Assembly: GCF_964194025.1 (NCBI RefSeq)
Contig: NC_134481.1
Span: forward strand, 1,054,001 to 1,118,000
Origin: Convolutriloba macropyga
Taxonomy: Eukaryota
DNA length: 64,000 nt
Direction of reading: 5' to 3'
The notes under the pieces: generated by a model
Told to the model about the DNA's origin: nothing
What the model saw: only the letters and a program-made list of their open reading frames with translations
Database searches by the model: none
Shown here: piece after piece, positions 1-64,000 of the stretch
How the letters are laid out: each line of letters begins with the position of its first letter
How positions within the stretch are numbered: the first letter of the stretch is position 1
Position numbers and translations under genes: made by a program

Positions 1-329
1 TCGAGGCGGTTAACGATTTGATTCAGAGATTATCGAGAAATACTGATGGCAATTCCAAGGAAAGTGGCCATAACAGCCAAAGCTGGGTTAACGCACGACG
101 CGGGCATCACAATAACTTCAACCAAAACAAAGGCAGACCAAATTTGCTAGAAAACGAAAAAAAGGATTCCCCAATAATGATAAAAATTTTAATAGAGACT
201 CCAACGATACATGTACTGGATGCGGACAAAAAGGGCATAGAATTAACCAGTGTCGAAATTGTTTTCATTGCGGGAGTTCCCAACACATAAAACGGTACTG
301 TCGTAACAGAAAACCAAAGCAAACAACAG

Positions 330-3300
330 AATCAGCGAATGTTATCAAAGTCTGTTCAAATAGCACAACTGTTTAAATGCTTTAGTATACAAATACTCAT
401 ACAAGGGCAAATAAAAAAGGGTCTAGTCGATAGCGGCAGTAGTGTATCCCTAATAAGCGTTGAACTGCTGAAATCAATATGAGACACAAAACGAATAGAC
501 CCATACAATAACAGAGTTCTAGCTGCTAATAACACATCAGTTAACGTCTTAGGAAAGGTTGAAATTTTATTCAATTGGAACCCAAACAACCCAAATTTTT
601 GCATGAGTTTATAGTCACTCAAGATAACCATATCTCGCCTCTACTAGGTTTGGACATCCTTACTGATCAAAAGTGTATACTGAATTTAAACGAACAGAAT
701 ACTTTGTGGTCGACACAATTTCACTATTCCGCTTATTACTCAGAAAGTGAACAACGTTTATTCAATTAATCTTCTGTTGGAAACACTCATAACACCTGCA
801 AGACACGAAGCCTGGATAGAACTAATTGTGAAGAATGAGAACGCTGAGGTGACAAAGAAAACTAAAGGCCTATTTGAAAGACTCAAGGACTTTGAAAATC
901 ACACTGGTATTTTAGTGACTGACTGCCTGATATCTGTAAATGACTCAAAGAGCCAATTGAGGGTTGTTAACTTCTCTGATAATGAAATCAAGTTATTCAA
1001 AAATACTAAAATTGGAGAAATTTTCAGCAACGATAACAGCGTACAAGTAAATGGTTTGTTCACAAGCAAGAACAAGCCAAAACATCCGGAAGCTTTCCGG
1101 ATGGGGGCTCATGCAACCTTAGAGGGGAGAGATTTGAATAGAAATCAGTCTTACCAAGTCGTTGCAATGTTCATTACAAATATTCTCCAGAAACTCAAAA
1201 TGACTTGGGTTTCTGTGATAAGTAAAACATAGATAAAACTAGAAAGTGATGCAAAGCCATTCAGACGGGCCTACGGGAGTATGAGTTTTGAAAAATGGAA
1301 AGCAATAAAAAAAATAGTGAAAGACCTAGAAGAATCCAATTTGGTTAAGCCAACTCATTCATACTGGGCAGCACCGTTCATACCAGTTAAAAAGAAAGAT
1401 GGAGCATTCCGACTAGTAGTAGACTACAGTGGTTCAAATCAACAAATTGAAAAAAACAGCTGGTCATGGCCAAGAATTAACAATGAAATAGACTCGTGGG
1501 AGGGAAATTTTTATTTCTCGAACATCGACCTAAAGTCAAGCTATTTCCAAATGGCCTTAGAGGAGGAATCACCAAAAATTGACTGCTTTCATAATTCCTA
1601 TGGGTTTGCATAAATGGAGGATGTTACCAATGGGTTTAACCTCTGCGCGAGGAGCGTTCCAAAAATTGATGGAACTAATCCTGTCGGGACTTTCATACAA
1701 AGTAGCCTTGATATATCTTGATGGCATAATAATTTTTGGGAAGTCGTTTGAGGAACATTTATCTCGGATTCAGCTTGTGCTTTGTCGTATAAAGGAAGCC
1801 CGTTTAAAACTCAAAGTCTCAAAATGTCGTTTATTTCAAAAACTGATTCTTTTTTTTAGGTAATATTATATCAAAAGATGGGGTAGAGGTTGATGCGGAA
1901 AAAGTAGCCGCAGTAGCAAATATGAAACCTCCCTCAAATTTGAAAGAACTTCGTGCAATTCTTGGATTAGTTGGATTTTATCGGCGATTCTTTGCAAATT
2001 TTGCTAAAATAGCGGAGCCGCTATAACGCTTGCTGAGCAAGACTGAAAAGTGTATTTGGACTACAGAATGTGACGAATCTGTGAACCAACTTAAATTAAA
2101 ATTACAGAAAGCACCCATATTGGGTTTCTCAAACGATATCGACCCTTACACGTTGACCACAGATAAATCCCTAAATGCAATAGGAGCAATTATTACCCAA
2201 AAGCAGAACTGGGTGGACTGAGTAATCGCCTACGCCTGTAAAACTCTGAATAAGGGCCAACAAAATTACTCAGCAACAGAGAGAGATTTATATGCTATTT
2301 TTTTTCACTCATTACTTTTGGAATAACTTACTGGGAAGAAATTTTATCATCGTAACAGATCATCGCGCTCTTACTTGGTTGTACAGATTCAAGGAACCCG
2401 AAGGAATGCTGGCCAGATGGATTGAGAAGCTGGGACAATTAAATTTTGAAATCCATCACCAAGCAGGGAAGAAAATATCTCATGCGGATTGTCTATCCAG
2501 AGTGCCAGCGGTGGAGGACCCATCTCTCGTGGAAAAAAACCCAGACACTAATCGAGCAACCCACAGAAAACAGCTGGTTCGATGTTTTTGAAGACCAGAG
2601 GGAGGATTTTCGACAGCATCAGCAGAAATAGCGAGAATTAAAAGAAGTGTTCTGCTGGGTGGAACAAAAGAAACGACCTGAAAAAAGACAAATGGTTGGG
2701 GCTTCAAAAAAAACATGGAAGCTCTGGACAGACTTTCAAAATTTGTATATCTCAAAAGGGCTGCTAAGGCGACAAAGGCTGCTCGAAGAAAGTTATCGAG
2801 TCCAGCAAGTAGTTGTACACAAATCATACATGGATTTCATACTCTCTCTTTCACTTGAATCCATGGGGCACCAAGGAGTGCAGAAAACTCGTACAAGAGT
2901 GGAAGAACGTTTCTATTGGGTCGGAATGAAACCTGATATATAAGATTGGATTTTGAGCTGTGATAAGAGTTCAAAGCAGAAAAAACCTCAACAAACTCAC
3001 AGGCGGCCAACAGTATGGAAACCGAGCCATATTTTTGGCAGGTGGCGCTAGATATCATGGGACCTTTACCGAAATTGATGGTTTCAAATATATTTCACTT
3101 ATGGGAGATCAGTTCTCAAAATGGTACGAAGCGGTTCCTATGCAAAATCAGGAAGCAACAACAGTAGCAAAATCTTCTGTTGACTGCTGGTTTTCACGAA
3201 TTGGCTGCCCCACAAACTTCCATAGTGACAAGGGTACAAATTTTATGTCAAATCTTTTCAAAATTATGTGCAAGGAATTGGGCATTGATTGCACCTCTGC

Positions 3301-4298
3301 AACAGCGTATCACCCTCAAGTTAATGCAATGATTGAATGAACGAACCGAACAATTGAGGAGAATTTGGCAAAATAAGTAGGAGAACACCACAACACTTGG
3401 ATTGAATACCTTCAATTGATAATGACGGCATATCGGAGTTCTGTTCACACAGTAACAAAAAACACTATTATCTTCAGTTTGGTGCTCCTTGTGCACTTCC
3501 TATTGATTGCATGTACGAAACACTCCAAAGTCAAGTCTTTGCAACCCCAAGTGACTACGTTGGTAACTTGAAAAAGGAGCTGCAACTTTGCCACGAACTT
3601 GTACGATTGAATATGGAAGTGGAACGAGAAGGACAAAAAACTTACTACGATCGAAAACAGTTTTGATCTAAAAAAAATACTGGGGACCTGTCTTGCTGTT
3701 TAATCCAACAGTAAAATCAGGGCAAACAAAAAGTTCAAGTCGTACTATAGTGGTCCTCTTGTTATACGAGAAATAATAAATGATTTGAATTTCATCATTG
3801 AAGACCTAAAACTCAAAAACAGTAAAAAGTGGATTACAAGAGACTCAGGAAATTCAGATTTCGTCAAAACGAATGCCAGAAACAAAGTAAATTAGCCAAG
3901 AGGCCGGCTATTAACGAAGAAAAAGAGGACGACTTCATTCAAATTGAAGTCGAGCAACAAAACACTGGAGTAAGTGACCAGGGAAAAACAGACGAGCTCC
4001 CAATTCAAATTGAAGTTAATCCGGAGGCAGGACAATCTGATGAAAGTTTGTTGGAGCCTAAACCTGACATCGATAAACTGATGGATACAAAAGTGGAAGA
4101 AAAATCTTAAGATAGTGGAGCAGAGCCAACTAGTTCCAACAAATCAAAGCCAAACAGCACTCCGGGTGAGACTTTCAGTAAGAAAAAAGCAGCAACACAA
4201 GGTACAACAGTAAAATAAGAGATCAGGGTGAAAAAAACAGTAGTTCAAAAACATTTACACGAAGTTCAAGTAGACAAGCAAGCCATGAAAAAAACCCA
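330..4298 (+). pseudogene. Gypsy pol, first and most complete copy (protease, RT, RNase H, integrase)
   Basis: Fragments: ILIQGQIKKGLVDSGSSVSLI; YWAAPFIPVKKKDGAFRLVVDY; LPMGL; YLDG (YLDD in the next copy); FIIVTDHRALTWL...HADCLSR; MGHQG...RFYWVGM; DQFSKW...FHSDKGTNF...AYHPQ. Confidence 0.92.
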
Positions 4299-7200
4299 GA
4301 CTTTCATACGAAGTAGCCTTGATATATCTTGATGACATAATAATTTTTAGGAAGTCGTTTGAGGAACATTTACCTCGACTTGAGCTTGTGCTTTGTTGTA
4401 TAAAGGAAGCCGGTTTAAAACTCAAGGGCTCAAAATGTCGTTTTTTTCAAAAACTGATTCATTTTTTAGGTCAAATTATATCAAAAGATGGGGTAGAGGT
4501 TAATGCCGAAAAAGTAGCCGCAGTAGGAAACATGAAACCTCTCTCAAATTTGAAAGAACTTCGTGAAATTCTTGGATTACTTGGATTTCATCGGCGATTC
4601 ATTGCAGATTTTGGTAAAACAGCGGAGCCACAATATCGTTTGCTTAGCAAGACTGAAAAATTTATTTGGACTACAGAATGTGACGAATCTGTGAACCAAC
4701 TTAAATTAAAATTACAGGAAGCACCAATATTGGGTTTCCCAAATGATACCGACATTTACACGTTGACCACATATGCTTCCCCAACTGCAATAGGAATAAT
4801 CATTACGCAGAAGCAGAACTGGGCGGACCGAGTAATCGCCCATGCCTGTAAAAATCTGAATAAGGGCCAACAAAATTACTCAGCAACAGAGAGAGATTTA
4901 TATGCTATTGTTTATTTCACTCATTACTTTTGGAATAACTTACTGGGAAGAAATTTTATCATCGTAACAGATCATCGCGCTCTTACGTGGTTGTAGAGAT
5001 TCAAGGAACCCGAAGGGTTGCTGGCCAGATGGATTGAGAAGCTGGGACAGTCAAATTTGGAAATCCATCACCAAGCAGGGAAGAAAATACCTCATGCGGA
5101 TTGTCTATCCAGAGTGCCAGTGGTGGAGGACCCATCTCTCGTGGAAGAAAAAAACCCAAATAGTAATCGAACAACCCACAGAAAACAGCTGGTCCGATGT
5201 TTTTGAAGACCAGAGGAAGGACCTTCGATAGCATCAGCAGAAATATCGAGAAATAAAAGAAGTGTTCTGCTGGGTGGAACAAAAGAAACAACATGAGAAA
5301 AAAAAAGGTTGGGGCTTCAAAAAGGACACGGAAGCTCTGGACTGATTTTCAAAATTTGTATATCTCAAAAGGAATGCTAAGGCGACAAAGGCTGCTCGAA
5401 GAAAACTCTCGAGTCCAGCAAGTAGTTGTACACAGATCATAAATGGATTTCGTACTACCTCTTTTACATGAAGCCATGGGGCACCAAGGAGTGCAGAAAA
5501 CTCGTACAAGAGTCCAAGAACGTTTCTATCGGGTCGGAATGAAACGTGATATATACGATTGGATTTTGAGCTGCGATAAGTGTTCAAAGCAGAAAAACCT
5601 CAACAAACTGACAGGCACCCATTAACAGTATGGAAACTGAGCCATCCTTTTTGGCAGGTGGCGCTAGATATCATGGGACCTTAACCCGAAATTGATGGTT
5701 TCAAATATATTTTACTTATAGGAGATCAGTTCTCAAAATGGTACGAAGCGGTTCCTATGCAGAATCAGGAAGCAACAACAGTAGCAAAATCTTCTGTTGA
5801 CTGCTGGGTTTCACGATTTGGCTGCCCCGCCAATTTTCATAGTGACAAGGGTACAAATTTTATGTCAAATCTTCTCAAAATTATGTGCAAGGAATTAACG
5901 AACGGAACAATTGAGGATAATTTGGCAAAATACGTAGGAGAACAAAATACTTGGAGTGAATACCTTCAATTGATAATGACGGCATATCGCAGTTCTGTTC
6001 ACACAGTAACAGAAAACACTATTATCTTCCGTTTGGTGCTCCTTGTGCGCTTCCTATTGATTGCATGTACGAAACACTCCAAAGTCAAGTGTTTGCAACC
6101 CCAAGTGACTACGTTGGAAACCTGAAAAAGGAGCTGCAACTTTGCAACGAACTTGTACGATTGAATATGGAAGTGGAACGAGAAGGACAAAAAACTTACT
6201 ATGATCGAAAACAGTTTTGACCTAAATAACAAACTGGGGATCTGGTCTTGCTGTTTAATCCAACAGTAAAACCAGGGCAAACAAAAACTTCAAGTCGTAC
6301 TATAGTGGTGCTCTTGTTATACAAGAAATAATCAATGATTTGAATTTCAACATTGAAGACTTAAAAACTCAAAAACAGTAAAAATTGCATTACGAAAGAC
6401 TCAGGAAATTCAAATTTCGTCAACACAAATACCAGAAACAAAGTAAATTAGCCAAGAGGCCGGCTATTAACGAAGAAAAAGAGGACGACTTCATTCAAAT
6501 TGAAATTGAGCAACAAAACACAGTAAGTGACCAGGGAACAAAAACAGACAAGTTCTCAAGTCAAATTGAAGTTAATCCAGCGGCTTGACAATCTGATGAA
6601 GGTTTGTTCGAACCTAAACCTGAAATCGATAAACTGATGGATACAAATACGGAAGCAAAATCTAAAGATAGTGGAGCACAGCCAACTAGTTCCAACAAAT
6701 CAAAGCCAAACAGCACTCCCGGTGAGACTTCCAGTAAGACAAAAGCAGCAACGCAAGGCAAACAGAAACACATTACAACAAGAGATCAGGGTGAAAATCA
6801 CAGTAGTTCAAAACAATTACACAAAGTTCAATTAGAAAAGCCAGCCATGAAAGAGACCCAGACTTTCATACGAAGTAGCCTTGATATTTATTGATGACAT
6901 AATAATTTTTGGGAAGTCGTATGAAGAACATGTATCTCGACTGGAGCTTGTGCTTTGTTGTATAAAGGAAGCTGGTTTAAAACTCAAAGGCTCAAAATGT
7001 CGTTTCTTTCAAAAATTGATTCATTTTTTAGGTCAGATTATATCAAAAGATTGGCTAGAGGTTGATGCGTCAAAATAGCCGCAGTAGCAAATATGAAACC
7101 TCCCTCAAATTTGAAAGAACTTCGTGCCATTCTTAGATTAGTTGGATTTTATCGGTGATTCATAGCAGATTTGGGTAAAATAGCGGAGCCGCTATATCGT

Positions 7201-10200
7201 TTGCTGGGCAAGACTGAAAAATTTATTTGGACTACAGAATGTGACGAATCTGTGAATCAACTTATATTAAAATTACAGGAAGCACCAATATTGGGTTTCC
7301 CAAATGATACCGACATTTACACGTTGACCACAGATGCTTCCCCAACTGCAATAGGAAAAATCATTACGCAGAAGCAGAACTGGGCGGACCGAGTAATCGC
7401 CCATGCCTGTAAAACTCTGAATAGGGGCCAACAAAATTACTCAGCAACAGAGAGAGATTTATATGCTATTGTTTATTTCACTCATTACTTTTGAATAACT
7501 TACTGGGAAGAAATTTTATCATCGTAACAGATCATCGCGCTCTTACGTGGTTGTAGAGATTCAAGGAACCCGAAGGGTTGCTGGCCAGATGGATTGAGAA
7601 GCTGGGACAGTCAAATTTTGAAATCCATCACCAAGCAGGGAAGAAAATACCTCATGCGGATTGTCTATCCAGAGTGCCAGTGGTGGAGGACCCATCTCTC
7701 GTGGAAGAAAAAAACCCAAATAGTAATCGAACAACCCACAGAAAACAGCTGGTCCAATGTTTTTGAAGACCAGAGGGAGGATCTTCCATAGCATCAGCAG
7801 AATTATCGAGAAATAAAAGAAGTGTTCTGCTGGGTGGAACAAAAAAAACACCTGAAAAAAACAAATGGTTGGGGCTTCAAAAAGAACATGGAAGCTCTGA
7901 ACTGATTTTCAAAATTTGTATATCTCAAAAGGAATGCTAAGGCGACAAAGGCTGCTCGAAGAAAACTCTCGAGTCCAGCAAGTAGTTGTACACAGAGAAC
8001 ACATGGATTTCATACTACCTCTTTTACATGAAACCATGGGGCACCAAGGAGTGCAGAAAACTCGTAAAAGAGTCCAAGAACTTTTCTATCGGGTCGCAAT
8101 GAAACGTGATATATACGATTGGATTTTGAGCTGCGATAAGTGTTCAAAGCAGAAAAAACCTCAACAAACTGACAGGCACCCATTAACAGTATGGAAACTG
8201 AGCCATCCTTTTTGGCAGGTGGCGCTAGATATCATGGGACCTTAACCCGAAATTGATGGTTTCAAATATATTTTACTTATAGGAGATCAGTTCTCAAAAT
8301 GGTACGAAGCGGTTCCAATGCAAAATCAGGAATTGATAGTGACGGCATATCGCAGTTCTGTTCACACAGGAACAAAAAAACACTATTATTTTCCGCTTGG
8401 TGCTCCTTGTGCACTTCCTATTGATTGCATGTACGAAACACTCCAAAGTCAAGTCTTTGCAACTCCAAGTGACTACGTCGGTAACCTGAAAAAGGAGCTG
8501 CAACTTTGCAACGAACTTGTACGATTGAATATGGAAGTGGAACGAGAAGGACAAAAAAATTACTACGATCGAAAACAGTTTTGACCTAAATAACAAACTG
8601 GGGATCTGGTCTTGCTGCTTAATCCAACAGTAAAACCAGGGCAAACAAAAACTTCAAGTCGTACTATAGTGGTGCTCTTGTTATACAAGAAATAATCAAT
8701 GATTTGAATTTCAACATTGAAGACTTAAAAACTCAAAAACAGTAAAAATTGCATTACGAAAGACTCAGGAAATTCAAATTTCGTCAACACGAATACCAGA
8801 AACAAAGTAAATTAGCCAAGAGGCCGGCTATTAACGAAGAAAAAGAGGAAGACTTCATTCAAATTGAAATTGAGCAACAAAACACAGTAAGTGACCAGGG
8901 AACAAAAACAGACAAGTTCTCAAGTCAAATTGAAGTCAATCCAGCGGCTTGACAATCTGATGAAGGTTTGTTCGAACCTAAACCTGAAATCGATAAACTG
9001 ATGGATACAAATACGGAAGCAAAATCTAAAGATAGTGGAGCACAGCCAACTAGTTCCAACAAATCAAAGCCAAACAGCACTCCCGGTGAGACTTCCAGTA
9101 AGACAAAAGCAGCAACGCAAGGCAAACAGAAACACATTACAACAAGAGATCAGGGTGAAAATCACAGTAGTTCAAAACAATTACACAAAGTTCAATTAGA
9201 AAAGCCAGCCATGAAAGAGACCCAGACTTTCATACGAAGTAGCCTTGATATTTATTGATGACATAATAATTTTTGGGAAGTCGTATGAAGAACAGGTATC
9301 TTGACTGGAGCTTGTGCTTTGTTGTATAAAGGATGATATGAAACCTCCCTCAAATTTGAAAGAACTTCGTGCCATTCTTAGATTAGTTGGATTTTATCGG
9401 CGATTCATTGCAGATTTTGGTAAAAGAGCGGAGCCGCTATATCGTTTGCTGAGCAAGAATGAAAAGTTTATTTGGACTACAGAATGTGACGAATCTGTGA
9501 ACCAACTTAAATTAAAATTACAGGAAGCACCCATATTGGGTTTCCCAAACGATATCGACCCTTACACGTTGACCACAGATAAATCCCTAACTGATATAGG
9601 AGCAATCATTACCCAAAAGCAGAACTGGGTGGACTGAGTAATCGCCTATGCCTGTAAAACTCTGAATAAGGGCCAACAAAATTACTCAGCAACAAAGAGA
9701 GATATATATGCTATCGTTCATTTCACTCATTAATTTCGGAATTACTTACTGGGAAGAAATTTTATCATCGTAACAGATCATCGCGGATTTACGTGGTTGT
9801 ACAGGTTCAAGGAACCCGAAGGGATGCTGGCCAGATGGATTGAGAAGCTGGGACAATTTAATTTTGAAATCCATCACCAAGCAGGGAAGAATATACCTCA
9901 TGCGGATTGTCTATCCAGAGTGCCAGCGGCGGAGGACCCATCTCTCGTGGAAGAAAAAAACCCAAATAGTAATCGAACAACCCACAGAAAACAGCTGGTC
10001 CGATGTTTTTGAAGAACAGAGGGAGGATCTTCGATAGCATCAGCAGAATTATCGAGAAATAAAAGAAGTGTTCTGCTGGGTGGAACAAAAGAAACAACCT
10101 GAAAAAAAAGGTTGGGGCTTCAAAAAGAACATGGAAGCTCTGGACTGATTTTCAAAATTTGTATATCTCAAAAGGGCTGCTAAGGCGACAAAGGCTGCTC

Positions 10201-11727
10201 GAAGAAGACTCTCGAGTCCAGCAAGTAGTTGTACACAGATCATTAATGGATTTCATACTACTTCTTTTACTTGAATCCATGGTGCACCAAGGAATGCTGA
10301 AAACTCGTACAAGAGTCCAAGAAAATTTCTATTGGGTCGGAATAAAACGTGATATATACGATTGGATTTTGAGCTGCGATAAGTGTTCAAAGCCGTAAAA
10401 TCCTCAACAAACTCACAGGAGCCAGTAACAGTACGGAAACCGAGCCATCCTTTTGGCAGGTGGCGCTAGATATCATGGGACCTTTACCCGAAATTGATGG
10501 TTTCAAATATATTTTACTTATAGTAGATCAGTTCTCAAAATGGTACAAAGCAGTTCCTATGCAAAAGCAGGAAGCAACAACAGTAGCAAAATCTTCTGTT
10601 GACTGCTGGGTTTCACGAATTGGCTGCCCCACAAACTTCCATTGTGACAAGGGTACAAATTTTATGTCAAATCTTTTCAAAATTATGTGCAAGGAATTGG
10701 GCATTGATTGCACCTCTGCAACAGCGTATCACCCTCAAGTTAATGCAATGACTGAACGAACGAACGGAACAACTGAGGATAATTTGGCAAAATACGTAGG
10801 AGAACAAAACACTTGGAGTGAATACCTTCAATTGATAATGACGGCATATCGCAGCTCTGTTCACACAGTAACAGAAAACACTATTATCTTCCGTTTGGTG
10901 CTCCTTGTGCGCTTCCTATTGATTGCATGTACGAAATACTCCAAAGTCAAATCTTTGCAACCCCAAGTGACTACGTCGGTAATCTGAAAAAGGAGCTGCA
11001 ACTTTGTCACGAACTTGTGCCATTGAATATGGAAGTGGAACGAGAAGGACAAAAAACTTACTACGATCGAAAACAGTTTTGATCTAAAAAAAATACTGGG
11101 GACCTGTCTTGCTGTTTAATCCAACAGTAAAATCAGGGCAAACAAAAAGTTCAAGTCGTACTATAGTGGTCTTCTTGTTATACGAGAAATAATAAATGAT
11201 TTGAATTTCATCATTGAAGACCTAAAACTCAAAAACAGTAAAAAGTGGATTACAAGAGACTCAGGAAATTCAGATTTCGTCAAAACGAATGCCAGAAACA
11301 AAGTAAATTAGCCAAGAGGCCGGCTATTAACGAAGAAAAAGAGGACGACTTCATTCAAATTGAAGTCGAGCAACAAAGCACTGGAGTAAGTGACCAGGGA
11401 ACAAAAATAGACGAGCTCCCAAGTCAAATTGAAGTTAATCCGGAGGCGGGACAATCTGATGAAGGTTTGTTGGAGCCTAAAACTGACATCTATAAACTGA
11501 TGGATATAAATACGGAAGCAAAATCTAAAGATAGTGGAGCACAGCCAACTACTTTCATTAAAACAAAGCCAAACAGCACTCCGGGTGAGACTTCCAGTAA
11601 GATAAAAGTAGCAACACAAAAAAACAGAACAACAGTACAACAAGAGATCAGGGTGAAAAACACAGTAGTTCATAAACAATTACACAAAGTTCAAGTAGAC
11701 AAGCAAGCCATGAAAACGCCCCAGACT
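1688..11727 (+). repeat. Four tandem copies (2611, 2562, 2364, 2499 bp) of the segment from RT C-terminus to integrase C-terminus
   Basis: The junction ...CCCAGACTTTCATACGAAGTAGCC recurs at 4299, 6861 and 9225. Copies differ by substitutions and private deletions. Confidence 0.93.
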
Positions 11728-11909
11728 GGAAAGGGGGACCTGGCCGAGTTATAGTCGAAACATCAGAAAAACCTAGTACGCGACCCGCTGCCAGCCGATC
11801 AAAACCTAGCAAATTTAAGGATTATTTTCTTGCACAAAGATAGAAACGACGATCAAAGTGATAACGTGTCGAAAAAAGATAACTGTTTTAGCACAGGCAG
11901 ACAGAGAAG

Positions 11910-14900
11910 ATGACATCAGACACACACTCAATTTTTAGTAAGATATTCGTGTTTTGCATTGTCATGGGATCCACAAAAAGCAACAAAAAAGAAATTACGT
12001 CATATAACTTTGAAAATTTAGCAAAAAACCTCTAGTTTCTGATTGTGGGAAAAAGATAACTGCACTCAAAACCACAAACATGCTCTTGTATTATCTACTA
12101 TATCATGAGAGTTTTAAAGTCCACTTAAATTACTGCACATTTCAAGCCGCATACACAGTCGGTGGCCTAAAGAAAAGCACATGGTGATACGACGCAGTTG
12201 TTATTCAAGACAACTTGCAATTGATTCCCAGGTACTATCCACTTACCAGCGAAGCTCGTAGCAAATTGCAACAAGGCATATCGTTAAATTTACCGGGGCT
12301 TAGAAATGAAAAAATTAGGTTCGAAACCACTCTATTGAGGAATATACAAAAGTCAAAAACAGAAATCAAAATTAAATAAAAAATAATGGGCGCCTTTATG
12401 AATGGCGGGAAGAACAAAGTTGTAAAATTTGTATATCCAGTAGCTTGGCAAACCCCAATGAAAAAAACATTACTGTTAGTGTAGTCACCAACGCAGAAGT
12501 AACACTTGGAAAATTTAACCCGCAAATGTTGCAAAGAGAAAATGGATAAAAGATAAAATTCCTAGACCCATTTGGAAACCAACAATTTCATTCCTGGAAT
12601 CGAGAAATCTTTTGTTGACTGCCGGGTTTCATGATTTGGTTGCGCCGCCAATTTTCATAGTGACTAGGGTGCAAATTTTTTGTCAATTATTTTCAAAATT
12701 ATGTGCAAGGAATTCGGCATTGAATGCACCTCTGCAGGAGCGTATCACCTTCAAGGTAATGCAGTGATTGAACGAACGAACCGAACAATTGAGGAGAAAT
12801 TGGCAAAATACGTAGGAGAACAAAACACTTGGAGTGAATACCTTCAATTGATAATGACGGCATATCGCAGTTCAGTTCTGTTCACACAGTAACAGAAAAC
12901 AGTATTATCTTCTGTTTGGTGCTCCTTGTGCACTACCTATTGATTGCATGTACGAAACACTCCAAAGTCAAGTCTTTGCAACCCCAAGTGACTACGTTGG
13001 TAACCTGAAAATGAAGCTGCAATTTTGTGACGAACTTGTACCATTGAATATGGAAGTGGAACGAGAAGGATAGAAAATCACTACGATCGAAAACAGTTTT
13101 GACCCAAATAACAAATTGGGGACCTGGTCTTGCAGTTTAATCCAACAATAAAACCAGGGCAAAAAAATTTTCAAGTCGTACTATAGTGGTCCTCTTGTTA
13201 TACGGGAAATAATAAATGATTTGAATTTCATCATTGAAGACCTAAAAACTCAAAAACAGTAAAAAGTGCATTACAAGAGACTCAGGAAATTCAAATTTCG
13301 TCAAAACGAATGCCAGAAACAAAGTAAATTAGCCAAGAGGCCGGCTATTAACGAAGAAAAAGAGGACGACTTCATTCCAATTGAAGTCGAGCAACAAAGC
13401 ACTGGAGTAAGTGACCAAGGAAAAAAACAGACGAGCTCTCAAGACAAATTGAAGTTAATGCTGAGGCGGGACAATCTGATTAAGGTTTGTTGGAGCCTAA
13501 ACCTGACATCGATAAACTGATGGATACAAATATGGGAGCAAAATCTAAAGATACTGGAGCACAGCCAACTAGTTCCAACAAAACAAAGCCAAACAGCACT
13601 CCGGGTGAGACATCCAGTAAGGCAAAAGCAGCAACAGAAGGCAAAGAGAACAACAGTACAACAAGAGATCATGGTGAAAATCACAGTAGTTCAAAAACAA
13701 TTACACAAAGTTCAAGTAGACAAGCAAGCCATGAAAAAGACTCAGACCGGAAAGGGGGACCTGGTGGCCGAGTAATAGTCGAAACATCAGAAAAATTTAG
13801 TACGCGACCCGCTGCCAGCCGATCGAAACCTAGCAAATTTAAGGATTATTATCTTGCATAAAGATAAGAACGAAGATCAAAGTGATAACGTGTTTGAATA
13901 AAGATAACTGTTTTAGCACAGGACACAGAGAAGATGACGTCAGACACAGATTCAGTTTTTGGTAAGATATTCGTGTTTTGCATTGTCATGGAATCCATAA
14001 AAAGCAACAAAATAGAAATTACCTCAAATAATTTTGAAAATTTAGCAAGAAACCTCTAGCTTCTGATTGTGGGAAAAAGATAACTGCACTCAAAACCATA
14101 AACATGCTCTTGTATTATCTACTATATCATGAGAATTTTAAAATCCACTTAAATTAATGCACGTTTCAAGCCGCATACACAGTCAGTAGCCTAAAGAAAA
14201 GCACATGGTGATACGAAGCAGTTTTTATTCAAGCCAACTTGCAATTGATTCCCAGGTACTATCCACTTACCAGCAAAGCTTGTAGCAAATTGCTACAAGG
14301 GATATCGGTATTTTTACCGGGGTTTAAAAATGAAAAATTTAGGTTCAAAACCACTCTATTGAGGAAGTTACAAAAGTCAAACTTAGAAATCAAAAATAAA
14401 TTAAAAATAGGGGCGCCTTTATGAATGGCCGGAACAACAAAACTGTAAAATTGTAATATCCAGTAGCTTGGCAAACCCCTATGAAAAAAACATTACTGTT
14501 AGTGTAGTCATCAACGCGGAAGTAACACTTGGAAAAATTAACGCGCAAATGTTGCAAAAAGAAAAAGGATAAAAGATAAAGTGCCTAGACCCATTTGGAA
14601 ACCAAAAATTTCATTCCTGGAATCGAGAAATCTTTCGTTGACTGCTGGGTTTCATGATTTGGTTGCCCCGCCAATTTTCATAGTGACAAGGGTACAAATT
14701 TTATGTCAAATATTTTCAAAATTATGTGCAAGGAATTGGGCATTGAATGCACCTCTGCAAGAGCGTATCACCTTCAAGGTAATGCAGTGATTGAACGAAC
14801 GAACCGAAAAATTGAGGAGAAATTGGCAAAATACGTAGGAGAACAAAGCACTTGGAGTGAATACCTTCAATTGATAATGACGGCATATAGCAGTTCTGTT

Positions 14901-17373
14901 CACACAGTAACAAAAAACAGGATTTTCTTCTGTTTGGTGCTCCTTGTGCACTACCTATTGATTGCATGTACGAAACACTCCAAAGTCAAGTCTTTGCAAC
15001 CCCAAGTGACTACGTCGGTAACCTGAAAAAGGAGCTGCAGCTTTTCCACAATCTTGTACAATTGAATATGGAAGTGGAACGAGAAGGACAAGAAACTTAC
15101 AACAATCGAAAACAGTTTGTACCTAAATAACAAACTGGGTCCTGGTCTTGCTGTTTAATCCATCAGTAAAACGAGGGCAAACAAAAAAGTTCAAGTCGTA
15201 CTATATTGGTCCTCTTGTTATACGAGAAATAATAAATGATTTGAATTTCATCATTGAAGACCTAAAAAATCAAAAACAATAAAAAGTGCATTACAAGAGA
15301 CTCAGGAAATTCAAATTTCGTCAAAACGAATGCCAGAAACAAAGTAAATTAGCCAAGAGGGCGGCTATTAACAAAAAAAGAGGACGGCCGGCTTCATTCA
15401 AATTGAAGTCGAGCAACAAAGCACTCGAGTAAGTGACCAGGGAACAAAAACAGAAGAGCTCCCAAGTCAAATTGAAGTTATTCCAGAGGCGGGACAATCT
15501 GATGAAGGTTTGTTGGAGCCTAAACCTGACATCGAGAAACTGATAGACACAAATATCTGAAGGAAGCAAAATCTAAAGATAGTGGAGCACAGCCAACTAG
15601 TTCCAAAAAAACAAAGCTACACAAGAAAACTCGCAACTGATTCCCAGGTACTATCCACTTACCAGCGAAGCTTGTGGCAAATTGCTACAAGGGATATGGG
15701 TAATTTTACCGGGGTTTAAAAATGAAAAATTTAGGTTCAAAACCACTCTATTGAGGAAGTTACAAAAGTCAAACTTAAAAATCAAAAATAAATTAAAAAT
15801 AGGGGGCGCCTTTATGAATGGCGGGAACAACAAAGTTGTAAAATTGGCATATCCAGTAGCTTGGCAAACCCCTATGAAAAAAACATTACTGTTAGTGTAG
15901 TCATCAACGCAGAAGTAACACTTGGAAAACTTAGCGCGCAAATGTTGCAAAGAGAAAAAGGATAAACATAAATTTCCTAGACCCATTTGGAAACGAGCGA
16001 GATAGATTCGAGCGTGATTATACCCAATAGAGTGTCCAAAAAGAAATATAACAAAATTATTCAATCCTGCTGGATTCTCGGAAAAAAACACAGCAGAGCT
16101 GATTGCTGCGGGTATTCATCACTATGTGATGGGCAGGACCACTGATAAAAGGAGATATGTCATACAAGTGTTAACCGAGGAAATCAGAATAAACAATCTA
16201 GTGGTAAATAAAACTAACCATCAAAACGTCTATTTTTACTAATTTAGCCTCGATATAAATTTTCAGTAAACAACATACACTGTAACTACTCAAGATGTCA
16301 GCAAAAGTGGTTTAGATGCGTTATTTGTCCAAGAATTTAATGGTCTACATGCAATTGTTGACGAAATGTCAAATCTGAGATGTAGAATGAACAAAATTTA
16401 AAGACAAAACGCATTGGCTGTAATGGGGAACGGTGATTCGCATTCTCTTTTCATTGGTAAAGAGGGAGTCATGGGACTGCATGCAGAGTCAGCAGGTGCA
16501 ATATTTCACGTTCATAATTGTGCAAAAATAATCTTAGAATTAACTGCTCTAATTTACTGTACTGAGGAAGTGCCGATTATTGTAAGACAAAATGATAATT
16601 AGAGCTACGTACGTTATATGAACCCAATATCCAAGGTTTTCTATAGAAATTTTACCCTTATAAAGTGCAACCCATTGTTCCCTAATGTATTCAAACTAGG
16701 TAATGGTTCTTGGGTACCGTTTGGTCGAAACCTTACGATAGTAGGAAAACCACAAGTGTTGTCTTATCTTGAGGAACCCAAACGTGAAGTTCCTATTTTT
16801 ACGGAAGTTTTCGATGGTTTATTCAGAGAGAAGCAGCTAGACGAAAGTCCTATAGCTCAAATGTATAGACACAACTGAAAATTGATAACAGGAAGGGAAG
16901 TTTTCCTGGGACCAAATTGAAAGTATACAGATATACAACTATTAGACTTCAACACATACACCAGTGATTTTAATTAGCATGAAGTTTCTTGATTTAAACC
17001 CATGGAAAGAAACACTTTGAAAGTTTAGCACTTAGTAAGGGAATCGACCTTAACGCTAATGACATTGCTTTTGACTGCAAAAATTCTAGTAACGTTTTTA
17101 AGAATAATTTTATCAACTACGTTATTTTTGGACGGTGCTCAGCCAAGAGTGGCACAACAGCCGATTAACACGTGAATCGAACTTATTTATATAACCGTTC
17201 TGGAAAATCAACAATTAAAACAAAAACAAGTCTCAAAAGAAGCTATTGAAACAAAAGTAAGCGAGTTGTCGGGTACCGACAAAACGGCCTTTGAGGCGGG
17301 TCCTGTTAGCCAAGAAAAAACAGATCTATTTCAGTTGGAAAACTTTTCACGGTCAATAGAATCTCTGGAATGA
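11910..17373 (+). pseudogene. env-like class III fusion glycoprotein (herpes gB/chuvirus-G-like); 5' part in copies at 11910-12579 and 13934-14602, remainder 15620-17373
   Basis: Signal-like MTSDTHSIFSKIFVFCIVMG. LASDCG in a shifted frame. Central helix ...LRCRMNKI*RQNALAVMG. Then AGAIFHVHNCAKIILEL...YCTEEVPI...YMNPISKVF...KCNPLFPNVFKLGNGSW...GKPQVL. TM-like LTLMTLLLTAKILVTFLRIILSTTLFL at ~17050-17130. Confidence 0.8.
12605..15618 (+). repeat. Second set of tandem duplications (integrase core to env 5' part; period 2023 bp, last copy truncated)
   Basis: The junction TTTGGAAAC + ~25-nt filler + AAATCTTT.GTTGACTGC occurs at ~12580-12605 and ~14603-14628. The sequence jumps back into env at ~15620. 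Confidence 0.88.
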
Positions 17374-17422
17374 TGTTTGTTCTCTTAAACATGTCTAATA
17401 TTGGTTTCGTTTAGATTGCAAA

Positions 17423-18255
17423 ATGGAACCAGAAGTGGGAGATTATGTATATTATCTGCCGCAACTGTACGAAGTAAAAACTGTTGTCCGATGAGGAATC
17501 TATATAATGTGCGTGGTCGAAATCCGTTTTAGAACAGTCGTGGCCCTGAATGAATTATACTCAACAGAACTAACCCAGAGACAGCCTTTTAATACGCAGG
17601 AATTGAGTCGGATGAAAGTCGGTTAGAAAACAGCGAAAAGCTGGGAGTTGCTTCCTTGCTTTTACAGGAGCAATTTAAATTTGTACAACAGGAAAACAGT
17701 ATGCTACAAAGGCAAGTTGTTGAGTTAAAGCAACAACTAATCGTTGCCTAACAGCTTCGGGAGCACTTTCGTGCTAGAATTGAGGCTGATAATAGTTTAG
17801 TTGAGTTTGAATGCCAACTCCAGCAAATGCAGCTTGACTGCGATTGAGCAAGAACTGAATCAGACGCTTTGTCTGGGGAGCTAAAATCAGCTCTTTGAAA
17901 AGTCGTTGAATACGAGGGGGAGCTAGAAGCAGCTCGGAAAAAATATTCAAAAACGTATTCAAGGGTAAGAAAATTAGAGTTAAAATTAGAGGCGGAGATA
18001 AACGCCAAAAAGCTCACTGCACGACGACTACAGGAGATTGAGAAAAAGTTACCCTGTACAAGAGCTTTGTCAATATACGATCTTCTTTGGATTTCGCCCA
18101 AAGCAACGAATGAGGAAATCCAACGGTGATTCAAACATCTATCTCTATTGATATACCCTGATAAAGGAGGCCAAACAGAGAGATTCCAGTTATTAAATCA
18201 AATAAGATGCGTGCTTATGGATAACGGAGCACGTAAATTATACGAAACTCGTTGA
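17423..18255 (+). pseudogene. Accessory ORF: N-terminal beta-rich segment, long coiled coil and C-terminal DnaJ (J) domain
   Basis: Frame 1, 18070-18252, reads SIYDLLWISPKATNEEIQR*FKHLSLLIYPDKGGQTERFQLLNQIRCVLMDNGARKLYETR (HPD read as YPD at 18154-18162). A heptad-rich region spans 17650-18050. ATG at 17423, with one frameshift. Confidence 0.85.
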
Positions 18256-18304
18256 TGGATGTCGAGTTTTTAAATTAAAAATGAGTGGAGCATAATGCTT
18301 CCAT

Positions 18305-18316
18305 AAGGGAAGGAAG
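18305..18316 (+). other. Polypurine tract of Gypsy element 1
   Basis: AAGGGAAGGAAG immediately before TGTAGTG. Confidence 0.8.
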
Positions 18317-20554
18317 TGTAGTGAACCTAAAAACAAGCTCACGAATTCTTTAATGCGAAAGCTTTCAAAAAATTACACTTTAAATGGCTTCAAACGAAAA
18401 AACACTTGAAAGTGACGGCCTAACACGCCGATTTATGGTTTAATATATATGAGACAGTATTTTTAACCAATTGTCATAAGAATTTATGAATCAAACGTTT
18501 GAACCGAGATTATGTCAGAGAGTAAATAGGATGTTCAACGCTATCGATGGGACCAAACACTGCGTTTGGGAAAAACATTCAGAGCAAGGACTCTGGGACC
18601 AAATTATCTTGGTAAACGCAAATTAAGATACAACCGGGGGCTAAACCACTTAACTTCGATTATCACGGTTCAAATTAACTTTTAACGCAATTTCTGAAGC
18701 TGCCTTCCCTACATTTCACTTTTATAAAAGTTAAATTTTTTTAATCCTTTTATGAGCTGAACTTTGCCTCTAATTTCTGAATTCAACCAGTTCCACCATT
18801 TTGAGTTTTTCACAAGAATTGGGAGGATATTTTAGAATCTAGTTAATTGAAAGGGATTCTATAAAGGAATTACATTAGCCATTTTGCTTAAAACTGAGTT
18901 CAGGTGATTTTCAAAGGTAAAGTTTCAATCATCTTGTACTCCAAGATAACGACAAAAATGAGCTGGTTTGATAACTTCTTTAAAAGTAAAGTCTGGATAC
19001 GCTAGTATAATTCGTGAAAGAATAAAACCTCTGTTTTATTGGCATTTAGAGTGAGTTGAACCTCTGTCAGGTATTTGTCTGTTTGTTCTAATATATTTTC
19101 AATTTTTTTGTGCAAAGAATTTATGAATCAAACGTTTGAACCGAGATTATGTCAGAGAGTAAATAGGATGTTCAACGCTATCGATGGGACCAAACACTGC
19201 GTTTGGGAAAAACATTCAGAGCAAGGACTCTGGGACCAAATTATCTTGGTAAACGCAAATTAAGATAAAACCGGGGGCTAAACCACTTAACTTCGATTAT
19301 CACGGTTCAAATTAACTTTTAACGCAATTTCTGAAGCTGCCTTCCCTACATTTCACTTTTATAAAAGTTAAATTTTTTTAATCCTTCTATGAGCTGAACT
19401 TTGCCTCTAATTTCTGAATTCAACCAGTTCCACCATTTTGAGTTTTTCACAAGAATTGGGAGGATATTTTAGAATCTAGTTAATTGAAAGGGATTCTATA
19501 AAGGAATTACATTAGCCATTTTGCTTAAAACTGAGTTCAGGTGATTTTCAAAGGTAAAGTTTCAATCATCTTGTACTCCAAGATAACGACAAACATGAGC
19601 TGGTTTAATAACTTCTTTAAAAGTAAAGTCTGGATACGCTAGTATAATTCGTGAAAGAATAAAACCTCTGTTTTATTGGCATTTAGAGTGAGTTGAACCT
19701 CTGTCAGGTATTTGTTTGTTTGTTCTAATATATTTTCAATTTTTTTGTGCAAAGAATTTATGAATCAAACGTTTGAACCGAGATTATGTCAGAGAGTAAA
19801 TAGGATGTTCAACGCTATCGATGGGACCAAACACTGCGTTTGGGAAAAACATTCAGAGCAAGGACTCTGGGACCAAATTATCTTGGTAAACGCAAATTAA
19901 GATAAAACCGGGGGCTAAACCACTTAACTTCGATTATCACGGTTCAAATTAACTTTTAACGCAATTTCTGAAGCTGCCTTCCCTACATTTCACTTTTATA
20001 AAAGTTAATTTTTTTTAATCCTTCTATGAGCTGAACTTTGCCTCTAATTTCTGAATTCAACCAGTTCCACCATTTTGAGTTTTTCACAAGAATTGGGAGG
20101 ATATTTTAGAATCTAGTTAATTGAAAGGGATTCTATAAAGGAATTACATTAGCCATTTTGCTGAAAACTGAGTTCAGGTGATTTTCAAAGGTAAAGTTTC
20201 AATCATCTTGTACTCCAAGATAACGACAAACATGAGCTGGTTTGATAACTTCTTTAAAAGTAAAGTCTGGATACGCTAGTATATTTCGTGAAAGAACAAA
20301 ATCTCTGTTTTATCGGCATTTAGAGTGAGTTGAACCTCTGTCAGGTATTTGTCTGTTTGTTCTAATATATTTTCAATTTTTTTGTGCAATTTCTTTTTAG
20401 ACAAACGTGAGATTAGGGAAAAAATTTAAAACTTCATATTGATTGGGAAGTGACCCCCCGACAAAAGAGCTGATCAACAGAGGTGGATATCTAAAGATCA
20501 GAAATCTTGAACTAGAACCTCACTGAATTTTCACTTCTCGATCTTTTTATTACA
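18317..20554 (+). repeat. 3' LTR (~964 bp native) expanded by internal triplication
   Basis: Starts TGTAGTG after the PPT. Probable end TATTACA at 20554, two C>T changes from the perfect inverted CACTACA. Contains TATAAAA and AATAAA. Confidence 0.65.
18478..20388. repeat. Three near-identical tandem copies of a 637-bp unit
   Basis: AAGAATTTATGAATC at 18478, 19115 and 19752. The matching 62-aa ORFs at 19075 and 19712 are also 637 bp apart. Confidence 0.97.
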
Positions 20555-21014
20555 CATAAACCAAATCCTCAGACAGTTGCGCTTTTCTATTGAACAGTTG
20601 ATCTCTTCACAGCTAAAAGAACCTTCTAATTTCATTGTTTTTCTGCATTCATACTCTGACTAAACCATAGCTTCTCTCTGATTTATTCTCAATCTGATTT
20701 ATTCTCTCTGACTTATTTCTCAAATTCTACCATCGTTTTATTCTATCAGTAATCAAATTTAAATCCCATCAAAAATGAAACTCCTTCAAGAAGCCTTCAT
20801 GAAACTCAATCGAGAGTAAATGTATGATTAATACAAGCAATTCTATGAACAATTAGAACAGAAAGAAAAGTTATTTAAGATTACATTACTTCTGTCCACC
20901 AAAAACTATCCAGCCTCTGGAGTAACGAGGCAAGCTCTATTAGCACCACGCAGGTATCAATAGAGGAACAAATGGTAAGAACGTTCTCAATAATAGAAAC
21001 CCCCGGAGGCAAAA

Positions 21015-21383
21015 AATATTATTTTGGGGAGTAGCATTATCGGAAAGTTAAAAACCAACAAAACTATTCCAACCGATATTATCGTACATGCATATAGGGG
21101 CTCGACGACAATAGAAAAATTGGAATTACTGAAAAAATACCCAGAGACAAAAATGAAAACAGTTATATTGCAAGGTGGGACAAACAACTTTCTCAAATTC
21201 GAAGAATTTCGCAAACCCAGAGATGTATTCGAACAAAACAAACAGCTGGTCAAATTTTATCGGGAAAAATTCAATCCGGAAAAATTTTACCTGATGACAA
21301 AAATCCCGATGAAAGATACAAGCGCAAATAAGGCAAAAAATAGGATGTATGATGAGTTCAGTGACTTAATCAGAACTTACTAA
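21015..21383 (+). pseudogene. LINE ORF1 SGNH/GDSL esterase-like domain
   Basis: NIILGSSIIGKL (block I, GDS-like), HAYRGSTT (block II), VILQGGTNN (block III). Confidence 0.75.
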
Positions 21384-22050
21384 GAAAAGGATTCTGATAT
21401 TTATATTTTGGACTTCAACAAATTGATTGAAGAGATCGGGGCAAAAACATAACATTGGTCGCGAAATTGATTTAAAGGACTACGAGAACAGCGAGTACAA
21501 TAAACTGTATCAGGACAATGTTCACCTAAATTATCGAAGTGGGATTCGTTTTCTAAAAACCATTTAATGCGAATAATATCGGAAACTTCCGATGGTCTTA
21601 GCATGAAAACCAGGGAGATACATCCTACTTATGCCAAAACGACAAACACTTTCATCTCTAACACTTCAAGCCACAAAAAATGTCGTCGAGAAAACCTCTT
21701 GTAAACAGACAGTACTTCAACTCCTCATATGCATATCCATACAACAACAATGCTTTCTATAGATATTCACCTTACTAACGTGATCTATGTTATGGTCAGA
21801 AATGAGTAGAAAAACGTGAAACTCTCCTTATGATCAACAATAAACAATATTTTTGTTTCCTTGCTGCTGTTTGAGGCCTTTTGTCATCCAGCGTCTCTGT
21901 CAGCAGTGGGGCGACCACTTTAGGCATATCTGAATTGTAGAAAAATGTTTCTATTCATTAAAAAATAAATGCCTTGCTCTACGACGTAGCGCTTTGATTA
22001 TGTATAAGAAATTTTTAGATAGTTATGTTCTATTTGTATGATTCATTTAC

Positions 22051-22089
22051 CTATTGAACTATGGTGATGTTGATCTTAATCCTGGGCCA
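22051..22089 (+). other. 2A-like (StopGo) motif at the start of LINE ORF2
   Basis: Frame 1 reads LLNYGDVDLNPGP just upstream of the APE domain. Confidence 0.75.
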
Positions 22090-24981
22090 CGGCTAATCTA
22101 TGAAAATTTTCTCTCCGAAAATAAAAAAAAATAAAGATCCATTATGCTTCCTTCAATTAAATTGCCGCAGTTTAGTCAATGAAAGAGAACAACTGAAAAA
22201 ACTGTTAAGAGAATGCTCAAACAATACTGTATTTGCTTTAACGGAAACATCGTTGACTAATGGAGATGATATTAATCTATGTTGCATAGACAACAATTAC
22301 TATTCTTGCTTCAGATGTGACCGAATATCTGAAAAGTCAAAGGGGGGTGGCGTAATGCTGCTAATCACCAAAATTTTCAATCCAAAAAACCATAAATAAT
22401 TTTCCAAAAACGGCAACGAGTTCAAAACACTTTGGGTTGAGCTCACTTTGCCCTACAAAAAAATTTCCTTCATTTCTTGTGAATATTTTATATAGTCCTG
22501 AAAAATCTAAAACTGACATTTTTTTCGAAGAATTAGCATTGCAAATAGATTATCGAATAACAACAAAGTAAAAAGTTTTATTATGTGGCGATTTCAATAT
22601 AATTTACCTTAACCCCAATGAAAGAAACAAAATGGACACAATTCTTGTACCTTATTGTCTATCAGTGGTCAACAAATCACCTACAAGGTGAAAAATTCTG
22701 AGTGGTTTTGTAATCAAATATGATGAGCTGCCCCATTCCAATGATTTTACTTTTGATTCGCCCATTACATCGGATCACAAAGCTATTGCAATTATAACGA
22801 ATGTAACTATAAATAAAAAGCAACCTGCAAGAAGAAAAAATATCCTCGATAAATCAAAATAGTGTAAAAGTTTATACCTACAAGACCTGAAACAAATTGA
22901 TTGGGATATTTTTTACACGGCATTTGACGCTTAAGACATGTATTTTATCTTTATAATAATTTTAACTAAAGTGATCCGCTATCACGCCCCGCTAAAAACG
23001 GTCGCAAGAATCCAAAGTTAAACTAGATAGCAATGATTTCATCAAGAGCATCTTCAAAAAACCGATTGAAGAACAAATGATTGCATTGGAAGCGCTTGCA
23101 ACTTTTTTCCCACCAACCATAGGACATCTCAAAACAGTTTTTATTTTAGACTCGTATCCACAAAAGCAGCCTTACTGACTCTAAACAATTTAAAATTAAA
23201 CAAGCCGTCAGATTCATCAGATATCCCAACAGGGGCTCTTGAAGATGGGTTTTTTTAGCTGGTCCAATTAATTAGCTTTTTAACCAATTTTTAGAAGAAC
23301 CGATTTTAGAAGAAAAATTTTCTGAAGATCTTAAGAAGGCTATTGTTACGCCAACTTTCAAAAAAAGAGAAAACTCTTTGCCTGAGAACTACAGACCAAT
23401 ATCAATTACAAGCTCACTGCCAAAAGTTTTTGAGCGTTTGCTTCGAGAGCAAATTTTAGAATATCTTGAATAGTTTGGGCTGCTATCCAATACTCAATTT
23501 GGTTTTTGTAATACTATAAAGTACCATATAAATAAAATTAATTTTTATCACTGCAGCTCTAAAAGATCTGTCTAAAGCTTTCGATTTAATAAATCACAAG
23601 ATCCTTCTTCATGAACTGCATGAATTACGATTTTCCAAAAATGCATTAAATCTAGTAGAAAGTTATCTATCAAACAGGCTAAAAAACTATAGTGAATCAT
23701 GTGGAATCCGATTGGATTGGGTCCTATCAAGGCATCCCACTGGTATCAATTTCTGGTCCCCTTCTTTTTAACCTGTACATTAATGACTTGAGCAAACAAA
23801 TGCCTGCTGATACAAAAAAAATCAATACGCCGATGATTCTATCATTCTTACATACAATACGGACCTTAATTTAGCAACACAAACTCTTGAACAGTCCTTA
23901 AGAAATATATCTGAATTTTAAAAAAAACACCGTCTAATTATCAATCACTCAAAAACTGAATTTATTCAATTCTCAAAAAAATCCAAATTAGAAAAAACCA
24001 AAAGAAGCAATCTGTTAATTGGTAATTACAAAATAGCAAATGTCAATTGCGTAAAATACCACGGTATATATCTTGATTGCGCATTAAATTTTCAAGAAGA
24101 ATTAAAACACGTATTACGCAAGATGGCTAGAGGGATAAAATTATGATAACGTATTTCACGCCCGTTCCCTGAACAGACAAGACTACTACTTCTGAACGCC
24201 TTAGTGATAAGTCATTTATACTACTCAGGCCTTTTACTGGCGAACTCAAAAAAACAATTCCTTTATCAAACGATTAAGCTGGGCTGTAAAAACGTGGTTC
24301 GATCGCAAAAAATACGACAGTTCTTCTGATCTAAAACTAAATCGTCAAATTCTGCCAATAGTTTTTTTGGAATACAAAGTACTAATTTATTTTATGAAAC
24401 TTACGAGTAACCAGCTTCCGATTTTCGAAAAACTACATTTACCAACACCAAATCTACGCTACAGCTAGCGAACCAAAAAGTACTGCTTCAATCACAAAAT
24501 AAACTCATCTGCACTAGAAAACTATCCTGAATATAGGCTCAACCCTTCATAATAAATTTCTTAACGTGAATTTTTCTTAAAATTCAATTGAAATGAATGC
24601 AAGACCAATAGTTCTAAAGAAACATCTTAAAATGTTTTTCTTTCATTTATTGAAACAAAACTCGAATAATGCGTCGTACGGCAAGGCATCATGGAAAAGT
24701 TTTAAGTTTTCATATTAGAACTGTCAATTTAAACCGTAATATATTTAGTTTATTCTATTTATACTCTGACCTACACTGCCCATTTAGTTGTTTTGCTGTT
24801 AATAACTTTATGGGAATGCGATGTGTTTTTTTACGGTTTAACGCTGCGTTGTGTATTGGAATATTGATGTTATAAATGCATTTAATTTTCTAAACTCAAA
24901 CTCGGGATCAACTCCCCTCAGTTTCTTACTGTAAAACCACGACAACATAATAATAATAAATTTGTGTTCTATAGATTTGCC

Positions 24982-25398
24982 ATGAGTGGAACTGCTGAAA
25001 ATGGAAAACCGTCAATTGAATCAACAACACCTGGAAAAAAGACGCCGCGCGATTTTCTGAAAAGTGTCATAGGAAAACCTGTTGTTGTAAAACTGAACTC
25101 CGGGGTGGATTATAGAGGTATGTCTAAAGACGCAAATTCCCTATTCTAAGTGACTGTTTCTGAAAGAAAAGCGTATGTGATTATAGGAGTTTTGGCATGT
25201 CTCGATGGTTACATGAACATTGCCCTTGAGCAGACCGAAGAATACGTAAACGGTCAACTGAGAAAAAAGTACGGAGATACATTTATTCGAGGAAATAATG
25301 GTTTGTATTAAAAGCTAAGATAACTTTTGAGCTGCTTAAATGCTTTAATGGTTTTCTGTGTTTTAGTTTTATATATCAGCACAACAAAACGAAGATAA
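24982..25398 (+). CDS. LSM6: U6 snRNA-associated Sm-like protein LSm6 (exons 24982-25117, 25187-25300, 25367-25398)
   Basis: Spliced translation ...KTPRDFLKSVIGKPVVVKLNSGVDYRGVLACLDGYMNIALEQTEEYVNGQLRKKYGDTFIRGNNVLYISTTKRR. GT-AG introns in phase. Confidence 0.96.
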
Positions 25399-25782
25399 AA
25401 TTGCGATCAGCTTTTGATGTTTTGGACTGATGTATAATAATTTTGTTTTGTAGTTGATTTTTGTTCAATTCTAATTATATTTTCCTTCAGTTTTGAGATC
25501 TGAGTGAGGAACTTTTGTGGTTTTGGAATTAGTGAAAGTTCACTTGAAGATAAATATAAATAGACATTTAAGTAACCTCAAATATTGCACCACTTAACCG
25601 CATCTTAGTTTCCTCCCATTTCTTAACGTTTGTGAAGTCCTCATCTTCTCTTTTGCTCTCTGTAATTCAGTATAAATCAATTAAACTGAAACAACTTTGT
25701 TCATAACAAATTGCATCGACTTTTGAAGCTGTTTTTTTTCTGTTGGTGAAGGAAAAAATCGAATTCTTAAAATTGACTCAAT

Positions 25783-28700
25783 ATGGTTTTTAAAAGCAAG
25801 TTTGACGAAGTTGACATTCCTGTCAAACCATTCTCTGACTTTTTCTTCGAGCATTTTGATAAGTACGGCGATGAGGTGGCATTGGTTGAGGCCGTTAAGG
25901 GTAAAACCTACACCTTCAAACAGATGAAGAGGTCATGCGAGCGGGTGGCAAGTGCTATGATTCGAAAAGGCTGGAAGAAAGGGGACGTTGTATGCATTTT
26001 CAGGTTTGTTAATTATCCAATTTTTTTACTCTTATTTCGATAAATTTCACAAATCTCTAACCCACACAACGTGAATTAATTCAACTTTTATCTTATACAG
26101 ATTGCAAAAAGTTAACATAGAGAGTATGGACGTATAGCAGCGGGTTTCGAGAAAAGAGTATAACAGCTTTTATGCAAGATTTTGCGGGGGAAGTGATCCC
26201 TGGAAATTCCGAATCAGCTTATATATGGACCTCACAGATATGAATCTGTATTTTAATTTTATCGAATAACTTATATTTTATCAGTAAAACTTTGTCGTTT
26301 TATATAACTTAATTCTGGTGCTATTTTGATCATCAATATTTGTAGTTATACATAGGAGTTGAGTTGCTACCCCCGAAGACCGACATTTTTAGGGGAGGAT
26401 TTTTTTTAATTGACGTTTATTTTAATTTTACTATTTATTTTAAGCTACAACAGCCCTGAATATTGCATTGCCTTTCACGGCCTGGCAGCAGCTGGTTTAA
26501 CGATAACAACATGTAACCCTGCATACACAGTTGAGGAGACGCAACACCAACTAAAAGACAGTAATGCTAAGTGTGTGTTCACTGTTAAAGACTACTTGGA
26601 CAAAGTGAAAGAGATCTGTGCAGGACTCACTCACTGCTCGGAGGTTTTCTTAATGGACGAAGAGAGTTCTCTCAATGACACGGCAGGCTCGTAAAGATAT
26701 TGCTATGTCATGATGATTTTTAAATTGATCTGTTAAAACTTATCATTTATTACTGTCATGTTGGTAATTTTAATACAATTTCGCTTAAACGTATTTTGTT
26801 GACCTTCCGTCAAAGGAAACTGAATGGTCAAAAACTCATGGCCAGAAGGTTAGGTGCCATTGTTACAAAATGCACGACTAACGAAGTTGTGGGGAAGCAT
26901 AGATTAATCGCCTGTAGGCATTATAATCTCGTGGAAATAATAATTTGACGCAGCAAACAGACTGGATTTAATAACATGTCGAGAGTAATAACATTCGACA
27001 TTAATGGCCAACCCAAGAATGGCGTCGGCCCTCGTGGTCTCGTTTGTTTCTCACTAACGACCTCGGACGATAATTTTAATTAGTTATAATTTATATATAC
27101 GACCTTATTGATGATAACAAATATTTAATAGGTGTACAAACTGCATATCGCTATCCATGGAAAACGTTATCTTGCTTTTTTAAGGTTCCAAATCGGTGTC
27201 AATCAGTCTTTTCAAAGACTTGATGAATGATGATGGATCTCACTTCTGCAACAGACCGAAGAATATTGACCCAAAAGAAGACGTTCTGGTCATTCCATAC
27301 TCTTCTGGAACTACAGGTCTACCTAAAGGAGTAATGCTGACACATTATAACCTCGTTGCAAATTTGTGTCAACTGAAACCAAATAATTTGCTCCGATTGG
27401 ACTTCAAACACGATTCTCTCATTGCGATTCTGCCGTTTTTCCATATTTACGGGATGGTCGTCATAATGTCTCTGGCTCTTTACCAAGGTATAAATTTACA
27501 CTTCTCAATTTTTAAAATAATAATTACTTTTTAAAGCGGTAGCTGAATTTTGACAGTATTCTGAGCCACTCCATATAAGCCATATTAGTAGGACTTTTCG
27601 GCAAAAACTGATCTGAATGAAAATGTGACCACCGAAATTGAGCAGAAAAGGTTCTGTCACAAAAAGTACGAAAAGCGTGAAATTCATATTTTGACCTGTA
27701 ATTGTGAGTTAAATTTCTGATTTATAATTTGTTTAATTGTTTTGTTTATAAGATGGTTTTATTCATGGGCTCCTATGTTTCGATTAAAACACGGAGGGAA
27801 ATTTTGTAGTCATGTCTTTTGTGTCAAAAAGGCATTCTTTTACTTCCGGAGTCTAATATTTGGGTATAAAATTTTGGTTAAAATTACGATTTTGTTGCGA
27901 TGTCATAGTAAAAATAAAATAAGCGTTTTAGGTGCAAAAGTGGTGTCGATGAAGAAATTTGAACCGAACAGTTTCTTGGCTGCAATTCAGAAGTACAGAG
28001 TGACTGTGTTGCCTTTGGTGCCTCCTATAATCCTGTTCCTGTGTAAGAGTCCTCTTGTGAAAGAGTATGACTTGAGCAGTGTTAGGGAGATATTCAGTGG
28101 GGCTGCCCCTCTGGGAAAGGAACAGGCGGAGGAAGTGACCTCCAAATTGGGAATTAAATGCCTCCGACAGGGTATGTAAAGTTTGGATGGAAATGCTTCT
28201 CTTTTGTTTGTAAAAAAACAGATTTGAAATTAGGACTGACTGTTTCTATTTGGAATAAGCAGTTTGAACACTTCTGTGTTGTCCTCAGTAAAAGCACGCG
28301 AAACAGTTTTTTACGAGTTTGGAAAATGTACAAAAACCAAAAATTGCTGTCTCTTTGTTTACCATCAGTAGAAGATAAGCAAATTTTTTACCAATACATC
28401 AAGCGTAAATGGTGCAGAGGGCTAAAAGAAGGAGGCTAAAAGAGTATCAACGGTCTGTTTTTAGAATACCGCGCCACATGAAATCTGGGAAAGATTAAAA
28501 TTTGCCTGTTCACTACTATTTCTGACAGTCAATTTTGACTTTAAAGTGTTTGGGGTCAGAGCAATTTTAAGATGCTTTTTGAGCATTTTCTTTGCCTTTT
28601 TCAACGTATTTGTCGTCTGCCATTAGTCCGTCTAACTATTCAGTTGTCTTTAACAAGATTTCTACTCAAATTTTGGCTCAAGTGGTTGTAGTTTTGGAAT

Positions 28701-31700
28701 GTTTTTGTTTGCTATTAATTGCACTGAAACGAAGTTTGTAGCAATTATATTACTCCCGTGGTCTTTTTAATGCAAATTTCTGCTTGGCCGATTTAGGGTC
28801 TGACTCTTTTAACTTTTTGTCCACAAAAACAGCTAAAGCCCGAATGTTATAAAGTGGCTGAGCAACTTTTTAAGAGCCTTACGCCTTTCTAGTCTCTAAG
28901 TGCGATTCACCGTAACCATTTTGAAGAGACAATTTCATTATGAAGGGCGGTTCTTTAAAAATTTGACCGTCCTCCTCAGTTATCTGCCCCTCCTCAGTCA
29001 CCCTCCCCTCCCCCAGCGCTCTACCGTCCGCGCTGCTCCACTTGACGATAGCTTGAGCCCCTCACCGACGCTTTGGCGGGTATGTTCTCGTCTTGTGTGT
29101 TCTAAGTTACTTTCTCGGTCAGAATTTGAAGCAGCTGATCTCAAGTACAGGAAGTTTATTTTAATTACTATATAATTAGTTGTCTATAATTACCTCTAAT
29201 GACGTCATTTTAAGCAATTTACTAAGTCCATTGCTCTCAGAGTGGAGCAGAGTACAATAGACTTGAGCCGCGTCAGATTTTTAGAGGCAAGTATTTATTA
29301 AACAAGTGAAGTAAAATTTCATCTTTCAAAAAATATGGGCATAAGATTAAAATGAACAATAGCAGCCCACATCTTCTCACCCGGCTATTCAACCAACTTT
29401 TTACGACTCGAGGAGGAGTAATTGCCATTGTTTATCATATTAAGGACTTGTGTTTTTAGAGCACGTTTTAGAGGAAGTCAAATGCCGCCCGTAAAGAACA
29501 CTGTTTAGGTTAATCTGCTGAAAAAAGGCAAAATCAGAGAACTATTGTTGGCATTTCGTCCCTTTCGACGCTTTTTTCATACGGTTTTTGTAATATCCTT
29601 CAGTTTCGGTAGCATTTTTAGAGTTTTTGGTTGAACTTAGTTCTAGCGGTTTTGATGATCTCTCAATATGATTGATGTTAATTTTTTTAGTTAACAAAAA
29701 TCAAGTTTTTGTTAAAGAAAATGGAGGAATTCTTTTTGCAAGTTTTTTTTTGCCAATAGTTGTTTCAGAGCCTCAACTTGAAGACAATTTTTCATATTTT
29801 TAATCAGACAGTTCTTATCAGATTTGGCTTTTCTCAATTTAGTTTTGTTTTGGTTTTGTTGCAAAGTGAAAAGTAGGAGTTTCATTTTGCTTAGTGAGTA
29901 GGTGGCTCGGGTGAATATGTAATTCGAATCGGTTGCCGAGTATTCTGGCTGGTTTTACTTTGTCGAACAAAATTTTTTTTCTCTTTACCATAGTTCAGAG
30001 CTTATTCAGCATTTTGCGAAAAATCGTTTTTTACTTCTCTTAGCTATTGAAAAACGGTTGAAATAAAAAATGGAAACGGGATAAACCCATTAAGCTCAAT
30101 TTTAGATGCCCGGTACTTTTACATTGCTTTTATAGGTCCTAGTTACCATTTCTAATTCTTATTAATTGCTCTCGTAGAAGCAATTATTGTATGCGTGTGT
30201 GTCTTTTTTTTATGCAAAATTTTTGCCTGACCGTTTTGACTTTTTGCGTTTCGCGTGATCTTAAATTCTCTCTTAATCACAATTTCAAGCAGCTGAACTC
30301 AATTGGCGGCAATTTAATACTAAAAGTCAATTGAAAAGTGCGCCGAAACCGAATCTTAATCGTGGTATATGTTAACCTCTAATGTGGTTATTTGAAGCCC
30401 ACTATTGAACTTCTTAGTTCCATTTAGGCTAACCCCCAACTGAAGCAGGCTGCCACTGATTAGAGCTCCCACCAGTCGTTCGAGAGCAATTCTTCCGACA
30501 TTTAGTCGCTTATGTTTGGTATTGAGACTAGCCACTGTGTCCTCACTATAAAACAGGAGTATGTTCAACTACGAAATGACATCAAAATAGTTCGCACTTT
30601 AAAAATATTATAGTACAAAATCAATGTTTTCTCTGAATCAATTTCGATGTTTTTCTAAAAATACAACTCGGCTACCATGTTGGCAGTATAAAAGAGATCA
30701 CAACTGTTTAAGGATATGGGATGACAGAATTGAGTCCTACCTCCCATTTCCCTCCGAGGGATGCAGGAATGAGACATGGCTCTGGTGGGATGACACTTCC
30801 CAATACAGAGTGTCTCATCATTGACACAGAGACAGGTGCCTCCCTTCCTATAGGGCAGGATGGAGAGGTGTGGGTGAGGGGGCCACAGGTGGGTACTTCT
30901 CTCTTGTCATCCGCCCAGCCCACTAAAGGTGGAATATTGTAGCATTTAACGGGTCATTTTGAACCCACAACATCAAAATTATTCATTTGTGTGCACATAT
31001 CGATAGTGGTTGACTTCAAGGCGCGTAAATGCTAAAAATAACAATAAATTAGAGGACTTCGGGGGCAATAACGGAATAAAGTCCGCAAAATAGTTGATCC
31101 TAACATCAGATTTGATTTTATCACACAGGTGATGAAGGGATACCTGAATAACGAGAAAGCAACGAGTGAGACTATCTCGAAAGAGGGATGGCTCCATACT
31201 GGTGACATTGGACATTTTGATCAGGACCATCACCTCTATATAACCGACAGACTCAAAGAACTCATCAAGTGCAAAGGGTTCCAGGTAAATATTTTGCATT
31301 TTTTGGATCTAAAATTACAAATTGAGCCTGTTTTTTTGTAAACATTGAAGAAGAGACATTATTTTTAACAAAAAATAATTGTTATGAAGTAAGGTTCTAC
31401 AAAATAATAGTTCTAGAAAGGTCGCGAAGACACAGTATGATTTTGTATTAACAGGTGCCACCCGCCCAGTTGGAGAGCGTCCTTTTAACCCACCCTGCAA
31501 TCCAAGAGTGTGCTGTGGTGGGTAAACCGGATGATAGGGCTGGAGAGTTGCCCAAGGCATACGTGGTCCTGAGACAGGGTCAAGTCACTAGTGCATTGGA
31601 GATACAGCAGTTCCTGGCTGAGAAGGTCTCTGCTGTACTTATTCTACTCTTCTTTCTCTTTTCATTGAATAATCAAGTTAACGGAAAACTCTAAGAAACC

Positions 31701-32408
31701 GATTTCTCTCAGATTAGAATTCTCTTTAAACAAGCTTGGTTAATCAAATAATTATCATGACTTCAAGTCAAGAAGAAATTTAAATGATATCTCTTGATAC
31801 AGAATTGGAAAATGCGATCAACGCAATTTGGATTTTTATGTGAACAACTGTTATATTGCAGTACATTACTCCTGCTCAGCCGAAGTGGGTCTTGGGTAGT
31901 CAGTGTTTAGGTTTCCTCAGTCATTGGACGAAACAACGTAAAAAATAGAAAATCAAATAATTATGATTTATGCAGTTTCGTGTCAATTAAAGTACTACGA
32001 CAAATTTTGCGTTCTAGCAATGATTGTTTAATAAATTCCGTTTCTCAGATAGAAGATTTGTGCAATAAAAACGTGACGAATACCGAATTTTTAGTATGTT
32101 GTTGTTGAGCAAATACTGCAAGCCGTCCGACAATTTTTTTAAGTTTCTGCGCTCATTAATTGCGAATGGATGGTTTACAAAACAGTGGCAAATCTGGAAA
32201 AAATATTTTCAGGTACATTTTTGGTTTAAATTGTACTATTTAGTAGTAATAATTTATAGAACGCATTTTCATTTCTGTATTTCAGGTGGCGCCTTACAAG
32301 CGTCTAGCAGGAGGAGTTGAATTTGTATCTGAGATACCAAAAACTGCAAGTGGAAAGATCCTGAGACGAGTCCTCAAACAGAAAGAGATGGAGGCAGCCA
32401 AGAAGTGA
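25783..32408 (+). CDS. 4-coumarate-CoA ligase-like / firefly-luciferase-like acyl-CoA synthetase (exons 25783-26003, 26445-~26686, 27185-27487, 27932-28171, 30713-30888, 31129-31284, 31455-31625, 32286-32408)
   Basis: [15 protein letters not shown]-binding motif, [64 protein letters not shown]. Splice phases are consistent. Confidence 0.93.
28717..29090 (+). mobile_element. HINE-like copy (degenerate) in acyl-CoA synthetase intron
   Basis: AATTGCACTGAAACGAAGTTTGTAGCAATTATATT start, a body similar to the 45028 copy, a C-rich tract and a CCGAC..GGCGG hairpin remnant. Confidence 0.65.
30164..30517 (+). mobile_element. HINE-like copy
   Basis: AATTGCTCTCG start. CGTTCGAGAGCAATT at 30477-30491 followed by CGAC-ATTTA-GTCG. 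Confidence 0.7.
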
Positions 32409-34501
32409 TCAAATAATTTCATGAAGGAAAGAAATGCCTGTTTTAAAAATAAATTAATGCTGTACTAATTCACGTAATCAAAAATTTAAGTAATAGTAAT
32501 AAAAAAAAGTTTCAATCTGAAGTTTTCATCTTTGCATACTGGTGCAAAAAATGAACCGCAAAATGTACTGAAATTAATTGAAATGAATTTTAATTAAATA
32601 ATTGAGCGTAATAATGTCCTGGTTGGCTTAGTTGTTGCTCTCATATATTTTTTACACTTTTTCGGGGGGATGGGGTTGTTTGTTGTCTTCTGTTTGCAAT
32701 CGTATGCCCTATCCGACTTTATTTGTAATCCATTATATTTAAGTGCAATCAATTATTTGAATTTTAATTGTTGTTCTATCTTATTCGATGCTTCAAATGA
32801 GGTAAACTCATGTGGGTGGTTAGATAATTGGCAGAAGTTCATCTCTAGAATTTGTAATGGTTCCGACCCACTTTAGTGGGGAAGGAACTATATGCTCAAC
32901 TGGTTTTTTATTCAGTACATTTTCGCCGATCGATATTATTCATCGTACCGAATTTCAAAATAAGATTTTTAAATTTCTTTTTCCCGAGGAGTTAAAGGTT
33001 TAAAGAAATGTGAGCCTAACTTCTTAACTTTTATGAAATGTGCTAAAATATGATCAAATTGTTAACGATAGTCTCATTGGTATTACGTTTCAAGTTAGAA
33101 CAGTGTTGATAATTAGTCTGAACCAACTGTTTTCAGCTAAGTTTTCGAAAGATCAGCGTTTTTCCTTATTTTTTTTTGCAAAAGTCCCTATTTGCTCCAC
33201 TTTGTCCAGTTTGGCAGGTGCAGACATCAAAACAGATGACATTATCCTCCTTTATTCAGATATGAGCTAGTTGTACCTCCAGTTTCTTAGAAAATGTTCT
33301 TGAAATTACATTTTTGCGATCTTTCTCTAATTTAAACCGACATTAATAAACCGAAATATTACAGATTTTCATTTGCCAATAAGATATTACGCAAATTTTA
33401 AGAAAAAAATGAGTTTTTTAACATCTGCGAAGTGATAGCAAGGGAACGTTTGGTCTCATCGTTGAATTTTCCAATGAAAAATGATTGTATTTTTGGTCTG
33501 TCATTTTCAATTTTTTTCAATTTTTTATCCCGAATAAATGAAAGTATTTTTTTCGATTAATAGGAGGTTCGATTAATAGGAGGTCACTTTTTTCTAATAA
33601 GGTCGAATGAAACAATGTGTTATATGAGTAAAGGGCATGGTTATTATGGCCCCGCAAAATTTTTCTCAAAAAATTTTACTTTATTCTTGAGTTTTGCTGG
33701 CGTTTGATTTTCATTTTTAGTCTTGACTAAATGCAATTAGTTCTTTGGTTCTGTGGTAATGTAACTCAATAAGTATCTTAAAACTCATCATCTATTTTTT
33801 GATATAATGAATTGTTGGTCAAATAAGTTATTTCGGTAACATTTGGGGCTCTTTTGTAGTGAAGCAGCACGAGCGGGAGCATTAGGTCAATTTGCGGAAT
33901 TTACAGTTGAAAAATTAATCTGATGTTGGCCCAGCTTATATTTGAAATACTTTTACCTTTTTTCTTTTTGATGTTAGTTACAGACCAGAATGATTTTAAA
34001 TCAAACCTCAATTATTGACTGGTCAGAATTACGTGCAGAGATAGGCTAATGAACTTACATATTATATTGAGTGTAAATTCTGTGTTTTTTGGCTTCAACA
34101 CATTTGCATAAAATTGTTCGTGAAATTTTGAGTTCTGCCTTTATTCAGGGTTAATGTGTAGAAATGTTTAAACTATTTACTATTTTTGTGTGAAAACTTA
34201 CGGTTATTATGCCTTACGCTTTTAAAAAATTTGTTTAAAAATATCTAAATAATGGTTTTTATAGTTTAAAAAACGATTTTTCTTAAATTTTAACATTTTG
34301 CAATGTTTGAGGCTCTCTTGCTGCCTTTTGCCATCATCACTTTGGTCGCATATTGATGAGCAGTCCCATATCACATCCAAATTGCCTAAATAATGCGCGA
34401 CTGATTATATTCAAGTTTTAGTAGCGATTTTGGTCTTATAGGATAAGACACCGTTTCCTCGCCAAATTAAAATGAACCATGGATTTTTTCTTGTATTGGT
34501 T

Positions 34502-36259
34502 AGTTGCTCTCAAACGAAATTTGTAGCATTGATCTTAGCTTTTTTTGACTGATTTTTCGTCCGACCCATTTGACTTTCCGTCCTCGAAAACGGGATAAAC
34601 ATGTAGGACCAAGCGGGCAATAAGTCCTCTTAGAGCTCTTCAGCTCGGTTTCAGCTTAAACTCTTTTGGAGACTTATGCTTATTGTGTGAAGGGAAGTTC
34701 TTAGAGTTTGAAGACACCCCCTGTTGATCCCCACTATTGCCCAAAGCCCCACCGCGCTGTTGCTCCCTCCACACTGCTGTCCCAAAACCTTATCAGCCCC
34801 TGGTGCACCCCCTCCCGCCGTGACTAGCTACTGACAAACAACCGCTCGCTAAAAACACGCATTTTTATACTTATTTTCACAATTTTTTCAAGCTTTTTGA
34901 AAATTTTTGTCGTTTTTGAGTTTAATCAGCCCTAGGTGTCAAGTAACCTCCTCAAGTGTTTGATGGTAGGTTACCGCTTAGTTCATGGTGGTAGTGGAGT
35001 TGTTTCAACTGTTTAACATTACTAATTTTAGCATTTTTTTAAAACAAAACGTGCAATTTTATTCCACTTTTTGGAAATTAATTTTTGAGTACTCATGTCT
35101 TTTCAGACGCAGGGGCCAGCAAACCTCCGGAAGGGTTTGATAATGAATTACTGAAAAAATTTTATTTGCCATTTTTAATATCAAAAATTTTATTTGCCAT
35201 TTTTAATATCACAATTTTCATCAAATTTTTGATAAAACTTGCATTTTTTCAAGATTTTTGTCGTTTTTCCGGTTTCTCTAGCCTCAAGGGTCAGATAAGC
35301 TCCTCTAGGGTTTGACAATAGGTTACTGTATAGTTTCTAGATGAAATGAAATGTTTTTCAAGATTGTAACATCACGAATGTTAACGTTTTTTTTTTCGAC
35401 AAAGCGTGCAAAGTTTTTTTACATTTATTTTGATTATTCAGGTTTCCTCAGCCTCAGGGACAGAATGCCTCCGTTATAGTTTGAGAGTAAAATACTTTAT
35501 AATTTTTTCGACCGTTGATTAGTTTCAACTTTTTATTATCACAAATTTTTGTATTTTTTTAATGAAACTTGCAATTTTGAGATTGTCATTTGTTAGGTGT
35601 CTCTGGCCGCAAGATCCACATAAGCTCCTCTGGTGTTTAATAAGTTACTGTATTGTTTCTAGATGTAATGGAATGTTTTTCATGATCTTAATATCACGAA
35701 CTTAAACCATTTTTTAAAAAATATTTTGAATGTTCTTGAAATTTTTCCGGCTCCAAGGTTTGATAATAAGCTCTTGCAGGATTGTTTGTAATTTTTTTAT
35801 GACTCCAGTTTAAGCAGTTTTTTGATGAAGTTTAATTTTAAATTTTCGGAAAATTATTGTCATGTTCCAAATGTATGGATCTTAATGGGCCAGTGAAACT
35901 AGCTGGTTTTGAAGGTTTTAATATTTCGAATATTAACAAGATTTTGTTACATTTTGCGATTGTTTTCAAAATTTTCAAAAGTTTTGTAAATGGGTTACTT
36001 GACAGAACTCCAGAGACAAAAAATGGTTTTAAACATTTTTCACTTCAAAATCTGGAAACTTTTCTTGTATATTTTGCAAATTTTTAAATTATCACGTTCT
36101 ATTTTGATTTATTTACTAACAAGGCTAGAAAAATAATAGTTGCAGAGTGGAATTGAGTTGAAGCTAGCCTCACTAAACCGTGGCTAGCTACTGACGCAGC
36201 CAACCGATCGCTGGTCGTTTGAGAGCAATTCGCCCGACGTTAGTCGGTTATCTATATTT
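34502..36259 (+). mobile_element. HINE-like copy expanded by a ~1.3-kb internal satellite-containing segment
   Basis: 5' AGTTGCTCTCAAACG. The body matches the 45028 copy up to 34850. 3' subTIR at 36216-36230 plus CCGAC-GTTA-GTCGG. Confidence 0.7.
34900..35800. repeat. Diverged tandem array, period ~160-180 bp
   Basis: A recurring AGCCTCAAGGGTCAGATAAGCTCCTCT.G.GTTTGA-like motif at ~34928, 35105, 35280, 35450 and 35606. Confidence 0.65.
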
Positions 36260-38093
36260 TTGTAGTATGACATGCGGATTAATGAACGGTCGCAGTGGTT
36301 TTCTATGAAGGTATAAACGAAACCAGTGAATGATTTCAATTGATAGCTAATTGCTTTCGCAACTTTGAATTTAGTTGTTTTAAAAAAGATTTGAAGTTAT
36401 TTTCTAAATTTGCCCCTACTGTCTACCTGTTAATTAGTCCCTATAGAGTGAGGTCCCATTTATTTTCTAGTGAAAGGCAAATCGTTTGGTTTAGCTTACT
36501 TTGTATCTGATGCTATTTTGAATTTTTCATTAAGATTTTCCGAAAAAATTAGATGACCTTGAGTTTTGATCGTAAGTAACGCTAGTTGTTTTATCTGATT
36601 TTGTTGTTTGTATTGTCACCTTAATGAAAGGCATCATTGTACCTGTTTTGAGTTATTGTTTCATTTGTATAGTGGTCAGAGCTTAGTGATTTTTTAAATG
36701 GATACACCAATTATTTTTTAACAATAGGTGATTTCTTGGCGGTTTGCTATCTCTTCCTCATTTGGTGGACAATTAAGTCAAAAACGGGTTGCGCGTGGTG
36801 GGAACATTATGTGCGAGCGCAAAATATTGAGCCGCTTTGTTATGGTTTTTATATAGAATCGGTCAATGTGGTTCTATAAAACAGCTTTAATTATTGAAGT
36901 GACTCTGGTCATTTTTCATATAGCGTATTTCGCTTCCATCTTACTCTGAGTGTAATGAGGCTAAGATATGCCCCACATCTTTGGCAAAAATTGCCTAAAT
37001 TCTGTCAGATAGTTTACGGTTAGTCTGTCTAGATAACTTCAAATGCCGTTTTAAGCCGCAATTTTTTCTGTATAATATCTGAGCTTGATGTGTTAGTGAA
37101 CGAATGGCTTGTTCACTCCTTATTTTGCCGTGAAGGCTAAGGCGACGGACAGCCTCTTTAAGCTTAGAGTTAAGTTTAATGGAAATACAACCACAAAATA
37201 TGTAAACTAACGACAGCCACTGAAGCTTCGATTCACGAATGAAGTGAACAGCGAATTTTAACAGCCGATTAATTGAAATTACTTTAATGGAAACGAATTG
37301 GAAGATTTCTAATAACCTGTAGGAAAATTCATTCCCTCATTAAATCACACATAAAAAGAATAGATGTAGTATGAAAGTGGCGGCAAATTATTCAACTTAG
37401 TAAACGAGTTGCTATCGTGATTTTTACAAAATTTTCTGATTTCTTAAGACGTGCTCTAGGGTTTGGGTTTGTCTATTTCATATGCTATGTTTGCTATTTT
37501 GCAAATCATTGGTACATCAGTTTGCAGTAACAGTTGCGATTGTGTCTTCGTTGCTTTCGAAGAGATTTTTGGCATGTATAACGGGAATGCCTTGTATCTG
37601 TTTGCCTGCTTTTTGTTCTGGTTTTTTCATAGACTGGATAGCATTAATGTCGCCTTTTTAAAACTTCTGCATTTGAGAGTCAAGTTTTTGTAGATGACAA
37701 GCTGTATTAGCAGCATTTCAGTATTCCTGATTTCTGTTTTTGTTTTGAGGCGTGACACTCATTTTTTGTTTTTACATTTTTTGCTCCGTGAGTTTGAAAT
37801 GAGCCGTTTTCATTATATGATTTTTGAGCACCTTTTCTAAGAGTCCTAGACTAATTTATGTGACATGATCAGTTCTAAATTTTCCATGGAGATCACTTTT
37901 TCACCGGGAAATATTTTTAATGGAGGTATGTTATTAATCCCACTTTTTTGAAAAAAAAAACAAATGGGAGAAATTTATGGTACCCCACTTTTTTGACATT
38001 TTTTGATGTTTGACATTTTTTGTTTTTGGTACAGAACAAACGAGAGTTCTTGTTTGGAATTTATGGTTTATCGAATATACTTTTCAGATAGAA

Positions 38094-39919
<1,826 letters not shown>

Positions 39920-41329
39920 ATCAACGTTGCTTTTTGAGCTCTGTTTGTCAGGATGTAGAAACTTGTCAGTTTGCTTGTTCAAGTTAAGCCTTTAAAGCCT
40001 GAAGTTTGAATTGACAACTTTCGAAACACGTAGTTTTGTGATGCAAGTTTTGTGATTCCAATATTTTTTACAGCTGCGAAGCTGTACTTGGTGCCCTTTT
40101 TTTTTTTACAATTCAATGGATTTGGATGGTATTGGCGCTCTGTCTTTTTTATTACGACTCGAAGTATTGGTAGAACGTCATCTTTTTGGTCGATAATTTA
40201 GTTGGAGTGCATTTTTAACAGGGAAGACCGCACATGGAAGTTTTCTGTGTTCAAGCGGGATTCTTAGTGTTTGTTTTTCTGCTGACTTTCATCTGAATAT
40301 TCTCAGGTGATTATTGATCTGCATATTCGCAGGATTTATAATGCAAGGCAGCGTTCAATGGTTTTTTTGTTGTTGAAGAACATCGAAGGAGGTGTATTTG
40401 TTGGTTCTTCTGGTAAGATTTTTAGCCAAATAGGTGCAAAAAAATTTTCTCTAAGCGAACAAGTTTTTTTTGTTAATGTGGTCTTTTTTGGGTATAGTAA
40501 TCTTTCTCATTTATACTTAACCAGCTTTTTTTCTGAAGCAAATAGTGGACTTAAATACAATTTTTCAGCTATTTTTGGCATTTCAGACACTTCATTTTTC
40601 CGGAGACAATTATGGTTGAAGTTGGGATTTTAATTAAACTCAGCAAAATCTTTGACTTTTTCAAATTTTCTGACTCTTTTCTCCGTTTTTCAGAGTAGTT
40701 TTTCGTTCACTCGTTCGTTTCAAAATTTTTGCTGGGCGTTGCTACCAAAGAGTAAATTTTATGTTAGACGGACCGGTTTGCAACAAAAAATGGATCAGAA
40801 GTTAATAATTGTAAATTTTTTAATAGCCGCCGTCAGCTTCTCATGCCGCTATTATTTAGGCGCTCTCCTTTTCAATTCAAACAATTTGAATTGTATTGGT
40901 GCGCTGTATTTTTTATAAGATCTGTTCACGCTTTTTTTCGGCTTTTTCACGTCAGTGAGAAGTCAAGAGTGGTGATTTTGGTCACACTGAAATATTAGGG
41001 GGGGGGGGGGGGGGGCAAAAAATCACGCAGGTTTGAGGCGTGACTTTTACAAATTCCTTTAAATTGGAGTGAGAAATTGGTGTTTGAACAATTTGGCGGT
41101 TTTTAAGATGGATTTTTTTTGCAGGTGCGTCAATTTGACTTCTGTTTACAGATTTTCCTCTCCTTCTGTGCTTTTAAGGTGGTACATTTGTATTCTATTT
41201 GTGCATGTTTGCCTTTGCTTGATTTCCTTAAGGGGCGGCTACAACTTTTTTTGGCTTTGCCAATATTTATGGTCATAAAATATTAGTGAATTTTTATTTT
41301 GCCCTTTGACCTTTTTTTAAAAAAATTTA

Positions 41330-42560
41330 TCTGTTGTCTCATCACTTAGTAGCATCAATGACAGGTCTGATTGGTTGCTAGTGAGGCCTAAAAGAACCTA
41401 ATTAATGGCTCGAGTTAATAGCTAGTGGTTTTCATGACTTTGACACTATTTTTAAGCAAAAATTTTGAGTGAATTGTTGAGTTCTGCAAGTATTTATTGT
41501 AGTTTTTGATGTCTTATCTGTAATCTCTTTGGGGACAGGTCCCTGATGCTGCTAATAAGGTTAAGTTTATCGGTTGAATCGCTTTTGTTAAAAGCTAGTG
41601 GTTTCTATGACTTTGACACTAATTGTTTTCAATAATAATTATCGAATTTTTGGAGTTTTGCGAGTTTTTCTTTTCAACTTTCTCATCTTAACCCCTAGTC
41701 TCATTATTGACAGGTCTCATTTGTTGCTAAAAAGGCTTCAATAAAAGCCAACTCATTCAGTTCATAGCTTTTGCTTTTTGTGACTTAAAGGCTTTATAGT
41801 TTTTTAAGAAGATTTTATTTTGCTAGTATTTGTTGTTTATTGCTGTCGTTTTGCTTTCTCATTGATGACAGTTCTCAACGGTGGTTGTTATGTAAATGAT
41901 GTAAAAGTTTTTTGAATTCATCAATGGGCAGCTATTGAGTTTCTGATTTCGACAATATTTCTCACAAACTCTTGTAAATTTTGGAGTTTCGCCAGTATTT
42001 GTCATTTGTTTTGTCAATCGGTCTCATTAACGACATATCTGTCTTGCTAACGACTGGATTGGTAAGGAGACGTAAGGTAAACTCTCTCTCCCAACAACTT
42101 CAGTTTATAGATGACGATATGAATGCCCTAAATACTAGTTGCTTTCGGATTTTTTTAAAATAGTTTTTGAGTTCAGCGCGTATTTGATGTTCCTGTAGTG
42201 TTACCACTTAGTCTCATTAATGACAGGTCCCATTTGCCTTCTATGAGACAAAGGTAGATCTTTTAAATGGTTTCAGTTGATACCTAATGGTTTCAATGGC
42301 TTTTGGGATTTCTACTTAAATTTCAATATTTCTGTTAGTATTGGTAGATTTTTGAGTGCTGCATATTTTCTTCTTTAACTTATTTGATATACATTTTCTA
42401 GAAATACGATTTTTGTTGCCTTTTTTGAATTTTTAATTTGAACTTTTTTTTGTAAAATTGAAATTTTAGAAATACTTATATCAAGTTTAATTTTAACGGA
42501 ACTTAATAGTTTTAACGACTTTGACACTTAGGACATTATCAATGTTTCTGAATTTTGCGC
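41330..42560. repeat. Diverged tandem array, period ~160-190 bp
   Basis: A recurring GTCTCATTAATGACAGGTC...TAGCTAGTGGTTT..ATGACTTTGACACT-like motif at ~41350, 41522, 41697, 41855, 42020 and 42210. Confidence 0.65.
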
Positions 42561-43455
42561 ATGGTTGCTGTTCTTCCTGTTGTCTTGTTATATTTTTAAT
42601 TTACGGCGGTTTCCATCGATTTTCTACTTGATATAATTAAATCTGTTGAACTGTTTTTTTTGGTAGTCAATGATTTCTCGTCGGATTTTTGTTCACATGC
42701 GGTAATGTGACTTGATTTTTGAGCGGATATTTCCTCGAGAGTTTTTCCAAATTCGTTCCTGCTCATTTCTGTGTTCCGTTTTCTATGTTCGCACAGTTTG
42801 ATGATCTTTAAAGTCAATATCGAACAGTGGTTGCGTAAACGCCGAAACAAGAAGCAGATCGAAGAAGTGAGTGATGGGGCTGTGTGGATTTTTTGCTTCA
42901 ATCTTAATATAAATTGGCAAAACTGTGATTGATCAAAATTTCGGTTCCTTTTTTCTTGTGTGATGATTTGACTTTTTATTTAAACGGTTTTGATTATTTT
43001 TGTCGTAGTATTTTTCAAAGGCTATCCCTAGTCATTTAGAGGTTCAATGTTCTGGTTTTCTTAATGGAATATCTTTGAGTTTCAATTCCGCTTCTTGTTT
43101 TGCTATGGTTTTTTTTGCGTCTGACGCCTGTTTTTTTTCTACATTTCTTCCCGTCGCAAACCTCATAGTGCCATATTTCCCCTCTATCGATACTGCTCGC
43201 CAGCCGCTTGTTAATGTTTGACGTCGTTTTTTGTCGAATTGTGTTATAAATTTTATGATCGTAAGTGGCTTACCTCACGTTTAACACCAATGTTAATGTG
43301 ACTTAAGATTACTGTAGGCATCCTCAAAGTCATTAGAGGACTCCCTTAAAATGAAGACTGTTACTAATGAAGCTTTGCGACTAAAATATAATAAGTTTTA
43401 TGATTTTTAAAGGTAATTTATATTTAAAAACTTTTTTGTTTTGTTTCTATTTTTA

Positions 43456-43500
43456 TACGCAGGTCTATTTTGTTACGCAGGTCTATTTTTTTACGCAGAT
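43456..43500. repeat. Short 18-bp tandem repeat (~2.5 copies)
   Basis: TACGCAGGTCTATTTT.. repeated. Confidence 0.75.
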
Positions 43501-44360
43501 GTGTTTTGTGGATGAGGTTGGGTGGTATTGAAGATTGTGTAAATAGCACGTTTGAATTTAGATTATGAAGGAGATATTAGCAACAGCAATGTAATTGGAA
43601 AATCAATTTTCCTATTGAATTGAGAATACTATTTCAGTGTTTTTTAATTTCGGAAATAATGTTTACAGATTACGATATGCTTATTTTTTGTATCTTGAGC
43701 CATTGCCATTTTTAATAAGTAATTAATACAATTATAAATTTTTACGCTGAAATGTCGGCTATGAAGAAAATTTTTTTGCAAGTTGTGTTTTTAAATGTGA
43801 TTTTGATGCTACGAATTCGCAAATTACTTTTAAACTTCGTAAATTTTGTTTTTGCATGAAACGTCATACGGTAGGTGCCGGTGATAAGAGCCCGAAAATC
43901 TGACGAATGAAAGCGTAAAATTGTCACGTTTTTTTCCAATGCAAGGCATGTGAAAAGCCCTGTTATTGAGCTCAACAAAATCATGTAAATCTGCTCAGTT
44001 TTTGTGTACTAGCGATTTATAGTGAGCCCTATTTAAACTAAAATTCATCCACGTGATCTTTTTATATTGTACGAATTGCAATGAAAGCGCGTGTTCTGTT
44101 AATCAAATGCAAATGATCTTAACGGTCGCTTTAGGCTCGCCTTAAGTCAAGAAACCCACTTCGTAAATTTGCTTAGCAAGTGTGACATGTAATCAGAAAC
44201 TGTATAATATACTATCAACATTAAACTGGATCAGCAACAAACAGTGATCTAATAGAGGTCACTGCGTTCCATTTTGCTAAATCTATATGATAATCTGAAT
44301 TAAAGTTTCTATATTAAGAGCGATTTACTTCATTTTGTGGCGTTTCAGGTTTATGTATCA

Positions 44361-47300
44361 ATGATGGGCCAATCTATTGCCGATATTTTCTCCTTCACGT
44401 CAATTTTACTAACTGGGTTCACCGGATTAGTGGGCAAATGTTTGGTGTGGAAGCTTCTGACAAGTTGCCCGGATCTGAAGAATATTTACGTTCTGGTCCG
44501 AGGAAGCAAAAAGATCCCAGATCCGAAACGACGATTCGAGGATCTTCTTAATTCGTTTCCTCTAAGCGAATTGAGCCAAAGTGTGAAGACCAAAATCGTC
44601 CTTTTAGAAGGCGATTTGAGCGTCAATTTTGAAAACTTCAACGGGTTGATTGCTCAAATTGACATGGTTGTACACGCTGCTTCAAGCGTCAATTTTGAGG
44701 AATCAATGAATACTTCAATAGAGGCCAATGTGGTTGGATGTAAGAACCTGCTGGATTTTTGCCTCACAACTTTGAAACCGAAGCTGTTCGTGTATATTTC
44801 GACAGCCTATGCCCATTGTGATCAAGGAGATTATTTGACTGAGAAGATCTCAACTGTTGAACAATCGCCTGATGACGTCATCAATGCCTTCAGGTTGGTC
44901 CAAATTGAACAAAGTCAAATAAAAATTCTGCTTAAAAATAGCTGGTCATTCAATATACTCGTACTCCATTGATATGTTTGTTCAACAGAGATTTCTGTTC
45001 GCATTGATAGTAGCTCGCATACTTTTTAATTGCTCTCAAACGAAGTTTGTAGCAATTATATTAGTCCTGTCGGTCTTTTTTTATGCGATTTTTCGCTTGA
45101 CAGATATTTTGTCTGACGCTTTTGACTTTTCGTCCTCAAAAACGGGATAAACAGGTAGCGCCCAGCGGGCATTAAGTTCTCTTAGAGCCTTTCAGCTCTG
45201 TTTCAGCTCAAACTGTTTTGGAGACTTATACTTATACTTATGGTGTGAAGTGTGAAGGGCGGTTCTTAGAGGTTGAGACACCCCCCCCCCCCCACCCCCT
45301 CTATTGCCTCCACCCCCGCGCTGTTGCCCCCATCCCATTGTTGCCCCCCAACCCAGTGTTGCCCCCCATCAGCCCCCGGTGACCCCCCCCCCCCCCCCCC
45401 CCCCGTGGCTAGCTACTGACGAAGGCAACCGCTCACCGGTCGTTTGAGAGCAATTCGACCGACGTTAGTCGGTTATGTTTATAAATTGTGCTGCATCACA
45501 AAAATGTGCGATCCACTTTCTCGTGAACGTTGAATGGAAAATGGCCATGTGGTCTAATTTTAACTGTCCTATAGGTTCAAAAGGCGTCTAAGAGTGTTCT
45601 AAAATGAGTGTGAAAAATTGATAATTGTTTTTTCAAACTTTTCTGCCGTTTCTCGAAAAATGTGACTTCAGTGCAGTTGGCTGTGCTCTCAAAAACTTTA
45701 ATTTACTAAGCAATCTTGATTGATAGTTTGTCTAAATTCTGTACTGAATTCTTGTCACTTTTGTCCTGTGAACTGGGATAAACATTAAACACAGTTCATT
45801 AAATCAATGAGCAGTACTCTTTAGTTTTAGTAAATAGTTTTTTCTGTCAATATTTAACCGATTCAAGTTATAATCACAATGGCTGGATTTCAAATTGAAA
45901 ATGGAAAACTAAACTCTGAAACTAAAACCCAGAGTGATAATTAGTATTCAATATTTATTTTTCTTTCAAAATGAAATTAACATTTCCTCCACTAGCAGAG
46001 AAAATTGATTCATATTTCAGGTCTAACTGCTGACTGAAACGTTAGTTGATCGGATTCTCTGAAATCTATGTTTCGTTCTGTCTCATTTAATGTTCGTTAA
46101 TATCATTTCACATCTTATCCTTCTAAATTTTGGGCCAAGCCTTGTATGCTTAAATTTACATGGACAAGTCCTGTCAATAGTAAAATTCTCGGATGTCGAT
46201 GAAAAACTATCGTTAGCGCGAGTTAATTCACACAGGGAAAGTTAATTCACACGGAAAGTAACCTAAGAATTATGTTGACTGCGAAGAGAAAGCAGACCAA
46301 GTTAATCCTCTGATTGAATTGAAATTGTAGATGGATGACAACAGAGATGGGTGGTGCCATTTCGCCCCTTCTGGTAAAAGACAAACCCAACAGCTATGTG
46401 TACAGCAAGGCACTTGCCGAGAACTACATTCTGTCTCGGAGTGAGTCGAGTCCTTTCCCAATTGCAGTGGTCAGACCAACCATCATTGGGGCTGCCTACC
46501 AGGAACCGCATCCTGGATTTATAGACAATCTTAACGCGATTACAGGTCGGTTACGTAAACATACTTAATTCGAAACACTCAAACGAAAATTGTAGCAATT
46601 GCTTGGCTCCTGTTGAATGAAATTGCTAGGCTACTGTTAACTTGGGTTAATTTCAGCAAAACAAACGAGAGCATGACTATCTATTATTTTAATCTACCCC
46701 AACTTAGTTATAGATAAATGAATGGTTATTTTTGATAAATGTTTGTTCACTCAGATATATTGAGGTCAATTTATTATATACTTCAAAGAGGAAGTGTTGA
46801 AACAAAAATGTACTTCAAGCAGTATGAACAGCCTCACGCAAATGAGCACATATGATTGGATCAAGTGCATGTAGTTTTTACAATATCTAAATGACTAAAT
46901 TTCTCAAAGATCAATTTTGGTTAGTTCATAATTAATTCATAATTAAAGTTTGAAGCAATTATTGTAAATTTGTCTTTTATATGCAAAATTTTTGCGCTTT
47001 TCTGCTAGAAAACTTGCGATCTCAAGTGATCTCAATTGCTATTACTCCGATGTTAATATTACTCCGATGTTAAGTCATTTGTTAAAGTAAAAGCGAGTAT
47101 AGTAGAGGAGATTACAAGGGCTTCTGTCGAGGGCTCTGGAGGTCGCGGGGTCAAAGTCCGCCATGGTCGGATGCTTTAGCACCCATAAACAACAATTTAT
47201 TTAGGCTCTTGAATTAAATTACCCCGCCTGTCGTTCGAGAGCAATTTCTCCAACGTTAGTCGCTTTATATTTATTAATTGCTCTCGAAGAAGTTTGAAGC

Positions 47301-49484
47301 GATTTTTATAGACATGCTTGTTTTTTATGCAACATGTTTGCTCGACCGTTTTCTTTTGATTTCACTTCTCGTGTGACTTTTCTTCTTGATTTTCGCGTGA
47401 CCTAAATTGCTCTTAATCAGAAATTAAGTCTGTTGCTAAGACAAAAGCGATTGTTAGATAATTTTTTACAATGTTCTGATAACCAAGTGTTTAATGCTGC
47501 AGTCTTACGCTGGAAGGCAGGTGTTGGAACCCGGCCTTACTGGAAACTTCTCGGGGCTAGAGCCCATCTGAATTAAATTGCTGCCAAAAGTTCGAGAGCC
47601 ATGTGTTAGTCGTTGTGTATTTGCTTAATTAGGAGTGCGCCATTTCTTGACAGAATGTTAGAAGTTTCATCATTATCTGGCAAAATGATTCCAAATTATT
47701 TCAGTGTGATTTTTTTTTAGTTTTACGCTCAACTACTGTCAATTTTTCTTTTACAAACGGGCCCTTAACGAGTTTTAGACCAGTACACGCCGTTAGCCTT
47801 CTCTTTGGAAGCCTTACGGAGAAACAATCATGTTTATGATCAGAAATCCCCTTCAGAGTCAAAAGATCATATTTACATAAGCAGTTGAAAAAGTTATAGA
47901 ATTTCAGAATTCATAGGCTTTTATATAGAATTTCCGGCTACGTTTTTTTTTCAATTGAAGGATTTGAATTGTTTTGGGGTGCTGACTATTTTTAAGATCT
48001 ATTTGCATATTTGGATGGTGTCAAATTGTAGCACAGCAAGAATCATAGCAAAGTTTGGACGAACGTTTTGCGGTTCGAAATTTTTGCTATTTGAGTTGAG
48101 AAAATGTGCGAATAAAAGTTTTTTCTTCTTTATGTGCGTTAAATTGACATTAATTTTTGCTGAATTGTTTGACAAATCTGTTACGAGTCCTTTCGTTTTA
48201 AATTTGATGAATAATTATAATGATAATGAGACAATCAATTTAATATTAAAGTTTAGTGTTTACATTTTGAGTATTTGCTCTAGTTTAGTTGCTTGAAAAT
48301 GTATTATATGTTGCAGCAGCGACGCCGTTAGTCAAGTTTGTATCTTTTGCTACTATACTCTAAGTAAGTCTATTTTGCAGATAATTCGGCAATCTTCCGG
48401 CCATATTTTTGTCCTGTTGTTTTTGAAATGTTTCTTTTCGCTTGATTGTTAACCTCTATTAGGTTGAGAAAGTAAGAGATTAAACAAGAGTTGACATTCT
48501 GAAAACGAGTTATAAAAACCTTCTAGATATTTTGTATACATAATGGAAAAATTGTTTAAATGGAAAAAGAATTATCAGCCTCAATTTAAATAAGGTTTAA
48601 AACTTAATAACCTTAATAAGGGTTAACTGTTTTCTCTTCCCTCGTAGTGCTTCTCAAATATGTCTTAAAGTGGTTAATCAGTGGCCTTGTGAATTTTATA
48701 GCCAATTTTTCTATAATTTGTTGCTGATCTCAATTTTTTGGTTTAAGGGGCAATCTCAGCGGGTGCTTACGGCATCTGGAAAATGACCAGCTTTGACGCC
48801 AACATAATCTTTGATTGTATCCCGGTGGATTTTTGTGTGAACGGAATCATATCCACTTGTGCTTATTGTCTCAACAACTCACAGCCTTTCAAAAGCCCAT
48901 TTGTGGTCCATTTAGCCACCAGTACTGAAAAACCGTGTAGCTGGTCGTTGTGGCCCACGCTTCAGAAACGGGCGAGAGCGGAATCTCCGATGGAAAACAG
49001 TATCCGATACCCTCACGTGATGCAGGTATCGCCATTTATGGAAAAGATCTTCAAAGTTGTTTACGTCAACTTCTTCGTAGTATTCTATGATTTATTGCTT
49101 AAAATGAGTGGAAATAAATTCAGACTGTCAAGAATCAATCGAAAAATGGACCGGATGTTCAAATTGACGACATACTTTATCCAGAAACAGTGGTCGTGGG
49201 AACAAACTTCGTTCACAAAAGTTAAAGGGTTCCAAACCGAACTGGACCAAAATGACATATTTAGCCTTGATTACAGTGTACTTAAATGGGATGATTACTA
49301 CATTAGTTACTATAAAGGTGTGAAGAAATTTCTGTTCAAAGAGGCTACTTCTGACCTGAGCAGAGCTCGAAAACGGCAGAAGATACTTGCGTTTATGTAC
49401 TATATAGGCGAGCCATTATTGTTGCTCTTGTTTTGTGTTGTGTTATATCTTCCATTTCACGTGGCTTATAAAGTTCTATTTTAA
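44361..49484 (+). CDS. FAR: Fatty acyl-CoA reductase (exons 44361-44893, 46331-46545, 48748-49484)
   Basis: LLTGFTGLVGK Rossmann motif, HAASSVNF, YISTAY, catalytic YVYSK, VVRPTIIG, DCIPVD, C-terminal male-sterility-type domain and hydrophobic tail. Introns in phase. Confidence 0.92.
45028..45480 (+). mobile_element. Helentron-associated non-autonomous element (HINE/DINE-1-like), best-preserved copy
   Basis: 5' subTIR AATTGCTCTCAAACG with an adjacent partial inverted copy, a C-rich microsatellite, 3' subTIR CGTTTGAGAGCAATT (45441-45455), stem-loop ACCGAC-GTTA-GTCGGT, T-rich ends, no TSD seen. Confidence 0.8.
46946..47622 (+). mobile_element. Two head-to-tail HINE-like copies with tRNA-like internal modules
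   Basis: The 3' subTIR at 47232-47246 and hairpin are directly followed by a new 5' subTIR at 47276. The second 3' end is at ~47591-47622. Confidence 0.68.
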
Positions 49485-50143
49485 ATGGACGAAAATGATA
49501 AATTTGAGTTACACAATCAATGATAAGCTAAAATGTATTTTAATTGTATTGTCATCATTAATTACAAGAGTTTCAAATCATTGCTGTGTTGTGTAATCGA
49601 GTGATAAATTGTTTTCTCTTTTCTACCCCCAACCCCCCCCCCCCCCCCCACCCATAAAAATGTCTAGTTTTTAACTTATTTCTGAGCAATTTGAGAAAAA
49701 AATTCAGAAATAATTGTATTAGAAAGTTTGAGTTTAAATTTCTTGATTTTTCGACTAAGATATTTGGACAAAATATAGGTAGGGATGCAAATATGGTGAA
49801 ATAATTGTTACAGTTATTTTTGAGTGTGGGGATATCTTCCTGCTGTGTGTCTAATAGAGGAGAGAAAACAGTTTTTGCAATGTTTTACAACTAAAGTTAG
49901 AAGGATTATCCCTTCTAAGAATGTTTAGTCTTGAATAGTTTTCTCTTGTAATGAATTCTTCAATTCTGTATTTGGAAACTTGATGTCTAATACTTCGTTT
50001 GAACAGTCAGATAAAGATGTATCTTTATTTTCGGGCATTAAAACTTCTTCTATCAAATATTTTTTTGTAAATTGTAGGAAATCGAAATTTGAAAAACACG
50101 ACAAGCAATTCAATGCGCTCGAACGAAGTTGCAATCAATGCTT

Positions 50144-50519
50144 AATTGCTCTCGAACGAAGTCTGAGGAACTTATTGTCAATATGTGTCTTTTATGCATA
50201 GTTTTTGCAGGACCGTTTTTTCTAGAACATTCTTTGACTTCTATACTGACTTGAGATCTTCATTCATGAGTAGTCTAAGTTGCTCTCTTTCTGATTAGTT
50301 TGTTGCTAATATAAAATTGACTGTGAGCAAAAATGAAGCAGCGTTGTTGTAGCGTAGTGGTTAAGATGTTGAACTGGCGTCCTGGAGGCATGCGGTGCGA
50401 ACCCCTGTGGGGATAATTTTTTTGCCCCGATTGAACATTTCAAGCCACACCCCCTCTAGATTAAATTCCCCCGCCTGCCGTTTGAGAGCAATTCATGTGG
50501 CGTTAGTTAGTTTATATTT
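50144..50519 (+). mobile_element. HINE-like copy carrying a tRNA-like A/B-box module
   Basis: AATTGCTCTCGAACG ... CGTTTGAGAGCAATT (50479-50493). Internal TAGCGTAGTGG and GGTGCGAACCC. Confidence 0.72.
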
Positions 50520-50564
50520 GTAAACGTGGTTTTTTACGCCATATATTGCATGTCCGCTTTAGGT

Positions 50565-50957
50565 AAATGCTCTCAAATCAGTTTTGTGGTCTTTTTGACA
50601 ATTATTTTAGCGTATGCAAATTTTTCGCTTGATGAATTTGTCAACTGGCAATTTGACTTTTTGGGCGACTTTTTTCGCGATAGAGTTTTGCGTTATTGAA
50701 GTTGCTTGCGTTCAGAAACTAAACCGCTTATTTAATACCTATAGTTTACTTTTAAATGTCAAGTTAAAAACCGCCTAAATGTCGTTCTTGTGGTCTTATT
50801 TGTTTCTCTTTTTTCTCTCGAAATCTTGAAAGTGATCGAAAGTAAGCTTTCGTGTCATATGTCCAGGCTAATATCCCTCAGCACTGCTGAAGCACGCTAA
50901 ATAGAGCCCCATGTTGTTTGAGAGCTGTTTGTCCGACTAATGTTGTGTCGGTTAATT
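50565..50957 (+). mobile_element. HINE-like copy (degenerate)
   Basis: AAATGCTCTCAAA start, shared TATGCAAATTTTTCGCTTGA core, GTTTGAGAGC and CCGAC...GTCGG end. Confidence 0.55.
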
Positions 50958-53127
50958 CGAAGTAATTTGGTTGGATCTTATTGTTCAATTTTCCGTTTGT
51001 GCCCTAGCCTGGAGGGTTTATATTATTTGCACGCACGTGCCATATTTTTACATAATGATTTACTATGTAACGGCACGTGCTCTGCTACGGGGGGGGGGGG
51101 GGCTGTGGGGGTTCGTAGCGTACGGGGGGTGGAGGCACAAACGGAAAAGATCAAACAATTCATCAGCGTTCTGGTGCTGTGTTAGGAAAGATACCTTTGA
51201 GATTGACTTTGTGCTTTACTAGAACTTTTTTGTTGGTTTGAGTGAAGTTGAAGCTGATAATTTATGAATAAAGAACAGTGGAATGGGTCGAGAAAAAAAT
51301 AACCAATGAGTTGGCAGAGTCAGTGGATCGTAACACAAGCGCAACATCCTACTCCTCGTTTCATCACAAATTTTTCAAAGAGTCTTTCAAAGATTTTTCT
51401 CTTCAGGTTTTAACAAGTCGTTTATTTTCTGCAAACTATATCTGGCCATGTTGCCCTCTTGTGGTTCTGATATTTTTTTTTTTGAAAGTGTCAGTTTTCG
51501 ATTAGCTTGCTGCTATCTTATCCCTAACTGTTTTTAGCTTGCTCTATTTGAACTTCTAATGCTTTCTATTCGACAGGCTACCGATATATATTTTCCATCA
51601 TTCTTACAATTTTTTTTATCACTACGCAGTACACTCACATAATAAGGAGCCTAAGAAACTGATTTGTGCGTTCAGTTTTTTGTTTACATAATTAAATTTT
51701 TTGTGAAGCAATGTGAAGCACGTGATATGCTTGTACAGACGAGTTTCACTTCGATGGAAGTCCTCTTTTCAATGGTACTGAAAGTGCAATTTTCGTGTAT
51801 AGGCCTGAAAGTGTCAGATCCTGTTTTACGTAAGATTTTAAGTGGAATTTTTTAAGCAAAATTATGGGCCATTGCTGGAACTGCACCGCCAAACCAAGGC
51901 CATTTAAGCCAATAGTTAGTCTGATTGTCAGTATAATATTAGTTTTTTGAATAGAATATCAATACTAGTTGAGGAATTGGGTAGTGTTGTATTTTTTAAT
52001 TTCACTACTGACTTAGAGTGTCAAGGTCCAATTTCATTTTTGAGGTGCGTCGGTCATAGTTGTTGATTGTCCAAGAACATACCACGTCTGAAGCACAGCC
52101 ATATGTCAAGAATTTGAAGCTTTCAGTCAGTCTTTATTTATTGCCTTCAAATTTCAAACAAATTTTTCGAAAAAACTTGATAACTCGTTTTCTGAGATCC
52201 AACAAAAGCGTTTGTTTTTTGTGGTGTTGGTTCTCAATATTCAATTTTTGCCGCTCCTCTGTAGCTGTTAATTTGATATTTCCAACTCTTCCAATAATTG
52301 GATTTGATTTCATTGCTGATTGATGGCTCTCAAGTCAAAAGTTTTCGGTTTTATGTATTTTTCGGTTTTATTCACCCAATCTCAGTACGTTGTTAAACAT
52401 TTGTCGCTTTCGGGTACAACGATAATAGAATGGGAGAGAGGTTAACGTCTCAACGTATTCCTGCAAACCTAATAATATAGTTCTGGCTATCGAATCAAGA
52501 AATGGCTCCATAGTCTTGTCGTGGTCTCCTGATGATTTTGCACCCCAGTGCTTTTTTTAGTAAAAATTGAGGGGGGGGGGGGGGGTGTTGGAATAGACCT
52601 TGGTCTCCAAAGATATTGCCATTGGAAATAATAAGTGAGCACTGACTTAATTTTTTATGTGTTAAGGTTTAAAGAACGTTTTCTGAAAAAAAATACAATT
52701 AAGTTGAGAGGCTATGTCTTCTTTTTCTGCTTCGTACCGCCGTATGGTTCCACTTGAGGAAATTTGATATCATTATGCCCACTTCTAACATTTGATATTA
52801 TCGGAGTGATAGCTCATGGCCGAGGTCTGTAGATTTGTTCATGTAATGTGGCTCCAAAAATAATGTGGCTCCTACTGATGTATAATTAAAATGTCAAAAA
52901 ACATCTTTGCAAATATCCTATCTGAATCAATTTCTTTCATTTTTTCAAAATTTTTTCGACACGTATGCGTTTTTTGCCTCGGTGGCGTGAACATTCCTTT
53001 CAATTTAGTTACTTAGTTTGTAGCTTGAATAGTTTTTATTTACTGCTCTGGGGGAATTAAAATTAGCAGGGATTTTGTGTAAATTCTGTTTTTTAAAATA
53101 AATTCTGTTTTTGAAAACTTTGATCCA

Positions 53128-55273
53128 TGGGTGAACAGACAAAACAGTCCCAGACAAAAGAGTCTTAAATTGCAAAATAGTCTCAGACAAAACAGTCCCA
53201 GACAAAATAGTCCGAAGAAAAGAAACAATACAGTCCCGCTCAAAGCGCTCGTTAGACAGATCAAAAAGAAAGTGCAGCTCTGATCTTGAAAGCTTTGAAG
53301 TCGGAAATTTAAAATTAAAAATGACCCAATAGTTGGTGATCTGGACTCACATTTGGAGGTCGCTGGTTAGAGCCCGAGTGGGAAAAAATATTTTCGCGAA
53401 AAGCAAGAATTGAGGTTAAATCACTCGGAAAGTGGGAAAAACTGAGAAAAAGGTTAGAATCCGGAGAACCCGGCCATGGGTTGCCGTACGAGAAAGTAAA
53501 ATAAAAAGATAGTTCATGATCGTTATTTTGTAATAATCAGATAGCTTCTAGCGTTGTTTTGAACTTAAAATTTTTTGGTAGAAAATGAATGAATTGAAAT
53601 ACAGAAAATAAACGATCACAATAACAAAAGCAAGACCTGTTAGAGTTGGATATTATAACTGCAGGCTCTGAAAAAATCGATCATATTCTGATGCTGGTGC
53701 TTTTGAACAGGATCTTGTAACTTCGCATCAATTTTCGCGTAAGTTGCTTTCTTTAGCCTTTTTACTTGCTGGCCAGCTGTTATCTTCTCCACCATTGTTT
53801 CTGAGTTTTTCTGTTTGTCATTGAATTTCTCAATCAGTTTGGTTAGTGAAGGATCTTTTGTATTAACCAAATTGACAAAATTACTGCTCCAGCCTTCGAC
53901 GGAGTTGTTTTTGGCATAGCCCTTCTTTATGCGCTCGCAGCAATTCCATCGTTCAATTGCAAATCGAGGTTTCTGTCTCTGTCCAGTAGAGCTGTATCGA
54001 CCGATGTAATTGTCTTCAAAGTTGTTGAAAATTGGTTCACAGCCCTCTGGGCAAGTTGACTGCAATTTTTCAAATGCAGTAATGACATCTTTTACTGGCA
54101 CAAGCCGCGCAAAGCATCATTCTGATATGCTCTGGGAACTCTCACGTTATTGCTGTATTCCGATCCTTTGCCGGCTGACTGCACATGTCTCAACAGGTTC
54201 TGACCTAGGTGAAAGAAACAAAATTGAATTTGGACGTTTTCATTCCACCTAAGGAATGCATTCCGAACTTAATTTAGAAATCGATCGTTACTCGTTTTCT
54301 TGATGATTCCGGACGTGAACAGTAGTTTTTGGTGGCTCTCTTCTTTTTTTATCAGGAAGAACAGCATAAACGAGAGGCAAGTTGACGCCGTCAACCGAAG
54401 CGTGAATTGTGTAGACCTGATTCAAGACGTTTGGAGCTGTTGAACATGTCCTATCGCAGAACCAGTTATCGGATTGCTCTAGCAAGTCAATGGTTGGCAG
54501 AGTTGCAAAAACAATAACTCTTTCGTCATCTTGGGGCCCTGAATCATAATACATGAACTTCTCATCACTATGTGCCATCTGTAATAACTCGGGAATCTGA
54601 AATCCTTTCAGCGACGAAGGCTCACTCTTTTGTGGACGATTTTGTTCGCGCGTTCTGTTGGTTTGAGTTGTAAGCTGGGAAATTGGCTGCTGTTTCTCTG
54701 TTGATGTCTTTTTGTTTGGCGGGGAGTCAGCCATTGCTGCTCTGTCTATCAACGCCGAGCGGAGTTTTCCCTCTTCAATGTCTGCTGGATCAGGTAAATG
54801 GATGTGAACTTTGATAACTTCTATATTTTCATTGCGTAGCCTGACTCGGCCATTGCATTTTGTAATACAGCAGCTTCAAGAAGATGCGCAATCTATAAGC
54901 TATCGGTGCCTAATTTAGCCATAGCCTTCAAAAATTAGCAATTCCGATGTTTTGTTGGTCTGAATGAATTCCATGTTAACAATTGGCGTCAAAATTATGA
55001 CGCCAAACATCGTGAGGCACTCTTTTATATGCCTCACAATTAAAACAAAACCTGTCATTGAGTTTAACAACTGGTTTTGCGTCCACTTTTAATACCTTGA
55101 TTATTTGATTTGGTTTAGCTGAATTGTCGGAATAACTTTCGCTAATTAATGCGTTGAGTCAAAATCTTGGGACTATTTTGTGTGGGACTGTTTTGTCTGT
55201 TTTTAGGGACTGTTTTGTCTGGGATTATTTTGCGATTTAGGATTATTTTTTCTGGGACTGTTTTGTCCGGACA
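53128..55273 (-). mobile_element. Mutator-like (MULE) DNA transposon with ~100-bp imperfect TIRs built of GACAAAACAGTCCCA repeats
   Basis: Left repeats at 53137-53238 are inverted relative to the TGGGACTGTTTTGTC repeats at 55168-55270. They enclose transposase remnants. Confidence 0.85.
53640..54974 (-). pseudogene. FLYWCH-MULE transposase, disrupted
   Basis: MEFIQTNKN...FEGY...CCITKCNGRV...HIHLPDP; YDSGPQDDERVIVFAT...WFCD(R)TCSTAP...QVYTIH...LPLVYAVLPDK; FEDNYIG...RWN...NNSVEGW. Confidence 0.88.
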
Positions 55274-55497
55274 TGCTCTGGGGGAATTAAAGTTAGCATG
55301 GATTTTTGTGAACAATTCTATTGCGCATATTTTTGATTCAGAAAAAATATACGCGTTTTTGAAAACTTTAATCCAAGTATTGTACATTGCACTTTTTTCA
55401 TTCAATTTTAAAATATTAATTAAGGAAATATTATCGCGCTCGCTATCTACTGTCACGCTCATATCTTGTTAAATTTTGTGGTATTTTCAGAGATAGA

Positions 55498-57486
55498 ATG
55501 TTAGTTATTGTGGGTAACATCCCAGCAGAACTAAGAACTGCAGATCTCAGAAATTTCTTCTCTGATTTCATCGAAGGCGACAAATTCCTTTGTTTCCATT
55601 TCCGTCATCGAGCTGATATTTTAAAATCAGACGCATGTTGGTGTCCTGTTTTGCTCAAGGAAAAATTTGTTGACAATTTTGTGATGTATTACGATGGAAA
55701 GAACTGGCTTGACTCTGAAAATGAGTTAATGATATCGAAAGTTGAGATCCATTTAGATACCGAGAAATTTTTTGCCTCTAGAGATCTAGAAGGCATAGGT
55801 TAGTAGATGCAATTTACTGTGGTACATTTGATTTCATTTTAATGAACATGCTCGCTTTTTACTTCTGTTTGTTTTAGATTCAGGACAGAACTTGAAGGAG
55901 CTTAAACCGCCTTCCTGCTTTCCTAAAGGTAAGATATCAGCGTGTTGCACCTTTTTAATTTAAATTGTTTGTTAGTAGTCGCGAAGCTATAGGCAAAGCT
56001 ATTATTGGGTGAATCATGGATGGCTTTTTTCGTTTGATTCGTCTCCTTCCTCGAATTTTGTTACGCCCATTTGATCACGCGCCAAGTAGTCAGAGCAAGT
56101 CTTTGGGTGACAAGCTGAGCTTGCCGTGTGACGTCATTTGTTACTACATTCCACATGGGTTCTTAATAAGTTTTTTGAGCTTACATGACTAACCTTGCTC
56201 AATAAAATTACTTCTGCCATCACTCATTAAATCTAAATTCATAATGTAAACTCTAATTGAAAGTCAATGGAGATAACCCAATTTAGATAGCAATGAGACT
56301 GTACTGCTTGATAGACACTTGTGTTGAATTTCGACCTGAAAGTGGGGATAAAAGATACATAACACAACCTGTCAAAAAATTAAGTAGCTTGGAGCTGTTT
56401 TTGTATGAATGAATGAGCTGCTGAAATTGAATATGACAGCGAAAATTATACAAAGACGAAAACGACTGTATTTGATAAAGAAGTTCCGGATGCTCGTAAT
56501 TTGGACGCCATCAATTTCCTTAACCTATAACCTTGCGGAAGATATACATTCCATTGTTGTATTTTGTTCAGATACTGGTAAACAAAAGCAACTGCAGGTC
56601 ATTTGTGGAATAAATGATTCAAATTGTCCAGAAAATTTTGAGTTTATTTCCCCTTCCATTTGAGGTTGTTTATTATCGACCAAAACACTATTTAAGGTTT
56701 GATAAAGGAATTTGAAGATCAGACCTCAAATCTGCTTCAAAATTAAAATTTCTGGATGCTGTGAGAAGAAATAAAATTTTAACCTCTTGTTTATCTCAAA
56801 GTTTTTTTTTTACTTTTTTGGGGAGCAAATTCTTTTATTGACTTCTGTTGTCGTTAATAGGGCCACGCGAATATTTTAGAAATAACAACATTTTCCAATA
56901 ACATTTTGAGCAAGTTAGGCCATTTGAAATACCTTAATTTTGAGTTTTTCATTCGCTAGTGTAGCTTACCTGTTTTTGTTTTCGGCGTTCTTTTTACGTG
57001 AGCTCGCGTAAACAACCAGATTCTTTAGTGTACTCACTTAACTTTGAATTTAAAAAGATACGTAACGGGGGCTGGCGTCACAATCTAATGTGTCTACCGT
57101 CGTTTTAGAGCAATCGTTGAATCAGTTTTTCGTCGGTTTTTTTAATGAATCTAATTTTTATGCATTGGCTTTTTCTTGGATATAATTTGATCAAATTTAG
57201 ATGGGTTCTAATTTCAGGCAGCGTAGGGACCCCGACCTCCTTTTTCTTCGAACAGATTGCTAAATGTCAACTGCCTGCGTCGTTGATAAAGAAACTTGGT
57301 CTCAAATTTCCGAAGCAGAGAACTAACAGACGATATGGCAATGTTCCTTTCGATTACAACGACCAAATTGACTGCAAATCTGCGAACAAAGAAGCATTAG
57401 TGGACAATAAAGCCTCAACGCATTCTGGAATCAAATTGAAATCTGTGGACACTTGTAGAGTTAAGGAACTGCGGCAAAAACGTAGA
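55498..57486 (+). CDS. GPATCH3: G-patch domain-containing protein 3, 5' exons (55498-55798, 55878-55928, 57218-~57486); remainder not in window
   Basis: VGNIPAELRTADLRNFFS...FLCFHFRHR...YDGKNWLD; ELKPPSCFPKGSVGTP...CQLPASLIKKLGLKFPK...RRYGNVPFDY, matching the conserved GPATCH3 N-terminal region. Confidence 0.85.
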
Positions 57487-57510
57487 GTTAGTAATTTATG
57501 AACTATAGAG

Positions 57511-57942
57511 TGTAAGATACCATCGACATCCAAAAAGAACAAAATTAAAAAATTAAGAGATATTTTGAAAAGCAGAAGAACTGTGTTAGTGTTGGTGAAC
57601 AACAGACGAGTATCGAGCATGAAGACTCAAATAAAACTTATAAAATATTCACTATCTATTAATAGAATGAACTCAATTCTGATTGGACAAAAATGTAAAT
57701 AAAAAGTATAAATACGAAATGCATAACACGAATTATTCATTCATTCTTCAATTGATTCTTGCGAAACTTAGTGCTATTTTCCATCCTCAGAACTTGTGAA
57801 ATTTTCTCATCTTAGCAGAATACCGGACGCTTACGAACCTAAACACCTAAGAAAATATTTGAAAAGGAAACATAAAAACTGCACACGGAACCTAAATATT
57901 AGTAGGAAACTCCTAACAGAATAGCTTTGCAGAGAGTTATCA
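57511..57942 (+). repeat. 5' LTR of Gypsy element 2
   Basis: TG...CA ends, TATAAA and AATAAA inside, PBS 2 nt downstream. The 5' boundary cannot be confirmed without the 3' LTR. Confidence 0.6.
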
Positions 57943-57944
57943 TA

Positions 57945-57955
57945 TGGCGACAGAG
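57945..57955 (+). other. Primer-binding site
   Basis: TGGCGACAGAG, complementary to a tRNA 3' end (...GUCG-CCA). The isoacceptor was not determined. Confidence 0.7.
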
Positions 57956-58385
57956 ATCAAGAGCGTCATTCTGCAACACTAAAGAAACGGAATCAGAGAA
58001 AAATTATCACAGCTGAAGCTTCATAAAAAAAACAATTGTCTCAAAATTCATGTTTATCTCAAACTAATGTTTATTCTTTTGGGAAATTTATCACTCAAAA
58101 ACAAGCAAATTCTGGATGCCGTGTTACAACTCCCCAATGTCAAAAATTGTTCCACCGATCTCCAAGAGGTATGGAATATTCATTATTAAAAATAAATCAA
58201 ACTCAACAAAACTTAAACTCCAAGAAGGTGATATACACGAACTCATAGAATCTAATACAGGAAAAACCAGCTTAATAACCTCACATAAACCAATACGCCA
58301 GACCTGCCCACTTTGTCGATTGAAAACAAACGGACAATATCAACAGGAGAATTGTTCTTTTCACTCATAAAATACAACAACAGAT

Positions 58386-59399
58386 ATGGCCGCACCGCAC
58401 CCACCACACGTATCGCTCAAACGTTTTGCCGGGCTACCCAACGAAAACTGGGACCAATTTGAAGGTCTTTTGAGAGCAAGCATAGCAGTTGCCAGAATTC
58501 CGGCAGATCATAACCAACAAGCCCGATACCTACATTTACACCTCGACGGAAACGCATTAAACTATTATCTACGCTTACCAGAAAACACACGAAACGACCT
58601 TGATGACGCATTAGAACAGTTACGCAACCGCTACTCAGGCCCAGACCAACGGCGTAATTTTGAGTTAGACTTACAGAGCAGGAAATTTGATCCCGTGAAG
58701 GAACAACCAGACGATTTTCTAACTGACTTACAGCGGCTTGCCAACTTAGCAATCGTCGATGACGTTGGTGCCGGAATTGACCGCAATGACGAGCGGACAA
58801 GAAGAATCCGAGAACAATTTATACAGGGGATGCCCTTCAAATACAAAAAAGATCTTCTCAGAGAATTGGACAATGTCGGAGTAAACGACTTATGCTCCAT
58901 AGTCAAAAGACGACTTCGAATAGACCAATTAAACCCAGAGCCAGCACACACCACAGCCTTCAACTCTCTAACAAGCTCCCAAAACTCTGCTTTTAACCAA
59001 GCGGTCGAAAACATAATGGCAGCAGGAATAGCTTCAATTCAGGCATCAGTCTCACAAACAACGCCACCAAGATGGCCGAACACCACCCAAAATAAATTTA
59101 ACAAGCCTTTCACAAACTACAACAGAAATAACACAGCATACAGAACGCAAAACCAAAATAGAAGCTTCTCAGGTTATCAAAACCGTCCTTTCTATCGAGG
59201 TAGAGGAAGAGGTACAAACGCGATAAGCAGATACAACAACCAAAGTCAACAATACAACCAGCGACAACGATCTCCCACGCCAATGCGCACTTTTTGCAGG
59301 ATATGCGCAAGCAACGAGCATACCGCACGTGATTGCACTCAGAGGCAACCACCTTATCGCGACGCAACAATGTCATTCAACCAACAGCCAAAAAACTGA
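58386..59399 (+). CDS. Gag of Gypsy element 2 (intact 337 aa)
   Basis: Helical capsid-like N-terminus (RFAG...WDQFE...LDGNALNYY), N/Q/R-rich linker, zinc knuckle CRICASNEHTARDC. Confidence 0.88.
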   Translation: MAAPHPPHVSLKRFAGLPNENWDQFEGLLRASIAVARIPADHNQQARYLHLHLDGNALNYYLRLPENTRNDLDDALEQLRNRYSGPDQRRNFELDLQSRKFDPVKEQPDDFLTDLQRLANLAIVDDVGAGIDRNDERTRRIREQFIQGMPFKYKKDLLRELDNVGVNDLCSIVKRRLRIDQLNPEPAHTTAFNSLTSSQNSAFNQAVENIMAAGIASIQASVSQTTPPRWPNTTQNKFNKPFTNYNRNNTAYRTQNQNRSFSGYQNRPFYRGRGRGTNAISRYNNQSQQYNQRQRSPTPMRTFCRICASNEHTARDCTQRQPPYRDATMSFNQQPKN

Positions 59400-62300
59400 A
59401 TAACCTGCATGCTTTTCTACAAAAAATTTCTTACTGTACAACTAGCTATAACGAAAATGTCTTTCTAATTCCTATTCAATTAGGCTCAATTACAATGAAA
59501 GCGATAGCTGACACTGGAGCATTTAGTAGCGCTATGTCACAAAAACATTTTGATAAAATCTACAATCATCTAACGCAAAAACCCATAAAAAAGGCACCAC
59601 CGGAAATTACGGTCTCCACAGCGTTTATGCATCAGTCTCAAATATTATTCACGACAAATTTAACATTCTAAATTGGCCATTTAGAGCTCACAGAGGACTT
59701 TATGGTTTTTGAGAAACTCTCCGGCATATTACTTGGATTCCCCTTTTTCGACAAAAACGAAATAACAATCGACGCGCACGACCGCTATCTACATTTCCTT
59801 GAATTCACATTTCAGCTGAATTTGATGCAGACGGCAGGCTCAAAAACATCAAAACGATTCAATAAAAAGCGTAAAATTTATCTAAAAACAACAACTCGAG
59901 TTATAATTAACCCCGGTGAACAGAAATTAATTGAACTCACGCCTTATCAACCATTCGAAGCAGATCACCAAATTGGAATAGTAGAGCCTACAACAAAACT
60001 CGAAAACATAGGAGTCTGCCTTACGAGTACGATAAACAAAATGCTAAAGGACAAACCAATTCAACTAATGGCTATCAACACAACGGAAGTACCGATCACA
60101 ATCGAAAGAAACACACTACCTGCAACCTTAACGATAATAACACCCGAACAAGCTCGCTATCTTATCCCATTAGAGCCCAAGTTGCTGGAAACAGATAATT
60201 TCTCAAAGACAACAAAAACCATATCGAAACATATTGAGAAAGTAGCGAAGGGCCAGCTAAATCACATCACAATTAACCACAACGCAAAATACTGGTTTCC
60301 AACCCCAGAGACAACTGAAGATCCATCCAAACTCACAGGACTAGAGAAACGGATTTACGAAGAACTCATCCGCTTCAAGAAGAGAGAGTCCATTCGACCA
60401 CTGGATAACGTAGAGGATCGAAAAACATTTTTGGACTCCTTTAATTGGCACGGAAGTGTCCTAACAGACGACGAAAAGAAGAAGACAGAGAATCTCTTAT
60501 TGGAATTCAACGATATATTTACAAGACATCGCCTTGACATTGGCTACACCTCAAAATTCTCAGTAAAACTGACGCCTGATACTGATAGACCAGTATAATC
60601 AAAAAACCAAAGAGTTTCCATCCACCTCAAAGACGATCTCCTAGTAGAACTCGCCTTATTACAATACTACGGCGTGATTACAACGTTGCCATTCAGTAGA
60701 TATTCATCACCAATCTTTGCAAAAAGAAAACCGAATGGAAAACTACGAATATTAGTAGATCTGCGTAAAATCAACCACCTGATTCGAAATGACTATAACA
60801 ACAACAATTTCCCAATAGCAACACTGGCTGACGCAGGAAGCCATCTTGCAGGCAAGAAGCTCTTTTGCAAAATGGACGGAAGCCATGGATACTACTCCGT
60901 GCCAATGGCCGACGAGCAATCTATTCAACTGCTCGCTTTCAATTTTGCATCGCGAACTTACGCATTTAAAAGATTAGCACAAGGACTGAGTAGAAGTGTC
61001 AGCGCATTCAGCTCATTCATGCGACAGAATCTTGACCCCGTAATTACCGCTGACAAATGTTTTCAATACGTAGACGATATTGGAGTAGGTGCTCATGATC
61101 TCCCAGATATGCTGGAAAAACTATCAGCAGTCTTCACGTGCGTCAGAGAATCAGGAATGAAGCTAGCTACAGATAAATGCGCCTTTGGTCTGAAGGAAAT
61201 TCTGTTCTTGGGGAACACGATAACTTCAGAGGGTTTAACCCCTATCAAACAGAAAATCGCGACGTTTCTCAGAACATTCAAGATGCCGAAAAATGTTAAG
61301 CAAACAAAAAGAATGATCGGTTTCTTCAATTTTTACAAAGCCTTCATACCAGAGCTCGGAGAAAAGCTGCTTCCTTTTTATAGATTACTTAAGAAAGAAA
61401 CAGACTTTGAAATAAACGAGGAGCACAACATAATGTTAAAGAAACTGACACAAGATCTACAATCAGCCTGTGAAATATCACTGAGGCTACCGATGACCAA
61501 TCGACAATATGTCATTATGGCCGATGCATCATTCTATGCTGCCGGATTTGTATTAATGATCGAGGATTACACCCAAACGGCAAACGGAACGTCTGAACAC
61601 AAAATTTATGCACCTGTAAGTTTCGGATCACGTATTTTCAAACCAAATCAACTCAAGATGTCAATCTACGCGAAAGAATTTCTTGCCGTTCATTTTGCCC
61701 TTGATATGTTTGCAAACATCCTTTGGGGATGCGAGAAACCAGTACTAGTCCTAACAGAAAACAGAGCTGTCACCAGATTCTTTCAAACAAAGATCATTCC
61801 GCCAAGCTGTGGAACGCATTAGATCACGTATTGAGTTTTGACATAATACTAGGACATCCCTGGAAAAGCCAACCTCGCGGCAGACTACCTCTCAAGGATA
61901 CACATAAACCCGAAGGAGAAACTCACACTTCGCATCAACTCGAAGATACCAATCAGTGAAGTCCAAATTGACACTACCGCCGAAGTCCCGGACAACTCAA
62001 TTAATACACTCCTGCACGAAACATCCAAGGAAAACACTCCGAAACACTATCTTTTTCAGACCGTCAACGAAACAGATCAAACAGAAATCATTGAGGAGGT
62101 TCATATTCAACAAATAAAACCGGCGCAGCTCCAGGCAATACACGAACACAATCCAATGGACGACTTTGATACAACCGGTCACTCGCCATTGAATCTAAGA
62201 GCCGAACAACAAAAAGACTCAGACATCAAAAGAGTTATCCTTTGGTTCGAAAGAGGCCCACCAACAACCGCCCAATATCTCTCAGGAGACTTGAAAAAGT

Positions 62301-64000
62301 ACCTGAAACAATACCCAAGACTCGCTATGTTTGACGGAGTGCTACACAGAAAGTTCTACAATCCTACGGGCAACAGCTTCATCAAACAGTACTGTGTTCC
62401 AATTCACTTACAAAAAGAAGTACTCTTCCGCATCCACAACAGTGTCTGGAGCGGACATAAAGGTGTGTCGCGTACCAGAGCCGAATTTCGGAAGCGGTTC
62501 TATTTCCCCAATTTCACCGAAACACTAACTGACTACATCAGAAACTGCGTGACTTGTTTACAAACGAAACCTAGTCCCACAGCAGCTCTGAGACCACCTC
62601 TACAACCAATGTCTTCCTTACAAAAATTTTCCAGCAGATGTACTCCTCATCGACCTTGTCGGGAAAATGCACCCTTCACCGTACACCTTCATATTATCCG
62701 GGATAGATGTCTTCTCGAAATACTTATTCGCAGTACCTCTGATGAAATGTGACGCCGACATTGTAGCCCGAGCGCTTATTTCTATCTTCCTGAAACATTC
62801 ATACATTCCATCACAGATAATCTGCGATCTAGGGACAGCTTTTACGTCACATTTAATGAGCGAACTCGCCACAATTCTTGAGATCAAACTCAAACACTGC
62901 ACATTAAAACACGCACAAACAATTGGATTACTCGAAAGAAACCACGCCCCACAAAAGCGGATTGCATAAAGGAAATCCAGGATAAGACAACTGAGCTATT
63001 CGCTTCCGTGAAAGAAAATCTTATTCATACCTCAAATACAAGAAATATTACGACAGGAAAGCCAATGCATCTCCTCTGATAGAACAAACTTATTGCCTCA
63101 TTTTGGACCCAAAATGTACAACACAAATCGCAACTATGAACAAACAACAGAGCAGATGGATTCCTATGTACCGAGTGGAAAAGAGACTCACAAATGCCAA
63201 CTATATTGTGCGGAAAATTAACACAAACTATACACAATGTGTACACAGAATGCGATTGCGACCAATAAAGCCACAATATGAAATCCAAGACTTAGAATCA
63301 ATCGACCCTCGAAATTTTGAGGCCGATCCCTCAATCCCTGAAGAGGAACGAGAACCCCAGTTCTTCGATAACCAGATCGAGAACCACATCAACCAAGAAG
63401 CAATGACTCTACCCAGAACAGTGCCAGAAACCAGATCAATCAGTTTCAATCAAAATGTACAAACGGCGAGCTTCTCAGCACAAGAACCGCCAACAAACCA
63501 TCAACAAATACAACAGGAAACTATATACGACGAAAATACATTCTTTGTGGAAGGCTCAGTGCCGTCTGAAGCAAGAGAAACACCAGAAACAATAGATGTG
63601 GGAGACTACGTCTTTTCTGCAAACAGTAATTTCCCTCAAACAGATGCACGATTTGGCTCACAAAGACCCTACAACCTGAGACGAAGCGATCACCTTGCAT
63701 TGGCAAGAGAGCACTCAGTATATAACAGCTTACAAGTCTCCGAAGAAGATCCGCAAGTGAAAGTGATCACTTACTTCCCACTCAGTCATTACCCTGACCC
63801 TGACCTCTCCATTGCTTTCAGTGATGCAGAAAATAGCGATATAGAAACTAGCACCAGTGACCCCGAGTCCTCGCTTGAGTTCTATTTCTCAATAGCCTCG
63901 GCAAACATCGATGATACCTTCAATTCTGCGGAAACCAACACTTCAATGCCCCAAAACAATGATGCAACTGAACAAACACCAGGAATGGAAGATTCTCTAC
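59390..64000 (+). pseudogene. Pol of Gypsy element 2 (-1 frame; stops at 59669 and 60596, frameshifts at ~61800 and ~62630, integrase core deletion)
   Basis: IADTGAFS; SSPIFAKRKPNGKLRILVDLRKIN; QYVDDI; MADASF...KEFLAV; HNSVWSGH...CVTC; GIDVFSKY...ICDLGTAF. Confidence 0.9.

Follow-up and report, generated by a model that had tools for sequence, protein, structure and literature searches.

A fourth gene with a predicted J-domain behind env in three families of Ty3/gypsy elements of Convolutriloba macropyga

A 64,000-nucleotide stretch of the Convolutriloba macropyga genome (NC_134481.1, positions 1,054,001 to 1,118,000, hereafter the window) holds a retroelement in which a decayed reading frame, here called ORF4, lies between env and the 3' LTR and ends in a recognizable J-domain. 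The locus raises two questions: whether this frame was ever a gene of the element, and what a retroelement protein with a J-domain would do.

A decayed element with a fourth reading frame

Bases 1-18863 of the window form, on the forward strand, one decayed Ty3/gypsy element of a family designated A (Table 1). Its main env copy matches PF24664 (Monjiviricetes_fusion, E 9.8e-14), is 72% identical to one natural family-A env and ends in a stop codon at 17371-17373. The 3' LTR is 86% identical over 280 bp to the element's own 5' LTR remnant, and the insertion is therefore old.

The first-pass annotation of the window had placed a decayed ORF between env and the 3' LTR. That ORF is present, with the env stop at 17373, its ATG at 17423 and the N-terminus that had been quoted; all five stops listed for it (17492, 17749, 17845, 17896 and 18127) are found, and the position of the J-domain motif reads YPD. 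When the translation was searched with X at the stops, the Pfam DnaJ profile PF00226 matched at 18073-18246 with 43.6 bits (E 3.3e-11; cut-off 27.8 bits), bearing out the claimed J-domain. The purine tract at 18305 also holds, as does the LTR start at 18317, which is supported by matches of 18315/17-18863 to the upstream LTRs of sister elements.

Other details had to be corrected. ORF4 had been read as a single frame, but it shifts near 17620 from frame +2, used by its first ~65 codons, to frame +1, in a region whose length differs in 23 of 29 sister copies. Coding ends at the stop codon 18253-18255 rather than extending to 18316. The proposal that each of the five stops arose by a single C>T change fits only two of them (in 67-68% of sister copies), while the other three fit no sister copy. 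Finally, the N-terminus, not recognized earlier as a distinct unit, is a separate conserved domain of ~50 residues.

Table 1. Features of the family-A element in the window (window coordinates)
Feature	Position	Strand	Remarks
Family-A gag and 5' LTR remnant, then PBS-like motif	upstream of window; remnant end ~1.4 kb before base 1		L049 matches
gag tail, protease and RT start, decayed, family A	1..1690	+	aspartyl-protease match weak, E 0.0065
Tandem array of broken pol-segment and env-5' copies, units 2.0-2.6 kb	1688..15617	+	mutual identity 87-98%
Main env copy, class III (gB / Monjiviricetes-type) fusion glycoprotein	15622..17373	+	broken by stops
Putative splice acceptor: branch-point-like motif, pyrimidine tract and AG	17395..17414	+	directly 5' of ORF4 start
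ORF4 N-terminal domain (~50 aa), predicted Tudor/PWWP/SH3-like beta-barrel	17423..17575	+	one stop, 17492
ORF4 coiled coil (~140-150 aa)	17576..18072	+	three stops, frameshift near 17620; from helix in family-B model, composition and heptad contrast
ORF4 J-domain	18073..18255	+	one stop, HPD altered; terminal stop 18253-18255
Polypurine tract	18305..18316	+	from sequence; identical position in sister copies
3' LTR (~547 bp)	18317..18863	+	84-85% to upstream LTR copies of family-A elements

The array at 1688-15617 is not the only one of its kind: in several copies of family A and of a related family, C (L031/L032, L120/L121, L124), segments of pol and env have likewise been duplicated in tandem inside the element. 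Elsewhere in the window, three tandem 637-bp units (18471-20389; 98-99% identity) each comprise the 3' part of the LTR with flanking DNA, and dispersed repeats of 40-120 bp at 28715-50948 probably represent a small non-autonomous element. A second, unrelated Gypsy element (gag with a zinc knuckle, pol) occupies 58371-64000, extends past the window end and is followed by an ORF without Pfam match at the env position (L166:881-3379).

Linkage and selection of ORF4 in three families

At the sites fetched, three Ty3/gypsy families (A, that of the window; B; and C) have the common layout gag-pol-env-ORF4-LTR. The gag-pol-env-J arrangement proposed from the window alone is thus a fixed property of a Ty3/gypsy lineage, and its sister copies in three families refute a one-off capture. 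Searches of the 1.18-Gb genome returned at least 151 matches to the window protein (150 scored of 1100 candidates), at least 138 to a natural family-B protein (138 scored of 1923) and at least 152, mostly family C, to a distant homologue (150 scored of 2371), all of which are lower bounds and not copy numbers. At the loci with the best scores, ORF4 was preceded by env and followed by an LTR in 26 of 30 cases for A (window included), 28 of 30 for B and 10 of 10 for C. Linkage was tested with a query of family-A env DNA only, blind to ORF4: in all 40 scored copies (of 96 candidates), ORF4 lay within ~1 kb downstream on the same strand, coordinates being compared by hand. Searches with the env-ORF4 junction score the best 40 candidates and favor complete copies, and were therefore left out of this test.

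LTR pairs of the sister elements are 93-99% (A), 96-100% (B) and 95-99% (C) identical, indicating that the three families moved recently. These elements carry a PBS-like motif and a purine tract, and a 4-bp target duplication was seen at three of seven sites checked. By Pfam, the pol frames of A and B run protease, RT, RNase H, integrase; env of all three families scores above the cut-off for PF24664, and that of family B contains a hydrophobic segment (mean 2.18), taken as its membrane anchor. In a tree limited to elements of this genome, from which two of nine rows were dropped when a script missed their motif, the RTs of the three families group together, separate from two other Gypsy RTs (SH-aLRT 96). 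As side observations, the env-ORF4 spacer of family C holds a ~36-40 bp tandem repeat of variable copy number (L118, L120, L122, L126), and copies of families A and B adjoin at several sites (L033 with L034, L047, L054 with L053).

A splice-acceptor-like pattern precedes ORF4 in 21 of 27 family-A and 23 of 29 family-B copies, compared with 6 of 164 ATGs in one element, the copies within a family being non-independent in these counts. A spliced subgenomic RNA is the probable source of the ORF4 protein. A set of contigs from a single study, of unspecified kind, has no bearing on splicing: among the 15 joints listed, with 190 further ones beyond the listing, none has intron-type ends, and the loose ends at LTR borders are DNA-like.

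The J gene was found at none of 30 loci of other env-bearing families. At least two unrelated env-bearing families of this genome carry a different long ORF in the slot behind env, which suggests a general accessory slot. Such ORFs were seen in other gB-env Gypsy families (L130-L159; L130:2846-3697, L168:516-2348, L141 with L171) and comprise one of ~284 codons with a leucine-zipper-like tail, one of 611 codons without Pfam match and, in a third family, shorter frames.

Between families, identity is 51-61% for gag, 58-74% for the RT region, 27-38% for env and 26-32% for ORF4, with A and B the closest pair in all four. ORF4 frames of 283-308 codons are nevertheless open in all three families, although only 5 of 30 family-A copies are stop-free. 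HPD is altered in the window copy but intact in 20 of 30 copies of A, 27 of 30 of B and 14 of 15 of C, in agreement with the earlier supposition that the active ancestor possessed it. Selection was examined by separating variants common to at least three copies, which have mostly arisen in replicating lineages, from singletons. The nonsynonymous/synonymous ratio of ORF4 is 0.40, 0.23 and 0.16 for shared variants in A, B and C, against 0.81, 0.62 and 0.75 for singletons (Fisher p 0.003, 0.008 and 0.004); the corresponding values for the env tail are 0.38, 0.34 and 0.07, against 0.89, 0.81 and 1.00. A codon-position test gives the same result in B (p 8e-6, and p 9e-5 for nine copies picked by a distant query) and in C (p 0.04), but no constraint signal in A (p 0.52), and the N-terminal domain of that family shows no constraint among copies. 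The predicted purifying selection is thereby seen in all three families by the first measure and in B and C by the second. Most tested copies were chosen by ORF4 score, which favors intact ones, but the open frames at less than one third between-family identity are independent of this choice. Very probably, then, ORF4 is a selected accessory gene, and it would be an old, inherited one of an env-bearing Ty3/gypsy clade, of which the window holds a dead copy.

Predicted architecture and distant homologues of ORF4

The structure model of a natural family-B ORF4 consists of a Tudor/SH3-like barrel, a 139-residue helix (59-197) and a canonical J-domain. The J-domain is C-terminal, and the other DnaJ-family domains that mark classes A and B (G/F region, client-binding domain) were not matched; from its predicted fold and its HPD motif, ORF4 is a class C J-domain protein. 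Neither a signal peptide nor a membrane segment was found in the protein. The N-terminal domain has the predicted SH3-like barrel of the Tudor/PWWP (Royal) family, at 9-21% sequence identity to Tudor/PWWP-type domains and with no Tudor or PWWP match found in Pfam. When it was compared by hhalign with the element's integrase tail (GPY/F), the probability was 1.1% (E 0.047) and 4 of 100 shuffles reached the score; integrase-tail windows rank first and second of 15 pol windows against the N-domain profile.

A search of 1.84 billion cluster representatives, together with cluster members, identified seven full-length outside proteins with all three parts, each with HPD (P0139, P0156, P0272, P0161, P0174, P0196 and P0302). 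They are 22-34% identical to the A, B and C proteins and 24-44% to each other. The barrel is kept in 11 homologues at 22-44% identity, and the rod between barrel and J-domain varies from 64 to 154 residues. Three distant homologues, used as queries against the C. macropyga genome, matched at no more than 50% identity over short stretches. The outside homologues presumably reside in retroelements as well; viral contigs yielded no relative of P0139 and metagenome contigs none of P0159. Longer, fused forms of ORF4 were sought too, but in that search none of 8000 candidates was scored, so that it counts as weak evidence. Two entries, P0025 and P0122, join an ORF4 part to an env piece or to a host DUF1907 protein, probably through deletion or insertion in dead copies.

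A quick tree of 77 J-domains (78 columns; 16 of 20 host stretches entered, four being cut by exon ends) groups the three element sequences with eight distant ones (SH-aLRT 94, not starred) and separates them from the 16 host-assembly J-domains and from 50 library hits. The branch of family A is long and distant from that of B, and no host DNAJ donor was resolved among these 77 sequences.

Proposed function and comparison with known systems

ORF4 is a genuine accessory gene, well supported by the evidence, and the class of element that carries it is known; its architecture was not found described, and its function is proposed from a modelled fold and a motif. According to the available part of a 2026 review (PMC13254874), Hsp70 is stimulated by J-domains with HPD, an activity lost when the motif is substituted. 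By its modelled J-domain ORF4 likely recruits host Hsp70. Class C J-proteins place Hsp70 on clients through their other domains, and ORF4 is therefore read as a soluble adaptor. In the most likely arrangement, the basic Tudor/SH3-like barrel would dock on the element's nucleic acid or on a nucleoprotein complex, for which the Gag-RNA particle and the reverse-transcription or integration complex are candidates; the long coiled coil would probably provide spacing, reach and dimerization; and the C-terminal J-domain would recruit and activate host Hsc70/Hsp70 at that complex to drive its assembly or disassembly. The element's own nucleoprotein complexes are favored as the client because the barrel is basic and SV40 T antigen offers a precedent (PMC3486835). 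To the whole of this account, target included, we assign a probability of about 0.5.

The same architecture could serve against silencing, the barrel reading, or imitating a reader of, methylation in the manner of a Tudor domain, with methylated histones at the provirus or methylated Piwi-pathway proteins as its docking sites, while Hsp70 strips or inactivates the silencing complex. This is unlikely, given the low identity of the barrel to Tudor/PWWP domains, the missing Pfam match and a within-family selection that is purifying rather than diversifying. The conserved aromatics of the barrel look, by known Tudor patterns, like core positions. About as unlikely is the wider proposal that ORF4 founds an undescribed reader-spacer-J family across several host lineages, whose barrel docks on a silencing mark or protein and so aims host Hsp70. 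If true, ORF4 would serve an invertebrate endogenous retrovirus in counter-defence, directing the host's chaperone against the host's own control of transposons, and the elements would count as complex retroviruses whose accessory slot behind env is exchangeable.

We consider it improbable that ORF4 manipulates chaperones globally, tying up or redirecting Hsp70 to induce a heat-shock response favorable to element transcription and folding. Phage Rki, acting with DnaK and sigma-32, sets a precedent in the available text of PMC3486835 and PMC13254874, and a protein that has neither a G/F region nor a class A/B client-binding domain would suit such a role; against it, the retention of the barrel at the far end of the rod in the 11 homologues suggests a specific docking partner, which a sink does not need. 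Slightly less credence goes to a helper of Env or of particle release, which would support Env trafficking from the cytosolic side, link Env to Gag or aid budding. ORF4 stands directly behind env in all three families and the two unrelated env-bearing families also hold an extra ORF in this slot, but such a position follows from the genome layout and need not imply a partnership, and the lack of a signal peptide and of any membrane segment means that ORF4 cannot act as a chaperone of the Env ectodomain within the ER. That ORF4 is a functionless passenger, a fragment of host DnaJ captured once, is hardly credible: the window copy and most family-A copies are broken and one of the two selection tests fails in A, yet long frames stay open in three families despite their divergence, the seven outside homologues retain HPD and barrel, ORF4 is under selection as strong as that on env, and the element-type J-domains branch apart from the 16 of the host.

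These elements matter in several respects. The accepted picture of env-bearing Ty3/gypsy elements is one of three genes; the clade described here has retained a fourth over a divergence that has brought env down to ~30% identity. Viral J-domains are known from DNA viruses; one in a reverse-transcribing element would extend the hijacking of Hsp70 to that class. Because ORF4 is small, soluble and modular, the Hsp70-requiring step of a retroelement could be approached through the partner of a single 50-residue domain, with particle assembly, uncoating, disassembly of the integration complex and escape from silencing as candidate steps.

The nearest described relatives in layout are errantiviruses with HSV/gB-type env (Chary and Hayashi, eLife 2026, PMC13524379), which in the accessible part of that paper likewise show LTR-gag-pol-env-LTR, PR-RT-RH-IN, a class III env and several near-identical copies. 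The present elements differ in having a fourth, J-domain ORF behind env. The pipeline described there surveyed 1,512 env-bearing elements and sought just three ORFs; the terms DnaJ, J domain, Hsp40, chaperone and Tudor were not found in the available text, nor DnaJ, J-domain, Hsp40 or ORF4 in its seven supplementary files, whose long cells were partial. A full-text search of literature outside subscription journals, judged by titles and abstract openings, found no retroelement-encoded J-protein, though an annotation may exist in databases such as Repbase or Dfam.

Family-specific extra genes at the 3' end, typically expressed from a spliced message, are likewise carried by the bdelloid elements Vesta and Juno. 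In the available portion of PMC5408684, where DnaJ does not occur, these encode a GDSL esterase, a DEDDy exonuclease or a coiled-coil or membrane ORF3 and mostly stand in place of env, whereas ORF4 is added to env and is a predicted co-chaperone. Polyomavirus T antigens and Rki of phage RB43 (PMC3486835 and PMC13254874, as far as their text was available) also couple an HPD J-domain to an unrelated domain and turn host Hsp70 to viral ends; these are DNA viruses with an N-terminal J-domain, while that of ORF4, a protein of a reverse-transcribing element, follows a barrel and coil at the C-terminus. The hijacking section of the 2026 review, in its accessible part, covers phages, polyomaviruses, HSV ICP22 and Plasmodium, and retroelements are absent from it. 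Baculovirus BJDP and giant-virus DnaJ present the J-domain fold in accessory genes, bjdp being auxiliary according to the available part of PMC5794183; they match ORF4 weakly (BJDP E 0.017) and over part of its length, the best rows being confined to the J-domain, and a common architecture is not demonstrated. Chromoviruses, as described in the accessible text of PMC13524379, are likewise Ty3/gypsy elements with a small beta domain resembling a chromatin reader. Their chromodomain is fused to the integrase, whereas the ORF4 barrel sits on a separate protein and is joined to a J-domain.
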